A DNA stretch of 64,000 bases from Acinetobacter phage 133. The stretch lies in sequence record HM114315.1; one strand, given 5' to 3'. How positions within the stretch are numbered: the first letter of the stretch is position 1; each line of letters begins with the position of its first letter. The notes below the pieces were generated by a model. That model did not search any database, was not told the origin of the DNA, and saw only the letters and a program-made list of their open reading frames with translations. Made by a program: the position numbers and the translations under genes. Positions 1-64,000 of the stretch are shown in pieces.

Positions 1-170
1 TCTTCATAGCCTTCTGATGCGGTACCAAATGCGTACTTAAGCCCCTTATCCGTCATTTCCAATTCGGTGATATAAACCAGGTGTTCTTGCCCGTCTAGTA
101 AGATTGTCATTTCTTGTAGAACTGTCATTATATGCTCCTATATTAATGCGAAAGGGGCTTGCGCCCCTAC

Positions 171-1334
171 TTAGTCCTCGTCAACGAAGTCTTCAAGTTG
201 TTGCTCTTTATCAGCAGCAGATTCAGCTGGGCCAAAATTAACACCACTAATTTTGGCCGTAGTTTTAGATCCGATAAGCGCATCCACTTCAGCATCCACT
301 TCAGCATCAGATTCAATTGATCCTAATTGATATCGGGTTTCAATCGCTTTGCGGAACTCGTCGTGTTTAAATAGCGGTCCCCAGAAATCAATGCTATCAG
401 TGTCTTTTGCACGCCATGATTTTTCTTCATGTTGCATCACACCATCCACCATCATTGCTCGTTTGTACCATCCCACTTTAGGCTTAACCACAAACCCTAG
501 ATCGGTTGCCATTTCCAATAAACCTGAATACGGATCGATACCACCATCAAATTTAACAGTGATTGGGAACACTGATTTTTCTTTAACCATACGGGACTTT
601 TCGGCCTTTAGAATAAATTCATACCCGGCCAGCTCGGTACCATCTTTAACCTGACGCTTGCCAATAAAGAACACTGTATCAGCAGAATACATTACGCCGG
701 TTCCGCCCGTCATCACTTCTTTACTGAACATTTCAAGAGTTTGCAATGTATGGTTTACTGCTACACACGGAATATCTTTGATACTAAAGTATGGTGTAAC
801 AATACGAAATAACGATTTAAGTGCTTTGGCCCGAGTCATATCCGCAGTTGTTTTTTCATTCAACGCGTCCTCAGTTTCCTTTTTAGAGGCCAGGTTACCA
901 ATGGAATCAATAAAGACAATGACTTTTTCACCTCGCTTAACTTCTTCAAGTTGGTTTGTCATATCGATTTTTAATTGTTCGACCGACTGAACAGGAGTGT
1001 GAATAACACGGTCTGGATCAACGCCCATTGCTTTTAAATAAGCCGGTGTAATACCGAACTCAGAATCGTAGAACATACATACCGCATCTGGAAACGCTTT
1101 CATATATGCCGCAACCATAGTTAAACCCATATTGGATTTAAAGTGCTTTGACGGGCCTGCAAAAATAGTCAACCCTGATTGCATACCACCATTCAGGGCA
1201 CCTGAAATTGCAATATTCAACATCGGGATACGAGTACGGACTACAGTTTTATCATTAAAGAATTTGGATTTCGTTAACTCCGCGGTCATTTTTGATGTAG
1301 ATGCTTTGATTAAACGTTCTTTTAAACTTGACAT
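171..1334 (-). CDS. uvsX: UvsX RecA-like recombination protein
   Basis: 387 aa. RecA/UvsX-like sequence through the Walker A region (LTIFAGPSKHFKS) and ATPase core. Tail has an AEVDAEVDA repeat. Close to T4 UvsX in length and sequence. Confidence 0.9.
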   Translation of the reverse strand: MSSLKERLIKASTSKMTAELTKSKFFNDKTVVRTRIPMLNIAISGALNGGMQSGLTIFAGPSKHFKSNMGLTMVAAYMKAFPDAVCMFYDSEFGITPAYLKAMGVDPDRVIHTPVQSVEQLKIDMTNQLEEVKRGEKVIVFIDSIGNLASKKETEDALNEKTTADMTRAKALKSLFRIVTPYFSIKDIPCVAVNHTLQTLEMFSKEVMTGGTGVMYSADTVFFIGKRQVKDGTELAGYEFILKAEKSRMVKEKSVFPITVKFDGGIDPYSGLLEMATDLGFVVKPKVGWYKRAMMVDGVMQHEEKSWRAKDTDSIDFWGPLFKHDEFRKAIETRYQLGSIESDAEVDAEVDALIGSKTTAKISGVNFGPAESAADKEQQLEDFVDED

Positions 1335-1374
1335 AATTACCTCGGGTAATCATAATGTTCTCCTCACGTTTTAG

Positions 1375-1905
1375 TTAATGTTTGTAACGCCAAATGAATC
1401 CAAGAGATGTTTTGTTTCCATCGCTTAAATTCAATCGAGCACATGTAGATATTAAATCATTTTTTCTGAAGCATGGAGAAGAAATTGATTCTCCTGCGTC
1501 CATTGGTGATCGGTACACGGCCAGGATATTTCCTGTAATGGGTTCGATCTGAATAACTGGAGTTGCTGCCCATCTCGCCCGGGCACTAATCTTGGCGCAC
1601 GTATAAGACGATACATATCGCCCAGTTGCTTGCTCAATTACTTTGGCACGCTTAATTACATATGCCTTTGTACCTTGAGAACACATAAAATTCCAAGCGG
1701 CCCGCATTTCGGGGGAGTCTGGATAAATCTTACGCAATAACATATGTGCAAGACAATGTTCTCTTGGAGTCAAGGCAACCAGGTTTGATGGGTGGTCGGT
1801 ACCACCCAAAGATCTAGGCACAATGTGGTGTACTTCTTTAGGCGACGGTTCAGGGCGCTGACCAGCAATAGTCACGAGTTGATTATAGATCTTTAGGTAA
1901 TCCAT
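1375..1905 (-). CDS. HNH-family endonuclease, probable free-standing homing endonuclease
   Basis: 176 aa. HNH-type motif HHIVPRSLGG...HPSNLVALTPREHCLAH near the N-terminus. Inserted between uvsX and upstream ORFs where T4 has other genes. Confidence 0.55.
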   Translation of the reverse strand: MDYLKIYNQLVTIAGQRPEPSPKEVHHIVPRSLGGTDHPSNLVALTPREHCLAHMLLRKIYPDSPEMRAAWNFMCSQGTKAYVIKRAKVIEQATGRYVSSYTCAKISARARWAATPVIQIEPITGNILAVYRSPMDAGESISSPCFRKNDLISTCARLNLSDGNKTSLGFIWRYKH

Positions 1906-2303
1906 TATCGCACCTTTAGCTCAAATACAATACGAGCAGGGTATTCAGTGTGGTCACCCAGAGACGGACCGCTTGGTGGATCATACTTAACAGTGAGCTG
2001 GGATTTAAATGAACCCTCACGCAAACCTTTTTCAAGAGCATCGTACAGTTGGTACACAGTCATGCCTTGAATCTTTGGTGTCGTGACATGCTGGTATTTG
2101 TCATATGTATTGTTTGTTACGATTTGATAACGGATTTGTTCTTCTGCCTTACACAGTAAAATCCCAGCTTCAACTGTAATTCGTTCTTCTTTAGACTGAC
2201 ACATTGATAATAAATCGATACCCATATTTGATACCTCTGTAGGGTTTGACGGTTTAAATAATTGATAAAGTTTTTGGAAATCTATATATCCTGATTTATG
2301 CAT
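1905..2303 (-). CDS. hypothetical protein (start adjusted to an internal Met to avoid a 50-nt overlap)
   Basis: ORF track 1905..2357. The internal Met (MHKSGYIDF...) leaves a 4-nt gap to the upstream stop. Confidence 0.35.
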   Translation of the reverse strand: MHKSGYIDFQKLYQLFKPSNPTEVSNMGIDLLSMCQSKEERITVEAGILLCKAEEQIRYQIVTNNTYDKYQHVTTPKIQGMTVYQLYDALEKGLREGSFKSQLTVKYDPPSGPSLGDHTEYPARIVFELKVR

Positions 2304-2307
2304 CTGG

Positions 2308-2751
2308 TCAATTGAATAGAACCCAATGTAATGGATTTGACTCCATAGGTTCAACAACTACCAATACTTCACCATCCCAGAAACGTACTTTATACTGAGG
2401 CTTAAGATCGCCAATACCACCTTCTGATAAAGGCCACCCATCAGTGGTGTCTAATGAGAACACAACTTCGACAATGCAAGGTTCCAATTTCAGCGCTTTA
2501 TCACGTTGTCGGGTAATGTTGGCAGTAGTCAAACAAATATCTGATTCCCGATCACGGGAGAATTCTGAAAAATTACGACCGAACTCGGTTATAACCCATA
2601 CCCATTTTGACCCCACTCGCTCTACTTCACCAGGCAATACTTTGAAGCCCATAATATCAAAAGGTACACCTTGCTTAAAAATATATCCTTCGAAAGTGCC
2701 GCATTCAATGCCAAAGGGTTTAAGTTCGCGATAAGGTAATTTCATTTTCAT
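2308..2751 (-). CDS. hypothetical protein
   Basis: 147-aa ORF in the co-directional gene array; no recognisable motif. Confidence 0.4.
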   Translation of the reverse strand: MKMKLPYRELKPFGIECGTFEGYIFKQGVPFDIMGFKVLPGEVERVGSKWVWVITEFGRNFSEFSRDRESDICLTTANITRQRDKALKLEPCIVEVVFSLDTTDGWPLSEGGIGDLKPQYKVRFWDGEVLVVVEPMESNPLHWVLFN

Positions 2752-3356
2752 TTCAGTCCTGTTGGAATAGCGTACGCATTATTGTGAAAATCATACGCTG
2801 GCATACTAAGGCCCATTTGAGATTCAATGTCAAACTGGGCAACGCCGTCAAAATAACGTGTATAAAACGCTTTACGAGCTGCAATAATATCACGAATTTC
2901 ATGAAGCGAAATTAATTTAAAGCCAATATTTTCCATTGAGGTATTGAAATAACGACAGTCGTTAATTGTAGCATGATGCACATGGCCATGGAGATTGACC
3001 TTACCCCGAAGCTCAGCAGGGTGAATCGGCGCGTGCGTGATCCAGAACTCTTTGTACTTGACCATTGCATGCACTTCATCAAAGCATTCAACCAGCACAT
3101 CCATTGGAACATGTTCTGTACAATGATTACCGGCTACTAACACCTTCTGACCGGGCCATTTAGCAATGCGGCGGGCCATTTCTTCGGTGAAGGCAGTATC
3201 CCCCGTCATATAGCACTTATCACGCTTAGTTACGCGATCATGATATGCTTTTTCAATTGCTTCAAAATGATCCTGGACATCGCGAAATTGTGGTCGATAT
3301 TTACAAATATTGTTGTGACCTAAATGGAAGTCACCGCCAAATAATACGTTACTCAT
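2748..3356 (-). CDS. calcineurin-like metallophosphoesterase (Ser/Thr phosphatase-like)
   Basis: Motifs GDFHLGHNN (GDxHG), VAGNHCTEH (GNH[DE]) and HGHVH. Start taken at the internal Met MSNVLFGGDFH, which gives an ATGA-type junction with the upstream gene; the ORF track extends to 3407. Confidence 0.55.
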   Translation of the reverse strand: MSNVLFGGDFHLGHNNICKYRPQFRDVQDHFEAIEKAYHDRVTKRDKCYMTGDTAFTEEMARRIAKWPGQKVLVAGNHCTEHVPMDVLVECFDEVHAMVKYKEFWITHAPIHPAELRGKVNLHGHVHHATINDCRYFNTSMENIGFKLISLHEIRDIIAARKAFYTRYFDGVAQFDIESQMGLSMPAYDFHNNAYAIPTGLK

Positions 3357-3691
3357 TTTTGGCCTCCAAATTTGACCAGGATTTGTTTTGAATGCCGAGC
3401 CTGGCAAATTAATTTATTGTACTCACGCATCTGATTTTCGCATTTTAACAACTGATGACTGTGAATTAATAGCCCTGGCATATACGTCATTTTACATTTT
3501 GCAATATGATCTTTGTGGTGACGAATCAAACGCTTTAAGTCATCTTTTAACCATATCAGAGCGTCAATAATTGAAACATGATAATCCAAGCTGCACGGGA
3601 TCGCATACATAATGTTAAAGCTATGTGATGGTATCGAATTTACAAGGTTTTCGTAGTGTCGTTTTTTCGTGTAGTAATTTAAATCATTCAT
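3353..3691 (-). CDS. hypothetical protein
   Basis: 112-aa ORF in the array. Confidence 0.35.
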   Translation of the reverse strand: MNDLNYYTKKRHYENLVNSIPSHSFNIMYAIPCSLDYHVSIIDALIWLKDDLKRLIRHHKDHIAKCKMTYMPGLLIHSHQLLKCENQMREYNKLICQARHSKQILVKFGGQK

Positions 3692-3692
3692 A

Positions 3693-4061
3693 TCACACCA
3701 TAAATTTGTGGCCTAAAAATAAGCCAATCATTAATCCAATAAAGGGCCCAAAAAATTGTAACCAGGAGAACCGCACACCTTCTGTCACCGCTCGAGCAGG
3801 CAACGTTTCCTCATTATCATAATCATACACCACAATAGGTGGACCGTCAATCTCCGGTGGTACAATAATTGGCTTTGGTTTCTCGTACAATTCAAACCGT
3901 TGTGGGTCGCCAGTGGAAACACACTTTAGTCTTTTCCCATTATACAAAACCAATTGGCCACGTTTGTACGTTTTGTCGGGTTGCCACTTAGTGATAGGTA
4001 AATCCGCAACGTTATATTGATCCATTAGTCCACCGTTGTATAAGGAATTGCCTTCAAGCAC
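3693..4061 (-). CDS. hypothetical protein with C-terminal transmembrane helix
   Basis: 122 aa; C-terminal hydrophobic stretch FFGPFIGLMIGLFLG. Confidence 0.4.
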   Translation of the reverse strand: MLEGNSLYNGGLMDQYNVADLPITKWQPDKTYKRGQLVLYNGKRLKCVSTGDPQRFELYEKPKPIIVPPEIDGPPIVVYDYDNEETLPARAVTEGVRFSWLQFFGPFIGLMIGLFLGHKFMV

Positions 4062-4261
4062 TCAACTTGTTTGGGTTTCAAAATGGTTGATTTGCCAGTA
4101 CGCAAGTTTTTGGCCCCGATTTCAGCTGCGCACCCGTAACTGACTGAAGGCACATAACTCAGTTCTAGGTCAGTTGGGAATTGACCTTCACATAGCTCAA
4201 CAATTTTCACTCGACTTTTTGGATCTGTTTCAATTCGGATTGTACGTTTAAGCGTTAACAT
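4025..4261 (-). CDS. hypothetical small protein
   Basis: 78-aa ORF. Confidence 0.3.
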   Translation of the reverse strand: MLTLKRTIRIETDPKSRVKIVELCEGQFPTDLELSYVPSVSYGCAAEIGAKNLRTGKSTILKPKQVECLKAIPYTTVD

Positions 4262-4628
4262 ATGTGGAGTCTCCTCGGGTTAGGGTTACTTGGATGCTGA
4301 CTTGAGCAGTAAAAGATTTTGACACCAAAACCGACAACTGGTTATCACCCAATAAATCTGGATGAATGCCTCTCAACGATCGGCTCAGCTTTTCTTGTAG
4401 CTTTGCGGCTGAAAAAGTATGATCGCAGTCATATACTTCTTTGAACTCAAACGTATTACGGTTTGGGTTTTTAGTGACCGCTTCACTGAGTTTGGTAAAG
4501 ACATGATCCAACCATTGTTGTTTTTGCTTCGCAATATCAGCAGGAGGTTTTTTGTTTGGATTTTCCAACAGTAATTTATTAAAGTTCATTGAACACCTTC
4601 GATTCAATACCGTACGCAATAGGATCAC
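4248..4628 (-). CDS. hypothetical protein
   Basis: 126-aa ORF; the true start may be the internal Met MNFNK (about 4589). Confidence 0.35.
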   Translation of the reverse strand: MILLRTVLNRRCSMNFNKLLLENPNKKPPADIAKQKQQWLDHVFTKLSEAVTKNPNRNTFEFKEVYDCDHTFSAAKLQEKLSRSLRGIHPDLLGDNQLSVLVSKSFTAQVSIQVTLTRGDSTYVNA

Positions 4629-4986
4629 GGTGTAAAGTCATAGTAATTTTCATGTGTAAAGTTTCTGCGCCCTGCATGTTTGCGTTCGAGTTGGCCTTTT
4701 TAACGGGCTCCATAGATACGGATAAACGCGTCTTTTCTTCAGTCGTTAAATTGTTAACCAGATACGTCTTGAACTTCGTTTTGAATATATCCGGGTCGCC
4801 CTCATTTTGATGACCTTCGTATAAGTCAACATAATCGATCAGTTCAAACTTTTCTTTATACTGCACTAGACGGATTGAATTGCCTAGACCGTTAATAAAT
4901 GAGATAAAAGTCTGGTGAATTATACTTGTGTAATTAAACCCGTTTGGGTGTTTCGCAAGTTCTTCAAATAAATTGTTGCGTTTCAT
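4579..4986 (-). CDS. hypothetical protein
   Basis: 135-aa ORF. Confidence 0.4.
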   Translation of the reverse strand: MKRNNLFEELAKHPNGFNYTSIIHQTFISFINGLGNSIRLVQYKEKFELIDYVDLYEGHQNEGDPDIFKTKFKTYLVNNLTTEEKTRLSVSMEPVKKANSNANMQGAETLHMKITMTLHRDPIAYGIESKVFNEL

Positions 4987-5327
4987 TAGTACATGTCCTC
5001 AGAATATAAAGTACCAGGTTGACCCGTAACACGACGAATTTGATTTGCATTCTTTGCAACTTCCCAGGCTTCTTCCCGTGTTAAGAAATCACGACGGTTT
5101 GATACAAAACCTTGATCCCAATCATGATAACGCACAAGTTCCCCAGACGGAGTGTGTGAACCAAAAATTTTATCTGTAATTTCGTAAAAGTCTGGAGACC
5201 CGTGACGCTTACACATAACCACAAGACCATCCGGGCTACGATTTGCTGCGCTAATAATAATCTCAGGTAACTCAATATAACCTGTACGTTCATTTACATC
5301 TTTAAGAGGTCGACCGGTCATTTGCAA
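4986..5327 (-). CDS. hypothetical protein
   Basis: 113-aa ORF. Confidence 0.4.
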   Translation of the reverse strand: MQMTGRPLKDVNERTGYIELPEIIISAANRSPDGLVVMCKRHGSPDFYEITDKIFGSHTPSGELVRYHDWDQGFVSNRRDFLTREEAWEVAKNANQIRRVTGQPGTLYSEDMY

Positions 5328-5659
5328 TGCTCCTGTACAATATTCAAGTGTTTCAGTTTAAGATCCAAAAAGGAATCTCGTTGTACTTCGCCCGTAGAGA
5401 GGGCTTGCTGTTTACCATCGCGATTATACACAATTTTATATGTTACACCACGACCTTTAGAACGAATTTGAGGAAAAATCAAACATTGTCCTCGATCGCT
5501 AGCGATCATCATTTTTACAGATCGCGACACATACTCAGATTGGACTTTACCAGATAATGCATATTCGGGAACCTCATTACCATGGGCTGGACAAAATGCA
5601 CCGCCGATACCCAAAGCAAGAATAATACCAGTGCTGATAAGAAAACTACGAGGGCTCAC
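5318..5659 (-). CDS. hypothetical secreted/periplasmic protein
   Basis: N-terminal signal-peptide-like segment MSPRSFLISTGIILALGIGGAFCPAHG. Confidence 0.4.
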   Translation of the reverse strand: MSPRSFLISTGIILALGIGGAFCPAHGNEVPEYALSGKVQSEYVSRSVKMMIASDRGQCLIFPQIRSKGRGVTYKIVYNRDGKQQALSTGEVQRDSFLDLKLKHLNIVQEHCK

Positions 5660-5910
5660 ACAGATGCTCCCATTCCAAATAGCAATACCATAATTGCGAC
5701 TGCAATTGTCAACCCAGTAACAACAAGAAAGTTTTTAAAACTTGTGTTAAGCACGGCCATAATTAACGCTGCAAACCAACCCACAATAGTCCAACCAAGA
5801 CAAGTATTGATTAGAAAAATAATCATTGCTGGTGCAGCTTGGCCTTTCCAAGCAATAAAGGTTGGATAAAAATATACCAACACAAATAAAATACCGACAG
5901 TTAAAATCAT
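5656..5910 (-). CDS. small two-helix membrane protein, Imm-like by position
   Basis: 84 aa, almost entirely hydrophobic. Sits directly downstream of gene 43, where T4 has imm. Confidence 0.35.
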   Translation of the reverse strand: MILTVGILFVLVYFYPTFIAWKGQAAPAMIIFLINTCLGWTIVGWFAALIMAVLNTSFKNFLVVTGLTIAVAIMVLLFGMGASV

Positions 5911-5973
5911 AGTTAAATTCCATATGAATATGGCTCATTATAAACGAGCCATATTCAATTGTACAACTTTATT

Positions 5974-7152
5974 TTAGAAGAAATCAAACATATCTGCCAA
6001 TGATGCACGATGTTCATAATGAATATCACATGCTGTACATAAAGCTTGCAATGGTTTAATGAATGATTTGGTGAATAGAGCAGGGTAATCAATTGCATCA
6101 ATTACGTCTTGTCGAATTTCCCGGGGCAATTCTGTTCCAGACGGCCATGCGATCGATTCAGAGTCAAACATATTGCCAGGTTGAAGAGGGAGTATCATTA
6201 CTTTTTCACCTTCACGAATTCGGACCATGCCTGGGAATCCGTCCGCGATTCGGTGATAGGCTAATACTGCTTTGATGTGGCCTGGGCATCCTTTAATTGG
6301 CAACCCCTTCGAGTCACTATATTTGGCAATATTATTGGCAGACGAAACTGATGCAATAGTTTTATAGTTCAATTGACGATACTCTTTTTCGTACTTCAGG
6401 AAGTATTCGTGCAATGAACTTTCACCTTCAATAAGCATCAGTCGAATTGACTCTTTTAATGCTTTTTGTACAGATTTTGGTGTGCTTGATTTCTGAGTTT
6501 CAAGGCCCATGATCTTAAGTTTAGGCTCAACAAAACGAACCCCTTCCATATCCCACACACAAAGAGCGTATCGTTTTTTCGCGGTCCAGAATCCACCCAA
6601 CCCGTGAGAACCGATTGGAGGACAAGCAATAGCTTCTCGGTCCATGAACATTAAATGTTCTCGGTTATTCATGTACTCGCATAGCTCACGATATCCTTTG
6701 TCAATGACTGGTTCCATGTTGTTCTTGCCAAATTTGTCCAGGAAGTCAACCAGCTTAGTTGTGGTGTCAAATTTGTCCATACCGAGTTTATTGATCAATA
6801 GTTCAACGTTTACATAGATAGAATCCGTATCACAATAGAAAACATACTCAAAGTTTGTGGTACCACATAATTGATTGAGATACTCATTTACTTTCCGGGC
6901 AATCCACTGAATAGCTACACGACCAAAGGTTGTAATGGCCGTTGCATTGCGCAGATCATACATACGGAAGTGAATGTTGCCCAGTGCACCGTATAATGAA
7001 TTTAATAAAATTTTTCGGTTCTGCTGGTTTGTGTCGCATTTTATTTCGTATCCATTACATTCAGCCAAGATGCGTTTAAGCTCTTCGTCCGTACATGTTT
7101 CAAGATACGCAATCTCGTCTTCATTAAATTTAATGCCGTAGTTTAATTCCAT
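5974..7152 (-). CDS. 43B: DNA polymerase gp43, C-terminal segment (43B; palm/thumb with YCDTDS motif)
   Basis: Carries the PolB motif C (YCDTDSIYV) and matches the T4 gp43 C-terminal region. Start taken at MELNYGIKF, which has a GGAGA Shine-Dalgarno 5 nt upstream. The ORF track starts at 7179 with a non-ATG codon. Confidence 0.85.
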   Translation of the reverse strand: MELNYGIKFNEDEIAYLETCTDEELKRILAECNGYEIKCDTNQQNRKILLNSLYGALGNIHFRMYDLRNATAITTFGRVAIQWIARKVNEYLNQLCGTTNFEYVFYCDTDSIYVNVELLINKLGMDKFDTTTKLVDFLDKFGKNNMEPVIDKGYRELCEYMNNREHLMFMDREAIACPPIGSHGLGGFWTAKKRYALCVWDMEGVRFVEPKLKIMGLETQKSSTPKSVQKALKESIRLMLIEGESSLHEYFLKYEKEYRQLNYKTIASVSSANNIAKYSDSKGLPIKGCPGHIKAVLAYHRIADGFPGMVRIREGEKVMILPLQPGNMFDSESIAWPSGTELPREIRQDVIDAIDYPALFTKSFIKPLQALCTACDIHYEHRASLADMFDFF

Positions 7153-7170
7153 TATGTCTCCAAAAATAAA

Positions 7171-7190
7171 AAGGACCACTAAGGTCCTTA
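7171..7190 (-). terminator. intrinsic terminator / operator-like hairpin just upstream of the 43B Shine-Dalgarno
   Basis: AAGGACC-nnnn-GGTCCTT hairpin followed on the minus strand by UUUUUAUUUUU, then GGAGA and the 43B ATG. Confidence 0.55.
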
Positions 7191-7206
7191 ATTATATCAA
7201 ATATGA

Positions 7207-7512
7207 CTAAAGCATACGGGCCGGCATATAAGGTGTATTTTTAGCACCTTTTACAGGAACCATAATGCGATCTTCAGACAACATTGTTCTGCACTTTTTA
7301 CACATTGTAATAGTTTCAACTTCAAACATTCGAGACGTTTGAGCATTGCGTTTACTCGCTTGAGTAAAATATGCCTTATGGTTAAATCCCGTGTTTTCAT
7401 ATTTGCCAGTGTATACCCCACGAGTCATTGGATCATGCTCGCAACGAAGTTTAAGTACAATTAATAAACGTTGAATCATTTTCTGTAAAAATTTCATAAT
7501 AAATTCCTTCAT
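7207..7512 (-). CDS. hypothetical small protein with CxxH...CxxC (possible zinc ribbon)
   Basis: 101 aa with RCEHD...CKKC. Last gene of the insertion that splits gene 43. Confidence 0.3.
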   Translation of the reverse strand: MKEFIMKFLQKMIQRLLIVLKLRCEHDPMTRGVYTGKYENTGFNHKAYFTQASKRNAQTSRMFEVETITMCKKCRTMLSEDRIMVPVKGAKNTPYMPARML

Positions 7513-7583
7513 TGGTTTCGTTCATTGTATATTATATTATAGCTTAAGTACATCTATTTAAATTAACCCATCATTGGACACAA

Positions 7584-8321
7584 TCATAATTCCAATTTCC
7601 CGGCAAATTGGGCAATAGGTAGCCACTCTGTTTCTGATTCTTCATCATCTGCCCATGCAAATAATAATTGATCTACAGGACGCGGTGGTTGAGGGCTATG
7701 ACGGATTACATTGACCCATAGTTGCATAGATCCAGACGGCCCTTGCACAATTTCACTAATTGGATACCCTTGAAATAATTCTAAACCTTTATCATCCGTA
7801 ATATGGCGCACCATCACGCCAATTAAGGGATGAATAGGTTTCAAAGGCTTTCCCTCGGGTAAATCATCTAATTGGTACACAATGATGTCCAAATTCGGCG
7901 TTACTTCATTGATGATTTGTTCAATTACAGCCCAGTCACCACCTGCAATTCCAGCACCAATTTTTGGGATACCTACTTCAGGTCGACCTACTATAATGGA
8001 TGGTAAAATGAGGTCTAATTTTGTGAATAATGCGCGAATTGCGGTGTACAGATATTTAGGATCTGCTCGGCCTGGATTAAATTGTGTGTACCCGTTAACA
8101 ATTTTTCCATATGGTGTTTCGGCAAGCGTATATCCACCCCGTTTATCTCGACCATATTGGGTCAGCTTGTCAGCATCATACGCAACTGGAAATTGCTTTG
8201 CAATAGCCGCAGCGATACCAGCGCCCATAGTATGGAAGCAATTGCATCCATGCACAATAGCATCAAATTTACGCTCGCGGAAAGCGTCAAGTAAATCACC
8301 TTTTACGTATTGAGTAATCAT
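7584..8321 (-). CDS. macro-domain (ADP-ribose binding/hydrolase-like) protein with C-terminal extension
   Basis: VHGCNCFHTMGAGIAAAI resembles the macro N-terminal motif (NAAN..GGGV..AI). PKIGAGIAGGDW resembles the second glycine-rich macro motif. The ORF track extends to 8348; the start here is the internal Met MITQYV. Confidence 0.5.
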   Translation of the reverse strand: MITQYVKGDLLDAFRERKFDAIVHGCNCFHTMGAGIAAAIAKQFPVAYDADKLTQYGRDKRGGYTLAETPYGKIVNGYTQFNPGRADPKYLYTAIRALFTKLDLILPSIIVGRPEVGIPKIGAGIAGGDWAVIEQIINEVTPNLDIIVYQLDDLPEGKPLKPIHPLIGVMVRHITDDKGLELFQGYPISEIVQGPSGSMQLWVNVIRHSPQPPRPVDQLLFAWADDEESETEWLPIAQFAGKLEL

Positions 8322-8623
8322 TATTTCTCCTCCGAATAAATGATGCATTGCATGAAAGTATGATAGTCCAAATACACGGTGTCGAGTCCGTCATCACAGT
8401 CAGCCCAAGCAAAATTCAAATAACAATCATCAAATACTTTGCCATCGTTGGTGTAAATTTTCAATCGAGGTGACATATTAGTATCAAAATATGAACGGAC
8501 CTCAACAACATGGCCTGTGATTTCAGGATGAGTTTTATGTTGGTATATTACACCAATTAACGGGTGTAATATAGTAGAGGGCCAGTTAGTCGTACCCTCT
8601 AAAATAGGTAAATGTGGAATCAT
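8321..8623 (-). CDS. hypothetical protein
   Basis: 100-aa ORF inside the gene-43 insertion. Confidence 0.35.
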   Translation of the reverse strand: MIPHLPILEGTTNWPSTILHPLIGVIYQHKTHPEITGHVVEVRSYFDTNMSPRLKIYTNDGKVFDDCYLNFAWADCDDGLDTVYLDYHTFMQCIIYSEEK

Positions 8624-8904
8624 ATTTGCACTCCAAAGAAAGCAGTTAATACTTTAAACGGACGATTCAACGCCTGGTCAGTTAATAGACTATCGGTAGC
8701 CACCATGGTTACCAATTCAGGGCCGCCGTTTGGGCATTGAACATCAAGTGAAACTTTTAAATTACGTACAATATCATCAATTGTTCCACGGTGATTAGGC
8801 ATGGTATTCAACGCTTGATCAATAACCGGGTGTAATTCAACAACAAAACCATCTAGTCCAGGTTGGATAATCATTGGACCAACCATAATGTTAAACTGAT
8901 GCAT
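8620..8904 (-). CDS. hypothetical protein (start at internal Met MHQFNIMVGP)
   Basis: The N-terminal part of the tracked ORF 8620..9084 looks non-coding (R/L-rich). The C-terminal ~94 aa look protein-like. Confidence 0.3.
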   Translation of the reverse strand: MHQFNIMVGPMIIQPGLDGFVVELHPVIDQALNTMPNHRGTIDDIVRNLKVSLDVQCPNGGPELVTMVATDSLLTDQALNRPFKVLTAFFGVQI

Positions 8905-9115
8905 GTTCTTTCTCCGAATAGAAAGTATCAATTTTTTGCGTAACCTCATCCATTGATGCCGCGTCAAATGACGGATGATCAATAAGTGGGCAATACGCTT
9001 CCCAAGAAGTTTCAACCATACCACACCCACATTGGCATGAGCTAGCTGAAGAGGAGAGGTGATACTCGCGGTAAACGATTTCACCCTTTTCTACTGAAAT
9101 TGTAATCTGGCGCAT
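8891..9115 (-). CDS. hypothetical Cys-rich small protein
   Basis: 74 aa with the cluster CQCGCG...CPL. Confidence 0.3.
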   Translation of the reverse strand: MRQITISVEKGEIVYREYHLSSSASSCQCGCGMVETSWEAYCPLIDHPSFDAASMDEVTQKIDTFYSEKEHASV

Positions 9116-9129
9116 GTTAATCTCGCGTT

Positions 9130-9200
9130 TGTTGACATGGAAGAATATTAAACCAATAAAAATATTTTGTAAACCCTAAAACGAAAAAAGGTCCCGAAGG
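9130..9200. repeat. intergenic repeat copy A (aatattaaacc..ataaaaa..gtaaaccctaaaacgaaaaa plus hairpin)
   Basis: Shares a 45-nt consensus with the copies at 27100..27175 and 32225..32295. Confidence 0.6.
9183..9196 (-). terminator. intrinsic terminator embedded in repeat copy A
   Basis: GGTCC-cgaa-GGACC hairpin with an adjacent run (A on plus, U on minus), downstream of ORF 9211..9531. Confidence 0.5.
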
Positions 9201-9210
9201 ACCATAAACC

Positions 9211-9531
9211 CTAGTTGTACTCTTTCTCGTCTACGTAAAACTCGATATCATGCATAATCCCATCGACAGTAACAACACCGGTTTCAAAATTAACATCCTT
9301 GACAAGAAATTTTACACGCCATGGATCAATTGTCCATCCAAATGGAGCTTTGCGATACGGACAAACATAATGTGCATTTGTAATTGTTTTGATTCCATCT
9401 TTAGTATTGATTTGGATTCCAGGGGCTCCAACGAATTGAACTACCCAACGTTCAGAAATGGTGTTACGAATGAAATCGTTATCCGTTGTCAATTTAACTT
9501 TTGATGAATCGAAAGAACTAACTTTAGCCAT
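9211..9531 (-). CDS. hypothetical protein
   Basis: 106-aa ORF followed by an intrinsic terminator. Confidence 0.4.
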   Translation of the reverse strand: MAKVSSFDSSKVKLTTDNDFIRNTISERWVVQFVGAPGIQINTKDGIKTITNAHYVCPYRKAPFGWTIDPWRVKFLVKDVNFETGVVTVDGIMHDIEFYVDEKEYN

Positions 9532-9541
9532 ATCAGTTTAC

Positions 9542-9790
9542 TCATTTTGTTGCATGATTTGATAGAAACTCGTTACGAGCAGCGTTTTGCAAGTCGCGTA
9601 CGAATTGAGTTTTTTGATCTATATCATCCCAACGAACACCATATTGCAGATACCCTTTTTCATCCAGCATCTGGTTGATGCTGGCAATGATCTTTGCTGG
9701 CACTCGGACGCCATTATTAGGACCCAGTGAAAAACAACGGTTATTTTTTAAGGTGAAAATAAGACTAGGAAGCACGATAATTGCACGCAT
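9542..9790 (-). CDS. hypothetical protein (start adjusted to MRAIIV)
   Basis: ORF track 9542..9835; the internal Met avoids overlap with the upstream gene. Confidence 0.3.
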   Translation of the reverse strand: MRAIIVLPSLIFTLKNNRCFSLGPNNGVRVPAKIIASINQMLDEKGYLQYGVRWDDIDQKTQFVRDLQNAARNEFLSNHATK

Positions 9791-9791
9791 A

Positions 9792-10073
9792 TTATTTCTC
9801 CACAGAAGTGTCAACAGGACGAACAGAATCAACATAAACCAGGTTTGCAGTTAGTGCTTTCAGTTCAAGGTCTAAGTTAAAAATAGTAGTGTCATTAATT
9901 GGTTCACCGATGTAACGGTGTAAGGCCGATTCGATATTTGCAACAACTTGTTTATTTGCAAGACGGTCAGCATGGTGAATATCCATTTTAATTGGGCATC
10001 CAGCTTGTACTGTAATTTTTACCATGCCGTAATCAAGAACAATTGGTTGTGTAGCAGATTGGATCAATTTCAT
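9792..10073 (-). CDS. hypothetical protein, first gene of the insertion after 43A
   Basis: 93 aa; its start overlaps the 43A stop. Confidence 0.4.
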   Translation of the reverse strand: MKLIQSATQPIVLDYGMVKITVQAGCPIKMDIHHADRLANKQVVANIESALHRYIGEPINDTTIFNLDLELKALTANLVYVDSVRPVDTSVEK

Positions 10074-11602
10074 TTTTTACGTCTCGCAAGTATTGATTTA
10101 ATTACCTCGGCATTTTGTTCTGCCGTGATCATTTTTTTCTTCCATTCTTTACGCTGTACAAACATTTTAGTGGTTTCAATAGGAATGATTCCCTCTAAAA
10201 CTTTATCGTACATCATACCGTTTGGAGCACAACTAAATTCGGAGCTAGGTCTTGGAGCAGTCTTATCAATATACTGTTCCTGCGTACCGGGGCTAAACAT
10301 ACCACGAATTGTTTCGGGGCTAATATTGACCTGGCGAATAATGCTCGGGTACAAACTTGTTAAGTCAAAGCTCATCACATATTTTTGAAGACTTGGTGGA
10401 ATCTCTTTAACAAACGCACCAGGGAACTTCTGTTTAATGTGGCTTTGTGACTCAGGCAATACTACCTTGGTTTCTTTAAGCGAATTGAATAAAATCGCAT
10501 CCCATGTTTTTACCGGCGAAAGTACCGATCCAATGTTGATCTTAGCGTAATACGCCAAAGCAAGAGACAAGTCAATGAATCCGCGCTTTTTATCAATCAT
10601 CTGTACACAGTACACATCAATGATGTTATAGCTGATGTAACGTTGGTGGTTGGTCTCACGGAGTTTGTTAATAGGACCATCATACTCTAATTTTGAGACA
10701 TCTGTCTCCGCTTCAGAAATATAATCCAATGAATATGACGGTTGAGTCGTAAAGCCGAACTTTTTGTACAAGTCCATATAGTCAAGCACGTTAATTCCAG
10801 CAATGGTGAATAACTCGGCTTCATTATCATACTTATCCCGCATGACTTTTGAAGTTACACGACCAAAAGGTGACATACGCTTGACGAATGTCTGACCCAG
10901 CACATTCTTGATGCGGTTCATCACATATGGAATATCGAACTTGTCACAGTTCCAACCGGTCAACACCGCAGGAGGTTTCTGCTCAAATAAGTTGATATAC
11001 TCAAGCAATAATTCTCGTTCATTGTCAAATGGCATATAGACAACACGATCTAAAATGTGTTGAGGTACCATGTCCCCGCCTTCAGCTTCGGCCTTAGCCG
11101 CTATTTTCGCGCACCATTGATCCACAGTGGCCGATGTACTATGAGTTAAGTCAAATACATAGTAAGCATCATCAATTGAGTCATAATGTGTTATGGCATC
11201 AATCTCGTACACTGCAAGCATTGGTTCAGGGAAGTCAATACCGGTTACCTCGATGTCAAAATAAACAGTGCGGATTTTGGACTTATCGAATTCAACGTCG
11301 TCCTTGTAGATATCGCTGATATACGCCAGACGAAAGTCGTCCATGCCCATAATTTCAACGATGCCTTTTGTCTCGCGCATCCACTGTCGACAAGATGAAA
11401 TCCCATCAAACTTACGAGGTTTAGCATACTTTCCATAGATGTCTTTGTATTCAGACTCATCTTGGGTATGTACGAACATTGTTGGACCATAGTTAACCGA
11501 TCGAATTTGATCCTGTCCATCCACATCAATGTAACGCTCTAAAATTTCACCCCGATTGATGTCAACGTTAATATAAAATTCAGGTTTCATCAATTTCTCC
11601 AA
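10070..11602 (-). CDS. 43A: DNA polymerase gp43, N-terminal segment (43A; 3'-5' exonuclease plus N-terminal palm)
   Basis: 510 aa. Exo I motif FDIEVTG. Matches the T4 gp43 N-terminal half. Stops before the motif-C region, which is encoded separately. Confidence 0.85.
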   Translation of the reverse strand: MEKLMKPEFYINVDINRGEILERYIDVDGQDQIRSVNYGPTMFVHTQDESEYKDIYGKYAKPRKFDGISSCRQWMRETKGIVEIMGMDDFRLAYISDIYKDDVEFDKSKIRTVYFDIEVTGIDFPEPMLAVYEIDAITHYDSIDDAYYVFDLTHSTSATVDQWCAKIAAKAEAEGGDMVPQHILDRVVYMPFDNERELLLEYINLFEQKPPAVLTGWNCDKFDIPYVMNRIKNVLGQTFVKRMSPFGRVTSKVMRDKYDNEAELFTIAGINVLDYMDLYKKFGFTTQPSYSLDYISEAETDVSKLEYDGPINKLRETNHQRYISYNIIDVYCVQMIDKKRGFIDLSLALAYYAKINIGSVLSPVKTWDAILFNSLKETKVVLPESQSHIKQKFPGAFVKEIPPSLQKYVMSFDLTSLYPSIIRQVNISPETIRGMFSPGTQEQYIDKTAPRPSSEFSCAPNGMMYDKVLEGIIPIETTKMFVQRKEWKKKMITAEQNAEVIKSILARRKK

Positions 11603-11607
11603 AAAGC

Positions 11608-11642
11608 ATCAGAACTAATTTTAACATTTAGCCCTGATGCAA
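11608..11642 (-). promoter_or_regulatory. hairpin plus U-tract immediately upstream of the 43A Shine-Dalgarno
   Basis: Minus strand: GCATCAG-22nt-CTGATGC, then UUUUUGGAGAAAUUG-AUG. Confidence 0.4.
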
Positions 11643-11645
11643 ATG

Positions 11646-12002
11646 TCATTTGCCAATTGTATACTTTGGAACTAATTTCCATTCTGCTTTTTGAGAGTGT
11701 TTAATAATACGGAAGTTATTGGTTGGTACCAAGTCAGTCTGGGTTTCAATCTGGCATAAATCCCAAGACTCAAGCATTGTTGCGATAGATAAAGTACGTA
11801 CTTTATCTTCTTCGGTAATATCAGTTGGTTTACCATCAAGCTTCAAGAGGTCTTTGAAGTGTGCAATATAATAGCGGCCTTGCTTTTGCAAAATGTGGCA
11901 ACTTTGGTACAATACTTTGTCACGGCTATTGGCAATGCCCATGCGAGTTAGGGTTTCTTTAATCTGTAAGAATGCACCTTGATGTGGAGTAATTTCAATC
12001 AT
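11646..12002 (-). CDS. regA: RegA translational repressor
   Basis: 118 aa; near-identical stretches to T4 RegA (MIEIT...LTRMGIAN..KVLYQSCHILQK...EWKLVPKYTIG). Confidence 0.85.
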   Translation of the reverse strand: MIEITPHQGAFLQIKETLTRMGIANSRDKVLYQSCHILQKQGRYYIAHFKDLLKLDGKPTDITEEDKVRTLSIATMLESWDLCQIETQTDLVPTNNFRIIKHSQKAEWKLVPKYTIGK

Positions 12003-12562
12003 ACTAATTTCCTTAACTCTTTTTGAGTTTTTACATTTTTGGTGATGGTTTTTAAAAACGCATCAGTTACATAAGAAGAACAACGTTTCAGGTCAGACTC
12101 AAGACGGCCATTCTTTGTAAGAATTGTTTTGTACATTTTGGCATCGAGTTCATTGATATCATATAACAACATCAATAAGCGAATGACAAAGGTTTCTTTA
12201 ACGTCTTCATCAAGCTTGGCTTTAGATGCATATCGCTTGCCATGAGGAACTGCGTGCAGAAGATATCTAAAATGATCCTGGTCGCGCAATGTCTTGATAC
12301 CCAGGTTTGCCATATAGGCAGGATACAATGCGTCTGTATGGAGAGATAAGAGCTCAGTAATTAAGAACTTTGAATATGAGTCATCAACCATACGATGCTG
12401 CTTAAGATGATTAATCGCATTTAAATTTGCGAATAACTCAGACTCAGCAGATTCTTTATAGGAATCTGCTAGCTCTTTAACTTTTGCCCAATCTTTATCT
12501 TCCCATGCTATTTGATGCTCATTTAATTCGGGAGCTTGGATAAGATCAGTCAATAAGAACAT
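11999..12562 (-). CDS. 62: clamp loader small subunit gp62
   Basis: 187 aa, the same length as T4 gp62. Sits between 44 and regA. Confidence 0.75.
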   Translation of the reverse strand: MFLLTDLIQAPELNEHQIAWEDKDWAKVKELADSYKESAESELFANLNAINHLKQHRMVDDSYSKFLITELLSLHTDALYPAYMANLGIKTLRDQDHFRYLLHAVPHGKRYASKAKLDEDVKETFVIRLLMLLYDINELDAKMYKTILTKNGRLESDLKRCSSYVTDAFLKTITKNVKTQKELRKLV

Positions 12563-12563
12563 A

Positions 12564-13523
12564 TTAAATCCATTTCAATGTAAAGGCAAGACGAGCAACC
12601 AACATGCGCATATGTACTTTGTGGGAACCTGCAATACCGTAGAATTGGTTATTTTCGCCCATGATTTCAATTAATTGAACTTTGGATTGATCATCCACTA
12701 AAGGATAAATTTTGTCCATCAGTTGTTCAATTACGCTTGCATAGGAACCGACGTACTTATCGACCATAGGGAAAATCATTTTTACATCTTTTGTACGAAT
12801 TACGTGCATAAGATCTGATAAATCACGTTGTTCCAATACCAGGGTTAAAATACCCGAATCAATCACTTTATTCGAGCTATACAAATCCAGCAAGTTGGTA
12901 ACTTTACGGAAATCAGGGAAGTTCTGTAATACCAGAGCACCCAATACTTTAGGCTCCAGGATTTCGATCCCTTCGTTCGCACAAATTAATTGAGCGCGTT
13001 TAACCATTTGCACCATCATGGATTTGCGATCGGTTTCAGACGGAGTACCAAACTTAATTACTCGAGAACGAGAACGTAATGGCTTAACGATACCTTCCAA
13101 GTTATTCGCAGTAATGATAACTGAACAGTTATCACCGTATGCTTCCATGAAAGTACGCATATGAAGTTGTGCATCTTGTAAACCGTTACGGTCAAATTCA
13201 TCAATGACAATTACTTTTGGTCGACCATCATTTGAAAGAGAAGACGCAAACGTGGTTAACGGACCTCGCACAAAATCAATTTTACAATCAGACCCATTTA
13301 CAAACAACATATGGGCGTCAACACCATTGCATAATGCTCGTGCCACTGTTGTTTTGCCAGTACCAGGCTGGTCTGAATGTAGAATAAGATGCGGAATATT
13401 TCCAGATGCCACAATTGCTTTAAGAATGGCCTTATCCGCAGCAGGTAAAATGCACTCGTCAATATTATCAGGACGGTACTTCAATTCGAACATATGTTGG
13501 GTTTTATCAATTGAAAGTGTCAT
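12564..13523 (-). CDS. 44: clamp loader large subunit gp44 (AAA+)
   Basis: 319 aa. Walker A GTGKTT. Extensive identity to T4 gp44 (KYRP..IDECILPA, SNCSIIITANN). Confidence 0.9.
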   Translation of the reverse strand: MTLSIDKTQHMFELKYRPDNIDECILPAADKAILKAIVASGNIPHLILHSDQPGTGKTTVARALCNGVDAHMLFVNGSDCKIDFVRGPLTTFASSLSNDGRPKVIVIDEFDRNGLQDAQLHMRTFMEAYGDNCSVIITANNLEGIVKPLRSRSRVIKFGTPSETDRKSMMVQMVKRAQLICANEGIEILEPKVLGALVLQNFPDFRKVTNLLDLYSSNKVIDSGILTLVLEQRDLSDLMHVIRTKDVKMIFPMVDKYVGSYASVIEQLMDKIYPLVDDQSKVQLIEIMGENNQFYGIAGSHKVHMRMLVARLAFTLKWI

Positions 13524-13532
13524 TTTTTCACC

Positions 13533-14222
13533 TTAGAAACTGTGGCTTGAAGTTTTTTCTACAGAGATAATGTGCAATGCGCTTGCACTTTCGAAGCATG
13601 ATGCAATCTGCTTATCTTTAGCAAAGAACTTCACTTTATAATCATCCACTGGAATTTTCATGTTCTGCATATGAAGTACAAACTTAAATGGGGTGTTTAC
13701 TGGGCATGGCCCCATGTCAAGCGATACTAAAGGATTTGCTAAGTCTGCATCAGTAATGCGGTTGTAGCCGTCCATTACAATGCGATCGTCTTTCTTAGAA
13801 ACGGCGATCAAGTCAACAGCCAAGGCACGGGACACTCGTGTAAATTGTGACCAGTCATCGGATTTTAATTCAAACTCAATGGTCCCAGGTGGGAATACTG
13901 CAGTGCGAGCAGGAGTTAGAATTTTTTCAACATCAATTGTCGGCCAATAAATTACAGAACGCTCGCCTCGAATCGCTAAGCTGCCGTCAACCACCGTCAC
14001 ATTGGCATCTGCATCGGCAAGTTGCAAAATTGATAAGAAACCTGCTAAATCATGAATCGCGCATTCAATATCAATATTATCTTCAATTGTCGCATGGGCA
14101 TAGTTCGTAGTTGCACGGTTTGCAGTGCGGACCAGGTTGCCCGGGGTCAAATGAATTGATGGGTTAATAGTTGCAAAGTTTTTAAGCACAGCAATAGTAT
14201 TTTTACTAAATTTCATATTCAC
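13533..14222 (-). CDS. 45: sliding clamp gp45
   Basis: 229 aa. N-terminus M.FSKNTIAVLKNFATIN matches T4 gp45. Confidence 0.9.
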   Translation of the reverse strand: MNMKFSKNTIAVLKNFATINPSIHLTPGNLVRTANRATTNYAHATIEDNIDIECAIHDLAGFLSILQLADADANVTVVDGSLAIRGERSVIYWPTIDVEKILTPARTAVFPPGTIEFELKSDDWSQFTRVSRALAVDLIAVSKKDDRIVMDGYNRITDADLANPLVSLDMGPCPVNTPFKFVLHMQNMKIPVDDYKVKFFAKDKQIASCFESASALHIISVEKTSSHSF

Positions 14223-14223
14223 C

Positions 14224-14589
14224 TCAAGGTTGTTGAACAGATAATTGAATTACTTCAAGAGCAGCATCAATAAGCATTTGATCTTGTTGATCGCAATATT
14301 CATCCGGTAAACGGTAGAAACCATTTACTCGAATCATTTTAACACCGTTTGCCAAAGCGTCTTCACGATGTTGACGCATTTTGCTGATCCAAAGTTCAAG
14401 GACTTCTTTATCCAACGATTTGTACAATGCTCGACGTGATTCCAAAGGCATGGCCTGGTACATTTCACGGAGTGTATCAGGAGTTTGAAGGACCCAAGCT
14501 TTACGGATTTTTGTATCTGCAGAATCTGAAATTTTGCCTTGAATATCTTGAACTGTAATAGTATTCATAACTACTCCACTAATAACCAT
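14224..14589 (-). CDS. RpbA-like RNA polymerase-binding protein (by position)
   Basis: 121-aa ORF directly upstream of gene 45, as T4 rpbA is. Confidence 0.4.
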   Translation of the reverse strand: MVISGVVMNTITVQDIQGKISDSADTKIRKAWVLQTPDTLREMYQAMPLESRRALYKSLDKEVLELWISKMRQHREDALANGVKMIRVNGFYRLPDEYCDQQDQMLIDAALEVIQLSVQQP

Positions 14590-14750
14590 AATTCATGTCG
14601 ACCCGATCGGATTCGGGCCAACTCATCTTCATTTTTGAATCGTTCGCGTAACATTGCATCAGTTACGCGAAACTCTTCATTATTGTAGAGGCAAATCAAT
14701 GTATATTGCTTAACCTCTGGGTAACATTCTAATTCATTTATTTCAAGCAT
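14571..14750 (-). CDS. hypothetical small protein
   Basis: Small ORF between gene 46 and the rpbA-like gene, in the position of T4 46.1/45.2. Confidence 0.3.
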   Translation of the reverse strand: MLEINELECYPEVKQYTLICLYNNEEFRVTDAMLRERFKNEDELARIRSGRHELWLLVE

Positions 14751-16446
14751 TTGAAATGGTTTCCAACACACTAAACCGGCCGACTTTACGCATTTTTAAG
14801 TGTTGCCCATAGTCATCCGGGTTGTGATCACGGTGAGAAATAATAAAGCAATTTAAATCTGGAATAGAATTTAAGATCTGCTGAATTGCTTTAACCCCTT
14901 CGGCGTCCGTTGCCCCATCAGCAACTTCGTCCAAAATCAATGTTGATATATTAACACCTGTTACCGCCGAAGCAATCTTACGCCAAGTAAAAAGTAATGC
15001 AATGTCAATACGAGCTTTTTCGCCCTGACTGAACGAAGCATAACTAAAGTCTTCTCGACCTCGAGACTTGATGGATTCCCCAAATTCCTGGTTTAACGTG
15101 AATACATAATCAGCACCCATAATCTGCAAGTATTCATTGATGTATTTATTGAACAGAGGAACGTATTTCTGTACAATTGCGCCTTTAATACCAGAGTCCT
15201 TGAGCATTTCGGTAATACATCCGCGGCGGTACTTATCCATGACCATATCGGCCTTGTTTGTGTACTCGGCGTTTAGATCATCTTGTAAAGCCTGGATCTG
15301 CTGACTGTTATCAACATATTCTTTACTGGCTTCTTCAATCAGCGCTTTGATCTTCTTGGCCTGCCCTACCGCAGCCACAGCAGCGCTCTTAAATTGAGCC
15401 TGTTCGCTCTGTAAGGCGCGTATTTGATTTACGGCTGATAAGTATAAGCGTTGATCGTCTTGAGCTGAATTAAGCGACGCAGTGAGCGTATGGGCTGCTG
15501 TATCTTCAGCATCGCGGCGAGCTTTAATTTGGCCCACCAATTGAGGATTGCTCAACGGTTGAATGCAGGTCGGACACACCCCACCAGTATTGTATAGGTG
15601 TAGCACTTTATCATATTGATGACATTTTTGATCATGGACCGCCAAGTCGCGTTGGATGCGACCGATTTCCGTCGTCAAATCTGGAGGCGAAATGATTGCA
15701 TTAATTTTTTCCGAATGGGCAATAGCCTTATCCTTATTGGCGTTCACAATAGCAACTTGTTCATCGTACATTTTGTTTAAACGTATCAAGTTATCACCCG
15801 ATAAACGTTTCTGCTTTTCATCATGGTCCTGGTGGGTCTTGATTTGAATATTCAGGTGCTGAATTCGTTGGTCGCATAAAGATTGAGCAGTGTTTAGTTC
15901 CCGAATTGCAGTCTTATTCAACTTATCCATATCTGCAAGGACTGTGATTTCCAATAGGTCTTCAACTAGCTTGCGGCGGTTTGGTGCAGTCAATGCCATA
16001 AATGGAGTATAACCCGCCGTACCTAATACAATGATCTGTTTGAATGAGTTATAGTTCAATCCGATCAATTGTTCAAAGTATTCTTGGAAGTCTTTAGCCG
16101 AGGCTGACTCATCTAATGGAACACCATCACGTTTGATTTCAAAGATTGTGGGTTTCTGACCACGACGAACTTCAAATAATGAACCGTTAAAACGGATATC
16201 CACCTCAACCAGTTGGTCTTTTTTGTTCATTGAGTTAATAAGTTGACCTTTCTTAATGTCACGGAATGGTCGTCCAAAGATGCCAAATGTTAAAGCTTCA
16301 ATAAAGGTGGATTTACCGTCACCGTTTTTCCCTGTGACCAGGGACTTATGGCAACGATTCAAAAAGATTTCAATTGGCTGTTGTCCAACCGATAAGGTGT
16401 TTTTATATTTCACCCGTAAGATTTCAAGTTTTTTCATGCTGTACAC
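14743..16446 (-). CDS. 46: recombination endonuclease subunit gp46 (Rad50/SbcC-like ATPase)
   Basis: 567 aa. Walker A GKNGDGKST. Coiled-coil middle region. Matches T4 gp46. Confidence 0.85.
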   Translation of the reverse strand: MYSMKKLEILRVKYKNTLSVGQQPIEIFLNRCHKSLVTGKNGDGKSTFIEALTFGIFGRPFRDIKKGQLINSMNKKDQLVEVDIRFNGSLFEVRRGQKPTIFEIKRDGVPLDESASAKDFQEYFEQLIGLNYNSFKQIIVLGTAGYTPFMALTAPNRRKLVEDLLEITVLADMDKLNKTAIRELNTAQSLCDQRIQHLNIQIKTHQDHDEKQKRLSGDNLIRLNKMYDEQVAIVNANKDKAIAHSEKINAIISPPDLTTEIGRIQRDLAVHDQKCHQYDKVLHLYNTGGVCPTCIQPLSNPQLVGQIKARRDAEDTAAHTLTASLNSAQDDQRLYLSAVNQIRALQSEQAQFKSAAVAAVGQAKKIKALIEEASKEYVDNSQQIQALQDDLNAEYTNKADMVMDKYRRGCITEMLKDSGIKGAIVQKYVPLFNKYINEYLQIMGADYVFTLNQEFGESIKSRGREDFSYASFSQGEKARIDIALLFTWRKIASAVTGVNISTLILDEVADGATDAEGVKAIQQILNSIPDLNCFIISHRDHNPDDYGQHLKMRKVGRFSVLETISNA

Positions 16447-17456
16447 TCAATCCACAACTGTTTAACCATATGTTTAATTGCAACGACATCTTCGGGGGTA
16501 CACTCCGGCATTGATGCTACATATTCATCCATTAACTCAGGCATTGACTTGATGGTCAAATCAATTTCTTCACCTTCTGCTAATTCAATGGAATTATCAA
16601 TACCTGATACCGTGCGCAAACTATGTACCACTTTTTCCAATTCATTTTCAAATGCCGGTAAATTCTTATCAACCGCTTCAATAACAACCCGCACCGACTT
16701 ATTTTTGAATTTTGAAAAATCAATGTCTGTAGCTGGGTAATAAATCTTCTCATGCCACATTGTTTCATTTTCAATGAAAGTGTACTTACGAGTTTCAGTG
16801 TCTAGGATTACAAATCCGCGAGGATCATTCTCATCACCAGCCGTTAAAGTATACGGGGTGCCAATATACTCGATGTTGCCTTTCTTTGATCGGGTGTGAA
16901 AGTGGCCAGACACGACGTGTTCGTATTTGGATAAGAAATCCGATTCAATACCATGAGATTTCAGTCCCTTGTAGAACCAGAACCCATTTAATTCCCAATG
17001 CCCAACACAATGGGTCGCAGCTGAGGTTTTAATATGTGTTAGGATTTCACTTGTATTGGTACTACACATCCAAGGAATAAGATCAATCCAGAGTCCATCA
17101 TAATCAACGGTAGTCGGTTTATCGTACACCTTGATATTGCTGTAATGTGTGAGTAACTCGGTGCAAGCGTTTGGGTTAACCGTATTTTTATGGTGCATAT
17201 CATGGTTGCCCACGATCACATCAATTTCAATACCTTCCGCAGCAATTTGTTCACACATCTCACGGTTAAATTCTAACGTGGTATGAGTAATCGCTTTGCG
17301 CACATCAAACCAGTCCCCAGTCTGAATCCACTTTTTAATACCATATTTGCGGCTAATTTCAATTGCTTGGCGAATACCATCGCGTTGAATAAATTGAATC
17401 CAGGGGTCATCCTGTTTAGCACCAAAGTGTAAATCGCCCAAATGTAAAATTTTCAT
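16434..17456 (-). CDS. 47: recombination endonuclease subunit gp47 (Mre11/SbcD-like)
   Basis: 340 aa. MKILHLGDLHFG phosphoesterase motif I. GNHD. Confidence 0.85.
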   Translation of the reverse strand: MKILHLGDLHFGAKQDDPWIQFIQRDGIRQAIEISRKYGIKKWIQTGDWFDVRKAITHTTLEFNREMCEQIAAEGIEIDVIVGNHDMHHKNTVNPNACTELLTHYSNIKVYDKPTTVDYDGLWIDLIPWMCSTNTSEILTHIKTSAATHCVGHWELNGFWFYKGLKSHGIESDFLSKYEHVVSGHFHTRSKKGNIEYIGTPYTLTAGDENDPRGFVILDTETRKYTFIENETMWHEKIYYPATDIDFSKFKNKSVRVVIEAVDKNLPAFENELEKVVHSLRTVSGIDNSIELAEGEEIDLTIKSMPELMDEYVASMPECTPEDVVAIKHMVKQLWIECTA

Positions 17457-17459
17457 TGT

Positions 17460-17717
17460 TTAACTGCCTCGTGAATGGTCCAAAAGAAAATCATTACTCG
17501 TCAGACCGCGTTTGCATAAAGTTGTTACTACTGTAACGCCCCCGGTCGAAGCAATAAAGGCATTACCAACATAAACTTTGACGCTTTTTGTACAGCGTTT
17601 ACTCCGTGTAAATCGAGTCTTTAATTCATACCGGTACAATTTGTAATTGCCCATGTGTAAACCATAAAATAGTGGTGGTAAAGGTTTAAAAGGTTTAGTT
17701 TTCATATCATACTCCAA
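17460..17717 (-). CDS. hypothetical small protein
   Basis: 85-aa ORF immediately downstream of gene 47. Confidence 0.35.
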   Translation of the reverse strand: MEYDMKTKPFKPLPPLFYGLHMGNYKLYRYELKTRFTRSKRCTKSVKVYVGNAFIASTGGVTVVTTLCKRGLTSNDFLLDHSRGS

Positions 17718-17750
17718 AAAAACTTACTTATATTATCATGCTTAAATGAA

Positions 17751-17770
17751 AAAAGGAGCCGAGGCTCCTT
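17751..17770 (-). terminator. intrinsic terminator
   Basis: AAGGAGCC-gag-GCTCCTT hairpin with a flanking A/T run, between 17773..18120 and 17460..17717. Confidence 0.5.
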
Positions 17771-17772
17771 AA

Positions 17773-18120
17773 TTATTTTACTTCTTGTTTCATTTTGACC
17801 ATTTCTTCACGGGCCAACAGAATCAATGCGGCATTATTACGATTCCACATTTCATCAGCTTCAGCAGTAGATAATGGTTTCTGACGATAGATACGACGCA
17901 GTTTTTGAATCGCGTATACATACCCGAACTTATTGCCTTCGATCATTGACTTTTCGGCCCAGGCCTTCAGGCGAGTAATTTCACGGCGGTTCTTTTTCAA
18001 GATTTTCTTGACTCGCTGATCAACTTCCTTTTTAACGTACTCTTCTTGTGCTTTGGCCAAAATATCATCATCATGATTTGGATCAAGGTCAACTTGGGAT
18101 AGATCAGTCGGTAGATTCAT
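17773..18120 (-). CDS. hypothetical protein (55.x position)
   Basis: The ORF track runs to 18168. Start taken at MNLPTDL, which overlaps the gp55 stop by about 17 nt. Confidence 0.35.
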   Translation of the reverse strand: MNLPTDLSQVDLDPNHDDDILAKAQEEYVKKEVDQRVKKILKKNRREITRLKAWAEKSMIEGNKFGYVYAIQKLRRIYRQKPLSTAEADEMWNRNNAALILLAREEMVKMKQEVK

Positions 18121-18640
18121 TTTCTTCCTCGAATAAAAAAGACAGGCTTGTGTCAGGTAGGTTTTCAATTTGATTGTTTGCTTTTTTGTTCAGCGAAGTT
18201 TCAAATTTTTGCATTTTATCATATATGTCCTGGATGAAATCTTCATCAGCCATTGAGGCCATTTCAGGATCACGAGAATCATACACATTATGCACAAAGT
18301 ATGAATACTTTGTCGCTGCTTGCTTTTTCTCTTGTGTGATGCGTTGGATAAAGCAGTTATTGCATATCATGGTGATATAAGCGTGGGGATTTTTATATTT
18401 AGTCTCGTCAAAACGATCCAGATATTTGACCACAATTTCAATCGCGTCCCCAACCATTTCTTCTTTCCAATCTTCAGTGTATCGACTGAATTTATGGAAT
18501 GAACTAAACCCTCGAGCAATATCTATAATTGCATCGCCAATTGAATTGGGCATTTGCACTTTCTGACCTGCCTCGTAGCAGGCCTGTTTCCATGTGCAAA
18601 TATCCTCATACAATTTTTTATTGTCTACATAATTTGCCAT
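18104..18640 (-). CDS. 55: late-promoter sigma factor gp55
   Basis: 178 aa. Strong identity to T4 gp55 (ETKYKNPHAYIT, KYSYFVHNVYDSRD, DEDFIQDIYDKM). Confidence 0.85.
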   Translation of the reverse strand: MANYVDNKKLYEDICTWKQACYEAGQKVQMPNSIGDAIIDIARGFSSFHKFSRYTEDWKEEMVGDAIEIVVKYLDRFDETKYKNPHAYITMICNNCFIQRITQEKKQAATKYSYFVHNVYDSRDPEMASMADEDFIQDIYDKMQKFETSLNKKANNQIENLPDTSLSFLFEEENESTD

Positions 18641-18694
18641 TTAATTACCAATTCGCTTGTGTTGAATTATATTATACTAGGGATTACCAAAGCA

Positions 18695-18991
18695 TCATAG
18701 CTCAGCATCATGTCCCAAGTTAACCAGGGTTTCGCGTAACGTGTGTATTCGAGCAATATGATTATCAATAAAGATAACAGGATACACAATCCGACGAGAG
18801 GGTAACTTTGCACGGGCAACTAGGGAGTCAATAACGGCCAGATCATACTGAGGCATTCCATCAGGACCTTTGCTTAGCACCCGAATAAAGTTATATTCTA
18901 ACCCGGCTTCTGCACAAATCCGCTTTGCTTCCTTACATGAGAAGCATAAGAAATCATCTTCATGAATTCCGTAGATGTCTATTTTAGGCAT
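18695..18991 (-). CDS. nrdH: NrdH-like glutaredoxin
   Basis: 98 aa; CFSC redox motif near the N-terminus. Sits between 55 and 49, as T4 nrdH does. Confidence 0.5.
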   Translation of the reverse strand: MPKIDIYGIHEDDFLCFSCKEAKRICAEAGLEYNFIRVLSKGPDGMPQYDLAVIDSLVARAKLPSRRIVYPVIFIDNHIARIHTLRETLVNLGHDAEL

Positions 18992-19470
18992 TGGTTGTCC
19001 TTTAATATTTTGCGAATACCGTTACGATAGCATTTCACGAGCTGTTCTTTGCCCATAGTCAGATTGTGCATAATCGCTTGAGTATCGAGTTCTGCGATCA
19101 TCTCAGTCTTGTTTAAGCGGCTGAACCACTTAACTCGATCTGGGACGAACTGTGGATGAATAGAACTATCATGGACACACGTTTCATGGTATTCTACTAA
19201 TGACTTAAGCCATTCTACCATATCTATATCTTGACCCTTTAACCCAGATCTATCGAACTTGTGTTTAATTTGGCCTTCGGCTGCATTGCAGAGCGAACAT
19301 AAAAGTCCACGAACCTTGCCGGCACGTGGACCTGTTAAAGCGTGATCATGGTCCAGGTGATTGCTGTACACATCTGGATTTAGGCCACGCTTGCAGATTC
19401 TACACACTCCGTTTTGGACAGAGTATAAATGTAGTTTTTCTTCTTTAAGGGTTTTAGCAGTTAAAAGCAT
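18979..19470 (-). CDS. 49: endonuclease VII (Holliday junction resolvase) gp49
   Basis: 163 aa. NPDV..NHLDHDH.L.GP.AGKVRGLLC.LCNAAEGQ.KHKF.RSGLKGQ matches T4 gp49 almost residue for residue. Confidence 0.85.
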   Translation of the reverse strand: MLLTAKTLKEEKLHLYSVQNGVCRICKRGLNPDVYSNHLDHDHALTGPRAGKVRGLLCSLCNAAEGQIKHKFDRSGLKGQDIDMVEWLKSLVEYHETCVHDSSIHPQFVPDRVKWFSRLNKTEMIAELDTQAIMHNLTMGKEQLVKCYRNGIRKILKDNQCLK

Positions 19471-19492
19471 ATCAAAGTCTCCTTTGATATAT

Positions 19493-19753
19493 TTAGCCTT
19501 TAATCACACGGATGAAATCAGTATCCATGAAAATGCACCATAGATCTAAATCTGTTGCTTCTGCAACATCAAGTTCATTACCGTCTGGATCTTTAACCAC
19601 AACAGCACCAGTTAAACCCATTAATGTACCTGATTCTACCACTTCATAGGAGTGACCCACTTTAATACCAAATCGAGCCGCAATTTCTGGATTATGCACT
19701 TGGTATAATTCATTGGGGACAATTTTATCACCAACTTCAATAATATCACTCAT
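19493..19753 (-). CDS. hypothetical protein
   Basis: 86-aa ORF. Confidence 0.35.
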   Translation of the reverse strand: MSDIIEVGDKIVPNELYQVHNPEIAARFGIKVGHSYEVVESGTLMGLTGAVVVKDPDGNELDVAEATDLDLWCIFMDTDFIRVIKG

Positions 19754-20031
19754 ACCGGCACCATTTGATGTGAAGACAAAAAAACACCATCGTTATCTTG
19801 GGACCACGTTACAAAGGCCCAATAAGTAGTAGCAAATGGCGATCCAGTCAATAATGAATGCACTTCGCCGGTTACAGTGTTGCGAATTTCATCCGCAAAA
19901 TGAAAACCTAAACCTTCTTCAAATTTAATGTCGACAGGTTCATATACAGTGTCTGGACTCAGATTGAATTCTTGAGCAAATGCTTCAACATCATGTTCTG
20001 ATAAAAAAACGGGATCAAATTTAAATAACAT
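19750..20031 (-). CDS. hypothetical protein (start adjusted)
   Basis: ORF track 19750..20127; the internal Met MLFKFD reduces overlap with the next ORF. Confidence 0.3.
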   Translation of the reverse strand: MLFKFDPVFLSEHDVEAFAQEFNLSPDTVYEPVDIKFEEGLGFHFADEIRNTVTGEVHSLLTGSPFATTYWAFVTWSQDNDGVFLSSHQMVPV

Positions 20032-20260
20032 TGTATTCACCTGGAATTGCAGTAGATAATAAAAGGGTATGTGGTTGAGCTTTGATAATTTCTTGGGTAT
20101 CCTCATTTTTAAGTGAAGTAACTCCAATAAATCCGTCGGTCATAACAGTCCGCTTCATTACTCGATATTTTACACCGAGTTCAAACTGACTTGCAAATTC
20201 TTCATTTCCATCAAACTCGAAGAATTCTGTGGTTAGATATACACAATCGCCTATGTTCAT
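20021..20260 (-). CDS. hypothetical protein
   Basis: 79-aa ORF. Confidence 0.3.
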   Translation of the reverse strand: MNIGDCVYLTTEFFEFDGNEEFASQFELGVKYRVMKRTVMTDGFIGVTSLKNEDTQEIIKAQPHTLLLSTAIPGEYNVI

Positions 20261-20487
20261 GGTGGAACCTCTTCTGAATAAAATTCTTGCTCGGTCATAT
20301 GGCCTAGATACGCAAAGCCAGTATATGTTACATCGTGTTCTAACATATGTTGTTCAAACTCTTTAAGACGGGCCAGATTCACTTTATACGGCCCATCAAA
20401 TGAAGCAATAACACGAGTCGTCTTATTTGCGGATAACCCTGCAAGCTCAACCCAATGTTTAGCCAATGCAGATTGATTTGTTTGCAT
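20257..20487 (-). CDS. hypothetical protein
   Basis: 76-aa ORF. Confidence 0.35.
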   Translation of the reverse strand: MQTNQSALAKHWVELAGLSANKTTRVIASFDGPYKVNLARLKEFEQHMLEHDVTYTGFAYLGHMTEQEFYSEEVPP

Positions 20488-20944
20488 TTACTTTAGCCTC
20501 CAATTTTGAAGCAACTAACTTAGTGAAGGCTGTTTTTCGTTTATCTTTGAATGAAAACAATTCAACTAGCTCATCTTCAGTAAAAATAGCATCCAGTTGA
20601 CGAATAGCAAGCTCAACTTTATAAGTCTTGTCCGAAACCTCTTTTTGCTTTAAATATGCACTATACCAATTCCAGAAGACGTCAAAATTTGGTTTTTTCA
20701 AATCAATTGATTCAACAATTTCATTTGGAATATGGAGTACCGTATCAAAACGAGTAGCCCATTTTTCTGGATCGCGGTGAGAAACCGTTAAAATATAAGT
20801 ACCGTTATGAGCAGGCTCAATAACACCTTTTTCAGAACTTACACTCGAATCACGATAACTAATCTGTTCTGCCAGCATTGTCCCAATTCTTTCCATCCAG
20901 CGCATAAAATTCCACGCGGACATTGAATTTACATCTATGGTCAT
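20459..20944 (-). CDS. hypothetical protein
   Basis: 161-aa ORF. Confidence 0.4.
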   Translation of the reverse strand: MTIDVNSMSAWNFMRWMERIGTMLAEQISYRDSSVSSEKGVIEPAHNGTYILTVSHRDPEKWATRFDTVLHIPNEIVESIDLKKPNFDVFWNWYSAYLKQKEVSDKTYKVELAIRQLDAIFTEDELVELFSFKDKRKTAFTKLVASKLEAKVNANKSICIG

Positions 20945-21270
20945 ACTGATACCTTCGCGAAAAAGTGTGGGGTTGATTCAGTAAAGAATGCCCAAAAATT
21001 TGGATCATCTTCCAGACGAAACACTTCTTTAGTATCCGTGTCTTGAAGAGTGACTACGCCAATAGTTAAACTGCGTAATTCAGTTTGATCATCCATTGCA
21101 TTTGACTCAACAAGGCGAAGGATTTTAAACTTTGCCCCAACTCGACCAAGACTTGGATTTTTCTTGATGTATAGTCGAACATTTTTACGACCTAAATCAG
21201 TCAGAGTTACAATTTGACCCACTTCAAGTTTTACTGGGTTTAGGTAAGTTTCCATTGACATATTATTCAC
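20941..21270 (-). CDS. hypothetical protein
   Basis: 109-aa ORF. Confidence 0.4.
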   Translation of the reverse strand: MNNMSMETYLNPVKLEVGQIVTLTDLGRKNVRLYIKKNPSLGRVGAKFKILRLVESNAMDDQTELRSLTIGVVTLQDTDTKEVFRLEDDPNFWAFFTESTPHFFAKVSV

Positions 21271-22171
21271 CGTTCATAATGGCTTGGGCTTGAGTTAAAC
21301 ACACAATCTGTGCGGTTAATAGAAGGCAATCCTCTTGCAATTTAGACTGCTCTTTCTGTAAAGTGTTAGTACGTTCTTTATAAGTTTTTAACTTATCTTG
21401 CAACTCGAGTATTTTATCACTTAATTTTGGTTCTGTACATGGTGCTTCGGAAATAGTAGGGTCATTTATTGGCCCCGCCTTAGGTCCCACTGCATTAGCC
21501 ATAGAAATAAATGGATTAGCAGACTTTACTAAAATAACACCAATATTAGCCGAATTTTGATCAATGGTAATATCCAGATTATTGGATTGCTTCAAATATT
21601 CAACCAGTGTATTGGTAATTACATATACTTCTGATAGAGGTGTTTCCATTTTCACAGGCGATACTCGGATGGTGTACGGTCCTGGTCCTTTGAATCCCTG
21701 AATATACACCGCTCCATACTTAATTCCGTCTGGCTTAAATTCAAGCTTTAGAGTACGATGGTTCACTCTTGCGAATGACGCAATCAGATAATTTAATTCT
21801 TGATGCATGAAATAATTAAATGCCTGGTTTGTATGGTTAAGTGTGTACCGACCACGAAGTCCTGTTGCTTCACCACATACAAATTTACCAAACTGTGACA
21901 TACGTCGGTTATCAACTATCGTGCGAAACCACATGGTTTGTTGTAACTTTTTATTAATCAGTAAAATCGCAGGCTTACTTGAAGGAGATCCTTCGTATTG
22001 CAAATGTCGTTTAACAATACGCTCAACTGTTTTACTCGGAGGCAACCCAAATCGTGAAAATAAAGCCGTCGTGACATGATTTACATGCGCAGTAAGTTGA
22101 CCAGCATGAGAAGTGCGCGGCATCACTTGACGGAATGCCGCAGTTAGTTCATCGAGTATTTGTCGCTTCAT
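21263..22171 (-). CDS. hypothetical protein with C-terminal coiled coil
   Basis: 302 aa; heptad-like C-terminus KILELQDKLKTYKERTNTLQKEQSKLQ. Confidence 0.4.
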   Translation of the reverse strand: MKRQILDELTAAFRQVMPRTSHAGQLTAHVNHVTTALFSRFGLPPSKTVERIVKRHLQYEGSPSSKPAILLINKKLQQTMWFRTIVDNRRMSQFGKFVCGEATGLRGRYTLNHTNQAFNYFMHQELNYLIASFARVNHRTLKLEFKPDGIKYGAVYIQGFKGPGPYTIRVSPVKMETPLSEVYVITNTLVEYLKQSNNLDITIDQNSANIGVILVKSANPFISMANAVGPKAGPINDPTISEAPCTEPKLSDKILELQDKLKTYKERTNTLQKEQSKLQEDCLLLTAQIVCLTQAQAIMNGE

Positions 22172-22887
22172 ATTAAAGCCCCCATGTCAAAACCGTTCGC
22201 AACCCAAATCACATTACCAAGTTGCAGCACGTGCGTAATTGAGGTAATTTCAGTCACTTTCCATTCAGCTTTTTCCAAATTGCTGCATACTCGGAATGGA
22301 ATTGACGATGTATCATAAAACGCGACTTGTTTGACCCCAGCGTGACTAATCATCAATATGGCGAAATCCGCTTTATTTAATTTTTGCACACGAGCATTGT
22401 TTTTACGGTAGCCAGGTGAGCCAAAAATTGTATGCCCAACCTGTGGAATAGGCCGCACTTTAATACTGTCAATGGTGTGAATACCAAATTCACCAAACGG
22501 AAGTAATTCGCTGATTTCTTCATATGCGGTATCAAAAATGTCTTCATACTTACTAAAATCATCATCAAATTTTGATTGGAATTCTTCGCTGTTCAGGTCG
22601 ACCCCAAACAACATTGAAAACACGTGTGTAATTGTTTCATTTGATGCCTTGCGATTATCATATTCTTGTCGGGACCAATTATGATAATCTTCACGAGGAA
22701 ATAATAAAGTGGTACCCAATGTGTTCAGAAATTCCATTGTACCTACGCTAGGGTGGCCATCAAAAAATTTATTCTCTTCGAATAAAATTGGGTCAGGCTC
22801 ATGCGGGTTAAATGTAAATGAAGTATCGATATAATCACCATCATTTGTATCGCCACGGATGATGCATTCATGTGTATGGTTATTCAT
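22168..22887 (-). CDS. hypothetical protein
   Basis: ORF track 22168..22920; start taken at MNNHTHE. Confidence 0.4.
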   Translation of the reverse strand: MNNHTHECIIRGDTNDGDYIDTSFTFNPHEPDPILFEENKFFDGHPSVGTMEFLNTLGTTLLFPREDYHNWSRQEYDNRKASNETITHVFSMLFGVDLNSEEFQSKFDDDFSKYEDIFDTAYEEISELLPFGEFGIHTIDSIKVRPIPQVGHTIFGSPGYRKNNARVQKLNKADFAILMISHAGVKQVAFYDTSSIPFRVCSNLEKAEWKVTEITSITHVLQLGNVIWVANGFDMGALI

Positions 22888-23191
22888 CGCCAAAGTCCTG
22901 TAATAAAGATAAAATTGCATTTTTCATGCGTAAACGTTTTGCATTAGCTCGGTTCAACTCGTCTACGTACTTTTGGTTCAATGCCATAATTTGCATTAAC
23001 TTAGTATCGTGCTGGTCATCAAACACACCAACAATTTGGCTAATCCAATAGCACTTATCGTTCATGCTTTGGAATGTGTTATTGCCAACGCCTTGATCGG
23101 TTTTCACTTCGTGAAGTTCCAAGAAGGCGTCAATTTCAGGTCGACTGATAAGTACAAACTTGCCAGTTAAATTTTTAATTTTTTCCATGTT
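22880..23191 (-). CDS. hypothetical protein
   Basis: ORF track 22880..23239; start taken at MEKIKNL. Confidence 0.35.
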   Translation of the reverse strand, partial: NMEKIKNLTGKFVLISRPEIDAFLELHEVKTDQGVGNNTFQSMNDKCYWISQIVGVFDDQHDTKLMQIMALNQKYVDELNRANAKRLRMKNAILSLLQDFGDE

Positions 23192-23195
23192 TTCC

Positions 23196-24050
23196 TCAAA
23201 ATTCAGTTGACCAAATACCCCAATATTTGCGAGCATCATCCGGATTCATTACACAACCATTGTTGTAAACATACTTGCCCATAGTCCATTCCCAATTGGT
23301 AATGTAAGAATACGCTTGTGGTTGTTCAAGAGCGTTAATATAATTTTTTGATGCGTTACGGAAAATTGCGCAATGTTTGTAATCTGAGCAATTTTTAATT
23401 TTGTACACCAAAACATTGGCCATACAGCCACCGTTGCGTACATGTTTGTCAACCATACGTTCGAGCTTGTTCAATGCCTTACGAAAGCCTGCATTATTGG
23501 CCCAGGTAGAGCAAGATTCATATTGATGCAAATGTTCTTTTACATCCGGATGATTGAACTTCGGATCATAGCGTTTGTGGTTATTTTCATGCTTCACAAA
23601 TTTACGCAGTTTATCAACATTTTTCAGATGTTTAAGATCCACACTTCCCCATACACCATGGTCATGATCAAAGTGCCAATCATAAAATTCTTCATCTGAA
23701 ATTGGTTCGTAATCTGGTTCAAAATCAGATGTAAAGTGATCGTACTCATCCCACCAGTTAGATGTCTGTACAATAGGCAAGACGTCATAGTTAATTCCAG
23801 CGATGTATTGGATCTTTTCATATTTAAAATATTCACCGTATCGACCAATTGATTTAAGTTTAGAGATAGGAACATCAATACCTTGTGCAGCCAGCCATTG
23901 TTGAATATATGGATAGTCTTCAAATTTTGCATCCATTGCTTGATCGTTCAGGAAACGAGCAGCAGTAATTGCAGTTGTTTCCATAGGAACCACAAATAAT
24001 AAATCTTTGTGGGCTTCGCTATCCGAAATATAAACTACGAAAAGATCCAT
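23196..24050 (-). CDS. hypothetical protein
   Basis: 284-aa acidic, Trp/Tyr-rich ORF. Confidence 0.4.
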   Translation of the reverse strand: MDLFVVYISDSEAHKDLLFVVPMETTAITAARFLNDQAMDAKFEDYPYIQQWLAAQGIDVPISKLKSIGRYGEYFKYEKIQYIAGINYDVLPIVQTSNWWDEYDHFTSDFEPDYEPISDEEFYDWHFDHDHGVWGSVDLKHLKNVDKLRKFVKHENNHKRYDPKFNHPDVKEHLHQYESCSTWANNAGFRKALNKLERMVDKHVRNGGCMANVLVYKIKNCSDYKHCAIFRNASKNYINALEQPQAYSYITNWEWTMGKYVYNNGCVMNPDDARKYWGIWSTEF

Positions 24051-24055
24051 ATAAT

Positions 24056-24478
24056 TTAATCCTCAAATTCAATGATAGGACAAGACTTTTCTTTTTTCGC
24101 CTTGATGTATGATATCGTAACGCCGTTTTTGTTATTTGTAAACACTTTATCCTTAAGATTGCATGCGCAAACAACAAATATTGCAGAAACAATCACAATG
24201 ACTGTACCCACAATTAGGCCGACTATGGCCGAGGCCAGATAAGTTAGCCAGTGGTTTCCAACTGGAGCTACACTCATTTGAGTAATGATAGTTTCTCCAA
24301 TAGGAAATGTAACTATCACTGCAATGATGAATAATATTGCTAAAACCCCCAGAGGTTTTAGCACTTGCCAAACATAATCACATAGACCGTGTTTAGGGAT
24401 TTCCCCGGTTGCCTGGATGAAACGATAATGCCAAGAGTTCTTACTAATTTTCATAGTGTTTTCCACACGTATAAACAT
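24056..24478 (-). CDS. membrane protein, paralog A of 26377..26859
   Basis: 140 aa, 2 to 3 transmembrane helices. Shared N-terminus MKI...SWHYR and C-terminus KAKKEKSCPIIEFED with paralog B. Confidence 0.45.
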   Translation of the reverse strand: MFIRVENTMKISKNSWHYRFIQATGEIPKHGLCDYVWQVLKPLGVLAILFIIAVIVTFPIGETIITQMSVAPVGNHWLTYLASAIVGLIVGTVIVIVSAIFVVCACNLKDKVFTNNKNGVTISYIKAKKEKSCPIIEFED

Positions 24479-24732
24479 GTCGCAATGACCAAAATTGCCA
24501 CCACGTCAACAATGGTCGTAGCCCGCATAATTCGCGATGAGTGCTTATTTCCATTGTTAACAGTGTACATTTCGCCATCAATGGTGCTCATCGGGAAGTC
24601 ATTGTCTTTGTGGCGAACCCAGAGGACCATCTTTGACCCTTGATGACGAACTGATACAATTTTAACAAATGTCATCATAGACCAGAGCCAGATATATTGT
24701 CCAGATTTGAAGTGCTTAAACTTTGAACTCAT
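24451..24732 (-). CDS. hypothetical protein with C-terminal transmembrane helix
   Basis: 93 aa; C-terminal VVAILVIATCLYVW. Confidence 0.35.
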   Translation of the reverse strand: MSSKFKHFKSGQYIWLWSMMTFVKIVSVRHQGSKMVLWVRHKDNDFPMSTIDGEMYTVNNGNKHSSRIMRATTIVDVVAILVIATCLYVWKTL

Positions 24733-25834
24733 TTTGGTTCTCCGCTAGTTGAGTTAAGAAATATTCTGATACTTCCTTTGCATATACATGCTCGATCAGG
24801 TCGTACCAATAATCAAGGTCTACTTTATCGCGCCATCCATCCAAAGCACGTTTTTTGGCCAAGTTATCTACTTTCTCAACCAGTGTATCTAAATGTGTCT
24901 GAACGTCCGTAAACGGAATTATACCTTGTTTAATTTGAAGCAAATAATCAGCATATGGTAACGGGTAAACAATATCACCATTCGTGTAAATGTCTTCCAA
25001 TTGCAACCCACCACGGATTGCATGGTGTAATGATTTCCAATCGATGCCTTCATTTCGCTCGGCCTGGCGTGCTCGTTCTCCATAATCATTCCACTTACGG
25101 TTTACAGCATGTTTGAATCGCTTCACCGATAATGTACTTTGATACGCAGAACCCAATACTTTAAAGTACAAACCTTCGTTCACGGTGTCCATGAATGCAT
25201 ACTCCGGATCAATCGGAGCTTGGTCAAAGAAATCACCGATCAATGTGTCTTGGTGCATAACCCCATCCTGGAACGTCACATTTTTAATTCGCTTGTCACC
25301 TTCCACATAAAGATCTACTGGTTTTGTTTCGGGTAACGTAGCAGCCCAATCTTTAACTGTACGTAACGCACCAAGGCGCGAACCTTTGATTCCGTACTTC
25401 GCTGCTTGTCGCTTGACATAACCCAAGTATGCTTTCATGCTCGTAGTATAGAACAAATGCCGACGACTCTGAATCAATGTCCAAATATGGCCATATGTCG
25501 GGTCCAGTTCGACCATGTTCTCTGGTGCATGAAGCATGTCAATTGCAATAGTTTCGCCTTTGAATGCCATTTCCAGGAATGCCTGAAGGCTGAAGTATTC
25601 TTCATCTACGTCCTGGGCCGTATTTTTTACTTCATCGCTCGCAGTATTATGCAAGATGTTCTTTTTAACGTTGCCCATAAGAATGTCACGAGGCTCAGGA
25701 ATATAAATGCCCTTGTAGTCCGTGTCAGACTCTGGAGTTGAAGTTCCATATAGTTTAGAACCAAATTGTACGCGCATAATAAGTTTCATTATTTTCTCTC
25801 TACTGAAAAACGGATTCGTGTGGTTTCCCGACAC
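24716..25834 (-). CDS. Pol-beta superfamily nucleotidyltransferase (predicted)
   Basis: 372 aa. N-terminal GS-x9-DxD signature (QFGSKLYGTSTPESDTDYKGIYIP) typical of minimal nucleotidyltransferases. The remainder is alpha-helical. Confidence 0.5.
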   Translation of the reverse strand: MSGNHTNPFFSREKIMKLIMRVQFGSKLYGTSTPESDTDYKGIYIPEPRDILMGNVKKNILHNTASDEVKNTAQDVDEEYFSLQAFLEMAFKGETIAIDMLHAPENMVELDPTYGHIWTLIQSRRHLFYTTSMKAYLGYVKRQAAKYGIKGSRLGALRTVKDWAATLPETKPVDLYVEGDKRIKNVTFQDGVMHQDTLIGDFFDQAPIDPEYAFMDTVNEGLYFKVLGSAYQSTLSVKRFKHAVNRKWNDYGERARQAERNEGIDWKSLHHAIRGGLQLEDIYTNGDIVYPLPYADYLLQIKQGIIPFTDVQTHLDTLVEKVDNLAKKRALDGWRDKVDLDYWYDLIEHVYAKEVSEYFLTQLAENQNEFKV

Positions 25835-26112
25835 GTTGTAATAGTGAATATGTCCAATTTTACATTTGTTCGGTCTCGGTGACAGATCAGGGCAGACCCA
25901 ACTGCATCAGAGCTCAAAAGTTTATTTGGGAGATGTCTGTTGTACAAGTCCCGGGAGTCAATTTCAATTTGCCAATTTGCCTGGGTAGGATTATGCCGGA
26001 TATACTCGGCCATACATTCTTCAACTTCGGCAAATACGGCTAGGGCAAAATCTTCTGTGTCGGCCTTGAACTTGGCTGATACTTCATCGATTAAATTTTG
26101 AAAGTCAAACAT
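25789..26112 (-). CDS. hypothetical protein
   Basis: 107-aa ORF. Confidence 0.35.
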   Translation of the reverse strand: MFDFQNLIDEVSAKFKADTEDFALAVFAEVEECMAEYIRHNPTQANWQIEIDSRDLYNRHLPNKLLSSDAVGSALICHRDRTNVKLDIFTITTCRETTRIRFSVERK

Positions 26113-26113
26113 A

Positions 26114-26380
26114 TTACCTCAATTGTGAGTCTTTTGACCCACGCCTATTGTAGTACGACACATGCTTTGTATCATGATCGGATTGACACGATACGCAATA
26201 TTGCACACCTTTCACAGCCAATCTACGTCCTGCTGGAATCTCATTATCACAATCAAGACAATGAGTTTCAGTGGGTTTACTTTCTTTTAATTCCAGGTCC
26301 AATCTAGCCCAGTCAATAGCGTCATTAATTGTTGACGTCATTGTTTCAAATACTGGATCGCTTGGACCCCACCCGTTCAA
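26114..26380 (-). CDS. DksA/TraR-family C4 zinc-finger protein
   Basis: 88 aa. CLDC-x17-CVSC four-Cys finger with DksA/TraR spacing. Confidence 0.5.
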   Translation of the reverse strand: MNGWGPSDPVFETMTSTINDAIDWARLDLELKESKPTETHCLDCDNEIPAGRRLAVKGVQYCVSCQSDHDTKHVSYYNRRGSKDSQLR

Positions 26381-26859
26381 TGTTCAATCTCAATCATTGG
26401 ACAAAGTTTCTGCTTACGAGCTTTGATATAAGAACGAACTAGACCAGGCTCTTTTGGTTTATGTGTAATGTATTTGTTATACTTGCGATTATAAATCAAT
26501 TTAGATATCGCCTCACTCAATTCAATTACGATTCCGATCGCAAGACATACCCCACCTACGATGAAAACCGTAGTCAATATGCCCAAAAGTAATATCAATG
26601 GCCAGATATCAGGTGAATACCAATGTAGGTATAATGTATTAACTTCAAACACACCGGCTGCATTACCTAAAAAGCCCACTGCAACTGTACCTAGGAACCA
26701 AATGACAATCGCTGTGATTAATGCAATTGCGGCTAGACCCATTAAACGATACAAAGTTACCCGCACATATGGGCATAGTGAAGGGGGAACCGATTCATCC
26801 CAGTTTTTGCAGAATGAAGTATTAAGACGGTAATGCCAAGAAGTAGCTTTAATTTTCAT
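26377..26859 (-). CDS. membrane protein, paralog B of 24056..24478
   Basis: 160 aa, multiple transmembrane helices. N-terminus MKIKATSWHYR and C-terminus KARKQKLCPMIEIEH parallel paralog A. Confidence 0.45.
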   Translation of the reverse strand: MKIKATSWHYRLNTSFCKNWDESVPPSLCPYVRVTLYRLMGLAAIALITAIVIWFLGTVAVGFLGNAAGVFEVNTLYLHWYSPDIWPLILLLGILTTVFIVGGVCLAIGIVIELSEAISKLIYNRKYNKYITHKPKEPGLVRSYIKARKQKLCPMIEIEH

Positions 26860-27089
26860 TGCGGATTACCTTTAATAATGGTCAATACTACACGCTGTTC
26901 TTCACCATTTAAAAATGCATATTGACATACACCCGTTTGATCAACAGTTTCAATGATCGAAGCTGGGATACCTTTTGCATTGAAGGTCGCCACATGATTA
27001 GTGAATGCAAAATCAAACTGCTCGGTTGACAATGTAGATTGCCCTACAATTTGGGTTACGATAATATAATTAACCATTTTATTTCTCAC
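26856..27089 (-). CDS. hypothetical protein
   Basis: 77-aa ORF. Confidence 0.35.
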   Translation of the reverse strand: MRNKMVNYIIVTQIVGQSTLSTEQFDFAFTNHVATFNAKGIPASIIETVDQTGVCQYAFLNGEEQRVVLTIIKGNPQ

Positions 27090-27099
27090 GTTGGTTGGA

Positions 27100-27175
27100 A
27101 TAAGAGAATATTAAACCGATAGAAATAAAAAGTAAACCCTAAAACGAAAAAAGAGAGCATATGCTCTCTTTTCTT
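27100..27175. repeat. intergenic repeat copy B
   Basis: gaatattaaaccgatagaaataaaaagtaaaccctaaaacgaaaaaa plus hairpin. Confidence 0.6.
27151..27172. terminator. bidirectional intrinsic terminator embedded in repeat copy B
   Basis: AGAGAGCA-ta-TGCTCTCT hairpin flanked by an A-run and TTTTCTT. Confidence 0.5.
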
Positions 27176-27455
27176 AAGTTATTGGGACGTAAGGCTGTTC
27201 ACGCAGGTTTGCATACCAGCTATGACTTCGCCACTCAATGTTAAATGGAAATGGTTTGTTATATTCAACAGTCGAACTTAGAATTTTCTTCCATGCTCGA
27301 TATTGCGTACCATCAGGCATTGTAAATGTTGCAATTGGGTAGTTACCCAGGAATTCTTTCCCTACTTCCGTGAGAAAACGCGCGCGCTCTCCCTCGATTA
27401 GGTAAAAGCGGTCATTTTTCAACAAATGCATGGTTGGCGTATAGTCAAAACTCAT
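27174..27455 (-). CDS. hypothetical protein
   Basis: 93-aa ORF preceded by a terminator. Confidence 0.4.
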   Translation of the reverse strand: MSFDYTPTMHLLKNDRFYLIEGERARFLTEVGKEFLGNYPIATFTMPDGTQYRAWKKILSSTVEYNKPFPFNIEWRSHSWYANLREQPYVPIT

Positions 27456-27727
27456 TTATTATCCTTTTCCTTGACTTGAATGTTTTTACGTTTCACATAT
27501 TCCTTGGCTGTGACTTGGCCCCATTCCGTGCAGTCATTTTTACAACTAGTTTCGGTCCATTTGCTTTTAACAAAAGCGTAGAATCGTTCAGATTCGTCCT
27601 TGCTGGGATTTTCGAATTGGGAATATACAGTCATTGCACCCTCAAAATAGGTGTTAAACTTATCGGGGTTCTTAGCCGAACAGGCCAGACTGACAGTTAT
27701 AGTCAGCATCATTATTACCCACTTCAT
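27452..27727 (-). CDS. putative lipoprotein
   Basis: Signal peptide with lipobox-like SLAC-S (MKWVIMMLTITVSLACSAK). Confidence 0.4.
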   Translation of the reverse strand: MKWVIMMLTITVSLACSAKNPDKFNTYFEGAMTVYSQFENPSKDESERFYAFVKSKWTETSCKNDCTEWGQVTAKEYVKRKNIQVKEKDNK

Positions 27728-28032
27728 TATTTATCCACCATCTTTTTCTCATTTTCCAGGCAGGTCTCCATAAAAATGGAGTCGAAATTATCAATTACCC
27801 ATTTCTTATGTGAAACATCTTTATCCGGAATAGTCTTTAAATAACTATTCTTAACGTCTTCCAGCCCAGACCGGTTTGGGCACAGGTTAGATACGTAGAC
27901 TGGATATGCGTATGCAATAGACTTAGCGTTACGTTGATATTCATCTACGCCCCCATTTCTGGGAACCTGGAACAAAACCAAGTATATAATAACTAAGCCG
28001 AAGATTATGTATCCTACTGGGTTATCATTCAT
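27727..28032 (-). CDS. hypothetical protein with N-terminal transmembrane/signal anchor
   Basis: 101 aa; N-terminal GYIIFGLVIIYLVLF. Confidence 0.4.
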   Translation of the reverse strand: MNDNPVGYIIFGLVIIYLVLFQVPRNGGVDEYQRNAKSIAYAYPVYVSNLCPNRSGLEDVKNSYLKTIPDKDVSHKKWVIDNFDSIFMETCLENEKKMVDK

Positions 28033-28444
28033 TTTTAGACTCCTCTAAAGGGCCTAAGTTCTCAAACTTGTACGTTGTGTGTTCATTGTACATATTCCAT
28101 ACGCGTAGGAACATAGGTCGTTTGCAATCAATAAAGACCCGATGTAGATCGGGGCCTGAATTTGAGTTTATACTTTCCTTGACAATTGCCCCGGTTGTTG
28201 TCGTACCACAAGAACGCATGTTAAACATGCCGTAATTCGCTGTGGTTCGCTCACCATCGCGCGATATAAAATACAGCTTAAAATCATCAGCCCTACTATT
28301 ATAAATCAGTTCTGCGAAGGGTAGGGAGTCTGTACGATCAACCGATATTTTAGTACCATAACTGCTGTAAGTTGAATCCGCAACTTTCTCCCAGGCAAAT
28401 GCGACTGGGGATAATAGAGCCAGTAATAGGACCAGGTATTTCAT
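28025..28444 (-). CDS. secreted hypothetical protein
   Basis: Signal peptide MKYLVLLLALLSPVAFA. Confidence 0.4.
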   Translation of the reverse strand: MKYLVLLLALLSPVAFAWEKVADSTYSSYGTKISVDRTDSLPFAELIYNSRADDFKLYFISRDGERTTANYGMFNMRSCGTTTTGAIVKESINSNSGPDLHRVFIDCKRPMFLRVWNMYNEHTTYKFENLGPLEESKNE

Positions 28445-28764
28445 CGATCAAGTAATCCTGTGATGTATTGTAACATTAATTTTGATTTGTAAGCTTCACA
28501 CATCTTTTTCTCAGGTGCGTATTCACAATAACCGGATAGTTCTCGATGTTTGCGATTGACTAGTGTTCCGATTGTAACCGGGTCACGTTCATTTAGGCCC
28601 TGGAAGTACATGCTTTCCAGTTCTAATGAGATGACATCAATGCATTCTCGGTTTGTTGAGCAAAACCAGCCTGCTTCTTTTTGAACTTCATTTGCACTGA
28701 GTTTGGCATCAGCTGCCATAAAGGGCGTTAATACCAGTGCTAAGGCTAGTGCGATTTTCTTCAT
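28441..28764 (-). CDS. secreted hypothetical protein
   Basis: Signal peptide MKKIALALALVLTPFMAADA. Confidence 0.4.
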   Translation of the reverse strand: MKKIALALALVLTPFMAADAKLSANEVQKEAGWFCSTNRECIDVISLELESMYFQGLNERDPVTIGTLVNRKHRELSGYCEYAPEKKMCEAYKSKLMLQYITGLLDR

Positions 28765-29267
28765 TTTTCAACCTTCAATATGTTATTAGTTTTAAGGTAT
28801 TGGGCCTTCTTTAAAACACTACGAGAGTATCCTTGACCTTTGTGAATTTGCCATCCGGCATTATATGAAGCAATGGCTTTGCTTATATTGCCATTATGTA
28901 CCTTGAGCCAATACTCAAGTTCTACATTTGCCCAATGTGCTGAGGTATTAAAGCTGCGTAAATCCCCAGCAATTTGAGCATTGGTCTTAGTGACACCGTT
29001 TTGTTTCATGCGACTTTTAACGGTAGGAATATAATTCTGGAATGGCCCTACAGCGTGACCATTCTTTCCGCAGTTAATACCTGCGCTAGATTCCTGCCAG
29101 AGTATAGCAGCCATGATATATCCACGATCTAAATTGCCAGATCGGGACTGCGGGACTTTCTTCCCGTATTGATACGCCTTATGCATATTTTGGATTTGAG
29201 TGTCACTGAAATTATATGCCCATACGGGCGAGGCTACCAAGGCCAATATTAGTAATAGATATTTCAT
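28761..29267 (-). CDS. secreted SLT-domain-like lytic transglycosylase (predicted)
   Basis: Signal peptide MKYLLLILALVASPVWA. The ES...GPFQ signature (WQESSAGINCGKNGHAVGPFQ) resembles the soluble lytic transglycosylase catalytic motif. Confidence 0.4.
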   Translation of the reverse strand: MKYLLLILALVASPVWAYNFSDTQIQNMHKAYQYGKKVPQSRSGNLDRGYIMAAILWQESSAGINCGKNGHAVGPFQNYIPTVKSRMKQNGVTKTNAQIAGDLRSFNTSAHWANVELEYWLKVHNGNISKAIASYNAGWQIHKGQGYSRSVLKKAQYLKTNNILKVEK

Positions 29268-29295
29268 GGGTTCTCCATATATTTACGGTTATTTT

Positions 29296-29637
29296 TTAGC
29301 CAGTATAATAAAATGCGGAAATAATAGCAATCACAATAAAGTGCAATGCCTGGTCCACATGCAAATTAATTTTACCTTCGCATTTTAATGTGTCAATTAC
29401 CCAGTGAGTAACGAACATGAATAGGCCTAGATATAGGCTTTTGGTAATTAACAAAACTGGCAGTGCATGGATTGCAGCATGTGCAGTAATACAATGTAAC
29501 CAAAACTCATTTGGACCATCATTTACCCAACGAGCTTTATATTTTGCGATAAAGTCACCTTGCAGAGGATAATCACATAAAAAGTGAATGGCCATAAAAA
29601 CAGCAAAGATATAAAATAAATTTTCGTAGTCCATCAT
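29296..29637 (-). CDS. membrane protein
   Basis: 113 aa, 3 to 4 hydrophobic helices. Confidence 0.4.
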   Translation of the reverse strand: MMDYENLFYIFAVFMAIHFLCDYPLQGDFIAKYKARWVNDGPNEFWLHCITAHAAIHALPVLLITKSLYLGLFMFVTHWVIDTLKCEGKINLHVDQALHFIVIAIISAFYYTG

Positions 29638-30062
29638 TTTTCCTTTTTCCTGAGGCGGCCCTCAGTCATTTTAGTATACCAATCCATATAGAAAAATGGA
29701 TCTTGCATTTTAAGTTGAAATCTACGAGAAGCATATTCAGATCTGGCTTGTCGATCTTCTTTAGACAGTGTTTGATTGACATAATCAAATCCGCCTTTGC
29801 CTCCCAATTTAACATTGTATGTATCTGGCCTAGTCAGAAATTCTTCGGTTACAATGCTAGCTTCATGTTTGTACATGTCTTCCTGATTATAGTGCACCTT
29901 TAAAATCTCAGTATGGAAATTTTCAGGACCATACTTTTTAATTGCAGTTTTTAAAACTTTACCTGAACCAAGGTAATTGTCATATAAGTTTGACGTTTTA
30001 TGCACACCAACATAAAAATTTCCATTCTTGATGTTGGTGGTTTTATACGTAAAGTAGAACAT
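29634..30062 (-). CDS. GIY-YIG homing endonuclease, short form (catalytic domain only)
   Basis: FYFTYKTTNIKNGNFYVGVH...YLGSG GIY-YIG core. Only 142 aa, so it lacks the C-terminal DNA-binding region seen in the 228-aa paralog. Confidence 0.55.
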   Translation of the reverse strand: MFYFTYKTTNIKNGNFYVGVHKTSNLYDNYLGSGKVLKTAIKKYGPENFHTEILKVHYNQEDMYKHEASIVTEEFLTRPDTYNVKLGGKGGFDYVNQTLSKEDRQARSEYASRRFQLKMQDPFFYMDWYTKMTEGRLRKKEK

Positions 30063-30104
30063 AACAGGTACTAAAAGTATTAATACCTGTATTTATTCAT
30101 TTGC

Positions 30105-30398
30105 TTATTTAACGAGCTTGTCCAATGCAGAAGGGTCTACTTCCAACACATGCTGGACAGTTTTGCCGCTATACTTGCCACGAGCAACATAGATTTTACT
30201 ATTATGTACTTCAGCCGGGCTTTCACCAACAACCGATGGGACCATAATAGTTGACACTGTTGGATCAAGGCTTGCCATTGAAACATTTTTACCGTTGAAT
30301 CGGAAGTTCGCAGATTCATGCAATTCAGTGAATGATTTCATAATTGTTCCAGGTTTAAAAATATATTTACAGAATAATAAAAATCGCTTCGGGATCAA
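30105..30398 (-). CDS. hypothetical protein
   Basis: 97-aa ORF; the true start may be MKSFTEL (about 30341). Confidence 0.3.
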   Translation of the reverse strand: MIPKRFLLFCKYIFKPGTIMKSFTELHESANFRFNGKNVSMASLDPTVSTIMVPSVVGESPAEVHNSKIYVARGKYSGKTVQHVLEVDPSALDKLVK

Positions 30399-30804
30399 CT
30401 AAGCTGTATAAGTGCATAATCGTACGATTTCGCTTATTATGGTTCGTATGATCCTGAAAGTACATACCCTGGAAGTCAATAAACACTCGTTTGACATAAG
30501 AAAGGTCTTGGCCTCTCAAACAATTTGCGTGGTGTCGACCAATTGAGAACCTAGCAAGTTTCGGTGAAATTGAATCAGCGAACTTATCAGACTCTTTTGA
30601 CAGTGGGCCCACGTACATATCCGTATGAGGATTCAATGTCTGCTTTAACTGTTCAACAATGAATTTTTTAGAACAACTCGGCAATGCAACCATACGAGTT
30701 GCCACAACATCCATGTAACTTGGGCCAGTGTAATAACGAGTGTATTCAGACTCTGGTGTTAGTTCAAGTGTTAGTTCATTCAAAATATTTTGTAGAATGC
30801 TCAT
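30367..30804 (-). CDS. hypothetical protein, paralog of 32555..33004
   Basis: 145 aa. Shares NPxTDxxVG and LRGxQ...R.F.D blocks and an identical-style C-terminal end (IFIIL versus IFVVV) with the 149-aa protein. Confidence 0.4.
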   Translation of the reverse strand: MSILQNILNELTLELTPESEYTRYYTGPSYMDVVATRMVALPSCSKKFIVEQLKQTLNPHTDMYVGPLSKESDKFADSISPKLARFSIGRHHANCLRGQDLSYVKRVFIDFQGMYFQDHTNHNKRNRTIMHLYSLVDPEAIFIIL

Positions 30805-31091
30805 GATAAGGCCTTTGTTCGCTGTTTGACGGTCATTAAGCCATAATGACCAAATGTATTACGGGAAGTAGAATTCAGCATGCAATAGTATTTCATGTCC
30901 CAAATGCGAGAATCATTTTTTACTAAGCAATATAAAGAGTGAGCGTCTTTGGTAGACCATTCACATTTTGGGCGGCTATTTTTAATTGCATTCAATTGGA
31001 TTTTCGTACTGTTGGTGCAATACTTATAGCAATCATTCATAAATGCAATCAATTGTTTACGCTTATGTAACTTGTAATGCTTGTTATTCAT
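30801..31091 (-). CDS. hypothetical Cys-rich protein
   Basis: 96 aa with several Cys (CYKYC, C...C). Confidence 0.35.
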   Translation of the reverse strand: MNNKHYKLHKRKQLIAFMNDCYKYCTNSTKIQLNAIKNSRPKCEWSTKDAHSLYCLVKNDSRIWDMKYYCMLNSTSRNTFGHYGLMTVKQRTKALS

Positions 31092-31579
31092 TAGTACGCT
31101 CGATAAATGCAGAGGTCAACCGATGATTGATCCACAGGTTCACCCGGGATTGTATTATTCTCTTTGCATGTAGCATAGAGCTCTTTGTAACGATGGCTTG
31201 ATTTATCCATACCAGATGTATAATCAACAGGCTGTGACCAGTCGTCAGTAATAAAATCGTTTAGTTGTTCTTGAATGCAGTATTTTAAGTTTGAATAATA
31301 CTGAGTAAGAATTTTTGCACCTTCCTCGGTGGATGAGTCTAAATTTTGGTCTAAAGAACTGGCATAGCGTTCATGGCAAATATTTGCGGCCTTATGGTAA
31401 TCTTTACCATACTTGTCCATCAATGGCTCAAGCTCAGCGGTAACAAAATCAGTACCAAGTCCAGCATAATTGGAATCGGGAGTTTCATTCATTTCGTCAC
31501 TGAAACTATGTGAAAGGTCAACGTGAGTATTTGTACAGCCCACCAATAAAAATGATAATGCAATTAATTTAAATTTCAT
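31091..31579 (-). CDS. putative lipoprotein
   Basis: Signal peptide plus lipobox LLVGC (MKFKLIALSFLLVGCTN). Confidence 0.45.
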   Translation of the reverse strand: MKFKLIALSFLLVGCTNTHVDLSHSFSDEMNETPDSNYAGLGTDFVTAELEPLMDKYGKDYHKAANICHERYASSLDQNLDSSTEEGAKILTQYYSNLKYCIQEQLNDFITDDWSQPVDYTSGMDKSSHRYKELYATCKENNTIPGEPVDQSSVDLCIYRAY

Positions 31580-31749
31580 GATACGATACCTAAAATTGAT
31601 AAAAATATGAGTACGGCACCAATCACAAAATGAGTTAAAGCCGTGTGAAAATCTTTAGGATGGCGTTTACTTGGCCATATACAAACTGCAGCCGAAATGA
31701 TCAATAAACACCCAACAAAGAGACTAATTAAAAATCCTGTATTATCCAT
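31576..31749 (-). CDS. small membrane protein (57 aa), not in the ORF track
   Basis: Read by hand: MDNTGFLISLFVGCLLIISAAVCIWPSKRHPKDFHTALTHFVIGAVLIFLSILGIVS. Its stop overlaps the start of the lipoprotein gene (ATGA). Confidence 0.35.
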   Translation of the reverse strand: MDNTGFLISLFVGCLLIISAAVCIWPSKRHPKDFHTALTHFVIGAVLIFLSILGIVS

Positions 31750-31750
31750 G

Positions 31751-32077
31751 TTATCCTCGTAATTTCTTTGCGTTGAGTATCATATAACCGTCTAGATCAA
31801 AGTGAAACATTCCGAGCATTGACGCTGTGGGGTCGCCTGCAGAAGAGTATACTTCATAAATGGCATAGTCATAATCCATATCGGAATTAATATATTTAAC
31901 CAAGTATTTCCCCGGTTCTAAAATAGGGTCTTGATTTATTCTAAACGGCGGGTCATATACAATATCCGGACCCAAATTGATTTTAGGGTCAAAGGTATAA
32001 CCTACGTTAATATATTTAATATCATTATGATCCATTTTCAGATCAGGCAACAAATTGACCACCGACCAGGTGGGCAT
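31751..32077 (-). CDS. hypothetical protein
   Basis: 108-aa ORF. Confidence 0.35.
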   Translation of the reverse strand: MPTWSVVNLLPDLKMDHNDIKYINVGYTFDPKINLGPDIVYDPPFRINQDPILEPGKYLVKYINSDMDYDYAIYEVYSSAGDPTASMLGMFHFDLDGYMILNAKKLRG

Positions 32078-32224
32078 CGTTTGAATAGAGACATAACGCT
32101 TTTGTCCATTATTAAGACACGCAATAAAACCAGTGATATTTGGATTTTTTACTTACATCCGGAAGTTTATAGAAATCGGATGGGTAAATTTGGCGTTCTG
32201 TATACATAACAAATTCCTCATTAA

Positions 32225-32295
32225 TTTAGGACAATATTAAACCAATAAAAATAAAAACGTAAAACCCTAAAACGAAAAACGGCCCGAAGGACCTT
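32225..32295. repeat. intergenic repeat copy C
   Basis: caatattaaaccaataaaaataaaaacgtaaaaccctaaaacgaaaaa plus an imperfect GGCCCgaaGGACC hairpin. Confidence 0.6.
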
Positions 32296-32324
32296 AAGAT
32301 TTTGTTTCACTTATAATATGGAAT

Positions 32325-32555
32325 TCAGACTGTTTTAATCTGTTCTGTTAACCAGGCGGCAACACGTTTTTCAAGGCGAGACATAGCCTCATTTTTATTT
32401 CTGACTGAGCCGTGTTCAGTCCCACAACAAGCAGTTAAACCAGACGGGATATGCGTTAATCGGCATCCAGTAGGGGCTCTATTTAATTCTGTCCAAGCTC
32501 GTCCAGTTCGGTACCATTCCACTCGTATATCGCAAGCATCTAAAACATTCATCAT
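32325..32555 (-). CDS. release-factor domain-3 (GGQ domain) homolog lacking the GGQ motif
   Basis: 76 aa. DIRVEWYRTGRAWTELNRAPTGCRLTHIPSGLTACCGTEHGSVRNKNEAMSRLEKRV aligns with RF1/RF2 DLRIDxxRxSGAGGQHVNxTxSAVRITHIPTGIVVxCQxxRSQHKNKxxAM, with GGQ replaced by RAW. Confidence 0.5.
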   Translation of the reverse strand: MMNVLDACDIRVEWYRTGRAWTELNRAPTGCRLTHIPSGLTACCGTEHGSVRNKNEAMSRLEKRVAAWLTEQIKTV

Positions 32556-33004
32556 TATACCACCACAAAAATAACATTAGGATTACCTAATAATGCCATG
32601 AATTCATCAAGCATTTGCATAGTGCGGCGTACTATTTTAGTATTGCGTCCCAACATAGATGACATGGACACATCCATAAAAATACGAGTCATGCTTTTAA
32701 CTTCTTGTCGCCCGCGAAGCCCATCCGTATTAACTGTATTAATAGTCGAATATAAAAACTTCTTATGTCCCAATCTACGCTGGAAGTCTTCAACCATACG
32801 TAAATTCATTCCAACAAATAAATCAGTATTGGGGTTGAATATCTCAGCAAGTGCCCGAGTTGCACCATATTGTCTAGACGCGGAACATATTGTAGTGCGT
32901 AATTCAAATAATGCTTGCTCTCGATCAACCAAATGAGACATTTGTTTTAAATTGGTTTCCATACGGGGCTGGACTGTATCCAGGTGGTCTTGTAAGTAAT
33001 TCAT
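32555..33004 (-). CDS. hypothetical protein, paralog of 30367..30804
   Basis: 149 aa; see the paralog entry. Confidence 0.4.
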   Translation of the reverse strand: MNYLQDHLDTVQPRMETNLKQMSHLVDREQALFELRTTICSASRQYGATRALAEIFNPNTDLFVGMNLRMVEDFQRRLGHKKFLYSTINTVNTDGLRGRQEVKSMTRIFMDVSMSSMLGRNTKIVRRTMQMLDEFMALLGNPNVIFVVV

Positions 33005-33163
33005 AATTATCTCCTTATGAATAGCACTTCTGCAAAAATACGTGTGAGCTGCTGCCTCACTTGATGTATTTAGTCTTATCGTTGGATCATCACCTCACAC
33101 GGACCTGATTTACCGGCCAGACTAATTACCGGAAAAATAATTGAATTATTTTCAGTTAGGGGG

Positions 33164-33192
33164 TTTACAACCCAGTTGAATTTGGACATAAT
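33164..33192 (+). promoter_or_regulatory. sigma70-like promoter TTTACA-N17-CATAAT
   Basis: -35 TTTACA at 33164..33169, 17-nt spacer, -10 CATAAT at 33187..33192, about 35 nt upstream of the ATG at 33227. Confidence 0.4.
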
Positions 33193-33226
33193 GAACTCAT
33201 ACCAAACAAACACTGAGTAAAACATT

Positions 33227-33664
33227 ATGAAAACTTTAAACACAAACAACGTATTCTTTGCTTTAAACATGTTCTTCGCTGTTGTTGAATTAACAAATGC
33301 GCCGGCTGTTGAATCTGATATTACAGTACGTGCTGATATGTTACAACATCTTAGCGTTACTCAATTGGTTCAAATTGCGAAAAGCATGAACCCAGAGCTC
33401 AAAGTTAACAACAAGCAAAGTCGTGAAATTATCCTAACTGCCATCGAAGCTGAAATGGTTAACTATAACGTTAGAACGGTTGCATCTAAAACTGCTTCAG
33501 GAACTACTAAATCAATCTGCTGGGATGCGTTTGCTACTATCGATATGAGCAATAAAGAAGAAGGCCGCAAAATGGTTGAAAAACTTATTGCTGATCATGG
33601 GTTTTCAAAAGCAGTTGTTCAATCTTATGCTTCTGATTATCGTAAAGCACACCGCACTGCTTAA
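33227..33664 (+). CDS. hypothetical protein, lone plus-strand gene
   Basis: 145 aa. Has its own sigma70-like promoter and intrinsic terminator. N-terminus begins MKT. Confidence 0.45.
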   Translation: MKTLNTNNVFFALNMFFAVVELTNAPAVESDITVRADMLQHLSVTQLVQIAKSMNPELKVNNKQSREIILTAIEAEMVNYNVRTVASKTASGTTKSICWDAFATIDMSNKEEGRKMVEKLIADHGFSKAVVQSYASDYRKAHRTA

Positions 33665-33679
33665 TTCCAGATAGAACAA

Positions 33680-33704
33680 AGGCCTCAATTGAGGCCTTTT
33701 ATTT
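33680..33704 (+). terminator. intrinsic terminator
   Basis: GGCCTCAATTGAGGCC hairpin followed by TTTTATTTT, immediately after the stop at 33664. Confidence 0.6.
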
Positions 33705-33739
33705 TGCCCAGTGGTAAGTTCACTAGGTCTTTTTTTATT

Positions 33740-33853
33740 TGGTGTAGAGCAGTGGAATCAAACCACCTCAGCCAAGAACTTTCTTCCGGATTACTCATTC
33801 CACGACGCCGGGATTACAGTCCCGGGACACATCCCTCTGTGAGCAGACTCTAC
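33740..33853 (-). ncRNA. tRNA-like element (T-arm plus acceptor plus CCA 3' end) of aberrant length
   Basis: Minus strand ends ...GGTGGTTTGATTCCACTGCTCTACACCA, with a matching 5' GTAGAGT 114 nt upstream. No canonical D or anticodon arm could be folded by eye. Confidence 0.2.
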
Positions 33854-33860
33854 ATAATTT

Positions 33861-33937
33861 GGCGGCGCCGTGAAGGACTCGAACCCTCGATGGCGGATTT
33901 GGAATCCGCAGTGTTTCCAACTACACTAACGACCCTT
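33861..33937 (-). tRNA. tRNA-Trp(CCA)-like, possibly degenerate
   Basis: D-arm GTGT/ACAC. Anticodon arm GCGGA-TTCCAAA-TCCGC. T-arm GAGGG-TTCGAGT-CCTTC. The acceptor stem has a G-G mismatch and an irregular 3' tail. Confidence 0.3.
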
Positions 33938-33939
33938 AA

Positions 33940-34626
33940 TTATTTAAACATTTTTCGACCTTTAATCCAACCTTTCGGAATAGGGTCATTTTTATTTATT
34001 CGAGTAGATTTTCGCTCTTCTAAAGAGTGAATCCACATTTTACCAAACTGTGAATTTTTTTCGCCTTTCTGATGTTCTATTTCTGTAAAGGTTTTCTTGA
34101 CTTTTTCAATCGATTCAGGCTTATGTCTTCGTCCCGACCACGGGTGACCGTTTTTATCGAAAGCATCTTTTATTGAATTTGAAACAAGTTCTCTATACCC
34201 TGGGTTAGTCCACATTTTTATAGCAGATAAGCTCATATTAGAAATAAACTTTTCGTTATAGCCTGGTATTTCCAACCTTTTCCGCTGCCGTGCATTTCCA
34301 GCAAGACGTGCTCTTTTACTCATTTCTTGAGCGTCTTTATTCAGATGATCCCAACCGCCTTGTCCACCCAATTTAATATTGTAAGTATCAGAACGATCAA
34401 TAAAATCCTGGTCAACAATTAAAGATTCAATTTCAAACATCTCTTCTTCAGAATCGTGCATCATCAAAATATCTTTCTTGAAATTTTCGATACCGTGTTT
34501 TGAAATAGATCTTTTTAAAATTTTACCTGAGCCCATGTAGCCGTCTTCAAGATTTGCGGTCTTATGAACTCCGACATAAATTTTACCATTTATCAAGTTG
34601 GTAATCTTGTACGTGTAAAAATGCAT
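33940..34626 (-). CDS. GIY-YIG homing endonuclease (full length, Seg-like)
   Basis: HFYTYKITNLINGKIYVGVH...YMGSG..NIKLGGQGG. 228 aa with a basic C-terminal DNA-binding-like region. Sits next to the tRNA cluster, as T4 segB does. Confidence 0.65.
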   Translation of the reverse strand: MHFYTYKITNLINGKIYVGVHKTANLEDGYMGSGKILKRSISKHGIENFKKDILMMHDSEEEMFEIESLIVDQDFIDRSDTYNIKLGGQGGWDHLNKDAQEMSKRARLAGNARQRKRLEIPGYNEKFISNMSLSAIKMWTNPGYRELVSNSIKDAFDKNGHPWSGRRHKPESIEKVKKTFTEIEHQKGEKNSQFGKMWIHSLEERKSTRINKNDPIPKGWIKGRKMFK

Positions 34627-34680
34627 GAGTATCCTCGAATTGTAACGTTACAAGGATATTTATACTCATGCAATAATTTG

Positions 34681-34755
34681 GTGGTAATTGGTGGACTCGA
34701 ACCACCGACCTACGGATTATGATTCCGCTGCTCTACCTACTGAGCTAAACTACCG
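34681..34755 (-). tRNA. tRNA with CAT anticodon (Met or Ile2), copy 1
   Basis: Folded by hand. Acceptor GGTAGTT/AATTACC. D-arm GCTC..GAGC. Anticodon arm GCGGA-ATCATAA-TCCGT. T-arm GGTGG-TTCGAGT-CCACC. Confidence 0.65.
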
Positions 34756-34759
34756 GAAG

Positions 34760-34831
34760 CGAGGACACGATTTGAACGTGCGCGTAAGAGGTTATGAGCC
34801 TCTCATTCTACCAGGCTGAAGTTACCTCGCA
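34760..34831 (-). tRNA. tRNA with CAT anticodon, copy 2
   Basis: Anticodon arm AGAGG-CTCATAA-CCTCT. T-arm GCACG-TTCAAAT-CGTGT. Acceptor GCGAGG/CCTCGC. Confidence 0.55.
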
Positions 34832-34926
34832 ATAATTTGGACGGGTTTTTGAATTTAAGTACGGACTGATTGGTCATGCTAAACTTAAATCCGTGGATTT
34901 CCTGCAATCCACATGCCATGTGCGCA

Positions 34927-35002
34927 ATTGGCAATTTGGCAGACCCGACGGGTTTCGATCCCGCTACCTCCCGCGTGACAGGCGGGTGCTCTTCCGATTG
35001 AG
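34927..35002 (-). tRNA. tRNA-Asp(GTC)
   Basis: Anticodon arm CCCGC-CTGTCAC-GCGGG. D-arm GCTC..GAGC. T-arm GCGGG-ATCGAAA-CCCGT. CCA encoded. Confidence 0.65.
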
Positions 35003-35018
35003 CTACGAATCTATAATT

Positions 35019-35231
35019 TTACATCAAACATAAACTTGTAGCAACCCATTGATTTTGACGGGTCACATGATCAGTAGCGCTTGTTTCATTTGATACTCTA
35101 TGCCCAATTGGACTGGAAATATCTGGTTTTGATGAACGGTGCCCAGTTAAAATACCGGGTATTTTAACTGTTCGATTTGGATAACGAACTAGGCTAAAAT
35201 CTTTCTTGAGCTCGGATTCATATAAACTCAT
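35019..35231 (-). CDS. hypothetical small ORF within the tRNA cluster
   Basis: 70-aa ORF between tRNA-Asp and tRNA-Gln; coding status uncertain. Confidence 0.2.
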   Translation of the reverse strand: MSLYESELKKDFSLVRYPNRTVKIPGILTGHRSSKPDISSPIGHRVSNETSATDHVTRQNQWVATSLCLM

Positions 35232-35249
35232 CTTATACTCACTTAAAAA

Positions 35250-35324
35250 ATGGAAGTCGCAAAAGGAATCGAACCTTTACTAACAGAGTCAAATTCTGTG
35301 GTGCTACCGTTACACCATGCGACA
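35250..35324 (-). tRNA. tRNA-Gln(TTG)
   Basis: Anticodon arm ACAGA-ATTTGAC-TCTGT. T-arm AAAGG-TTCGATT-CCTTT. Weak 1:72 pair. CCA encoded. Confidence 0.65.
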
Positions 35325-35417
35325 ATTATTAGTTTTTGATCTGTTGAACTATAACAACAGCTCGATGGTAAGTTCATCGAGTCTCAAGAAGTGTATTTCT
35401 ACACTTAGACTAAAATT

Positions 35418-35494
35418 GGTCTCCCATGTTGGATTTGAACCAACGACATCTTCTTTCCAAAAGAAGTAGGCTACCAGACTGCCCTAATGAGAGA
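35418..35494 (-). tRNA. tRNA-Pro(TGG)
   Basis: Acceptor CTCTCAT/ATGGGAG. D-arm GGGC..GCCT. Anticodon arm CTTCT-TTTGGAA-AGAAG. T-arm GTTGG-TTCAAAT-CCAAC. CCA encoded. Confidence 0.7.
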
Positions 35495-35499
35495 TAAAA

Positions 35500-35575
35500 T
35501 GGTCGTCGAGGCTGGATTCGAACCAGCGACCACCGGATTATCGGTCCGATGCTCTACCAACTGAGCTACTCGACG
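35500..35575 (-). tRNA. tRNA-Ile(GAT)
   Basis: Acceptor CGTCGAG/CTCGACG. D-arm GCTC-AGTTGGTA-GAGC. Anticodon loop CCGATAA. T-arm GCTGG-TTCGAAT-CCAGC. CCA encoded. Confidence 0.65.
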
Positions 35576-35820
35576 GTAATATGTACTTTATTGTCAATGC
35601 GTACTATTCGGAACTTGCCATGGGGCAAATAAAAAACATCATAAGACTTACCACAGTATAAAACGGGTTCACGTATAACTGGGGCATTTGAATATTGTTC
35701 TTCAATGCAGTTAAATCCATGATTACGAAGTTGTTGAACAACTTCAAGTGATGTTTTATGACAGTGTTTAATAACAAGGCCAGGTTTTGTTCTAAATAGA
35801 CCAAACATAAAAATACTCAC
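35566..35820 (-). CDS. hypothetical small protein within the tRNA cluster
   Basis: 84-aa ORF. Confidence 0.3.
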   Translation of the reverse strand: MSIFMFGLFRTKPGLVIKHCHKTSLEVVQQLRNHGFNCIEEQYSNAPVIREPVLYCGKSYDVFYLPHGKFRIVRIDNKVHITVE

Positions 35821-35823
35821 AAT

Positions 35824-35915
35824 ATGGAGGTAAGACTGGGATTCGAACCCAGGGACGCCCGAAAGCGTCAGTGGTTTTCAAGACCACCGCAATAAGCCAG
35901 ACTCTGCCACCTTAC
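35824..35915 (-). tRNA. tRNA-Ser(TGA), long variable arm
   Basis: 92 nt. Anticodon arm GTGGT-CTTGAAA-ACCAC. Variable arm TGACGCTTTCGGGCGTC. T-arm CTGGG-TTCGAAT-CCCAG. CCA encoded. Confidence 0.7.
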
Positions 35916-36223
35916 CATTATTAGCTAATTAAACCTCAACGAGGAAATCTTACGCTAGACAAGTTACCCTTCCCGGGATTGCCTAAACACGGCCTGGATT
36001 ATTAGTCCACGCTATAACGGATTTTACAAATTATGTCGGTTAATGATCATAAATCACTAAACGAAATAATCTAAATGTGCCTACCAGGAAAGCAAATTAC
36101 GTGCAAGCACAACCTGGTCATTGGTCACATACTGTTAGGGTTGCTCCAAACCGACTAAGGTTCGTAAGGCCCCAGATTGTGTTCATCATCGGCTGATCAA
36201 TGCCTAGAAACAATCTTAACAAT

Positions 36224-36299
36224 TGGCTCCCCAGGTACGGTTCGAACGTACGACCAACGCAGTAACAGTGCGTCGCTCTACCAACTGAGCTACTGAGGA
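36224..36299 (-). tRNA. tRNA-Asn(GTT)
   Basis: D-arm GCTC-AGTTGGTA-GAGC. Anticodon arm ACGCA-CTGTTAC-TGCGT. T-arm GTACG-TTCGAAC-CGTAC. CCA encoded. Confidence 0.7.
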
Positions 36300-36305
36300 A
36301 TAATC

Positions 36306-36381
36306 TGGTGCCGTCACTAGGATTCGAACCCAGGACCTGACGATTACAAATCGCCTGCTCTACCATCTGAGCTATAACGGC
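36306..36381 (-). tRNA. tRNA-Thr(TGT)
   Basis: Acceptor GCCGTTA/TGACGGC. Anticodon arm GGCGA-TTTGTAA-TCGTC. T-arm CTGGG-TTCGAAT-CCTAG. CCA encoded. Confidence 0.7.
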
Positions 36382-36382
36382 A

Positions 36383-36459
36383 TGGTGTTCATACGGGGAT
36401 TTGAACCCCGGTTACCAACGTGAAAGGCTGGCGTCCTAGACCGCTGGACGATATGAACA
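36383..36459 (-). tRNA. tRNA-Glu(TTC)
   Basis: D-arm GTCC..GGAC. Anticodon arm CCAGC-CTTTCAC-GTTGG. T-arm CGGGG-TTCAAAT-CCCCG. CCA encoded. Confidence 0.65.
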
Positions 36460-36544
36460 TGGCGAGTGTGGACCGAGTCGAACGGTCAGTGCTTGCGGCG
36501 GCGGATTTACAATCCGCTGGGGTTACCAATTTTCCTACACACTC
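36460..36544 (-). tRNA. tRNA-Tyr(GTA), long variable arm
   Basis: Acceptor GAGTGTG/CACACTC. Anticodon arm GCGGA-TTGTAAA-TCCGC. T-arm GACCG-TTCGACT-CGGTC. CCA encoded. Abuts tRNA-Glu with no spacer. Confidence 0.65.
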
Positions 36545-36571
36545 AATATACGTTTATTTATAACGCAAAAA

Positions 36572-36647
36572 TGGACCCCCTCACAGGACTCGAACCTGTA
36601 TAAATCGCAATAGAACTACGATGCCTAATCCATTCGGCCAGAGAGGG
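36572..36647 (-). tRNA. tRNA-Arg(TCT)
   Basis: Acceptor CCCTCTC/GAGGGGG. Anticodon arm TCGTA-GTTCTAT-TGCGA. T-arm ACAGG-TTCGAGT-CCTGT. CCA encoded. Confidence 0.65.
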
Positions 36648-36743
36648 ATTATTAAGTTTAACCGCAATTTGGACAAGGGAAATAACGTACAGTTTGACCA
36701 CAACCTGAGCAATAATGCCCAATGGTAGAATAAATTTGATACT

Positions 36744-37091
36744 TCATTTTGATTTCCTTTTATTCCAATGACCTAAGTCTTTTATGTGAATAAGTGACTT
36801 AATTACGATAACGCCCGTGTCTTCGTAGTAGTTTCCGAAGTACGCAATGTGCTTTGACTTAGCGATAAAGGAGTTTTTCCCATATCGAGAGTCCCGCATA
36901 TTAACTTTACCCGGAGACATATGACTAGCCATATTAATTGTAGCAGTGGCGAAGTCATTGCGTAGAAAAACTACAGGATTAGTCAATTCATATTTTGACA
37001 TGAAAAGTTTGAAACGCTGAACGATTCGTTGTTTTGCATGACCTGAAAAGTGAACAGGAGCTCGACCGAAATTTGAAAACACTGGACTCAT
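36744..37091 (-). CDS. hypothetical protein within the tRNA cluster
   Basis: 115-aa ORF. Confidence 0.35.
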   Translation of the reverse strand: MSPVFSNFGRAPVHFSGHAKQRIVQRFKLFMSKYELTNPVVFLRNDFATATINMASHMSPGKVNMRDSRYGKNSFIAKSKHIAYFGNYYEDTGVIVIKSLIHIKDLGHWNKRKSK

Positions 37092-37363
37092 TCTAATTCT
37101 ACCAATTGTTTTCTTGTAATTTTCGCCGGTCGAAGCTTTAAAACTTTTTGACCTAATGCACCCGCATATATTACAACTAAAGAATGCGTGATATCTTCTA
37201 CAGTATAACGTACATTATCGGTGCAAATGTCATCAAGAGTATTCGCTTCGCGAAAGTCATCATCGGTTAAAACTAAACACGATGTACGTAAGTATTGTCG
37301 CTGTACTTCATTTAACATAATAAATTCCTCATAATATATCCGAGAGGGGAGCAATTGCAACAA
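37088..37363 (-). CDS. hypothetical protein within the tRNA cluster
   Basis: 91-aa ORF. Confidence 0.35.
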   Translation of the reverse strand: MLQLLPSRIYYEEFIMLNEVQRQYLRTSCLVLTDDDFREANTLDDICTDNVRYTVEDITHSLVVIYAGALGQKVLKLRPAKITRKQLVELE

Positions 37364-37379
37364 GACTCTCGGCTAATTT

Positions 37380-37467
37380 TGGCGGAAAGAAGAGGACTCG
37401 AACCTCAACCGATTTCTCAGTCCACTCGCTTAGCAGGCGGTGCATGTCCCATGACAGTTTACTTTCC
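37380..37467 (-). tRNA. tRNA-Ser(GCT)-like, long variable arm
   Basis: 88 nt. T-arm GAGG-TTCGAGT-CCTC. Acceptor GGAAAG/CTTTCC. Anticodon loop CTGCTAA in a stem with a bulged A. CCA encoded. The D-arm is atypical. Confidence 0.45.
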
Positions 37468-37474
37468 ATAATTT

Positions 37475-37550
37475 TGGAGGTGTCAACTGGACTCGAACCA
37501 GTATCGACGCGGATTTGCAATCCGCCGTATGACCATTCTACCATGACACC
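37475..37550 (-). tRNA. tRNA-Cys(GCA)
   Basis: Acceptor GGTGTCA/TGACACC. Anticodon arm GCGGA-TTGCAAA-TCCGC. T-arm ACTGG-TTCGAGT-CCAGT. CCA encoded. Confidence 0.65.
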
Positions 37551-37655
37551 ACGTAGAGGATTCAAACCTCTTAGCACTGTGCGGATTTACGTGAACCATT
37601 CTTTCAATGGAATCGAACCATATACGACCCAGGCAGCGCCTTCCACCTTGGTATT

Positions 37656-37731
37656 TGGAGCGGTTGACGAGATTCGAACTCGCGACATCTGACTTGGAAG
37701 GACAGCACTCTACCATCTGAGTTACAACCGC
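37656..37731 (-). tRNA. tRNA-Gly(TCC)
   Basis: Acceptor GCGGTTG/CAACCGC. D-arm ACTC-AGATGGTA-GAGT. Anticodon loop CTTCCAA (one T:T mismatch in the stem). T-arm GCGAG-TTCGAAT-CTCGT. CCA encoded. Confidence 0.65.
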
Positions 37732-37739
37732 AATTAATC

Positions 37740-37815
37740 TGGTGGGCCCAGCAGGACTCGAACCTGAAACCAACGGATTATGAGTCCGCTGCTCTGCCAA
37801 TTGAGCTATAGGCCC
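37740..37815 (-). tRNA. tRNA with CAT anticodon, copy 3
   Basis: Acceptor GGGCCTA/TGGGCCC. D-arm GCTC-AATTGGCA-GAGC. Anticodon arm GCGGA-CTCATAA-TCCGT. T-arm CAGG-TTCGAGT-CCTG. CCA encoded. Confidence 0.65.
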
Positions 37816-37820
37816 TTGTT

Positions 37821-38042
37821 TTATAACAAGTTATTATTGTAAAGCACAATATATGCACCTAACATTATTGCTTCAACTACTGCGATCATGTACAACAGAA
37901 CTAAAATCGCTTTGCGGACATGTTTTGTCCATTCTTCCATATTGGAAGGATTCATTTTATCTAAGGCCGAACATACCAAGCAACCTAGAACAGTATTTAT
38001 GGTCATGAGACCAATGAATACATAAAGAAGTTCAATTTTCAT
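37821..38042 (-). CDS. small membrane protein
   Basis: 73 aa, two hydrophobic helices. Confidence 0.35.
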   Translation of the reverse strand: MKIELLYVFIGLMTINTVLGCLVCSALDKMNPSNMEEWTKHVRKAILVLLYMIAVVEAIMLGAYIVLYNNNLL

Positions 38043-38359
38043 AATTTTCTCACATTAATTGAATAATATTTTTCCGAAGCGTTCTCACATAGTGGAGAAT
38101 ATGCTAAACAACGGAAAAACTGTTCTTTAGATTCAATAAAACAATCGTTAGACAAAAAATGCTCTTCGTAACGACAACGCTTATTAATAATAACAAATCG
38201 ATCGAAATCAACTTGTACTTGAACACCAAGCTCAGCAACAGAATAAGTCATTGCAGCAAAGGCCAAGAACGCTTCTTCTCGCGAAGAATAAATATACGCC
38301 AATTTCTTGTGCGTAGCTTTAAAAATAAGAGTTTCTAAAAGAGTCACATTCACACCCAA
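38039..38359 (-). CDS. hypothetical protein
   Basis: 106-aa ORF. Confidence 0.35.
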   Translation of the reverse strand: MGVNVTLLETLIFKATHKKLAYIYSSREEAFLAFAAMTYSVAELGVQVQVDFDRFVIINKRCRYEEHFLSNDCFIESKEQFFRCLAYSPLCENASEKYYSINVRKL

Positions 38360-38526
38360 AATAAAATCCGTGTGATACTGGACGTATGTCCCACGGAGGT
38401 TGATCAGTTACATTGCTAAGTGGTTTCTGACCAGTAATTATTCCAGGTCACTTTCGTCTTGGGTCGTATTATGAACTTAATCATAACACAATAGTCCAAG
38501 AGGTAGACCTGGAAGCCAAGTGGCTT

Positions 38527-38606
38527 TTCAATAAGAACGAAATGATCGGAGTCGAATCCCTGCCGCGGTAACTTGAGCTACACTCCGAACTTATTGAAAA
38601 GCCACC
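38527..38606. other. perfect 16-bp inverted repeat (GTGGCTTTTCAATAAG / CTTATTGAAAAGCCAC) enclosing a nested 6-bp stem
   Basis: Seen directly in the sequence. Part of a ~270-nt ORF-free, highly self-complementary region (38360..38628). Confidence 0.5.
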
Positions 38607-38628
38607 TCTTACGAGGTAGCCGAATTTT

Positions 38629-38889
38629 TTATGCTTGTGCACCAAGAGCAATTTCAAGTTTTACTGCATTTTCAGCATCAACTTGTTCGATTGCATCCAT
38701 AATAGTGTCGAAGCTTGTGTCAGTATAGACTAGTTGTAGACGACCACGGCCATCAACAAATTCAACAACAGTTTGACCGTTTACAAATTGTAATACGCCT
38801 TTAATTTTCGCTGCGTCAAGTGCAAAGCGAGCAACGTTAGTGTTTTGTGGGATATCAGCAGAAACAACGATAGAGATACGAGTAGCCAT
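38629..38889 (-). CDS. hypothetical protein
   Basis: 86-aa ORF. Confidence 0.35.
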   Translation of the reverse strand: MATRISIVVSADIPQNTNVARFALDAAKIKGVLQFVNGQTVVEFVDGRGRLQLVYTDTSFDTIMDAIEQVDAENAVKLEIALGAQA

Positions 38890-38890
38890 T

Positions 38891-39118
38891 TTAGAGTCCT
38901 TTGATTTGGATTGAGATTTTCACATTTGTGAAACAGAAGCGAATGGCTTCGAGTAAAACACCGAATAAAAATACATAAATTGCATTCTTACCCAATGATT
39001 GAATTTCCGCATTGGTCATTACTGCGCCAAATACGACCGCGATGAGTACCATCAGTAACGATGCTACAAACACTATATTACGCAATTTTTTCAAAGCATT
39101 TAAACATTTGTTTTTCAT
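38891..39118 (-). CDS. small membrane protein
   Basis: 75 aa, hydrophobic. Confidence 0.35.
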   Translation of the reverse strand: MKNKCLNALKKLRNIVFVASLLMVLIAVVFGAVMTNAEIQSLGKNAIYVFLFGVLLEAIRFCFTNVKISIQIKGL

Positions 39119-39187
39119 AACTAGATACTCACTTGGTATGAGGTTATAATATCATAAAAAACTCATTTGTACAACGCTTTGAAAAAA

Positions 39188-39676
39188 TTATTTATCGTCT
39201 GACCAATTATCATCCAATTCTTCAACTCGTTCATGATCAACAAACAAGTCAATATAGATGCCACCTTCAATATTAATCTTTTGTCCACCTAAGTTATAGG
39301 ACAAAGTAATATGAGGAGTATACTCAGGAAAGTCATATGTTGCACCCAAGATCATTGAGTATTCATGGCGTTCTTTAAGTTGATCAGAATTAAGCTTGAG
39401 TACCAGAGTTCGTCCGTATTTAGTATCCCAAATTTCTAGCTCACCAGAAATACCAGCGTAATAATTATTAAGCGGTCTAAACGGAATACCTACTCGTGAA
39501 TAACAAATGGTACAATGTAACTTTTCACGAGGAACCGGATTTAACAATCCGAGTTCCCTTTGAAATTTTTCAAGCTGATTTAGTGTAGAGTCACTAAAAT
39601 GGGCCGAGGCATAAGTACCTTTAGCCACCTTGTTCAAGCTCAACAGGTTGAGGGATAAGATCAGTGACTGCCGCAA
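39188..39676 (-). CDS. 57B: 2H-phosphoesterase, 57B/Acb1-like (anti-CBASS cyclic-oligonucleotide phosphodiesterase family) by motif and synteny
   Basis: Two H-x-T/S-x motifs (HCTICYS and HITLSY) about 60 aa apart. Sits immediately before 57A and gene 1, as T4 57B does. Confidence 0.5.
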   Translation of the reverse strand: MRQSLILSLNLLSLNKVAKGTYASAHFSDSTLNQLEKFQRELGLLNPVPREKLHCTICYSRVGIPFRPLNNYYAGISGELEIWDTKYGRTLVLKLNSDQLKERHEYSMILGATYDFPEYTPHITLSYNLGGQKINIEGGIYIDLFVDHERVEELDDNWSDDK

Positions 39677-39857
39677 TTAATTGATCAAACGTAATCTGCC
39701 CATTTTCATCGGGGGTCAGAGCTAAAGTCTGCGCGATTGTTTGCAGAACCCCTTGAGTTTCTTGAAGCTGGGCATTTAATTGATGGTTGACTTGACCTAC
39801 ATCAAACAATTGTGCTTTTAATTCAGTGACGATTTGTTCTGGAGTTTGATTGCTCAT
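39621..39857 (-). CDS. 57A: tail fiber assembly chaperone gp57A (coiled coil)
   Basis: 78-aa coiled-coil protein (LQETQGVLQTIAQTLAL) directly upstream of gene 1. Confidence 0.55.
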   Translation of the reverse strand: MSNQTPEQIVTELKAQLFDVGQVNHQLNAQLQETQGVLQTIAQTLALTPDENGQITFDQLIAAVTDLIPQPVELEQGG

Positions 39858-40525
39858 GTTAATTGATCTACCTTGTTGTATAAGTCTTCTAATGTACCGT
39901 TATTTATAATCAGTACATCGCTATCAGTTGGAGTTAAACCTTGTTCAGACAAGTGATTATCTGTATTGCCGGTTTCACGTTGCAAGAATATCATTTTAGC
40001 ATTAATATTTCGAAGCGCTTGAGCTTCGTTATCAAAACGCACATCTGAAACAATTACACCGGGATGGCCATTTTTAATAATGGTTTCGATATCACAAATT
40101 GTGATTTTGACCCAATAGTCAGGATGATATTTGGTTACAATGTCTGTGCCCAAGACCTGCATTAAGATTCGAATGGTCCACACTTTACGAGATTCAAATT
40201 TAATATCATCAGGGATACGTAATTCAATATCCGGATATGTTGTACGCAATACTTTTAAGGCGGATCGTAACCATAAATGGGCAGAGGCATTTGAAATACC
40301 GAGATCAAAGTTGTCTCGATCGTAACGACCCCCTTCATAAAAATCATCAAGGATGATGTTTAACCCAGTCAGCTCGTCAATTCCATATGTATGGAACGAT
40401 GCACTAAGTGCCTCTTTAATAGCATCCGCAAATGCAACTTGCACTAAACCAGGATGATTCTGCATAATGTGTTGTGCAACAGTATCTTTGCCCGATCGTT
40501 TAATTCCGTGGATTCCAATAATCAT
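39854..40525 (-). CDS. 1: deoxynucleoside monophosphate kinase gp1
   Basis: 223 aa. P-loop GIKRSGKDT. Matches T4 gp1 (MKLIFLSGVKRSGKDT, ...DTRQ...IITNDGSLEELF-like ending). Confidence 0.8.
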   Translation of the reverse strand: MIIGIHGIKRSGKDTVAQHIMQNHPGLVQVAFADAIKEALSASFHTYGIDELTGLNIILDDFYEGGRYDRDNFDLGISNASAHLWLRSALKVLRTTYPDIELRIPDDIKFESRKVWTIRILMQVLGTDIVTKYHPDYWVKITICDIETIIKNGHPGVIVSDVRFDNEAQALRNINAKMIFLQRETGNTDNHLSEQGLTPTDSDVLIINNGTLEDLYNKVDQLT

Positions 40526-40537
40526 TTTTGTCCTCGT

Positions 40538-41101
40538 CTACCGATTATCAATTCTCTTTTGTGCATGTTCATGAATAGTGCCACGGTGTTTAACTGCGAT
40601 ACCGTTATATACAATTTCAAAATACTTATATTGAAATGTGGCCATACATGTAACTGACACATCAGATTCTTCGGTGTAGTTATATTCAATTTCACCTAGA
40701 TCTGAAATCCAGGCACCATAATAATGAATACTCATAATAATATTGGATTTGGTATTGTCCAAAATATGTAGAGTAATAAATTTTGGTAAAACACCTTCCT
40801 CCCATCCCTCGTTTTCAAGAGTGAGATAGTTATTAATAGATAGCATCCAACGATATAGTTCAACCCAAGTTTTTAAATTTTCATCGATGATGAAACGGCA
40901 TACCAAGGGGTCAAACTCAAAAGTCGATCCTGGTAATTTTGCTCGGCCTAGGCCGCGTGTACCGGTTGGAGTATCTGTAACTGGTATTCTAACACCTGGA
41001 ATCAAAGCAGATTGAACGTTGCCTGTAAAGGCCTCAGTTATTCCTGCATCTGGGACATCTAGTACAAAATTCGTTGTGTTGGTTAAATTCTTTAATGACA
41101 T
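40538..41101 (-). CDS. 3: tail completion/sheath stabilizer protein gp3 (by synteny and size)
   Basis: 187 aa; sits between gene 1 and gene 2, as in T4. Confidence 0.45.
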   Translation of the reverse strand: MSLKNLTNTTNFVLDVPDAGITEAFTGNVQSALIPGVRIPVTDTPTGTRGLGRAKLPGSTFEFDPLVCRFIIDENLKTWVELYRWMLSINNYLTLENEGWEEGVLPKFITLHILDNTKSNIIMSIHYYGAWISDLGEIEYNYTEESDVSVTCMATFQYKYFEIVYNGIAVKHRGTIHEHAQKRIDNR

Positions 41102-41121
41102 ACCTTTCGCTTCAATATTGT

Positions 41122-41275
41122 GCCCTTATAATAAAGCAACGCTTTGCCCCTTAGGACCATTACTTTAAGCCGGGATAGATTAATAAATGTACAAATGAAT
41201 AAAAAATATTTTACACTCTCATTTGCATTGAAAAACTGACGTTATAATAAAGCAACGCTTTGCCCCTCACCCTAT
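41122..41275. repeat. pair of ~26-nt direct repeats (tataataaagcaacgctttgcccct) 120 nt apart in the gp2-gp3 intergenic region
   Basis: Exact copies at about 41125..41150 and 41245..41270. Each is followed by a similar ..attacttt.. tail. Confidence 0.6.
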
Positions 41276-41344
41276 TACTTTGGCCGCCGGTAGATATACA
41301 AAACCTACCAACGACCTTTATGGCGAAGCCGTGAGCTTGCGAAC

Positions 41345-42136
41345 TTACTTTTTACCCCATACTTTCTGAGAAGAATAACGCTTACCTTTAGACATAAAGC
41401 TTTGTAACGGCATTAGTACAACATTTGACCAATCACTGGGTTTAATTTCAGTTATTGTTCCGACAATATGAGATGGTAGATAATTCTTAATCATCTTGTC
41501 TGCGCCAGGTAAATTTTTTACTTTAGACCAATCCACCTTCAACATTGTCTTGTTACTAATCACACTCGTATTGGAATACTTCAGAATACTCTCTAAAAAT
41601 TCCTGTCTAGCCTTTGGCGGCACGTAGTGCATGTTCAATCCCTGCATCAGAATAGTACCAGACTTTGGCGACTTAACAAACCCTAAACATACAATAAGCG
41701 GAAATCGGTCCCAATACGGTAATGTATCTTTATACTTTGCATCATATGCAAAAGCATATACTTTTCCAGACGCGGGCTTAGACACTTTATGGCCACGTAC
41801 AGCGTCTTTAATTGTTTTGTCGAACCATTTTTGAGATTTAGTATTTGATGCTGCACCGTCATTCTTGATCTTCTCTCGCACGGATTGTCGAAACGAGTTA
41901 ATCATAATCAGGTTTTTATCAGCCTGGGTCAGCCTATTTGTCGGTTTCTGTAATAGTTCGTCTGCCCGTACCGCCAATTTGATCTTAGTTTGGTATCTAG
42001 ACATTGACTTGGTAAACGTACTGTAGTTTATGCCCTTTGATTCGGCAAATACCTTACTGGACATGCCTTTCTTTTTAGCTTGTGCCAATTCAACTCCGAG
42101 GCGGATCCAGTCTGCCTCCTGTCTACTAATTGTCAT
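41345..42136 (-). CDS. 2: DNA end protector protein gp2 (by synteny and size)
   Basis: 263-aa basic protein between gene 3 and gene 4, as in T4. Confidence 0.45.
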   Translation of the reverse strand: MTISRQEADWIRLGVELAQAKKKGMSSKVFAESKGINYSTFTKSMSRYQTKIKLAVRADELLQKPTNRLTQADKNLIMINSFRQSVREKIKNDGAASNTKSQKWFDKTIKDAVRGHKVSKPASGKVYAFAYDAKYKDTLPYWDRFPLIVCLGFVKSPKSGTILMQGLNMHYVPPKARQEFLESILKYSNTSVISNKTMLKVDWSKVKNLPGADKMIKNYLPSHIVGTITEIKPSDWSNVVLMPLQSFMSKGKRYSSQKVWGKK

Positions 42137-42603
42137 TTCACAGCTCCTTTAAATCCAAATTGCTTTAGATTATGTTCGGTCAGTATCTTAAATGTATATT
42201 TATTCTTTTCACAGAATTGCATTGTGGCCAACCACTTGTCCTTATTAACTTTGAATGTATACAACTCATTTAAATATCGGGTTTTAGTGGTCTTAGTCAT
42301 TCTAAGAGGAGGTTTTGGTGGTCTGGTTTCTTTATCAGGCTTAACCTCATATAAGAATTCTCGGATTGTGTTATCTTCAAGTCTATACTTGACATAAAAA
42401 TCCATGAAGTATCGTCGTTTTTTACCGTCTGCCGTTGAGAAGTAGGGGATAATAACGCATTCGCTATTCCATTGAATTACTTTGGGATTAGAATCAAGAT
42501 GTTCCATCATAAATTTTTCCCACGTTGATCGATATGTGATCTTTGTATAATCCCCTCTATATTTGTGTACGTTTTTAACTACGTACTTGCCAGAGTAAGC
42601 CAT
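42133..42603 (-). CDS. 4: head completion protein gp4
   Basis: 156 aa. MAYSGK...KITYRS.WEK...GKKRRYFMD...KPKKET.PP matches T4 gp4. Confidence 0.8.
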   Translation of the reverse strand: MAYSGKYVVKNVHKYRGDYTKITYRSTWEKFMMEHLDSNPKVIQWNSECVIIPYFSTADGKKRRYFMDFYVKYRLEDNTIREFLYEVKPDKETRPPKPPLRMTKTTKTRYLNELYTFKVNKDKWLATMQFCEKNKYTFKILTEHNLKQFGFKGAVK

Positions 42604-42650
42604 AAATTTCTCCTTTATTCTATTTACTAAATATATAAAAAGGAGTAGTC

Positions 42651-43217
42651 ATGCTTTTATCATTTTATAACCCAATTCAGTACGCTGCTAAGACAGTAGA
42701 TCCAAATGCCCCTCCTGTATTGATGACTCAGATTTTTCGTAACTACCAATCGTATTTCAATACTGTTGCAAAACGTTATCGTTTGATGAGTTTCAATATA
42801 CAAGGTGCTCCACGTCCAGAACAGTTGGCCAATACACTGTACGGTAACCCTCAGTTATACTGGGTGCTTTTGATGTGTAATAACGTGTATGACCCTTATC
42901 ATGGGTGGATCAAACCACAACAGGTTGTTTATCAATCAGTGCGCCAAGTACATCCCGAACCAGGCGTAGCATATCATTTGGATATAAAGGGCGAGCGATA
43001 TTACAATCTAGTTGAATCTGCACCTGGCTCAGGCCAATGGTTTGATAAAGGTGACATTAGTCAAGATCACAGACAATATCAAGGACCTCTTGCTGCAGTC
43101 AGTTATAGCGAGGCTGCAATATTAGAAAATGAGCGTTTGAGAAAAATTAAAATTATTAATCCGTCGGATATGGAACAATTTCTATCTGACTTCATCAAGG
43201 AATTGGAGCGTAACTAA
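42651..43217 (+). CDS. 53: baseplate wedge protein gp53
   Basis: 188 aa. ...F.PI.YAAKTV..NAP...MT.IFRNY..YF....YRL.....GSPRPE.LAN..YGNPQLYWVLLMCN matches T4 gp53. Confidence 0.85.
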   Translation: MLLSFYNPIQYAAKTVDPNAPPVLMTQIFRNYQSYFNTVAKRYRLMSFNIQGAPRPEQLANTLYGNPQLYWVLLMCNNVYDPYHGWIKPQQVVYQSVRQVHPEPGVAYHLDIKGERYYNLVESAPGSGQWFDKGDISQDHRQYQGPLAAVSYSEAAILENERLRKIKIINPSDMEQFLSDFIKELERN

Positions 43218-44971
43218 TGTTAATGCAACACTCTAACCCAGAATTTTTTAGTGGTGTAGTTGAAAATCGGATGGACCCAAATATGGCCGGCCGTGTGCAA
43301 GTTCGTGTTATGGGTGTGCATCCATTTTCTCGCATCCAAGGCGATATTGAAGGCATTCCAGTTGAAGATCTCCCCTGGATGAGCATTTGCATGCCGGCCA
43401 CATCAGCATCAAAAAATGGTGTTGGTTCATCTAATACAGGTTTGCTTGAGGGCTCTCATGTATTTGGTCTTTGGCTTGATAAGTATAAAACAAATGGTAT
43501 TGTGCTTGGATCTATAAGTGGAAAAATGTTAGTTTCGCCAAATCCTAATGAAGGGTTCAGTGATCCTACGGGCCAGTATAGTGAAGGTAATGATACCAAC
43601 CCACTTGGCATTGGCACTGAATCTGGACAAGGGGCAGACGCTAATGCAATACAAGACGCAAATCTTGGAACAGGCCTTGCCCCCGATGGTAAACCTTGGG
43701 ATCAGCAAACACCCGATAATAATCCCTCTATGACAATGGACACTATGCTACGTCGTGATGAAGGTGTCAAAAATCAGCTTTATTGGGATAAGTTAGGATT
43801 CCCCACCATTGGAATCGGGCATTTAATTCTAGCTACTAAAACTCGTGATTCAGGCCAGATCAATGCTGCACTAAGTCGGCAATTGGGACGATCTGTATCA
43901 GGGTCAAGACCTACTATTTCACACGATGAAATTATTCGTCTTTTTGAGGATGACTTAGCTCGAATTCAAAAATCGATGCGCAAAAATAAAAAGATTGCTG
44001 CGGCTTTAGCATCATGTAATAAATCTCGTCAGATGGCCTTAGAAAATATGGCTTTCCAGTTAGGCGTAGGTGGATTGGCAAACTTCAGTAATTCGTTGGC
44101 CCTAATTGCAGCACAGAATTGGAAAGCCGCTCGTGCATCTCTTATGAATTCATTGTGGGCTCGTCAGACCCCAGGTCGAGCCCAACGTGTATCATTAATC
44201 ATCCTTAGTGGCAACTTAAGTTCATACGGGGTTAAAGCCTCAACTAAAACCGCTCGAGGTACTCTTGTCGCACCAGTTAATAATGCCGAATCATTTTTGA
44301 ATAATATCCCTGACAACTGGGATGACATCGACTGGTCAGCTGAAATTCCTGATGACGATTCATTAGTGATGTTTACTGAACCTGCCAGTTCATACAAAGG
44401 CGAATATCCATACGTGCACGTGTATCAGTCTGAGTCAGGACATGTCCAAGAGTTTGATGACACTCCTGGCAATGAGCGGTACCGTATCATGCATCCAACT
44501 GGCACTTATACCGAAACCGCGGCGGATGGTCGGAAAACAGATAAAGTCGTAGGTGACCAATACAATATTGTCGATGGAACCCGATATGAATCGGCGTCAA
44601 ACTTAAAACGCAGTATTGCCGGCGATGATACACTTTACACAGTAGGCAATTCAAAACGCACTGTTGGGGCAGATTCTACATTAACAATTCATGGTAGTAG
44701 AACCGAAGTTATACAAGGCGACTGGTCAATTAATGTACAAGGATCTGCAAAGATCAATGTACAAGGAACTGCTGATATTGGAGTTCAAGGAAATGCGACT
44801 ACTGACGTGAACGGTGATTATTCACTGAAGGTTGGAGGCAGTCTCAATTGGGAAGTCGGTGGCGGAGTTAACTGGGAAGTGGGCGGGTCTGTTAATCAGA
44901 AAATGTCTGCACTTACTCAAGAAATGGGCGGAGCTTATTCTATTACGGCATCAAGGGTGGATATCCAATGA
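43217..44971 (+). CDS. 5: baseplate hub/tail lysozyme gp5
   Basis: 584 aa. OB-fold N-terminus. Lysozyme domain (LYWDKLGFPTIGIGHLI). C-terminal beta-helix repeats (VQGNATTDVNGD...). Confidence 0.9.
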   Translation: MLMQHSNPEFFSGVVENRMDPNMAGRVQVRVMGVHPFSRIQGDIEGIPVEDLPWMSICMPATSASKNGVGSSNTGLLEGSHVFGLWLDKYKTNGIVLGSISGKMLVSPNPNEGFSDPTGQYSEGNDTNPLGIGTESGQGADANAIQDANLGTGLAPDGKPWDQQTPDNNPSMTMDTMLRRDEGVKNQLYWDKLGFPTIGIGHLILATKTRDSGQINAALSRQLGRSVSGSRPTISHDEIIRLFEDDLARIQKSMRKNKKIAAALASCNKSRQMALENMAFQLGVGGLANFSNSLALIAAQNWKAARASLMNSLWARQTPGRAQRVSLIILSGNLSSYGVKASTKTARGTLVAPVNNAESFLNNIPDNWDDIDWSAEIPDDDSLVMFTEPASSYKGEYPYVHVYQSESGHVQEFDDTPGNERYRIMHPTGTYTETAADGRKTDKVVGDQYNIVDGTRYESASNLKRSIAGDDTLYTVGNSKRTVGADSTLTIHGSRTEVIQGDWSINVQGSAKINVQGTADIGVQGNATTDVNGDYSLKVGGSLNWEVGGGVNWEVGGSVNQKMSALTQEMGGAYSITASRVDIQ

Positions 44972-45405
44972 CATTAGACCCACAAGGTCCTTTATTAGAA
45001 CCTGTATTGGAAGGTGAACAATTTGACATTGAGTTTATTGGTGATTATACCACAATTGATATTGTTCTCCTTGATTTCCCTGATACGGTGACGGTAACGG
45101 GCAATAAAATACATGGTGTGTTCAATTTAGTTTTTGACCTCCCAAATCAAGGCCTTAAATATAGAGACGGGATGGACTACGGTTCAACCTCTCAATTTAA
45201 GGATGTGCCAGAAGATGCTGATATATACTCATATTCGCCACCGGTTGGCTCTATACGGAACTATAACCTAAGAGTTAATATAACCTATACCGATATCGCA
45301 ACTGGCGGTGGTGAGCAATCAGAGACGATTGAATACATACTACCGGTCGACATCAACTACAGTTTGTATGCTCAGGCATTGAGGGATGCGTTATGGCAGC
45401 AGTAA
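44968..45405 (+). CDS. gp5.1-like hypothetical protein
   Basis: 145-aa ORF between gp5 and the PAAR protein, as T4 5.1 is. Confidence 0.4.
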   Translation: MTLDPQGPLLEPVLEGEQFDIEFIGDYTTIDIVLLDFPDTVTVTGNKIHGVFNLVFDLPNQGLKYRDGMDYGSTSQFKDVPEDADIYSYSPPVGSIRNYNLRVNITYTDIATGGGEQSETIEYILPVDINYSLYAQALRDALWQQ

Positions 45406-45665
45406 CATATAACGGCGCGATGACAACGGGTCACGGGAAAGCAAAACCTACTCAACTAGTAGCCACTCAATCAAAAATGTTTGTTGATGGGTTGGCTGTT
45501 ATAGTAGCAGGCGATCCCATTATCCCTCATCGAGGTCACGAAGGCACAACAATTCCTTCACAATCAAAATTATTCATTCAGGGTAAACCTGCAATTATGA
45601 TCGGCGACAGTATATCTTGTGGCGACATGGTTGCAATGGGCAGCCCAAAATTATTCGTAGGATAG
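45393..45665 (+). CDS. 5.4: PAAR-repeat spike tip protein gp5.4
   Basis: 90 aa with PAAR-like repeats (VAGDPIIPHRGHEG, GKPAIMIGDSISCGD). Confidence 0.7.
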   Translation: MAAVTYNGAMTTGHGKAKPTQLVATQSKMFVDGLAVIVAGDPIIPHRGHEGTTIPSQSKLFIQGKPAIMIGDSISCGDMVAMGSPKLFVG

Positions 45666-45668
45666 AAA

Positions 45669-47621
45669 ATGGCAACACAAAACCCAATTCACGGTCAATT
45701 AATCCGAGCGGTAAATGCAATCCCTGAAGTGTTCACTGGTGGTACATTCCAAGAGATCAAAGCCGATCTTATCAACTGGTTACAGGGTCAAGATGAATTC
45801 AAAGACTTTGATTTTGCGGGATCTAGACTTAACGTACTTTTAGATCTTTTATCATACAGTATTTTATACGGCCAACAATTTGCCAATACTGCAGTTTATG
45901 AAAGCTTCATCCGTACGGCTAACCTGCGCTCATCAGTAGTACAAGCTGCTCAGGATAAATCATATCTTCCCGATTCGATGAGTGCATCACAAACCAACAT
46001 TTTGCTTAAAGTTAGTCATTCATTAAAGCCAAAAAGTGTAACTATTGCGCGAGGCACTAAATTCTTGGCATATGCTCGTGATACATCGGCTGAGCCATAT
46101 CCATTTGTTGTAACTGAGGATGTTGTTGCAGTAAAAGATACCAATAATCAGTATATGCCTACTGTTCGATTATCTCAGGGCCGTATTGTTCGTACAGAAA
46201 TGCTTTTCACTCGTAACCAACCTATCATTGTACGCGATGCCAATATTGATCGCGATACGATTCGTGTATTTGTTGACGGCGCACGCTGGACCGACTGGAC
46301 CCGCAAGTCAATGGTTCACGCTGGATCAATCAGTACGATCTACTATGTCCGCGAAACTATTGATGGATTCACTGAGGTTTACTTTGGTGAAGGTGAACAA
46401 TCAACCACAATTGAAAATGGCGCATTAGAAGGAAACTATGTAGGGGGTCTTAAGCCAGTTGAAAACAGCTCAATTGTAGTTGAATATATCCGTACCGAAG
46501 GTTCTAAATCAAATGGTGCGAAAGAATTCACGTATGCTGATACGCTCCAGTACATCACTGTGGATCAAGTAATAGAAAATCCTAATAATGACCCAGACTA
46601 TGTTGGTGCGACTGGTGGTGGAGATCCTGAGGACATTGAACGTATCCGCGAACTTGCAGTAGTTAAGCAAGAGACTCAAATGCGTTGTGTAACTGCAACA
46701 GATTATGATAGTTTTGTCTCGTCTCGTTTTGGATCTATTGTACAAGCGGTCCAAACTTTTACCGATAAAGACAAACCTGGATACGCATTTATTGCAATTA
46801 AACCTAAATCAGGTCTTTACTTAACCGCTGTACAACGTGAAGATATCGAAAATTATTTGAAAGATTACAATGTTTCCACAATTACCCCGACCGCGATTTC
46901 TCCTGATTATCTTTTCATTAAACATAATGTTAAGGTGACCTATGCGATTAATAAATTGCAGGAGTCTGAGCAATGGTTACAAAGTAAAGTAATTGATCAA
47001 ATTGATAAATATTATACAGACCAAGTAGAACTGTTTAATAAATCATTTGCCAAGTCAAAAATGCTAAATTACGTGGACAATACAGATCACTCGATCATTG
47101 GCTCCACCGCAAGTATTGAGATGGTTCGAGAAATACAGAACTTTTATATGACTCCTGAGTCCGGTATTAAGTTCAACAATATTGTCAAGCCTCGCTCGCT
47201 TTATACAAATGAATTTCCATTTACACCAGGCAACAATAACGATCCGTATCAAGTACGTATTCTAGCTACCGATGCAGATGCATCAGGACAAGGCAAAATT
47301 GTAATTGGGCCGTTTATCCCAGGTGACGTTCAAGAAACTCAATACGTTAAACCTTACTTGGGCGATGACTTTAATCGAGTCGTTATCGGGGCACAAACAC
47401 TTTATTTTGAAATCGGTCAAGTCAACTATCCATCAGATTTCATCTATTGGAATATTGGCGCAATTAATGTGTCATCTGACATGTTTGAAGTCCAAACTAT
47501 TGAATTGTATTCTGACCCTGTTGATGACAATATCTTTACAAAAGATGGGTCGTTAATTGTGTTTGAAAATGATATCAGACCACAATATACCAACATTATT
47601 ATGGAGGCGGTAACACAATGA
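45669..47621 (+). CDS. 6: baseplate wedge protein gp6
   Basis: 650 aa; position and size match T4 gp6. Confidence 0.8.
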   Translation: MATQNPIHGQLIRAVNAIPEVFTGGTFQEIKADLINWLQGQDEFKDFDFAGSRLNVLLDLLSYSILYGQQFANTAVYESFIRTANLRSSVVQAAQDKSYLPDSMSASQTNILLKVSHSLKPKSVTIARGTKFLAYARDTSAEPYPFVVTEDVVAVKDTNNQYMPTVRLSQGRIVRTEMLFTRNQPIIVRDANIDRDTIRVFVDGARWTDWTRKSMVHAGSISTIYYVRETIDGFTEVYFGEGEQSTTIENGALEGNYVGGLKPVENSSIVVEYIRTEGSKSNGAKEFTYADTLQYITVDQVIENPNNDPDYVGATGGGDPEDIERIRELAVVKQETQMRCVTATDYDSFVSSRFGSIVQAVQTFTDKDKPGYAFIAIKPKSGLYLTAVQREDIENYLKDYNVSTITPTAISPDYLFIKHNVKVTYAINKLQESEQWLQSKVIDQIDKYYTDQVELFNKSFAKSKMLNYVDNTDHSIIGSTASIEMVREIQNFYMTPESGIKFNNIVKPRSLYTNEFPFTPGNNNDPYQVRILATDADASGQGKIVIGPFIPGDVQETQYVKPYLGDDFNRVVIGAQTLYFEIGQVNYPSDFIYWNIGAINVSSDMFEVQTIELYSDPVDDNIFTKDGSLIVFENDIRPQYTNIIMEAVTQ

Positions 47622-50600
47622 CCGTTCAAGCACCTACAATAACCAGTTTAACTATTACTAAGTTATCTGCTAATGATGTACAGATTCGCTGGGACAATGT
47701 GGGTTCTAACTTTTTCTACTTAGTTGAGGTCACTGAAACACGTGACCCTCTAACAGGGATTAGCTGGAATCAACTCCCGTACACAACAGAGGCAGAATAT
47801 TTTTATTCTCAGCTCAAACCAAATACATATTATAAAATGCGTGTCGGAGTTACTGCTGAAGGGTTTACTCCTTCTGAATGGGTTGAAACTGAGGAGTTTC
47901 AGTCATTCACTCAAAATGCTTATACTTTTGAAACCATGGGTGAACTCAATTTAATTACTAAGTTCATTCAAGAAAAATTTGTAAAAAATAACCAGTCATA
48001 CGTTGATTTTAACAGTGATGTGGTATACGCGGCTTTAATGGGGGAATCATTCCAGTACAGCCCTCACTACGAAGACATTAGCAGTATTCAAAACCATATT
48101 CTTTTTGAAAACGAATATCATGAAATCCAAGAAGACATTCAAAAGGTTTGTACTGATATTGATCGAGTTTACTTAATGGAGTCCAATGGCATTCTATATC
48201 TGTTTGAACGATATCAACCAATTGTTAAAGTGTCAAATGACAAAGGTCAAAACTGGAAAGCTGTTAAATTACTGAATGATCGTGTTGGATATCCATTGTC
48301 TCGTACTGTTTTCTATCAAACATCCACAACCACATATTTGTTGGGGCTAGACCGCATTTTCTATGGTCGACAATCAACTGATGTTCGCTGGTCCGCGGAT
48401 GATGTTAAGTTTAGTTCACAAGATGTAACTTTCGCAAAAGTCGGTGATCAACTTAATCTTGGGTATGACGTTGAGTTATTCAGCTCATATGCTCGATTGC
48501 CAGCGGCTTTATCAAAGATAACAGAATCCATTGCATCAACTGAAGAATACGTATATGTGGTGGCTCGCGATAAAGTACAACGAATTAAAACGCAAAACGC
48601 ACCAACTGATACAGATCCTTTGTCTCCTACGTTCGGTGAAAAGTTGTTTGATTCTTGGACATCAAATATTACCGGTAGCCCCAAAGCAGTTTGTTATAAG
48701 TTGGATGCGGTTGATGGTGAAGTATTTGCTTTAATCACTGGTGAGGTCGCGCAGGTGGGGTTTGATCCTCGTACTAGCGAAATACTCGACTCTGATCTAA
48801 AAGGAGTGTACAGGCTCACTGGTGACACATGGACGCGTATATTCGGCAATACAGAAGAAGAACGTTATCGTATTGAAGTTGGTTATACTTCAATGTCTAC
48901 AGATGGTAATGAATTATTCATTAGTTCAAGTAATCATCGATTAACCGATGAATTTATTGTACCTGATCCGGAATTGTCTCAAAAATATCCAGATGTACAG
49001 GCTGCAGTTAAATCTGAATTTGATCAACAATATGTACATGACAAACACTATCTAATGATGTCATTCCGCACCGGTGAAGCTCTTGGATGGGCTGAAATGA
49101 AACCTGGTCGCATGAAATATTATGCCGAGCCATTCTTTTCATATTGTAAAAAATCAAGCACTCGATGCTGGATTACTAACTCAAATCGTGTACTGGTAGT
49201 TTACAATGATATTACTCATGCCTATCCTATTGATACATTTGGAGAGCGTAGCCCGAATCGAGTAATGAAAGAAACGTGGAAAAAAGGTACCTTTACTGCG
49301 ATTAGCCCGAATATTGAGTTTAATAACTTCAATCGGTACGCAGCTGGGGTTATATTCTATAAGTCAAGTGGTGAATTAATAGCATATTATGAGTTTAATT
49401 ATCGGGTACGGGATGATGTGCGTATTGTATGGAAGCCGACCAATGTGTTTTTTTCGGCCTACTTGCAGAACCAAACACGTGAAGACCCATGGGTGCCTGA
49501 TGTTAATCCAAACCGAGTTGATCCAGATTTAAGACCACTCTTGAACAAAATTATTCCTGATTCGTATCTTCTGGAAGATTCTAATTTTGAAAAATTCTGC
49601 GAGTATTACTTGCAGTATATCAGTACGGGTTATGGTACACAATATAACAACCTTTTGAACTTGATTCGTAACAAATATCCTAAAGAAGAACATTCTTGGG
49701 AATACATGTGGGGTGAAGTATACAAACGTAATTTGTATTTGGACCGCGAAAAACGTGATTATGTGGCTCGATTCTTTGAGACCCGTAAGTCTGATTTTTA
49801 TTCTACTAAAGGTATTGAAGCGAGCTATAAATTTTTGTTCCGGTTATTGTACAATGAAGATGTTGAAATCGATATCGAGTCTAACTCAGGTACAGAATAC
49901 GACATCATTGTTGAATCGGATAACATCAATGAAGGTATTGTGGGCCAAACCATTTATACTGAATCTGGTCGATGTAATGTAACATACATGCAGCGCAACT
50001 ATGTAAAGGGTAAGCTTCAATGGCGTATCACTATTCATAATATGTTGGGTCGTTTTTTGGTTGGTCAAGAAGTTAAAGCAGAGCGTTCGACGTTCGAAGG
50101 AACTATTGTTCAAGGTGTTCGCGGCAAGGATCTTATGACCAATAATATTGATTATATCAATCGTAGCCGGTCATATTACGTTATGAAAATTAAGTCAACT
50201 TTGCCGACTTCACGTTACCGTGAGGATATCCTTCGCTTTGTACATCCAGTTGGTTTTGGATTTGTTGGTATCACATTATTGACAATGTTCATTAATGCTG
50301 GACTTTCTCTAAAACATGTCGAAACTGTGATAAATAAGTACAAGACGTATCGTTGGGACGCGGGTTTACCATCGGTTTGGCCTGATCGAGTGGCAGTATT
50401 GAATGCACAAGATAAAATTGAAACTGACAGCATTACCGGGGAGCCTGTGTACGCACAGCATTCAAATGCGGGTCAGCCTTTCCCATTACCGCCAAACTAT
50501 GATGCTGAAAACAATAATTCAATTATCGGTGGTCAAACTCCGGGAGAACGTCGTAAACCGATGAGCCCGACATTTGACCAAACTGCTGTTACTTTCTCTA

Positions 50601-50692
50601 AGTTCCGTGCTTTGGTTGACGAACGATTGAAAGAAAATGTCGGCAACCCCCGCGATCCAGTTGATCCGACTCTTATTAATATTGGAGATTAA
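47618..50692 (+). CDS. 7: baseplate wedge protein gp7
   Basis: 1024 aa; position and size match T4 gp7. Confidence 0.8.
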   Translation: MTVQAPTITSLTITKLSANDVQIRWDNVGSNFFYLVEVTETRDPLTGISWNQLPYTTEAEYFYSQLKPNTYYKMRVGVTAEGFTPSEWVETEEFQSFTQNAYTFETMGELNLITKFIQEKFVKNNQSYVDFNSDVVYAALMGESFQYSPHYEDISSIQNHILFENEYHEIQEDIQKVCTDIDRVYLMESNGILYLFERYQPIVKVSNDKGQNWKAVKLLNDRVGYPLSRTVFYQTSTTTYLLGLDRIFYGRQSTDVRWSADDVKFSSQDVTFAKVGDQLNLGYDVELFSSYARLPAALSKITESIASTEEYVYVVARDKVQRIKTQNAPTDTDPLSPTFGEKLFDSWTSNITGSPKAVCYKLDAVDGEVFALITGEVAQVGFDPRTSEILDSDLKGVYRLTGDTWTRIFGNTEEERYRIEVGYTSMSTDGNELFISSSNHRLTDEFIVPDPELSQKYPDVQAAVKSEFDQQYVHDKHYLMMSFRTGEALGWAEMKPGRMKYYAEPFFSYCKKSSTRCWITNSNRVLVVYNDITHAYPIDTFGERSPNRVMKETWKKGTFTAISPNIEFNNFNRYAAGVIFYKSSGELIAYYEFNYRVRDDVRIVWKPTNVFFSAYLQNQTREDPWVPDVNPNRVDPDLRPLLNKIIPDSYLLEDSNFEKFCEYYLQYISTGYGTQYNNLLNLIRNKYPKEEHSWEYMWGEVYKRNLYLDREKRDYVARFFETRKSDFYSTKGIEASYKFLFRLLYNEDVEIDIESNSGTEYDIIVESDNINEGIVGQTIYTESGRCNVTYMQRNYVKGKLQWRITIHNMLGRFLVGQEVKAERSTFEGTIVQGVRGKDLMTNNIDYINRSRSYYVMKIKSTLPTSRYREDILRFVHPVGFGFVGITLLTMFINAGLSLKHVETVINKYKTYRWDAGLPSVWPDRVAVLNAQDKIETDSITGEPVYAQHSNAGQPFPLPPNYDAENNNSIIGGQTPGERRKPMSPTFDQTAVTFSKFRALVDERLKENVGNPRDPVDPTLINIGD

Positions 50693-50693
50693 A

Positions 50694-51698
50694 ATGGCTG
50701 TAACAAGCTCAATTTACCGTGCGATTATTACTTCAAAGTTTCGCACGGAAAAGATGCATAATTTTTACCTAACTGTGGGCGACACAGAGGGTCTAAATTC
50801 ATTGTTTCTCACATTCGGCCGTGACACTCCATGGGCAGTGAATGAAAAAGATCCTGGGTTTGCTCCGCCGTATCCGGTGGACAACCCTCAAGGGGTGATG
50901 AATGTATGGTCCGATATGCTTGGTTGTGTAAAAATCAAGCAATCTTATTTGGACGCCGTTGTGCCTCGTAAGGATTGGGGCGATGTTCGTTATCCCAATT
51001 CTCGTACGTTCTTGGTGGGTGAAATTGTAGTAACCAATACCGCACCGTTTAACCGGGCACCTGGTGCGGCAGGATGGATGGTCTACAAAGTAGTTGACGT
51101 GCCTTCGCAGGGTGAGTGTTCAATCTCAACTATTTCTGGTAAAGAGGAATGTGTAAAACTTGGTGGGAAATGGACTCCAAGTGTAGAATCATTTATTATT
51201 CCTACTGGTACCGGTGACTCAGAGGGTTTAATAGACACAGGGGATGGATACGTATGGGAATATTTGTATGAAATTCCGGCCGATGTGTCGATTAACCGAT
51301 GCACAAATGAGTATATTGCTGTGCCTTGGCCTGACGAGTTAAAGGCAGATCCTGTGCGTTGGGGATATCAAAATAATTTGACTTGGCAACAAGATGATTA
51401 TGGATTGATCTTCCGAATTAAAGCAACTCAGATTCGGTTTAAAGCATATTTTGATTCTGTATATTTCCCAGAGGCCTCTGTTTTGGGTAACACTGGATTC
51501 CGTCAGATTAGCATTATTGTTAATCCGCTAGAGAAGAAAACTAAGCCAACCAACACAAACATAGTGGCTCGTAAAGATAACTATTTGGCGTCTGGGTTGG
51601 AACGACACTCAGGAGAGATGATCTATATTGAAAATCATCCACCAATTATCCGTGCTGTTGACCAGACGGAGGAAATAAATATCGTATTTAATTTCTAA
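50694..51698 (+). CDS. 8: baseplate wedge protein gp8
   Basis: Start taken at MAVTSSIYRAI, directly after the gp7 stop; 334 aa like T4 gp8. The ORF track begins upstream at 50637, inside gp7. Confidence 0.8.
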   Translation: MAVTSSIYRAIITSKFRTEKMHNFYLTVGDTEGLNSLFLTFGRDTPWAVNEKDPGFAPPYPVDNPQGVMNVWSDMLGCVKIKQSYLDAVVPRKDWGDVRYPNSRTFLVGEIVVTNTAPFNRAPGAAGWMVYKVVDVPSQGECSISTISGKEECVKLGGKWTPSVESFIIPTGTGDSEGLIDTGDGYVWEYLYEIPADVSINRCTNEYIAVPWPDELKADPVRWGYQNNLTWQQDDYGLIFRIKATQIRFKAYFDSVYFPEASVLGNTGFRQISIIVNPLEKKTKPTNTNIVARKDNYLASGLERHSGEMIYIENHPPIIRAVDQTEEINIVFNF

Positions 51699-51703
51699 TA
51701 AAA

Positions 51704-51726
51704 AGGGCCTCTAAAAATGAGGCCCT
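51704..51726. terminator. bidirectional intrinsic terminator
   Basis: AGGGCCTC-taaaaat-GAGGCCCT hairpin flanked by an A-run and a T-run, between convergent gp8 and 51732..52004. Confidence 0.6.
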
Positions 51727-51731
51727 TTTTA

Positions 51732-52004
51732 TTAGAAAATTGCTTTGTATTTCATTTCATCATTTGCCACATTCATGATCATCATAAACACTTTGGCTTG
51801 ATCGTCAACACAGAAATTGTTTTTAATTGTTTCTCGTAATGAACCTGGTGTACATACCAGCTTGCTATTGAGTTTACGATCAATATCAAAATTGATATCT
51901 TGGAACTGATTGTTGACTTCAATCTGAACCGCATCCCCCAAAGAGTTTTTAAATGTAATAACTGAACTAATCATTTTTGCCATCCAAGTAGTTGATGAAT
52001 ACAA
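51732..52004 (-). CDS. hypothetical protein
   Basis: 90-aa minus-strand ORF between gp8 and gp9. Confidence 0.3.
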   Translation of the reverse strand: MYSSTTWMAKMISSVITFKNSLGDAVQIEVNNQFQDINFDIDRKLNSKLVCTPGSLRETIKNNFCVDDQAKVFMMIMNVANDEMKYKAIF

Positions 52005-52039
52005 TAATAGTCCAGTTCAACAAGAATGTAAACATAAAC

Positions 52040-52047
52040 TATAAATA
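52040..52047 (+). promoter_or_regulatory. T4-type late promoter TATAAATA
   Basis: Exact TATAAATA 24 nt upstream of the gp9 ATG. Confidence 0.6.
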
Positions 52048-52070
52048 ATTATAAATTAGCGAGGTTTCTC

Positions 52071-52934
52071 ATGTACGCACAAGTCGGAAAACAGAAAGTA
52101 GATATTGGCCAGATTGGTAACCCGTCAACTGGTGATATTTTATATGACGGCGGTGACAAAATTAATATAAACGGAGACGCGATCTTTAATACATTTGGTG
52201 ATCAACGTCTATATAGCCAAGGTATTGCAGAGGGCAATCAAGTTCTACATGCAACTGGGTATTATCAAAAGGCTACTCAATTGGATTTTCGTACTCCCGT
52301 TGCACTGGGCTCTATGTTTGATGTCGATACTACATCAGGATCAGTCAATCCTATTTTGGACGAAGGTAAACGAGGTGAAGGGGTAGTTTTTGTCAACTTT
52401 AATGGATCGCTTAGTGTTAATCGTCCAATGATTATCCAAGCGTCGGGCGGAGGGTCATTCGTAGGTGTTCAAGGCGCATTGTCTGTTACTGCCCCCTTTT
52501 CGCGAGTAGAGTGTTGGTGTATTGATGATACAGGTGGGGTGCCTATCTGGAATTATAAAATTACATCATTGTTTGGCACCGATCAGTCCCCAGTTGATAA
52601 AACATATGCTTTGACGGCAATACCTACAAATATTCAGCTATCACATTTATCTGAATTCCAATCGATGAAGGTCCTATTAACTGCTACTAATCAAAATAGT
52701 TCAAAAATGCGCAGCTCGGAGGCCAACCTATTAATTGACTCTGTAAATAAAAAAGTACATACAACAGAGTTTGCCGTATTACAAACTGGCTTCACTGAAG
52801 GCCAAGCAGAACTATTTAATTTTGAATTCACCATTGACGTACAAGGATACGTTAGCCTAACCGCAAAAACCACTTATTCTAATGTGAGGCTTGCAGTTAA
52901 GGTCATAACAACACAAAAAATCGGAGCTGCATAA
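52071..52934 (+). CDS. 9: baseplate wedge tail-fiber connector gp9
   Basis: 287 aa. IDIGQIGNPSTGDILYDGG, HATGYYQK and C-terminal VKVITTQKIGAA match T4 gp9. Confidence 0.85.
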   Translation: MYAQVGKQKVDIGQIGNPSTGDILYDGGDKININGDAIFNTFGDQRLYSQGIAEGNQVLHATGYYQKATQLDFRTPVALGSMFDVDTTSGSVNPILDEGKRGEGVVFVNFNGSLSVNRPMIIQASGGGSFVGVQGALSVTAPFSRVECWCIDDTGGVPIWNYKITSLFGTDQSPVDKTYALTAIPTNIQLSHLSEFQSMKVLLTATNQNSSKMRSSEANLLIDSVNKKVHTTEFAVLQTGFTEGQAELFNFEFTIDVQGYVSLTAKTTYSNVRLAVKVITTQKIGAA

Positions 52935-54736
52935 TGTTACAGGTTTTAGAAATTGGACAAACCGTTGACGACGGCACCGGAGATTATTTAAATCTAGGTG
53001 GCCGCAAAATCAAAGCTAACTTTGCCGAAGTATATGGCGACCTAGGTGATGGCAAAAATTTGTTCCCGGCTGGTGCTTGGCGAACATTGTCGGCTCCAAT
53101 GGTCAATACTGTTTTTGGTGGAGCCTTCATTTTAAATACAACCACCAATCGAATCGTAGTTAATTTACCAAAGGGTACTGCTGCAGATTATGGTAAACCT
53201 ATCAAATTGCGTGACACATACGCAACATGGCGGACTAATAATGTCACAGTGGTGCCTGCGGTAGGCGACACCATTAAAGGTAATTCAACACCTGTAGTTT
53301 TTTCAAATAATTACGCAGATCTAGAGCTTGTATATTGTGCTCCAGGTCGATGGGAATATAAGGCGAATACTCAAGTTGACCGTATTACATCATCAGATCT
53401 TTCTGCTGTAGCCCGTAAAGAATTCCTTGCTACCGCAGGCCAGACTGATTTCCTGGATATTTTTAACGGTCAAGAATATAATAAAGCAAACGTTGAAGTA
53501 TACCACCGAGGTAACTTGCTTTATTATGGAGATTCATTTAATGATAATTCGGACTTTGGTTCTGCTGGTACTGCTCCTACTGATTTGGTTGAATTGGATG
53601 GTAAAGGTATTCGTCTCCGCCGACCTTGTGTCGAAGGTGATTCTGTCATTATTATTTCTTATATTGATGGGCTTACTCAATGGCGTTCAACGTATAACCG
53701 CCTTGAACTTCGTGTACTTGATGAGAAGCTTACTAATGAAAAGACCTTAAAGGGGTCTGTATTTGTGGGGGATCTAAGCGTCATTCAGTCATTATCTATC
53801 AATGATTTTGGATACGATGTTTCGGCCGGTCTTATCAACCCAAACACATTTGAGGTACATCTTAATGGTGTATTCCAAACTGAAGCCGGTACTGGTGGTC
53901 TTCCTGCTGCGATCTGTGATGGGGCTGAAGCTGAAAACATGGCGGATTGCATTGCATCAGGTGGCAGTTGGGTCAAGTCAAGTGTTGATTATTCATATAC
54001 TCAAGACACATCAGGCAATATTGACCAAATCACATTTGGTAAACCTCTTGAACATGGGGACGTTATTACACTGAAATGGTTTAATAATAATATTGGCACC
54101 ACTTTAAGTATGGATGAAATTACGGATGAAACGGATGATCGTTACATTACCGCAGCCCGTGAAGTTCAAATTACTGGCGCTGTGCGAGTAACTGATTTTG
54201 ATAATCCTACTTGGCCTAATGTTGAGATGGTGCCTGAGTACACGTTGGATGTTAATAATGTCGTGTCATTGTTTGATATCCAATACCCGGTAGGATCAAA
54301 ATATGAAAACTTTATTAACCCTAACAACCCAGCTACATATAATGGTGGCTTTGGTATGTGGAAACTTTGGGGCGTAAGCCGAGTTTTGGTAGGTTGGAAT
54401 CCAGATGATTCCGATGCAATGTTTAACCAGAATAATAATGACCTCGATGCGCTTGGCAATCCAAGTAAACGAGCGGGTGGTACCGGTGGTACTCGTACCA
54501 ATACATTGACAAATGAAAATCTTCCGGTGACCCAAACCGATGAAAAAGTTTTGGTTTCTGATGTTAATGGCGGTGTAATAATTGGTGGATGTCAATTTGA
54601 TCCTGACGAACAAGGTCCAGCATACCAAAAGTATCGTGAAGACTACGCCATTACAAATAAAACCCATACGCCTCCTGTGGCTATTTCAAATGTCCAGGAA
54701 TACATGACCGTATATCGTTGGATAAGGATCGCATAA
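52934..54736 (+). CDS. 10: baseplate wedge protein gp10
   Basis: 600 aa; long collinear identity with T4 gp10 (VDDGTGDY, LELVYCAPGRWEY, ...TPPVAISNVQEYMTVYRWIRIA). Confidence 0.9.
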   Translation: MLQVLEIGQTVDDGTGDYLNLGGRKIKANFAEVYGDLGDGKNLFPAGAWRTLSAPMVNTVFGGAFILNTTTNRIVVNLPKGTAADYGKPIKLRDTYATWRTNNVTVVPAVGDTIKGNSTPVVFSNNYADLELVYCAPGRWEYKANTQVDRITSSDLSAVARKEFLATAGQTDFLDIFNGQEYNKANVEVYHRGNLLYYGDSFNDNSDFGSAGTAPTDLVELDGKGIRLRRPCVEGDSVIIISYIDGLTQWRSTYNRLELRVLDEKLTNEKTLKGSVFVGDLSVIQSLSINDFGYDVSAGLINPNTFEVHLNGVFQTEAGTGGLPAAICDGAEAENMADCIASGGSWVKSSVDYSYTQDTSGNIDQITFGKPLEHGDVITLKWFNNNIGTTLSMDEITDETDDRYITAAREVQITGAVRVTDFDNPTWPNVEMVPEYTLDVNNVVSLFDIQYPVGSKYENFINPNNPATYNGGFGMWKLWGVSRVLVGWNPDDSDAMFNQNNNDLDALGNPSKRAGGTGGTRTNTLTNENLPVTQTDEKVLVSDVNGGVIIGGCQFDPDEQGPAYQKYREDYAITNKTHTPPVAISNVQEYMTVYRWIRIA

Positions 54737-55386
54737 TGAATAGTAAAACTTTAAATCTAGCTCACAATTTTAGTCGCAACAGTGGGTTCCATGAATTTGA
54801 TATTGGTACGGACATTATGATTGGCAATAACTTGCCAATCGGATCCCTTAGTATTGATCAAACAATAAAGGGTGTCACGTATCCTAACGTCCAAGATGCG
54901 ATTAAAGACTTACAATCTCTTTATGAGCTACCAATAAATTCTGTTGTGATAAACACTGATGGTATTGAGCCGGGTTCAGTGTCGCAAGTTGATGTATATA
55001 AGTTCAGTGGAGTGGTTTCATCAGATATCCATAACCTTGGCGATCCAGTAGTTCTAAATGTATTTGGATTTCCTGTGGATGTATTAGTCGGAGACACTTC
55101 TGATGAAGTAAGTACCAAGGCCAAGGTTGTTTTGGATAGTGCAGCATTTAATAACATTGTATTTCGCAATATTGCTGCTCCAATTACATCAGAGCTTCAA
55201 GTAACATATATTGATCAAAAAACTCACATTTTGCCATCTTATACCAATATGGGCATCAAAATTGAACAAGTGATCACTTCCCCTTCGCGCCCAGGCTATG
55301 GATCATGGACTAAAATTGGTACTGCCGATCTTGTTTTGTCTGGCCAACCAAATACCACAGTATTTTATTTTAAGCGAGTTAGTTAA
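54718..55386 (+). CDS. 11: baseplate wedge protein gp11
   Basis: 222 aa; position and size match T4 gp11. Confidence 0.75.
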   Translation: MDKDRIMNSKTLNLAHNFSRNSGFHEFDIGTDIMIGNNLPIGSLSIDQTIKGVTYPNVQDAIKDLQSLYELPINSVVINTDGIEPGSVSQVDVYKFSGVVSSDIHNLGDPVVLNVFGFPVDVLVGDTSDEVSTKAKVVLDSAAFNNIVFRNIAAPITSELQVTYIDQKTHILPSYTNMGIKIEQVITSPSRPGYGSWTKIGTADLVLSGQPNTTVFYFKRVS

Positions 55387-56867
55387 TGTCAAATAATACA
55401 TATAAGCACACTTCTGACAGTGCACGGTATAAGGATTTTGATCCAGCAGGCACCGCGTTTCCTTCGACTGTGACTGATGTACAATCTGCCCTTGCAATGG
55501 CGGGGCCTTCTGTCCCTGCCTCTGAATCTGTATCAGGTCGTATTCAAATTGCGACTCTTGCCGAAGTTGACGCGGGTACAGATAACACAAAAGCCATAAC
55601 GCCGAAAACACTTGAATACCGAATGCAACGACCTGAGGCGACGACTACCGTTCGTGGTGTTATTCGTATTGGTACTACAAGTGAAGTACAGGCCGGCACT
55701 ATTAATAATGTGGTAGTGACTCCCGCAAGTTTATCGGGGTATTTTGCATTCCGTACTGCAACAGAAACTAGAAACGGTACTATTCGTATATCTAATACAG
55801 CTATGGCAATAGCGGGCACCGATGATACTACGGCCATGAGTCCGCTAAAGGTCAAGCAAGCTATTGCATCGGCGACAGCTCAGATCCCATCTTATGCTCC
55901 GGCTACTGAAACCACGCAAGGCACAGTCAAACTATCCACCTTAGGCCAACTTGAACAAGGACTACTTCGCGAAGGCGTAGCAGTGTCCCCATATTCATTG
56001 TCACAGTTGACCGGTAATTTAACCCGTCGAGGCATAGTTCGCGCAGCAACATCGGCTCAAGCTAACACTGGCACAGATGACAGTTTATACATCAGCGCTA
56101 AAGGGTTTAAAGAGTATGTGGCTAGTGCAACCCAAGTTGGTACTGTAAAATTAACCGATTCTGTTAAAACCGGTGCAGGCTTAGCTTTAAGTGGGAATGC
56201 TAAAGTTCTTGCATTAGATGGCACTTCTCAATCAGTCGCAGGTACTGTCAATTTTACAGGCACGCCACAACACAACGGATCCGATTTAGCGTCAGAAAAG
56301 TATGTAGATGACACTGTTATGGTCGGTTCAATGATGATGTTTTTTGGCTCGGCTATTGAGGGTGATCTATGGCAATTTGCTGATGGCGGTGCAATGTCAA
56401 AAGCCGCATATCCGAAACTATTTGCTCTATTAGGGTACAAATTTGGCGGAGCGGGTGATGTTTTTTATAAGCCCGATATGCGAGGACTATTTGCCCGCGG
56501 CGCCGGTGTAGGTAAAGACATCTTGGCGGCTCGTGGAGTAGACTTAAAAAATAAACCTCTCCTGGGTAATGACGTTTCTGGTGGCGATGTTGGCGAGGTG
56601 CAAAAACAACAATCTAGAACACATAAACACGTTGTTCCATGGGGTGAGTCATATGGGAATTCGTCATTTGGGCAAACTGCAACCCGACACTATGTAGGTT
56701 CGGGTAAATCAGACAGCAATAATCCTCGATTCTTTACAAACGAAGGTTTAGAAGTTGATGCCGAAGCACAGCGAGGCGATTACAATACATTGAATACCAT
56801 TGAATCTATGGGTCCTGAGACTCGTCCTTGGAATATGTCCGTTAACTATATTATAAAGGTGAAATAA
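55386..56867 (+). CDS. 12: short tail fiber protein gp12
   Basis: 493 aa. Repetitive TAxxGTD..A.TP motifs. Position matches T4 gp12. Confidence 0.7.
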   Translation: MSNNTYKHTSDSARYKDFDPAGTAFPSTVTDVQSALAMAGPSVPASESVSGRIQIATLAEVDAGTDNTKAITPKTLEYRMQRPEATTTVRGVIRIGTTSEVQAGTINNVVVTPASLSGYFAFRTATETRNGTIRISNTAMAIAGTDDTTAMSPLKVKQAIASATAQIPSYAPATETTQGTVKLSTLGQLEQGLLREGVAVSPYSLSQLTGNLTRRGIVRAATSAQANTGTDDSLYISAKGFKEYVASATQVGTVKLTDSVKTGAGLALSGNAKVLALDGTSQSVAGTVNFTGTPQHNGSDLASEKYVDDTVMVGSMMMFFGSAIEGDLWQFADGGAMSKAAYPKLFALLGYKFGGAGDVFYKPDMRGLFARGAGVGKDILAARGVDLKNKPLLGNDVSGGDVGEVQKQQSRTHKHVVPWGESYGNSSFGQTATRHYVGSGKSDSNNPRFFTNEGLEVDAEAQRGDYNTLNTIESMGPETRPWNMSVNYIIKVK

Positions 56868-58058
56868 ATGTTACCACACGTAGACGGGCTGCCAGTCGGC
56901 CCAGAACAAACTCGCATTAACTGGATTAAAAATGGTGACTTTTTAGAAGGAGCCAAAACTAGTTTAACCAATGAAGGCAATTTGAATGCAGCCGGTGTTC
57001 AATTGCAGCAGAATATTGTGTACCTACACACTCGCATGGAATTGGAGGGTACCTCATTTGGTTCTCGATTAACTCATCTTGAAAACATTGTGGATGAATC
57101 GTTATCGTTAAACGTAGTTGAGACGCTTAATCGCCATACTGTTGAAATTGAGACCTTGAATAACACCCAAACCGTTCAAGACAATCAAATCAGCTTAAAT
57201 CGTATTGATATCGATAAACATACCGAAATGCTGGGTCTACCTACCAATAATCCTTCAGGTCGTAATATAACTGAAGATGTCCAATGGGTTAAAGTTGAAC
57301 TTGGCAATTATCCAGAACAAGATATTAATGGCATGCCAGAACCTGGGGCACTCTCAACAGGCCTTAAACGTCGTGTATTGGACAATACCGCACAGTCAGT
57401 ACAAAACCGCAATGACATTGCAACTATTCGACAGGAGATCAATGACGCTGATTTAGGCACGCTCAGAAATGATGTTGAAGACCTTCGTGATGATGTTGGT
57501 ACAAATACACAGAACAAGACCGTATTCAGTCAATTGGATGAGCATAGTATTAAACTGGCAGAAGACGCTCAATCAATCCTTAAAATTAAACAGGATATTG
57601 GAGCAGGCGACGGTTTAACCATTAATGAACGTATGGGGAACCAAGAGACTGCATTTGCTGACTTGAAACAGATTGTACAAGCCCCTGATACTGGGCTGGT
57701 CGATAAGGTTGTTGATGTGCAAGAGCAATCTGATTTAACTGACGTCAAAGTGCAAGAAAACAGCACTGAGATTGGCACCTTGAAAACCACAGTAGGTGAT
57801 TCTACTACAGGTCTAGTTAAAGACATGACAGATGTCAAAACCAAAATAGGATTTGGATCTAATCCATCTGTGGACAGTCTAGAATATCGTTTTAACGCGC
57901 TCCAAGCTCTCCAAAATGATACGTCTATACAATTACAGGACTTGCAGACGGAAGTCGGTACGGCGTCAACTGGGCTCACTGGGGATGTACGTCAACTACA
58001 AGCTCAACTACTTGCATTGACTGCTCGTGTTGAACAACTAGAACAGGCGGGGCCGTAA
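56868..58058 (+). CDS. wac: fibritin (neck whisker) wac
   Basis: 396-aa coiled-coil-rich protein between gp12 and gp13. Confidence 0.65.
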   Translation: MLPHVDGLPVGPEQTRINWIKNGDFLEGAKTSLTNEGNLNAAGVQLQQNIVYLHTRMELEGTSFGSRLTHLENIVDESLSLNVVETLNRHTVEIETLNNTQTVQDNQISLNRIDIDKHTEMLGLPTNNPSGRNITEDVQWVKVELGNYPEQDINGMPEPGALSTGLKRRVLDNTAQSVQNRNDIATIRQEINDADLGTLRNDVEDLRDDVGTNTQNKTVFSQLDEHSIKLAEDAQSILKIKQDIGAGDGLTINERMGNQETAFADLKQIVQAPDTGLVDKVVDVQEQSDLTDVKVQENSTEIGTLKTTVGDSTTGLVKDMTDVKTKIGFGSNPSVDSLEYRFNALQALQNDTSIQLQDLQTEVGTASTGLTGDVRQLQAQLLALTARVEQLEQAGP

Positions 58059-58074
58059 GGTCCCTGGAGATACC

Positions 58075-58995
58075 ATGCGCAATTCAAATATTAAAACCGC
58101 ACACCAATTAAAAGACGACATTTTAGAACGCCTCGGTGCCCCAATTATTAACATCGAAGTAACAGAAAGTCAAATATTTCAATGTATACAACGAGCTCTT
58201 GAACTATATGGGGAGTATCACTATAACGGGGTTAACAAGTCATATATGGCTTTCCATGTAGACAGTGATGAAACATTTAAACATGGTGTGTTTGACCTAA
58301 GCAATGATAATGTGTTCGCTGTTACAAGTATTGTTCAAAAAACAGCCGGTACTTTGCTGACCATGGATGGTCATGGCGTTTATACGTGGTTTAGTGATTT
58401 TATACTAGGGTTGACCAAATTAAATGGCGGGTGCGGCAAGGGATTCGGTCCAAACGCATTTGGGGCAGATTTAGGATATTTCACTATGCTAGATCAACAA
58501 TGGTCAATGCTTCGTAAGATGTTCAACCCAATTCCTGACTATGCATACAACGATTCAACTGGTCAACTTAAGATTATGGGCAACTTTAAAAAAGGTGACA
58601 CTATCATTGTTGAAGTTTATGTGAAATCTTTTGTTGATACACATGCCTCCATTGGTGCATATGCCGGGTATGGATTTGCCGGATCCCAAGATGCAAACTC
58701 ATGGGGAGTTGGTGACATTTATCAAAACCCAGATCGTCAATTAGCTGGATATCGCGCAGGTATGGATAGTTCATTAGGTCAAGGAGCATTCAATAACCGT
58801 TGGGTTAAAGATTATGCTACAGTTCTAGTAAAGGAAGTTAATGGTCAAGTCCTAGCTAAGCACCAAGGAATGCAGTTGCCTGGCGGTGTTACGGTAGATG
58901 GTCTACGGCTACTCGAGGAAGTTAGAATTGAAAAAGAAGCCCTTCGGGAAGAACTGCTATTACTCGATCCTCCTTGCCCAATTTTAATAGGATAA
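58075..58995 (+). CDS. 13: neck protein gp13
   Basis: 306 aa; position and size match T4 gp13. Confidence 0.75.
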   Translation: MRNSNIKTAHQLKDDILERLGAPIINIEVTESQIFQCIQRALELYGEYHYNGVNKSYMAFHVDSDETFKHGVFDLSNDNVFAVTSIVQKTAGTLLTMDGHGVYTWFSDFILGLTKLNGGCGKGFGPNAFGADLGYFTMLDQQWSMLRKMFNPIPDYAYNDSTGQLKIMGNFKKGDTIIVEVYVKSFVDTHASIGAYAGYGFAGSQDANSWGVGDIYQNPDRQLAGYRAGMDSSLGQGAFNNRWVKDYATVLVKEVNGQVLAKHQGMQLPGGVTVDGLRLLEEVRIEKEALREELLLLDPPCPILIG

Positions 58996-58998
58996 CTC

Positions 58999-59754
58999 AT
59001 GTTAGATTCAACGCTATTCGCAAAGCTTGGGAACGGTACGGGATATGATAACACGAATGTGGCCAATATTCTTAATCCGTACGTGAATTTTCATAATCAC
59101 GCAAATACCCAAAGCCTGGCCGATACATTAGTTGCTGAATCCATTCAAATGCGCGGGGTTGAGTGCTATTACTTGCCCCGCGAGTTTGTTGATTTAGATC
59201 TAGTATTCGGAGAGGACCCATCTTCTAAGTTCACTAAAGCATGGAAATTTGCTGCCTATTTGGAATCATTTGAAGGATACGAAGGGGCTAACACATTCTT
59301 CTCTAAGTATGGTATGTCCGTTCAAGATGAAATCAATATCAGCATTAATCCTGGATTGTTTAAACATCAAACCAATGGGACAGAGCCTAAAGAAGGCGAT
59401 TTAATTTATTTTAAAATGGATAACTCTTTATTTGAAATAAAGTGGGTTGAACCATATAACCCGTTTTATCAAGTTGGACGTAATGCAATACGCAAAATCA
59501 ATGCCGCTAAGTTTGTTTATTCAGGTGAAGAAATTCAGCCAGATTTACAGCGTAATGAAGGCATTTATATTGATGATCATGCGGACTTGGATCTTGAACC
59601 ACTTAAGAATCTCGATGGTATGTTTGACATTTTAGATAAACCGTTCGAAGAAGTTAAAACTATAAATACAGAGGCGAAGGCCTATGTTGAACCATACGTA
59701 GTGCAAAACAATAGAGGCGAAGGGCAAACTAGTCCATTCGATGATGATTTTTAA
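58999..59754 (+). CDS. 14: neck protein gp14
   Basis: 251 aa; position and size match T4 gp14. Confidence 0.75.
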
Positions 59755-59763
59755 GGAATAATT

Positions 59764-60590
59764 ATGCACGGCAATTTTTATAATTCGTCTTTCAGGCGAT
59801 ACATTGTCCTCATGGGTGATCTGTTCTCACGAATAGAAGTAGAACGCCGTCGAGGCGATAAAACCCATTGGCAGCGTGTCCCAGTGACATATGCATCAAA
59901 AGAGCACTTTGTGGCTAAACTGGAAAGCAAATTTAGCATCAATACTGAGAATGGCGACGTTCCTAAAATTGATACGATCTTGCCGCGCATGAATTTGCAC
60001 ATGGTCGATGTTACGTACAATGCTCAAAAGAAAACAGGGATGCTTAATCGTAAAATTGTACAGAACCAGCATAAGCCGGGTGAGTTGGTATCCCAGTATA
60101 ATCCAGTGCCGGTTAAGATGATTTTTGAACTGGGAATTTATACTCGCCATCAGAATGATATGTTCCAAATTGTAGAGCAGATCATTCCGTATTTTCAGCC
60201 TCACTTTACAACAACAATTAAAGAATTCAATGGTCATGACCTTGTTATTGACCGAGATATCAATATTACCTGGCAGTCTATCGCAGTGGATGAAGATCTA
60301 CAAGGCGACAAGCAATCGGTGCGCCGCCTGGAATGGTCAATGATGTTTGAAGTGGATGGATGGATTTACCCACCCGTTGCCGAAATTCGGGGTGAGATTC
60401 GCACAATTTATTTGGACTTTTTCTCAGGAGAACGCGAGTTCACCGATAAAGCTGAATTTGAATCTGTTGATTTCCAAGTTGACCCAGCTGATATAAGTAT
60501 TGATGAATGGGATAAATTAGGCCGACCCCATGTTGAATCTGAAACCTCTAATACACCAATACCCGTGGAGCCAATACCACCAGGAGTGCG

Positions 60591-60594
<4 letters not shown>
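59764..60594 (+). CDS. 15: tail sheath stabilizer/completion protein gp15
   Basis: 276 aa; position and size match T4 gp15. Confidence 0.75.
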
Positions 60595-62898
<2,304 letters not shown>

Positions 62899-62933
62899 TT
62901 AAAATAACACCGTCGAGGTAAATATGACACTAC

Positions 62934-64000
62934 TTTCTCCGGGTATTGAATTAAAAGAGAATTCAACCCAAAGTACCATTGTACAGAACGCAACTGGGCG
63001 TGCGGCAATGGTAGGTAAATTCCAATGGGGCCCAGCGTTTAAACAGATTCAAATCACGAATGAAGTGGAATTGACTGAGGCGCTTGGTTATCCAGATGTA
63101 CAAACTGCCGACTACTTCATGAGCGCAGCCAACTTCCTGAATTACGGTAATGATTTACGCGTAGTTCGTGCTGTTAATGTTGAAACTGCTCGCAACAGTT
63201 CTCCTTTGGTAACGAACATCAACTGGACTATCACAGCAGGCGGTTCTAACTATGCAGTGGGTGACACCATTAAAGTTAAGTACATGCAAACTACTGTTGA
63301 AGATCAAGGTAAAGTTACTGAAGTGGACACTGATGGCCGTATTGTATCGATCTTCATTCCATCTGGCAAAATTGTTGATTACGCTCGTTCTATTGGCCAA
63401 TATCCACAACTCAGCGATTCATGGGTAGTTGAAATTGAATCTGTTTCATCAGGTATTTCAGGTGCAGTTTCTGTAACTGATATTATCACTGATTCTGGTA
63501 TCGTGCTGACATCTACTGACAAAGCAGCAATGGAAATTCAAAAACAAACTTTCCAGGATAAGCTTAAAAAATACCACATGCCTGCTATTGCGGCCGCTTA
63601 TCCAGGTGAACTTGGGGATCAAATTGAAATTGAAATTGTGTCAAAGAAACATTATGACACATCGATGACAGTTCCATTGAACATCTATCCAGCCGGTGGT
63701 ACTCGCTTAGCAACTACAAAAGCAGTGTTTGGATATGGCCCACAGACTGAAAACCAGTATGCATTCATTGTACGCCGTAATGGTGCAATCGTAGAACAGT
63801 ATATCTTGTCTACGTCACGTGAAGAACGTGATATGTACGGAAGTAACATTTTCATTAATGATTATTTCCAACGTGGTGCAAGCCGTTACATCTTCGCTTC
63901 TGCGCTTAATTGGCCAGCGGGTTTCTCTGGTATTATCCGTTTAGGCGGTGGTACTTCTGCTAATGCTTCGGTGACAACTGGAGACCTTATGCAGGCATGG
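62934..64000 (+). CDS. 18: tail sheath protein gp18 (N-terminal part; continues beyond the window)
   Basis: MTLLSPGIELKE...GKFQWGPAF...NEVEL...ADYFMSAANFLNYGNDLRVVRAVN matches the T4 gp18 N-terminus. Confidence 0.9.

Follow-up and report, generated by a model that had tools for sequence, protein, structure and literature searches.

Evidence that gene 43 of Acinetobacter phage 133 is a natural fingertip-split polymerase gene with an old accessory cassette between its two cistrons

Our analysis leads us to conclude, with high confidence, that gene 43 of Acinetobacter phage 133 is a natural bicistronic form of the gene, in which the break falls at the fingertip, an old accessory cassette lies between the two cistrons, and 43B is probably expressed separately. 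Positions refer to the window, a 64,000-nucleotide stretch of record HM114315.1. The replicative family-B polymerase would thus be made as two polypeptides that assemble non-covalently. Between its halves, the 2.9 kb would be a small hyperplastic region with eight accessory genes that are expressed, rather than an intron or a mobile element. We propose that the common ancestor of the Acinetobacter phages with a split polymerase already had this cassette, which has since been remodelled at terminator-promoter modules as genes were gained and lost.

That phage 133 has a bicistronic gene 43 is already known, having been published in 2006 (genes 43A and 43B; Petrov et al. 2006, J Mol Biol 361:46; GenBank AAT38486-AAT38494, NC_015250), and a passage of Hansen et al. 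2011 that cites this work lists the phage as having a "bicistronic, split fingertip" gp43 (PMC3061061). The same source, again citing Petrov et al., places the gp43 cistrons of the Acinetobacter phage up to 3 kb apart, and a further account describes gp43 as bicistronic in both Aeromonas and Acinetobacter phages (PMC2839356). The original prediction noted split 43A/43B genes in Aeromonas T4-like phages, which is correct but incomplete, given that Acinetobacter phages, phage 133 among them, have them too. The locus in the window is the deposited phage 133 locus: all five proteins looked up are identical to deposited phage 133 proteins, namely gp43A counted from the ATG at 11590 (AAT38486.1/YP_004300669.1), gp43B (AAT38494.2/YP_004300660.1) and the three insert proteins looked up, o1, o3 and o7 (the last being YP_004300662.1). 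Our own additions are all comparative. They concern the conserved o1 family, the collinearity with the cassette of phage Ac42, an indel at o3, the conserved module in front of 43B, and relatives that bear introns or HEGs.

The two halves together account for a whole polymerase. Alignment shows that gp43A covers residues 3-501 of T4 gp43 (E 1.9e-203), and that gp43B covers residues 514-897 of T4 gp43 and 514-903 of RB69 gp43 (E about 1e-151), so that both are polymerase-derived and the gene, as had been proposed, is split rather than truncated. The N-terminal half was predicted to end at 10070, as it does, and to be 510 residues long. The latter figure is obtained by counting the ORF at 10070-11602 from its first TTG, whereas the start with a Shine-Dalgarno sequence (GGAG, 6 nt spacing) is the ATG at 11590, which gives 506 residues. 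The C-terminal half starts where predicted and has the predicted 392 residues and its own Shine-Dalgarno sequence (GGAG at 7158-7161, 5 nt before the ATG). The sum, 898 residues, is the length of T4 gp43, in agreement with the original estimate.

In the T4/RB69 alignment the halves abut, with only about 10 residues of the fingertip linker missing and none extra. The break is at the fingertip, in the linker between the two fingers helices (we take the fingers domain of RB69 to be residues 469-572). The N-terminal domain and the 3'-5' exonuclease domain are on gp43A, together with motif A in the first part of the palm and the first of the two fingers helices; a motif search also found NCDKFD and YNIIDV there. 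The second of these helices, with motif B, is on gp43B, as are motif C in the palm, the thumb and the C-terminal tail, which in T4 and RB69 is the part of the polymerase that binds the clamp. The exonuclease motifs, motifs A, B and C, KKRY and end-to-end homology with T4 and RB69 gp43 place the protein in family B (T4 gp43-type), and the two cistrons, each with its own start and Shine-Dalgarno sequence, place it in the bicistronic "split fingertip" subfamily of 133, 44RR, 31, 25 and 65. The junction alignment has the break at the same column in Ac42, Acj61, AB1I1M-1, Kimel and 44RR, alongside three intact enzymes; phage 133 shares the split site with Ac42, Acj61, Acj9, Kimel, AB1I1M-1 and Aeromonas 44RR, which makes six Acinetobacter phages, phage 133 included, plus 44RR.

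Since the catalytic carboxylates are divided between gp43A and gp43B, neither half is expected to polymerise alone, and the two would have to associate non-covalently into one enzyme. Aeromonas phages provide the analogy: the gp43 halves of phage 25 are described as co-purifying and having polymerase activity (PMC2988022), and two secondary accounts credit the biochemical demonstration of active association to the Aeromonas halves of phage 25 and/or 44RR. The split state may even be ancestral and the intact T4-type gene a re-fusion, as the intact clade is nested inside the split forms in a crude NJ tree, in which support at the key nodes is only 42-74%.

Table 1. Features of the gene 43 region of phage 133.
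Feature	Position	Strand	Remarks
Region upstream of 43A	11597..11640	-	Hairpin, then T run, then Shine-Dalgarno GGAG 11597-11600
Gene 43A	10070..11590	-	gp43A, 506 aa; Pfam DNA_pol_B_exo1 and DNA_pol_B matches
Exo I, FDIE	11249-11260	-	gp43A aa 111-114
Motif A, DLTSLYPS	10343-10366	-	gp43A aa 409-416
o1 (Acj133p087, 93 aa)	9792..10073	-	phrog_21960; dN/dS 0.10
o2 (82 aa)	9542..9790	-	From internal ATG at 9790
o3 (Acj133p085, 106 aa)	9211..9531	-	phrog_18665
Terminator-promoter module	9145..9203	-	Hairpin and T run, then promoter-like site
Hairpin GGTCC-TTCG-GGACC and T run	9190-9203	-	Terminator-like
Promoter-like TTTACA-N17-TAATAT	9145-9173	-	
o4 (74 aa)	8891..9115	-	Cys-rich; dN/dS 0.11
o5 (94 aa)	8620..8904	-	From internal ATG at 8904; phrog_36432
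o6 (100 aa)	8321..8623	-	HPLIGV...FAWAD domain
o7 (tk.4/'phosphatase', 245 aa)	7584..8321	-	Internal start 8321; phrog_335, E 1.8e-65
o8 (101 aa)	7207..7512	-	Last cassette gene
43B expression module	7158..7214	-	Mot-box-like, -10, stem-loop, Shine-Dalgarno
Mot-box-like TGCTTTA	7208-7214	-	11 nt spacer to -10
-10, TATAAT	7191-7196	-	
Hairpin AAGGACC-TTAGT-GGTCCTT	7171-7189	-	Then T run; terminator-like
Gene 43B	5974..7152	-	gp43B, 392 aa, from ATG at 7152
Motif B, KILLNSLYG	6988-7014	-	In gp43B
Motif C, YCDTDS	6820-6837	-	In gp43B
KKRY	6568-6579	-	In gp43B
C-terminal tail, DMFDFF	5977-5994	-	In gp43B

Eight ORFs co-directional with 43A and 43B fill the 2.9 kb minus-strand block at 7207-10073 (Table 1), as had been predicted, although three of the starts (o2, o5 and o7) required correction. 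Seven of the eight have counterparts in a relative with about 80% nucleotide identity, and we consider these seven to be real genes because their dN/dS is 0.02-0.13 (one pair is saturated). The HPLIGV...FAWAD domain is common to o6, the C-terminal part of o7 and Ac42p091. In o7 it is fused to a macro domain (aa 1-151; the Pfam Macro match is below the cut-off). There are also weak DarG-type matches to o7, and macro-only homologues sit elsewhere in other Acinetobacter phages. The protein encoded by o5 is 49% identical to Ac42p093 of the Ac42 cassette. Homologues of o8 form the last cassette gene of Ac42 (Ac42p089, 27%) and of the relatives L085 and L088, and the fifth of the six cassette ORFs covered in L087.

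The cassette appears to be both old and variable. Homologues of o1, o5, o6/o7 C-terminal part and o8 are collinear in the Ac42 cassette, and since its ends and several inner genes keep this order at only 27-49% protein identity, we regard the cassette as ancient. We found members of the o1 family (phrog_21960) in 68 Acinetobacter-type phage records, and wherever position was checked they directly follow 43A. All the split-gp43 Acinetobacter phages examined have this family at the head of the cassette, and it is kept down to 22-33% identity. In phage 133 the o1 ATG overlaps the 43A stop codon (ATGA), an arrangement by which 43A and o1 would be translationally coupled. Such retention at low identity, together with this coupling and the standing of o1 as the sole cassette gene found directly after 43A throughout, could suggest that o1 works together with the split polymerase, perhaps as a factor in its assembly or as a third subunit. 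We think this unlikely, given that the Aeromonas split polymerases do without o1, that o1 has its own promoter in other Acinetobacter phages, and that its predicted fold is uninformative (AlphaFold model pLDDT 74, no informative match in a fold search).

Variation is seen most clearly at o3, which is absent from the cassettes of the relatives L085, L094 and L095 (indel 9204-9577), and homologues of which are located elsewhere in the genome in other Acinetobacter phages. On its downstream side this indel is bounded by the terminator-promoter module at 9145-9203, which is also conserved in L085; at the edge of the indel, too, the C-terminus of o2 is unlike that of its L085 counterpart. With the hairpin in front of 43B, this makes two terminator-like hairpins within the insert, where the original prediction had correctly called an intrinsic terminator but only one.

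Immediately upstream of 43B lies a second module, in which the Mot box, -10 and Shine-Dalgarno sequence are all invariant in five diverged relatives. Its hairpin is kept in the same five with different stem sequences, the changes in the stem preserving pairing. Hence 43B probably has a MotA-type middle promoter of its own, a reading that we base on conservation of the module in relatives and not on statistics, as enrichment of the Mot-box pattern in the window is not significant (4 found against 1.9 expected, with 4 also reached in 7 of 100 shuffles). The annotation of the relative Ac42 includes MotA and AsiA. The stem-loop, just downstream of the promoter, would by its sequence stop read-through from the cassette, 43B being translated from its own Shine-Dalgarno sequence; the module hairpins are modest (-10 to -15 kcal/mol). 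A further hairpin, at 11606-11640 upstream of 43A, is placed after the regA stop, has a 13-bp stem and folds at -19 kcal/mol (z -2.35), and is a candidate terminator or translational operator.

There are four other possible explanations for the arrangement. The first is that the insertion is an active mobile element, homing endonuclease-driven or transposon-like, that has recently invaded gene 43. HEG-associated splitting of gene 43 has been discussed in the literature (PMC2988022), and such genes are indeed close at hand in relatives, with a freestanding homing-endonuclease gene just upstream of 43B in L095 and an HEG inside 43A in L094-L096. In phage 133 itself, we saw no match to endonuclease, integrase or transposase families for any of the eight insert ORFs (Pfam, PHROGs), no GIY-YIG or HNH endonuclease gene is found among them, flanking direct or inverted repeats do not rise above chance, and there is no break in composition. 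These results, and the age of the cassette implied by its collinearity with Ac42, make a recent invader very unlikely.

The second is that the halves are joined at the RNA level, in a single gp43 mRNA, either because a very large group I or group II intron with ORFs makes up the 2.9 kb or by trans-splicing. Phage 25 and JSE do have group I introns in gene 43, and metagenomic relatives of phage 133 have a probable HEG-bearing intron in 43A. However, an Rfam search of 5500-12100 gave no intron at E<=1 and only a chance sRNA match, while the same search does find sub-threshold Intron_gpI halves in the L094 43A insert. Because the 43A stop overlaps the o1 ATG, the insert starts as translated sequence, unlike an intron boundary. 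Purifying selection on seven of its eight ORFs, the two terminator-like hairpins and promoter-like sites inside it, and the conserved Shine-Dalgarno sequence and promoter module of 43B are also hard to reconcile with an intron, and we judge this explanation to be extremely improbable.

Joining at the protein level, by a split intein and protein trans-splicing, has a precedent in other replicative polymerases such as cyanobacterial DnaE. We give it almost no credence for phage 133: the end of gp43A and the start of gp43B coincide exactly with the points at which the T4/RB69 alignment breaks off and resumes, there is no room for a split intein because the halves abut without extra residues, no Hint or intein match was obtained from Pfam, and for the insert ORFs PHROGs gave no intein family either. 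Nothing was found in favour of the remaining explanation, that the split is an artefact of assembly or sequencing or that the gene is decaying while the phage uses another polymerase. It has next to no chance of being right, as independent metagenomic contigs from several samples have the same organisation, the arrangement recurs in dozens of isolated phages, and strong purifying selection acts on both halves (dN/dS 0.03-0.04), in which all catalytic motifs are intact.

The other Acinetobacter T4-like phages Ac42, Acj61, Acj9, ZZ1, Kimel and AB1I1M-1 (Twarogvirinae) have the same break point as phage 133 and a multigene cassette of 2.0-4.0 kb with an o1-family gene first, the split in ZZ1 being stated in the ZZ1 paper. 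Their polymerases are only 58-65% identical to that of phage 133, and among them only Ac42 overlaps with it in cassette content, and then partly (four of eight families). Where phage 133 has the ATGA overlap after 43A, the other split Acinetobacter phages have a terminator and promoter.

The Aeromonas phages 44RR2.8t, 31, 25 and 65 (Petrov et al. 2006, 2010) resemble phage 133 in their fingertip break and two cistrons with their own starts. In 44RR, however, the cistrons are only about 50 nt apart, with a short untranslated promoter/stem-loop in place of the 2.9 kb cassette, and phage 25 differs from phage 133 in having a group I intron and a freestanding HEG. Both lack a multigene cassette and any o1 homologue. 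The composites at 7158-7214 and 9145-9203, each a promoter with an adjacent stem-loop bordering variable ORFs at an intergenic position, are of the type of the PeSL/PmSL promoter-stem-loop cassettes known from T4-type phages (Arbiol et al. 2010; Comeau et al. 2014; PMC2839356, PMC4122927). PmSL is described there as a Mot-box variant, and PeSL-like sequences are reported between Aeromonas g43A and g43B. In phage 133, recombination at such modules is suggested by one indel, that at o3, among the two modules examined. Further afield, a PolB is likewise reconstituted from two polypeptides in Methanothermobacter and in an engineered split Pfu polymerase. The Pfu enzyme, too, was divided near the fingertip (PMC3061061), whereas in Methanothermobacter PolB the break is in the palm and 85 kb separate the two genes; the lineages are unrelated.

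The T4-type DNA polymerase gene 43 of Acinetobacter phage 133 lies on the minus strand as two separate cistrons, 43A and 43B, as had been proposed from the sequence alone, and alignment to T4 gp43 shows that both halves are polymerase-derived. When compared with solved structures, 43A matches T4 gp43 residues 3-501 (E 1.9e-203), while 43B matches residues 514-897 of T4 gp43 and 514-903 of RB69 gp43 (E ~1e-151), placing the break between residues 501 and 514. Pfam finds DNA_pol_B_exo1 and the first third of DNA_pol_B in 43A, and in 43B the next part of DNA_pol_B, continuing from the portion in 43A. The conserved motifs are divided accordingly: FDIE, NCDKFD, YNIIDV and motif A (DLTSLYPS) are found in 43A, and motif B (KILLNSLYG), motif C (YCDTDS), KKRY and the C-terminal tail DMFDFF in 43B.

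The original prediction of an N-terminal/Exo half ending at 10070 holds, but its length of 510 aa does not: 43A starts at the ATG at 11590, preceded by a Shine-Dalgarno GGAG at 11597-11600, and encodes 506 aa. The TTG start that would give 510 aa had no match in an exact protein look-up, the deposited protein being 506 aa from the ATG. For 43B, the predicted 392 aa from an ATG at 7152 with its own Shine-Dalgarno was upheld, GGAG (7158-7161) being followed after five bases by the ATG. At 898 aa in total, the two products equal T4 gp43 in length, as had been anticipated. Both are identical to deposited phage 133 proteins (43A to AAT38486.1 / YP_004300669.1, 43B to AAT38494.2 / YP_004300660.1), with eight accessions between them in the deposited set; three products of the insert, o1, o3 and o7, are likewise exact matches to deposited phage 133 proteins. 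All five are placed on one 159,801-nt contig, and searching with a profile of the o1 family identifies o1 as Acj133p087 (100% identity). We conclude that the original observation is accurate, with corrections limited to start codons. The nearest other polymerases by protein are those of Acinetobacter phages Ac42 and Acj61 (61-65% identity), both annotated as 'gp43A/gp43B split DNA polymerase'. By megablast, neither the locus (5.8 kb) nor 24 kb from elsewhere in the window has a near-identical record in the phage collection, where phage 133 seems to be missing.

Features of the gene 43 locus of phage 133 (window positions)
Feature	Position	Strand	Length	Remarks
43A ORF as listed	10070-11602	minus	510 aa	
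o1	9792-10073	minus	93 aa	phrog_21960
o2	9542-9790	minus	82 aa	
o3	9211-9531	minus	106 aa	phrog_18665
o4	8891-9115	minus	74 aa	
o5	8620-8904	minus	94 aa	phrog_36432
o6	8321-8623	minus	100 aa	
o7	7584-8321	minus	245 aa	phrog_335; macro domain
o8	7207-7512	minus	101 aa	
TGCTTTA, Mot-box-like	7208-7214	minus		upstream of 43B; followed by 11 nt spacer
TATAAT	7191-7196	minus		upstream of 43B
7-bp hairpin	7171-7189	minus		upstream of 43B; followed by T run, then GGAG
43B ORF as listed	5974-7179	minus	401 aa	

The possibility that an intron or intein joins the halves finds no support here. An Rfam search of 5500-12100 in permissive mode returned a single chance-level sRNA match, and 43A and 43B abut in the T4/RB69 alignment without extra residues, which leaves no space for the two parts of a split intein. 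What is found is two cistrons with separate starts, catalytic residues divided between two products, and no splicing signature. The halves of the Aeromonas phage 25 enzyme co-purify and are active (Edgell review, PMC2988022). By analogy with related phages, gp43A and gp43B of phage 133 would associate as an active heterodimer, presumably through complementation of two palm segments and two fingers helices.

The eight small co-directional ORFs predicted between the halves are present (7207-10073), the first adjoining 43A at an ATGA in which the 43A stop codon overlaps the o1 ATG. Counterparts of seven are found in a close relative, L085, at ~80% nucleotide identity. For six of these seven pairs dN/dS is 0.02-0.13 (the o6 pair is saturated), and because these values are low we regard the insert ORFs as genes and not noise. 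Half of them have PHROG matches (o1, o3, o5 and o7). Only o7 was matched in Pfam, by a macro domain below the Pfam cut-off. When all eight proteins were scanned against PADLOC and NCBIfam, a weak DarG-type macro-domain match to o7 was the sole result. Signs of mobility, which had been suggested as a check, were not seen: no family of endonucleases, inteins, integrases or transposases in Pfam, PHROG, PADLOC or NCBIfam is matched by any of the eight, direct or inverted repeats flanking the insert amount to chance-level short matches, and base composition shows no step at its borders. The o1 product has a predicted alpha+beta fold, without an informative match. In o7 (with o6, 7584-8623) the macro domain is fused to a C-terminal domain which shares HPLIGV and FAWAD motifs with stand-alone o6 and with Ac42p091; hhalign relates o6 to this domain with a probability of 93% over 26 columns. 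The macro domain alone occurs elsewhere in the genome in other Acinetobacter phages.

In the junction alignment, gp43 of phage 133, Ac42, Acj61, AB1I1M-1, Kimel and Aeromonas phage 44RR is broken at one and the same column, within a linker that runs uninterrupted through the three intact enzymes aligned. Acj9, too, is annotated as split 43A/43B. The distance from 43A to 43B is about 50-70 nt in 44RR, 2.0 kb in Kimel, about 2.4 kb in Acj9, 2.5 kb in Ac42, 2.9 kb in phage 133, 3.0 kb in AB1I1M-1 and 4.0 kb in Acj61. In two distant T4-like viral contigs, L041 and L056, gaps of 541 and 706 nt separate the parts matching 43A and 43B, suggestive of additional, independent insertions at this site or close to it in distant lineages.

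Members of the o1 family, phrog_21960, directly follow 43A in all split-polymerase Acinetobacter phages examined, among them phage 133, L085, Ac42, Acj61, AB1I1M-1, Kimel and Acj9. Queried by tblastn with its Acj61 representative, the family turns up in 68 records, all but one of them named Acinetobacter phages and all with positions fitting the gene 43 locus; no member was seen in 44RR or at less than 10 kb from an intact gene 43. With o1 itself as query, database-level tblastn returned Ac42 only, and a viral contig scan with the o1 alignment Ac42 and Acj61 only; o8 gave no matches in database-level tblastn, and further homologues of o1 and o8 came from local and HMM comparisons. The Ac42 cassette holds the o1, o5, o6/o7 C-terminal domain and o8 families in the same order. 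Since these four families are collinear at 27-49% identity, we consider the cassette to be old and vertically inherited, with internal turnover.

One such turnover can be localised. Phage 133 carries 9204-9577 (o3 and an altered o2 C-terminus) where L085 and the metagenomic relatives L094 and L095 have 17 bp, directly upstream of a conserved hairpin and TTTACA-N17-TAATAT module. Proteins resembling o3 are encoded at a different genomic position in Acj9 (82% identical) and near gene 47 in L094 (61%). We infer recombination at the terminator-promoter module beside o3, an indel that fits the shuffling of promoter-stem-loop modules (PeSL) described for T4-type phages (PMC2839356, PMC4122927).

A terminator had been predicted in the insert; two terminator-like hairpins are present, at 9190-9203 and immediately before 43B. 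The TGCTT box, ATATAAT and GGAG before 43B are invariant in five of five relatives despite widely differing flanks, among which the hairpin is retained with three different stem sequences. This arrangement matches PmSL, a variant combining a Mot box with a stem-loop that Comeau et al. 2014 (PMC4122927) described, and MotA and AsiA are encoded by the relative Ac42. Since the Mot-box pattern is not significantly enriched in the window, we regard TGCTTTA/TATAAT as a probable rather than a demonstrated promoter for 43B. 43B may then be expressed on its own middle-mode transcript, with the stem-loop stopping read-through from the cassette. 43A is preceded by a like arrangement of hairpin, T run and GGAGA. 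A near-identical 13-nt ribosome-binding context, TTTTTGGAGA[A/C]AT, occurs at 43B (7154-7166) and 43A (11593-11605), each with a hairpin upstream; it could be due to chance, or be a common translational control site such as that of gp43 autoregulation in T4.

How the split arose can be addressed only tentatively with so crude an analysis. In a neighbour-joining tree an intact clade (T4, CC31 and the IMG/VR contigs L012 and L014) is nested inside the split forms, with 100% support at one relevant node and 42-74% at others. In sliding windows that include the same two contigs, split forms are more alike (0.53-0.62) than split and intact forms (0.45-0.50), with the excess only around the junction. 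These results are compatible with an ancient single split and later re-fusion, with local junction exchange, or with shared constraints on the new termini.

The split gene 43 is a feature of phage 133, a sequenced reference phage, that had been described before. GenBank has contained it since 2004, and the literature since 2006, as a bicistronic gene with ~3 kb between cistrons, and Hansen et al. 2011 (PMC3061061), with reference to Petrov et al., give it as published earlier. Arbiol et al. 2010 (PMC2839356) described the enzyme as bicistronic in Aeromonas and Acinetobacter phages and reported PeSL-like sequences between g43A and g43B. The ZZ1 genome paper also describes a split gene 43, and dozens of Acinetobacter phages now have the gene annotated in this form. 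Elsewhere in the window, 16 tRNA genes are clustered at 33864-37815 (minus strand), with partial DNA similarity to their clustered counterparts in Acj61 and ZZ1. The locus is a natural example of a replicative PolB tolerating a fingertip break, of an essential core gene hosting a hyperplastic region of accessory genes, and of one site repeatedly drawing promoter-stem-loop modules, homing endonucleases and introns. It also offers small leads in T4-like Acinetobacter phages, namely the conserved first cassette gene, the Mot-box/stem-loop before 43B, and an insert in motif A bearing a homing-endonuclease gene (HEG).

This last is seen in L094 (9233-10352), and also in L095 and L096, where ~1.12 kb interrupts 43A within motif A, between DLTSL and YPS; the corresponding site in the window, 10352/10359, lacks the insert. 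It encodes a 276-aa HNH-type homing endonuclease (phrog_12434, E 1e-100), and its ends give Rfam group I intron matches of 21.9 and 23.4 bits, sub-threshold against a gathering score of 50. The insert is probably a HEG-bearing group I intron. L095 has in addition a homing-endonuclease-like gene of 344 aa (phrog_655, E 2e-27), on the opposite strand at 13158-14192. This gene recalls the HEG that stands free ahead of 43B in Aeromonas phage 25: it lies just upstream of 43B, separating it from the o8 homologue, and the first ~90 nt of the L095 43B can no longer be aligned to phage 133 by blastn.

Follow-up and report, generated by a model that had tools for sequence, protein, structure and literature searches.

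Leaders of both halves of split gene 43 in Acinetobacter phage 133 resemble compressed T4-type stop-and-restart signals

The leaders that precede the two halves of split gene 43 in Acinetobacter phage 133 look like ordinary T4-style signals, unlike the known polymerase self-repression site. They were analysed within a 64,000-nucleotide stretch of record HM114315.1 (the window). We consider it probable, by a modest degree, that both leaders are T4-type intercistronic stop-and-restart modules packed into gaps of ~55 nt; judged from the sequence, they fit transcription signals better than a gp43 operator. The argument draws on sequence anatomy, on structural conservation with covariation, on promoter-type footprints and on positional equivalence with T4, 44RR and the Acinetobacter phages, and from these we infer that termination occurs, that −10 elements fire and where transcripts start.

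The 43B leader

The product of 43B shares 62% identity with its counterpart in Acinetobacter phage Ac42, gp43B. The gene and its leader comprise the following features.

5974..7152, minus strand: 43B, encoding the 392 aa that form the C-terminal half of the PolB polymerase (ATG at 7152..7150)
7157..7161, minus strand: Shine-Dalgarno sequence GGAGA, followed by CATA (7156..7153), a spacing of 4 nt to the ATG
7162..7170, minus strand: U-tract UUUAUUUUU (DNA TTTATTTTT), directly 3′ of the stem
7171..7189, minus strand: hairpin AAGGACC-uuagu-GGUCCUU, 7 bp, −10.1 kcal/mol (5′ arm AAGGACC 7189..7183, loop TTAGT 7182..7178, 3′ arm GGTCCTT 7177..7171)
7191..7199, minus strand: extended −10, TGa plus TATAAT, 11 nt 3′ of the MotA-like box and separated from the hairpin by 1 nt
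7209..7207, minus strand: stop codon TAG of ORF 7207..7497
7208..7214, minus strand: MotA-box-like TGCTTTA, read from the sequence, overlapping that stop codon

The order originally predicted for this leader (hairpin, U-tract, GGAGA, 4 nt, AUG) was found in full on the minus strand; only the extent of the U-tract needed correction, since the version given earlier, UUUUUAUUUUU, takes in the last two U's of the stem. The hairpin has the geometry of an intrinsic terminator, with 7 bp, four G-C pairs, a 5-nt loop, a position 17 nt past the stop codon and a U-tract immediately 3′ of the stem, and the leader folds with z = −2.9 against dinucleotide shuffles. It is one of five intergenic gene-strand sites in the 64 kb that combine a hairpin with a T-tract, and the only one that abuts a Shine-Dalgarno sequence. 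We rejected the possibility that the terminator works in both directions: on the plus strand its tail, AATTATAT, lacks U-richness, and the closest ORF called on that strand (64 aa) lies >11 kb away.

Middle promoters are defined by (a/t)3TGCTTtA lying 12±1 bp 5′ to an excellent −10 that TGn often accompanies (PMC2988021). The stretch before 43B reads gtaTGCTTTA, 11 nt ending in TGa, then TATAAT, and so agrees with the definition of a MotA/AsiA middle promoter. Matches to this box/−10 pattern are no more frequent in the window than expected (4 observed, 3.5 expected; not significant). The assignment depends only on the four-lineage footprint described below. In a T4-like genome, the motA and asiA genes would be expected to lie elsewhere. 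Both MotA and AsiA have been reported for Acinetobacter phage 133 (PMC2988021).

The 43A leader

The other half of the polymerase follows regA in a similarly short gap.

10070..11590, minus strand: 43A, 506 aa, N-terminal half with the exonuclease and part of the polymerase (ATG at 11590..11588)
11596..11600, minus strand: Shine-Dalgarno sequence GGAGA, followed by AATTG (5 nt) and the ATG
11601..11605, minus strand: U5 tract (TTTTT) between hairpin and Shine-Dalgarno sequence
11606..11640, minus strand: hairpin with a 13-bp stem that includes two G-U pairs and a 9-nt loop AUGUUAAAA, −15.9 kcal/mol (arms 11640..11628 and 11618..11606; loop as DNA ATGTTAAAA)
11618..11626, minus strand: extended −10-like motif TGtTAAAAT in the loop, its last T being the first base of the 3′ arm
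11646..12002, minus strand: regA, translational repressor, with its stop TGA at 11648..11646, 5 nt before the hairpin

For the regA homologue in the relative L022, the Pfam family Translat_reg is recorded. The pairing of GCATCAG with CTGATGC, the U5 and the GGAG had been correctly anticipated, but the helix extends to 13 bp and the GGAG stands 5 nt (AATTG) from the AUG rather than directly beside it. Compared with the G+C-rich stem-loop of an intrinsic terminator (at least 5 bp, loop ~3–8 nt), the hairpin is suitably long and lies 5 nt past the regA stop, but its loop has 9 nt; the U-tract is marginal, being U5 in the window and U4–5 in relatives. The fold of this leader has z = −2.4 against dinucleotide shuffles. 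A 15-codon mini-ORF that starts in the loop was set aside as a leader peptide; it has another length in L022 and is missing from L031.

The start of 43A could also be a target of RegA rather than gp43, with repression acting through the A/U-rich AAAUUGAUG and the hairpin incidental, although we regard this as very improbable. RegA recognises unstructured A/U-rich stretches located at the AUG, such as AAAUUAUGAUU in gene 44 and the SELEX product aaAAUUGUUAUGUAA (PMC3014915); the 43A start reads GAGAAAUUGAUGAAA, that of L022 AAAUUAAUG, and AAAUU within 3 nt of the start occurs in only 5 of 118 genes, regA among them. The motif is, however, short and A/T-rich, and the hairpins are left unaddressed. 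The 43B start (ACAUAAUGG) is without it, so RegA does not explain the layout common to both leaders.

Stop and restart

Three further features, in the insert and in the gap beyond 43B, bear on how transcripts may reach the two halves.

7207..10073, minus strand: insert that separates the halves and comprises eight small ORFs, of which the first overlaps the 43A stop
9145..9203, minus strand: within the insert, terminator hairpin GGTCCTTCGGGACC plus T6 (9203..9190), then an early-type promoter, TTTACA-17-TAATAT (9173..9145)
5925..5957, minus strand: hairpin between 43B and imm with GTTTATAAT in its loop, a nested −10 design

Among the insert ORFs, Pfam gave only a sub-threshold Macro match (7584..8321), and no homing endonuclease was seen. 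Cassettes similar to that at 9203 lie at ~27165 and 32293; their stems differ and the promoter part is common.

In the stop-and-restart reading, a stable hairpin with its U-tract would end, or at least cap, transcripts from the unit upstream. The distal insert ORFs would be driven by the early-type promoter at 9173..9145, and their transcripts would meet the canonical intrinsic terminator at 7189..7162. Since only 1 nt separates the conserved MotA-box/TGn/TATAAT promoter of 43B from the hairpin, RNA from this promoter should begin within the 5′ arm; without the hairpin, it would escape termination and present an open U-rich leader with GGAGA. Expression of 43B would thus be independent of the early insert unit and follow its own timing. 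The 43A hairpin sits at the position of the post-regA terminator hairpin of T4 and its relatives, and transcripts from the −10 in its loop (TGtTAAAAT) would start in the 3′ arm, again without the hairpin. The predicted −10 of 43A occupies the loop and that of 43B ends 1 nt short of the stem, and starts are accordingly predicted inside the hairpins in three of four 43B lineages and in the 43A clade. L025 is the exception: its 43B hairpin begins 10 nt after TATAAT, and RNA from that promoter would therefore hold the whole hairpin.

The alternative to autoregulation that had been offered originally, in which the 43B element terminates and so isolates transcripts of the insert while 43B has its own promoter, is the version favoured here by the canonical geometry, the conservation in four lineages and the promoter footprint upstream. 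Several points run against it. A promoter upstream of a terminator hairpin reverses the usual terminator-then-promoter order, which is found at 9203, 17770, 27165 and 32293 and in Ac42. At 43A, the short U-tract (4–5 U), the 9-nt loop and the lack of a good −35 before TAAAAT speak against a terminator and a promoter. A run of at least four U directly before GGAG is rare, occurring in 3 of 118 genes, yet it marks both halves of the polymerase.

Hairpins as such are common upstream of genes that have a gap, since 6 of the 11 short (40–100 nt) intergenic gaps in the early region hold one of −13 kcal/mol or better. The hairpin-Shine-Dalgarno layout is not polymerase-specific either. ORF 17460..17705 has an upstream hairpin, a promoter-like stretch and U7 plus GGAG, and in L033 the arrangement AAAGGACCcgaaGGTCCTTT-ttcatt-GGAGA-aaatt-ATG precedes an 83-aa non-polymerase ORF. 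Beyond the U-run and GGAG, no loop or stem motif was found in common between the 43A and 43B leaders.

The nested −10 design recurs in the 43B-imm gap, both in the window and in L024, which keeps the hairpin structure with another stem sequence, and in the 43A-43B spacer of phage 44RR. The hairpins of the 43B-imm gap and the 44RR spacer lack a U-tract, which shows that hairpins of this kind can have a role other than termination. The leader hairpins could chiefly protect mRNA ends, either by blocking 3′ exonucleases or by stabilising downstream 5′ ends where they are transcribed whole (L025), with GGAG perhaps serving as a RegB-type cleavage point. Stable UUCG-type hairpins like those in T4 intercistronic regions (T4 post-regA; L024; window 9203 and 32293) are consistent with such a function, and GGAG is the core motif of RegB (PMC3014915). 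End protection alone, however, does not require the full 43B U-tract present in all lineages, and by our count both sites match the RegB consensus GGAGRAYARAA (PMC3014915) at only three of the seven positions after GGAG. We therefore rate end protection or processing as quite improbable.

Conservation and covariation

The 7-bp stem of the 43B leader and its U/A-rich tail are kept in four lineages (gp43B identity 95, 84 and 76%). L024 retains all seven pairs, with one A-U pair changed to U-G, and L025 also forms seven pairs from a wholly different sequence, GGGTCAA/TTGACCC. The pairs were tabulated by script, MAFFT having misaligned the L025 hairpin. The loops differ among lineages (UUAGU, UUCG, UUAG). 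Upstream, TGCTT(T/A)A-N11-TATAAT is invariant in the four lineages with a variable 11-nt spacer, the invariant −10 stretch reading ATATAAT, and the ORF that ends there differs in C-terminus and reading frame by lineage and is unrelated in L025. An invariant box and −10 around a variable spacer has the character of a promoter-type footprint.

Compared with a 96%-identical clade, the 43A stem keeps 13 of 13 pairs through three double-sided and five one-sided changes, none of which breaks a pair. The loop and its three closing pairs (15 nt) are invariant, with synonymous sites differing by 28–41% (P ~0.007), and TGtTAAAAT makes up nine of these bases; L031 keeps TAAAAT although its hairpin differs. 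The U-run in relatives is U4–5 after extra A-U pairs are counted into the stem. For the 43A hairpin the covariation comparison spans two independent lineages, and for that of 43B three. These patterns indicate that elements of both leaders are under selection. A protein-binding RNA would likewise show a covarying stem topped by an invariant loop, which counts against the stop-and-restart reading at 43A.

A near-identity DNA search of INPHARED returned no record covering >11% of the 6.2-kb region, and a scan of IMG/VR with gp43B returned nothing closer than 58% identity. The 16-mer of the invariant 43A loop gave at least 120 matches in a metagenome scan, all of them chance A/T-rich matches and none beside a GGAG-ATG polymerase start; the single GGAG-ATG context (L137) was unrelated. 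At gathering thresholds, Rfam matched 15 tRNAs only and nothing in either leader.

Relation to T4

T4 and the window have in common the gene order 45-44-62-regA-43 and a stable hairpin directly past the regA stop, followed by a U-rich stretch and GGAG: AAGGGGCttcgGCCCCTT-ATTT-GGAG in T4, the 13-bp hairpin-TTTTT-GGAGA in the window. In both, a −10 for the gene-43 promoter lies in the same short region (PMC2988021). T4 alone has ~40 further nucleotides with TATAAT, the start of P43 and a second, weak operator hairpin, AGCCU-AAUAACUC-GGGCU (−5.2 kcal/mol), 7 nt before AAGGA. P43 is a mapped middle promoter (PMC2988021, Table 1), and its start (29933) lies ~4 nt before the operator hairpin (PMC2988021). 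In the window there is no second hairpin, the −10-like element is inside the loop of the first, and the GGAG past that hairpin is itself the Shine-Dalgarno sequence.

In T4 genes e, soc, 49 and I-TevI, as in the window, the DNA encoding one portion of an RNA structure also contains a promoter (PMC3014915), which gives long and short transcripts different structures. Translation of 43A and 43B might accordingly be gated by transcript origin, with read-through RNA hiding the initiation region, RNA from the nested promoter being translated, and the hairpins not acting mainly as terminators. The placement is suggestive: the T4 paradigm has its promoter within the DNA for the 5′ strand of the inhibitory structure (PMC3014915), and here the −10 is either enclosed in a hairpin loop, as in the 43A leader, the 43B-imm gap and the 44RR spacer, or, at 43B, immediately 5′ of the hairpin. 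In fold predictions, the Shine-Dalgarno sequence was less likely to be unpaired in long than in short RNAs for six of seven leaders (probability 0.03 versus 0.72 for 43A in the window; 0.01 versus 0.49 for 43B in L022), but L025 behaved oppositely (0.33 long, 0.05 short), and the long-range partners come from noisy 160-nt folds and differ between lineages. In the T4 e type, moreover, the helix itself contains the Shine-Dalgarno sequence and/or AUG, whereas the core hairpins here exclude both; the nested T4 promoter is a late one (TATAAATA), whereas the nested elements of the window are sigma-70-type −10 hexamers. Gating also leaves the strong U-tract after the 43B stem unexplained, and we think it unlikely.

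In T4, gp43 binds a hairpin and a sequence overlapping the ribosome-binding site of its own mRNA (PMC3014915). By analogy, gp43A/gp43B not engaged on DNA could bind the hairpin and the U-rich strand up to the Shine-Dalgarno sequence in one or both leaders and block ribosomes, keeping the halves in step. Besides the T4 precedent (PMC3014915), this has in its favour that both hairpins end 5–9 nt from the Shine-Dalgarno sequence, that the U-run plus GGAG is nearly confined to 43A and 43B, that 44RR likewise has a hairpin 7 nt before the Shine-Dalgarno sequence of 43B, and that the 43B leader of L025 (MotA box-N11-TATAAT-N10-hairpin-N10-GGAG) resembles the T4 order of P43, operator and Shine-Dalgarno sequence. 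The invariant 43A loop on its covarying stem contains UAAA, the RB49 loop motif (PMC3014915), although within A/U-rich sequence.

The operator hairpins of T4, RB69 and RB49 span 16–18 nt, with a 4–5-bp stem and an 8-nt loop containing UAAC (UAAA in RB49) (PMC3014915); no hairpin of this type was found in either leader, where the stems have 7 bp (43B) and 13 bp (43A). The T4 operator is an 18-nt structure downstream of P43 and separate from the post-regA terminator hairpin, whereas the window has strong hairpins at terminator positions only (−10 and −16 kcal/mol). An operator region reaching the ribosome-binding site is matched in layout only, with the hairpins ending 5 nt (43A) and 9 nt (43B) before GGAGA. 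The 43B loops are not conserved, the two leaders have no loop or stem motif in common, and transcripts from the predicted −10s would start inside the hairpins. The split-43 relative L033 has no leader before either half, the hairpin is 35–60 nt from the Shine-Dalgarno sequence or absent in Ac42, Acj61, ZZ1 and L034, and gp43 is reportedly not autoregulated in some T4 relatives (PMC3014915). The originally predicted autoregulation of both halves by gp43 as in T4 thus found no positive support, and we consider autogenous operators distinctly unlikely.

A related proposal, which we hold to be a long shot, is that the matched hairpin/U-tract/GGAG pair lets one RNA-binding factor co-repress both cistrons and hold the halves at 1:1. 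The most attractive candidate would be the assembled gp43A/gp43B, recognising the duplex-to-single-strand junction as a primer-template mimic. If so, a T4-like autoregulatory circuit would have been duplicated onto the second half after the split, with a mode of recognition unlike that of the T4 UAAC-loop operator.

Relation to 44RR and the Acinetobacter phages

Petrov, Ratnayaka and Karam reportedly described, in 2010, a split gene 43 with intercistronic untranslated sequence in Aeromonas phage 44RR2.8t (cited in PMC2988022). The split point is similar to that of the window (43A 498 aa, 43B 391 aa), and so is the regA-43A gap, which has a hairpin, U5 and a Shine-Dalgarno sequence (TGGCCttcgGGCCA+TTTTT+caaa+AGGA directly before 43A) and no second hairpin. 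The spacer between the halves is 49 nt without ORFs in 44RR, whereas in the window it is 2.9 kb with eight ORFs and a terminator and early promoter of its own. The 44RR spacer reads GGGGCTAT-gttata-ATAGCCCC and supplies 43B with a strong hairpin 7 nt from the Shine-Dalgarno sequence in which TGtTATAAT is nested; its tail is A-rich, that of the window U-rich. The elements of the two phages have no sequence similarity.

The nearest annotated relatives, Ac42, Acj61 and ZZ1 (Twarogvirinae), are 60–65% identical in both halves. The Acinetobacter phages have the same split as the window, with multi-ORF inserts of 1.9–4 kb, and the Ac42 ORF just upstream of 43B is homologous to that of the window. 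A post-regA hairpin with a T-run is present in Ac42, Acj61, ZZ1, L033 and L034; with T4 and 44RR, this makes the post-regA hairpin a positional constant. In the Acinetobacter phages, 43A has upstream terminator hairpins together with promoter-like TATAAT or TATACAAT motifs, as does 43B in Ac42. Their order is terminator, a promoter region of 35–60 nt and Shine-Dalgarno sequence, whereas in the window the hairpin adjoins the Shine-Dalgarno sequence. ZZ1 has no hairpin before 43B, and in Acj61 and ZZ1 an additional ORF separates regA from 43A.

Discussion

The halves of a split replicative polymerase are needed simultaneously and in matched amounts, and their coordination must be set at the 43A and 43B leaders. 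The T4 gp43 operator should not be transferred to relatives by layout alone, because of the two hairpins in the T4 gap, a terminator and an operator, the window matches only the terminator. If the stop-and-restart reading is true, ordinary T4 tools would suffice: a terminator would shield 43B from the early insert and a dedicated promoter would restart transcription, with the signals packed so tightly that promoter and terminator overlap. The arrangement would represent a compact natural promoter-in-hairpin design, seen again at the 43B-imm gap and in the 44RR spacer, and the leaders offer a testable case of how a gene may survive being split by foreign DNA.

Organization of the gene 43 region

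The T4-type replication cluster of the window lies on the minus strand, where an insert of eight small ORFs, the first overlapped by 43A, separates the two halves of gene 43. The main features are:

12564..13523, minus: gene 44
11999..12562, minus: gene 62
11646..12002, minus: regA
11640..11628 paired with 11618..11606 (9-nt loop), minus: 43A hairpin, 13-bp helix
10070..11590, minus: 43A
7207..10073, minus: insert, eight small ORFs
9203..9190, minus: UUCG terminator behind the third insert ORF
9173..9145, minus: early-type promoter behind the third insert ORF
5974..7152, minus: 43B
5656..5910, minus: imm
9140..9203, about 27085..27165 and about 32235..32293, minus: copies of a terminator-promoter cassette, with the promoter part in common and differing terminator stems

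DNA-level comparison with INPHARED revealed no phage close to the window. The closest annotated relatives, the Acinetobacter T4-like phages Ac42, Acj61 and ZZ1 (60-65% amino-acid identity in each half), have the same split and multi-ORF inserts. Protein searches also matched metagenomic contigs, for gp43B at 95% (L022, L023), 84% (L024) and 76% (L025) identity, and for gp43A at 96% (L022, L026-L030) and 77% (L031). The insert ORF 7584..8321 (minus, 245 aa) gave a Macro-domain match just below the Pfam cut-off (E = 7e-4); L022 and L023 conserve this ORF, and L024 and L025 lack it. The seven remaining insert ORFs are without a Pfam match, and none of the insert ORFs was recognized as a homing endonuclease. 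Elsewhere, 15 tRNA genes are clustered in the early region (33864..37815, minus).

Leaders of the two halves

As originally predicted, the 43B leader reads, on the minus strand, AAGGACC-uuagu-GGUCCUU (7189..7171), UUUAUUUUU (7170..7162), GGAGA (7161..7157), 4 nt and AUG. The GCAUCAG/CUGAUGC pairing, UUUUU, GGAGA and AUG proposed for 43A are likewise present, but the helix is longer (13 bp) and 5 nt separate GGAGA from AUG. Fold z-scores against shuffles were -2.9 (43B) and -2.4 (43A), although strong hairpins are common in gaps: 6 of 11 early-region gaps of 40-100 nt fold to -13 kcal/mol or better. Five intergenic sites in the 64 kb carry a hairpin plus T-tract on the gene strand, and the 43B site is the only one of them that abuts a Shine-Dalgarno (SD). 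At least four U directly precede GGAG in three of 118 genes, namely 43B, 43A and ORF 17460..17705. The last encodes 81 aa and lies upstream of gene 47, preceded by a hairpin, AAGGAGCCTCGGCTCCTT plus T6, and then a promoter-like stretch, GATAATAT; the order there (17705..17773, minus) is terminator, promoter, SD.

Conservation of the 43B leader

The four lineages compared (the window, L022, L024 and L025) share one order of elements. TGCTT(T/A)A and TATAAT stand 11 variable nt apart, and a 7-bp hairpin follows TATAAT after 1 nt, or after 10 nt in L025. A U/A-rich tract of 9-11 nt then leads to GGAG, with AUG 4-5 nt further on. The stem consists of AAGGACC/GGUCCUU in L022 as in the window, of AAGGUCC/GGGCCUU in L024 and of GGGUCAA/UUGACCC in L025, with all seven pairs formed each time, and the loops vary (UUAGU, UUCG, UUAG). 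In the alignment the TGCTT.A and ATATAAT columns are invariant and the spacer is variable. Both motifs are retained even though the upstream ORF of L024 has other terminal residues and another reading frame at its end, and the ORF in that place in L025 encodes an unrelated protein; this is a footprint of the promoter type. As sequence it fits the definition of a T4 middle promoter, in which 12+/-1 bp separate a MotA box, (a/t)3TGCTTtA, from TAtaaT and about half of the promoters also have TGn (PMC2988021).

At least three minus-strand copies of the cassette (hairpin, T-run, CGTTTTAGGGTTTAC-N17-TAATATTC) occur in the window, and the one at 9140..9203 would divide the insert into two transcription units. 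On this view the last five insert ORFs appear to form an early unit whose transcription heads directly into 43B, an obvious job for a 43B terminator. The alternative in the original prediction, a terminator isolating the insert with a separate 43B promoter, is thus favored by the terminator-type site, the conserved promoter-type footprint and the early unit upstream, but its promoter-before-terminator order is unusual.

The 43A leader and comparison with T4

In the 43A stem, the window differs from the 96% clade at 11 of 26 bases, yet 13/13 pairs are kept (three changes double-sided, five one-sided, none broken); with partners slid by 1-3 columns, pairing falls to 29-42%. No change is seen in the 15 nt made up of the loop and three closing pairs, against 28-41% difference at synonymous sites (P about 0.007), and nine of these bases form an extended -10, TGtTAAAAT. 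L031 has a different hairpin, weak and A/U-rich, ending 7 nt before GGAG, and retains TAAAAT 21 nt before AUG. A 15-codon mini-ORF starts at an AUG in the hairpin loop and runs out of frame over the 43A start (11580..11627, minus); in L022 it is 12 codons long, and L031 lacks it.

The T4 regA-43 gap runs stop codon, AAGGGGCttcgGCCCCTT, ATTT-GGAG, TATAAT, 8 nt, AGCCU-AAUAACUC-GGGCU, 7 nt, AAGGA, 6 nt, AUG. It contains two hairpins, a strong UUCG one in terminator position (-12.1 kcal/mol) and then the weak operator (-5.2 kcal/mol), which is defined by small size, a UAAC loop (UAAA in RB49) and sequence reaching the ribosome-binding site (PMC3014915). The operator lies just past the P43 start, mapped to 29933 (PMC2988021, Table 1). 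The 43A hairpin sits where the first T4 hairpin does, is similarly strong and likewise leads into a U-run and GGAG; it does not match the second, and the 43A gap has no room for another hairpin. The leaders of the two halves have only the U-run plus GGAG in common. The proposal that gp43 represses both halves as in T4 thus found no support, and gp43 operators are, from sequence, quite unlikely; such autoregulation is reported absent in some T4 relatives (PMC3014915).

RegA control of the 43A start, a reading suggested by AAAUUGAUG, which resembles known RegA sites and recurs at regA's own start (PMC3014915), is very unlikely. AAAUU lies at most 3 nt from AUG at 43A (11588..11596) and regA (12000..12010), both minus, an arrangement resembling T4 RegA targets, and does so at only 5 of 118 starts.

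Other split-43 phages

Behind regA, or behind a small ORF that intervenes there, Ac42, Acj61, ZZ1, the split-43 relatives L033 and L034, and Aeromonas phage 44RR all carry a hairpin and a T-run. In 44RR (44RR2.8t, NC_005135, L156; gene 43 gaps 2673..2721 and 4219..4261) the regA-43A gap holds a UUCG hairpin, U5 and SD and no second operator-like hairpin, the first abutting the 43A SD as in the window. In the Ac42 43B leader, promoter-like sequence of about 55 nt separates a terminator from the SD. No hairpin precedes 43B in ZZ1. In L033, AAAGGACCcgaaGGTCCTTT-ttcatt-GGAGA-aaatt-ATG precedes an 83-aa ORF. Each half there has a small ORF upstream whose stop codon it overlaps (6920..7171, 9690..10001), an arrangement that leaves no untranslated leader and suggests translational coupling. 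The layout is thus found before genes other than polymerase genes and is missing in some phages with a split gene 43.

Behind 43A, L034 (64% gp43A identity) carries a pair of ORFs, each of about 300 aa, with some 750 nt between them (12956..15512); immediately ahead of the second, the sequence resembles the polymerase YGALG/YYDLRNA motif region. An intron or a further split may thus interrupt its C-terminal half once more. Its insert carries a Pyr_excise-like ORF.

Candidate nested promoters and interpretation

In the 43B-imm gap, a 12-bp hairpin (5957..5925, minus) carries GTTTATAAT in its loop, with a -35-like TTGTAC 18 nt upstream; L022 shows no difference here, and the design is kept in L024 with an unrelated stem sequence and no U-tract. 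The published 49-nt 43A-43B spacer of 44RR, GGGGCTAT-gttata-ATAGCCCC, forms an 8-bp G+C-rich hairpin (-15.4 kcal/mol) with TGtTATAAT nested inside, 7 nt before the 43B SD. Given this recurrence, nesting a -10 in or against a hairpin looks like a means of packing stop and restart signals into some 50 nt.

Starts 5-7 nt past the hexamers would place the RNA 5' end in the 5' arm (43B of the window, L022 and L024) or the 3' arm (43A), and RNAs begun inside an arm would be without the hairpin. Long and short transcripts of T4 genes e, soc, 49 and I-TevI similarly differ in structure (PMC3014915), but here the core helix does not include the SD. In partition-function folds the SD was less accessible in long than in short RNAs for 6/7 leaders, with inconsistent partners, and L025 showed the opposite. 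Gating of translation by transcript origin is unlikely, SD masking in long RNAs being possible in these models as a secondary effect only. A role of the hairpins in protecting or processing mRNA ends is very unlikely.

The comparisons tip slightly towards terminator/promoter/ribosome-binding modules, of which the 43B module would insulate and restart transcription and the 43A module would be a compressed equivalent of the T4 post-regA hairpin and P43. Besides the unusual order, points against this include the L025 hairpin wholly downstream of its predicted start, MotA-type motifs unenriched across the window, and the short 43A U-tract. The signals themselves are of known kinds; the modest interest lies in their compact, overlapping arrangement and in the clean case of covariation upstream of 43A.

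What the first reader, a model, noticed from the sequence alone, without database searches (positions are those of the whole stretch)
7584..8348. Macro-domain (ADP-ribose binding/hydrolase-like) protein encoded inside the gene-43 insertion
Both glycine-rich macro signatures (VHGCNCFHTMGAGIAAAI and PKIGAGIAGGDW) are present, followed by a ~90-aa C-terminal extension. Phage macro domains are candidates for reversing ADP-ribosylation. Possible targets include host defences such as DarT-type DNA ADP-ribosylation, or the phage's own Alt/Mod-type RNAP modification. The location inside an essential replication gene is unusual.
Basis: partly seen in the sequence, partly recalled or inferred. Interest (0 to 1): 0.7.

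Follow-up and report, generated by a model that had tools for sequence, protein, structure and literature searches.

The report
Phage anti-DarT macrodomain with extra domain
This gene is the Acinetobacter phage 133 copy of the T4 tk.4/AdfM macrodomain, an enzyme family that most likely strips ADP-ribose off phage DNA to defeat the bacterial DarTG2 defence; it is ordinary except for an unusual location and a small fused extra domain of unknown role.

Summary
The minus-strand gene is real, but its likely start is the ATG at 8321, not 8348, which gives 245 aa (7584-8321). Residues 1-150 form a confidently modelled macro domain of the TARG1/DarG/SCO6735 class. They are 40% identical to T4 Tk.4 (E 1e-34). 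The window is Acinetobacter phage 133, and UniProt already names this protein tk.4 (Q6J2P1).

A 2025 preprint reports that T4 tk.4 is the anti-DarTG2 factor AdfM. SCO6735, the best PDB match to the family's sequence profile, removes ADP-ribose from DarT-modified thymidine and needs Asn27 and Gln85. Both residues are invariant here (N27, Q80). The Alt/Mod idea is not.

Two features are less ordinary:
- The gene sits in the variable cassette between the split polymerase cistrons 43A and 43B, not at the T4 tk-vs locus.
- Its roughly 85-aa C-terminal domain belongs to a tiny acidic family I call "FAWAD". I found this family only inside gene-43 inserts of phage 133, Ac42 and related metagenomic phages.

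The C-terminal domain is under purifying selection and is predicted to be a KOW/SH3-like barrel. Its function is unknown. Overall this is a known kind with a minor new architecture.

The parts
7584..8321 (-). tk.4/adfM-like gene of Acinetobacter phage 133: 245 codons plus stop. It is a macro domain fused to a FAWAD domain.
   Evidence: ORF and translation. The same 245-aa gene is called on contigs L004-L006. UniProt Q6J2P1 'tk.4 [Acinetobacter phage 133]' is 245 aa. phrog_335 E 7e-65.
7872..8321 (-). Macro domain, residues 1-150, of the ALC1-like/TARG1-DarG-SCO6735 class.
   Evidence: AF2 block-mean pLDDT is 82-98 over residues 1-150. Foldseek to Poa1p, TARG1, DarG and BT1257 gives E 1e-10 to 1e-7. 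The profile against PDB gives SCO6735 E 4e-16. Identity to T4 Tk.4 is 40%. dN/dS is 0.11 against L003.
8241..8243 (-). Asn27 codon, invariant in the family. It aligns with SCO6735 Asn27.
   Evidence: Invariant column in the 55-sequence alignment. HMMER alignment to 5e3b. SCO6735 N27S nearly abolishes dT-ADPr hydrolysis (PMC9411070). Codon checked.
8082..8084 (-). Gln80 codon, invariant in the family. It occupies the position of SCO6735 Gln85, TARG1 Lys84 and DarG Lys80.
   Evidence: alignments to 5e3b, 2afc, 4j5r. SCO6735 Q85A is inactive. Codon checked.
8202..8255 (-). First glycine-rich signature, VHGCNCFHTMGAGIAAAI (residues 23-40).
7932..7967 (-). Second glycine-rich signature, PKIGAGIAGGDW (residues 119-130). 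The 'AGG' matches SCO6735 and BT1257, whereas TARG1 has D125-R-L here.
7836..7871 (-). Interdomain linker, residues 151-162 (LDDLPEGKPLKP).
   Evidence: Low pLDDT in the model. A related contig, L009, carries a GAG->TAG nonsense change exactly here.
7587..7835 (-). C-terminal 'FAWAD' domain, residues 163-245 (IHPLIGV ... LLFAWADDEESETEWL). It is acidic (pI 4.6) and is predicted to be a KOW/SH3-like small beta-barrel.
8321..8623 (-). Upstream stand-alone FAWAD paralog (Acj133p082, 100 aa). It is translationally coupled to the macro gene through a TAATG overlap.
   Evidence: P0122 is named Acj133p082; Q6J2P2.
8327..8333 (-). Shine-Dalgarno GGAGGAG, 5 nt upstream of the ATG at 8321.
10070..11602 (-). 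Gene 43A: the N-terminal part of the family-B DNA polymerase (exonuclease domain plus the start of the polymerase domain).
   Evidence: Pfam DNA_pol_B_exo1 E 8e-19 and DNA_pol_B E 7e-15.
5974..7152 (-). Gene 43B: the C-terminal part of the DNA polymerase. This is the 392-aa call; a GTG at 7179 would give 401 aa.
   Evidence: Pfam DNA_pol_B E 1e-11. Gene calls of 392 or 401 aa.

Best explanation
The gene encodes phage 133's ortholog of T4 Tk.4 (AdfM). This is a macrodomain ADP-ribosyl glycohydrolase of the SCO6735-like branch of the TARG1/DarG class.

The most likely job is counter-defence. When the host DarT2 toxin ADP-ribosylates thymidines in single-stranded phage DNA and stalls replication, the enzyme hydrolyses the thymidine-ADP-ribose bond so that replication can continue. 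Asn27 and Gln80 would position the distal ribose, and the two Gly-rich loops would hold the diphosphate.

In the phage 133 lineage a tk.4-type gene landed in the variable cassette between polymerase cistrons 43A and 43B. There it became fused in frame to a resident small acidic beta-barrel ('FAWAD') gene. The gene sits in a same-strand run of closely spaced or overlapping ORFs between 43A and 43B. The fused domain probably mediates a protein contact (replisome, ssDNA-bound proteins or the toxin), but that role is unknown.

Shown here:
- the fold;
- family membership;
- conservation of the key residues;
- the fusion;
- purifying selection on both domains.

Inferred by homology, not tested on this protein: DNA de-ADP-ribosylation and the anti-DarTG2 role.

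Speculative: any role for the C-terminal domain.
For: Fold and class:
- AF2 block-mean pLDDT is 82-98 for residues 1-150.
- Foldseek top hits are Poa1p, TARG1, BT1257 and DarG.
- The profile against PDB sequences gives SCO6735 4e-16, BT1257 5e-15, TARG1 3e-11 and DarG 8e-10.
- The PADLOC DarG model covers residues 4-149 (E 4e-8).

Orthology:
- 40% identity to T4 Tk.4 over its whole length, E 1e-34.
- phrog_335 E 7e-65.
- About 2,750 phage records carry homologs, annotated tk.4, macro or Poa1p-like and lying next to vs in T-even phages.
- UniProt names this protein tk.4.

Function of relatives:
- T4 tk.4 was the single HIDEN-SEQ hit on DarTG2, and a clean knockout is DarTG2-sensitive (preprint).
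- PhiKZ AdfM removes DarT2 ADP-ribose from DNA (PMC13309987).
- SCO6735 hydrolyses dT-ADPr DNA, with N27 and Q85 essential (PMC9411070).
- N27 and Q80 are invariant in 55 family members.
- DarTG is reported in Acinetobacter baumannii defence hotspots (PMC11723918).

The C-terminal domain is real:
- It is homologous to the upstream ORF and to Ac42p091, P0128 and P0133.
- dN/dS is 0.27-0.29.
Against: - No biochemical or genetic data exist for this protein or for any Acinetobacter phage homolog.
- Identity to T4 Tk.4 is only 40%.
- The T4 evidence is a preprint with a genetic phenotype but no enzymology.
- SCO6735 also acts on protein substrates, so DNA specificity cannot be read from the sequence.
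- SCO6735's DNA-binding Lys34 corresponds to Ala34 here (numbering applied to the alignment).
- Whether hosts of phage 133 carry DarT2 is unknown.
- The C-terminal domain is acidic, so it is unlikely to bind DNA directly.
- A natural variant (L009) has a stop codon in the linker, which suggests the fusion may be dispensable.
Confidence: 0.6

Rival explanations
1. The enzyme processes small soluble ADP-ribose derivatives, not DNA adducts. Candidates are ADP-ribose-1''-phosphate (Poa1p-like 'phosphatase'), O-acetyl-ADP-ribose, or NAD-derived immune signals or toxic metabolites.
For: Poa1p is among the top structural and sequence neighbours. Database names for relatives are 'phosphatase' and 'O-acetyl-ADP-ribose deacetylase'. 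The Iyer/Aravind survey argues that most phage Macro domains target low-molecular-weight ADPr derivatives (PMC9503650).
Against: Those names are homology-transfer labels. The only phenotype reported for a family member (T4 tk.4) is DarTG2 sensitivity. The best PDB match to the family's sequence profile, SCO6735, shares the N27/Q85 site and acts on thymidine-ADPr DNA.
Confidence: 0.15
2. The enzyme removes ADP-ribose from proteins. It would either tune the phage's own Alt/ModA/ModB-type modification of RNA polymerase and other host proteins, or reverse a host protein-ADP-ribosylating toxin.
For: TARG1 and SCO6735 hydrolyse glutamate-linked protein ADP-ribosylation. T4-like phages encode Alt/Mod ARTs, and Alt homologs are noted in Acinetobacter phages.
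Against: Alt/Mod modifications are arginine-linked, and macrodomains of this class are not known to cleave that linkage (my own knowledge). The TARG1 Lys84/Asp125 dyad used for protein substrates is absent here (Q80, A126). No ART gene lies next to this one.
Confidence: 0.1
3. The enzyme reverses RNA ADP-ribosylation, for example by CmdT-like or RhsP2-like toxins or at RNA phosphate ends.
For: RNA ADP-ribosylating defences exist (PMC11618068, listed). SCO6735's activity on phosphate-end ADPr-RNA is stated inconsistently within PMC11833690.
Against: SCO6735 was inactive on 2'-OH RNA ADPr, and one passage reports it inactive on 5'-phosphate ADPr. From my own recollection of the CmdTAC paper, that system defends against T-even phages even though T4 carries tk.4; I did not read that paper's text here.
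Confidence: 0.07
4. The protein is a non-catalytic ADP-ribose reader, or a stoichiometric toxin binder. It would bind ADP-ribosylated targets or the DarT toxin, possibly through the acidic C-terminal domain.
For: Catalytically dead SCO6735 still inhibits DarT by binding it. DarG2 and ICP1 AdfB neutralise DarT by binding, using an acidic ssDNA-mimicking surface (PMC11481870). The C-terminal domain is acidic, with pI 4.6.
Against: The residues needed for SCO6735 catalysis are invariant. The C-terminal domain has no detectable similarity to the DarG C-terminal region or to any PDB sequence. FAWAD paralogs occur in phages whose gene-43 insert has no macro gene.
Confidence: 0.08

Closest known systems
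T4 Tk.4 = AdfM (anti-DarT factor macrodomain), preprint 10.1101/2025.11.20.689424
   Same: Full-length homolog of the macro domain: 40% identity, E 1e-34. Same PHROG family (phrog_335). Same HGCNCFHTMG, YTQ and P+IGAGI motifs. Also encoded by a T4-type phage.
   Different: T4 Tk.4 is a 155-aa single domain at the tk-vs locus. This protein is 245 aa with a fused FAWAD domain. It lies between 43A and 43B, and the rI/vs.1 neighbourhood of the window has no tk.4.
Streptomyces coelicolor SCO6735 (PDB 5E3B) and Bacteroides BT1257 (2AFC/2FG1)
   Same: Best PDB sequence-profile matches. They share Asn27, the Gln at the TARG1-Lys84 position, and the 'IG.G.AGG.W' second loop. SCO6735 removes ADP-ribose from DarT-modified thymidine.
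   Different: They are bacterial stand-alone proteins. SCO6735's DNA-contacting Lys34 is Ala34 here. About 21-25% identity in the structural alignments.
DarG2 antitoxin macrodomain (PDB 5M31/5M3E/5M3I) and chimallivirus AdfM (PhiKZ gp104, PMC13309987)
   Same: Same macro class. Their established function is removal of DarT2 ADP-ribose from DNA. DarG2 is likewise a two-domain protein.
   Different: DarG2 and PhiKZ AdfM use a catalytic Lys (K80/K78), where this protein has Gln80. The DarG C-terminal DarT-binding domain is not detectable here. There is no adjacent darT gene.
Split gene 43 (43A/43B) of Acinetobacter phages Ac42 and ZZ1 and Aeromonas phages 25/44RR
   Same: The polymerase is encoded as two cistrons with intervening DNA. 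Ac42's insert also carries a FAWAD gene, Ac42p091.
   Different: Insert content differs. Ac42, L007 and L010 carry a phrog_624/Pyr_excise-like gene and no macro. Only the phage 133 lineage has the macro gene there.

Membership tests
Macro domain superfamily (Pfam PF01661) | Three-layer alpha/beta/alpha macro fold. | tested here: met
   AF2 block-mean pLDDT is 82-98 for residues 1-150. Foldseek probability is 1.0, with TM (target-normalised) 0.72-0.81 to Poa1p, TARG1 and DarG.
Macro domain superfamily (Pfam PF01661) | Two Gly-rich ADP-ribose phosphate-binding loops. | tested here: met
   GAGIA (33-37) and PKIGAGIAGG (119-128) align with the equivalent loops of SCO6735, BT1257 and TARG1.
Macro domain superfamily (Pfam PF01661) | Score above the Pfam gathering threshold. 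| tested here: not met
   20 bits against a cut-off of 22. The 67%-identical P0002 and most homologs carry a precomputed PF01661 hit.
ALC1-like class: TARG1 type | Catalytic Lys84/Asp125 dyad. | tested here: not met
   Gln80 and Ala126 occupy the aligned positions (alignment to 4j5r).
ALC1-like class: SCO6735/BT1257 type | Asn27 plus Gln85 active-site pair, and the 'AGG' second loop. | tested here: met
   N27, Q80, A126, G127 and G128 are invariant in 55 homologs. They align to 5e3b and 2afc. Their functional role is described in PMC9411070.
T4 Tk.4 / AdfM family | Full-length sequence homology to T4 Tk.4. | tested here: met
   BLASTP 40% identity, E 1e-34, residues 1-148. phrog_335 E 7e-65.
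T4 Tk.4 / AdfM family | Single-domain protein of about 150 aa at the tk-vs locus. | tested here: not met
   The protein is 245 aa with an extra domain. It is located between 43A and 43B. The rI and vs.1 homologs at 27.5-29.3 kb of the window have no tk.4 next to them.
T4 Tk.4 / AdfM family | Protects the phage from DarTG2 and removes thymidine-linked ADP-ribose from DNA. | not testable with these tools
   This needs plaque assays on DarTG2 hosts and in vitro hydrolysis. It has been shown only for relatives.
DarG2 antitoxin (NCBIfam NF048014, PADLOC PDLC02990) | Macro domain with catalytic Lys80, a C-terminal DarT-binding domain, and an adjacent darT gene. | tested here: not met
   The NCBIfam score is 30.5 bits against a cut-off of 250, covering model positions 2-44 only. 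The PADLOC DarG model is matched only at positions 3-143 of 329. The Lys position is Gln80. No insert ORF matched any toxin or DarT family in the Pfam, PHROG or NCBIfam scans.
KOW / SH3-like small beta-barrel (C-terminal domain) | Five-stranded small barrel fold. | tested here: inconclusive
KOW / SH3-like small beta-barrel (C-terminal domain) | Sequence match to a KOW or other curated domain model. | tested here: not met
   No Pfam hit at E<=10. No NCBIfam hit for the extension or its paralog and no PADLOC hit for the extension or the stand-alone FAWAD proteins. The stand-alone FAWAD proteins have no PHROG hit. No PDB sequence hit at E<=10.

The most novel reading that the evidence does not exclude
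The fused acidic FAWAD barrel is a functional second arm of the counter-defence. It would either dock the glycohydrolase onto the split-polymerase replisome or ssDNA-bound proteins, or bind and block DarT2 as an ssDNA mimic. Either way the result would be an independently evolved, DarG-like bipartite 'erase and sequester' anti-toxin. The FAWAD family as a whole, always found in gene-43 inserts and often directly downstream of DNA-lesion enzymes, would then be an undescribed adaptor that delivers DNA-repair enzymes to the phage replication fork.
Probability: 0.12. Interest if true: 0.6.

Novelty: new variant of a known kind. Interest (0 to 1): 0.3.

Why it matters
If the homology-based call is right, phage 133 and its relatives carry a ready-made anti-DarTG2 factor. 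This is relevant to host range and to the use of Acinetobacter T4-like phages in therapy, because DarTG occurs in A. baumannii defence hotspots.

The macro domain itself adds little, since the family is abundant and its role was recently assigned in T4 and PhiKZ. The modest added value has three parts:
- It is a natural example of an AdfM-type enzyme with Gln rather than Lys chemistry, fused to a second domain.
- It shows that the cassette between 43A and 43B is a landing pad for accessory DNA-damage-reversal genes and homing endonucleases.
- It defines a tiny uncharacterised protein family (FAWAD) tied to that cassette.

Tried and rejected
- **Curated domain for the C-terminal extension.** I found none. 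Pfam at E<=10 gave nothing. NCBIfam gave nothing for the extension or its paralog, and PADLOC gave nothing for the extension or the stand-alone FAWAD proteins. The stand-alone FAWAD proteins have no PHROG hit. There was no PDB sequence hit. BFVD returned only phage 133's own proteins.
- **Exhaustive profile search of 1.84 billion cluster representatives.** Only two true clusters came back. Five further hits were repeat proteins, which I dismissed as spurious after reading three of them.
- **tblastn against 50,697 phage genomes.** The 133 C-terminal domain found nothing, and Ac42p091 found only Ac42.
- **Second macro gene.** There is none in the 64-kb window, including the rI/vs.1 neighbourhood. 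There is none in Ac42 positions 1-90 kb. The rest of phage 133 and of Ac42 was not examined.
- **DNA repeat rather than protein motif.** I considered that the shared FAWAD motif might reflect a DNA-level repeat. I rejected this because the paralogs differ at synonymous positions (read) and dN/dS is below 0.3.
- **The 8348 start.** I rejected it (see the observation check).
- **Stand-alone 85-aa ORF (P0121).** It looked like a stand-alone FAWAD gene downstream of a 150-aa macro. It turned out to be the fused gene with a single nonsense change in the linker.

Full report
**What is there**

On the minus strand an ORF runs 7584..8348. The ATG at 8348 lies inside the preceding ORF. The ATG at 8319-8321 is preceded by GGAGGAG (8327-8333) and overlaps the upstream stop codon as TAATG. 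Gene calls on three metagenomic contigs that carry the same protein use this 245-aa start, and UniProt Q6J2P1 is a 245-aa entry. I therefore take the gene as 7584-8321.

About 95 residues follow the macro domain.

The flanking genes are the two halves of a family-B DNA polymerase: 43A at 10070-11602 and 43B at 5974-7152 (Pfam). About 2.9 kb lies between them. It holds roughly eight same-strand ORFs, most closely spaced or overlapping.

**Identity of the window**

The upstream 100-aa ORF is Acj133p082 of Acinetobacter phage 133. The macro protein is UniProt Q6J2P1, 'Uncharacterized protein tk.4 [Acinetobacter phage 133]'. That genome is absent from the searchable phage collection. Its nearest relative there is Ac42, at about 72% DNA identity over conserved genes.

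**The macro domain**

- PHROG phrog_335 matches at E 7e-65. Pfam Macro is just below threshold on this single sequence (20 vs 22 bits).
- A 55-sequence alignment of homologs, used as a profile against PDB sequences, gives SCO6735 (5E3B) 4e-16, BT1257 5e-15, Poa1p 2e-12, TARG1 3e-11 and DarG 8e-10 to 2e-8.
- The AlphaFold2 model has block-mean pLDDT of 82-98 for residues 1-150. Foldseek returns the same set of structures at probability 1.0.

This is therefore a macro domain of the ALC1-like (TARG1/DarG/SCO6735/Poa1p) class, not the MacroD class.

Residue-level reading of the HMMER alignments:
- Asn27 aligns with SCO6735 Asn27.
- Gln80 aligns with SCO6735 Gln85, which is TARG1 Lys84 and DarG Lys80.
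- TARG1 Asp125 corresponds to Ala126.
- The second loop reads IGAGIAGG, as in SCO6735 and BT1257.

N27, Q80, A126, G127 and G128 are invariant across the 55 homologs. In SCO6735, Q85A abolishes and N27S nearly abolishes hydrolysis of thymidine-linked ADP-ribose on DNA. SCO6735 also rescues cells from DarT (PMC9411070).

**Relation to T4 and known function**

Homologs of the macro domain occur in about 2,750 phage records. In T-even phages they are annotated tk.4, 'phosphatase', 'macro domain' or 'Poa1p-like', directly upstream of vs. T4 Tk.4 is 40% identical over its whole length (E 1e-34) and keeps the HGCNCFHTMG, YTQ and PRIGAGI motifs.

A November 2025 preprint (10.1101/2025.11.20.689424) reports that tk.4 was the single significant T4 transposon-library hit on a DarTG2 host. 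It also reports that a clean knockout sensitises T4 to DarTG2, and it names the gene adfM. A 2026 paper gives the same name to the DarG2-like PhiKZ gp104, which removes DarT2-made ADP-ribose from DNA (PMC13309987). Earlier work had shown that T4 lacking AdfA and AdfN stays DarTG2-resistant, which pointed to a further factor (PMC11825919). DarTG is reported in A. baumannii defence hotspots (PMC11723918).

Nothing has been tested on this protein.

**The C-terminal extension**

Residues 163-245 are homologous to the upstream stand-alone ORF (shared HPLIGV...H...FAWAD...T..L). The family is tiny:
- An exhaustive HMMER scan of 1.84 billion cluster representatives found two true clusters.
- A profile search of 5.8 billion proteins found 11.
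- BLAST against 50,697 phage genomes found only Ac42.

Every member I could place lies inside a 43A-43B insert:
- phage 133 and close variants (L003-L006, L009);
- Ac42p091;
- three paralogs in metagenomic contig L007;
- one paralog in each of L010 and L011.

Fusion to a macro domain occurs only in the 133 lineage (P0001, P0002).

L007 shares the order phrog_36432-like ORF, FAWAD, FAWAD, Cys-rich 95-101-aa ORF, 43B (my reading of the translations). It has no macro gene. The simplest history is therefore insertion of a tk.4-type gene upstream of a resident FAWAD gene, followed by in-frame fusion.

Comparing the window with L003 gives dN/dS of 0.11 for the macro part and 0.27-0.29 for the extension, so both are under purifying selection. 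One contig (L009) carries GAG->TAG in the linker, which recreates a 150-aa macro protein. I cannot tell whether this is a real variant or an assembly error.

In Ac42 and L010 the FAWAD gene directly follows, and overlaps, a phrog_624 gene with a weak pyrimidine-dimer-glycosylase (Pyr_excise) match. The L007 insert carries the same gene, one ORF upstream of its FAWAD genes. The family thus recurs next to DNA-lesion enzymes. This suggests an adaptor role but does not show one.

**Location**

Split gene 43 is already described for Ac42 (annotated 43A/43B), ZZ1 (PMC4177764) and Aeromonas phages 25/44RR (PMC2988022). The insert is a variable cassette. One 133-like contig (L005) has an extra HNH homing endonuclease just before 43B, and L010 has a GIY-YIG one.

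The macro gene sits at different loci in different lineages:
- tk-vs in T4;
- upstream of the gene annotated 'antisigma factor' in the dda region in AB-Navy71;
- the gene-43 insert here.

The window contains rI and vs.1 homologs at 27.5-29.3 kb but no tk.4 beside them. It has no second macro gene anywhere in its 64 kb. Ac42 has none in its first 90 kb. The location is therefore lineage-specific, but it is an accessory gene in a hyperplastic region, not a gene embedded in polymerase coding sequence. A link to polymerase biology remains an idea only. It rests on DarT2 blocking replication, and on SECphi18 escaping DarTG2 through polymerase mutations (as cited).

**Verdict**

The macro domain is a new member of a now-characterised family and was already annotated tk.4. 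The only unusual features are the fusion to a lineage-restricted acidic barrel domain and the position between 43A and 43B. I rate it a new variant of a known kind, with low-to-moderate interest.

Noticed in passing
window 7161-7214 (-): A T4 middle-promoter-like site (MotA-box TGCTTTA, 11 nt, TATAAT) sits at the 3' end of the 101-aa ORF. It is followed by a GC-rich hairpin (7189-7171), a T-run, and GGAG before the 43B ATG at 7152. 43B may therefore have its own promoter and a structured leader, comparable to the intercistronic untranslated sequence described for phage 44RR.
   Followed up: partly
L005 2003-3037 (-): A phage-133-like contig carries an extra 344-aa HNH homing endonuclease (phrog_655 E 9e-28) on the opposite strand, between the 96-aa ORF and 43B. 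It is absent from the window. L010 10030-10842 has a GIY-YIG SegE-like endonuclease in its gene-43 insert. The insert is a landing site for mobile endonucleases.
   Followed up: partly
L002 8772-9242 (-), L007 6790-7257 (+), L010 8507-9004 (+): Other gene-43 inserts carry a phrog_624 protein with a weak Pyr_excise (T4 DenV-like pyrimidine dimer glycosylase) match. In Ac42 and L010 it directly precedes and overlaps a FAWAD gene. Phage 133 has no such gene in its insert and instead has the macro gene directly upstream of (fused to) a FAWAD sequence.
   Followed up: partly
L009 880-900 (+): A metagenomic variant of the macro-FAWAD gene has a single GAG->TAG change in the interdomain linker. This gives a 150-aa macro protein and a separately called 85-aa ORF with a TTG start. 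It could be a real polymorphism or an assembly error.
   Followed up: partly
L007 5824-6228, 7561-8004, 8001-8441 (+): Three FAWAD paralogs lie in one gene-43 insert. Two are about 146 aa and have a second C-terminal beta-rich half. Two of them share the exact string AWADDEESETEW with the phage 133 fusion protein despite low identity elsewhere, which hints at recombination or strong constraint on that segment.
   Followed up: no
window 7207-7512 (-) and L007 8428-8715 (+): A conserved basic (pI 10) protein of about 95-101 aa, with cysteines including a CKKC motif, lies immediately upstream of 43B in both phages. It has no family match. It could be a small zinc-binding protein linked to 43B expression or polymerase assembly.
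   Followed up: no
window 27470-27721 and 28770-29255 (-): Homologs of T4 rI and vs.1 are present, but tblastn at E<=1e-3 finds no tk or vs homolog anywhere in the window and no tk.4 copy next to rI/vs.1. The T4 tk-vs block is reorganised in phage 133.
   Followed up: partly
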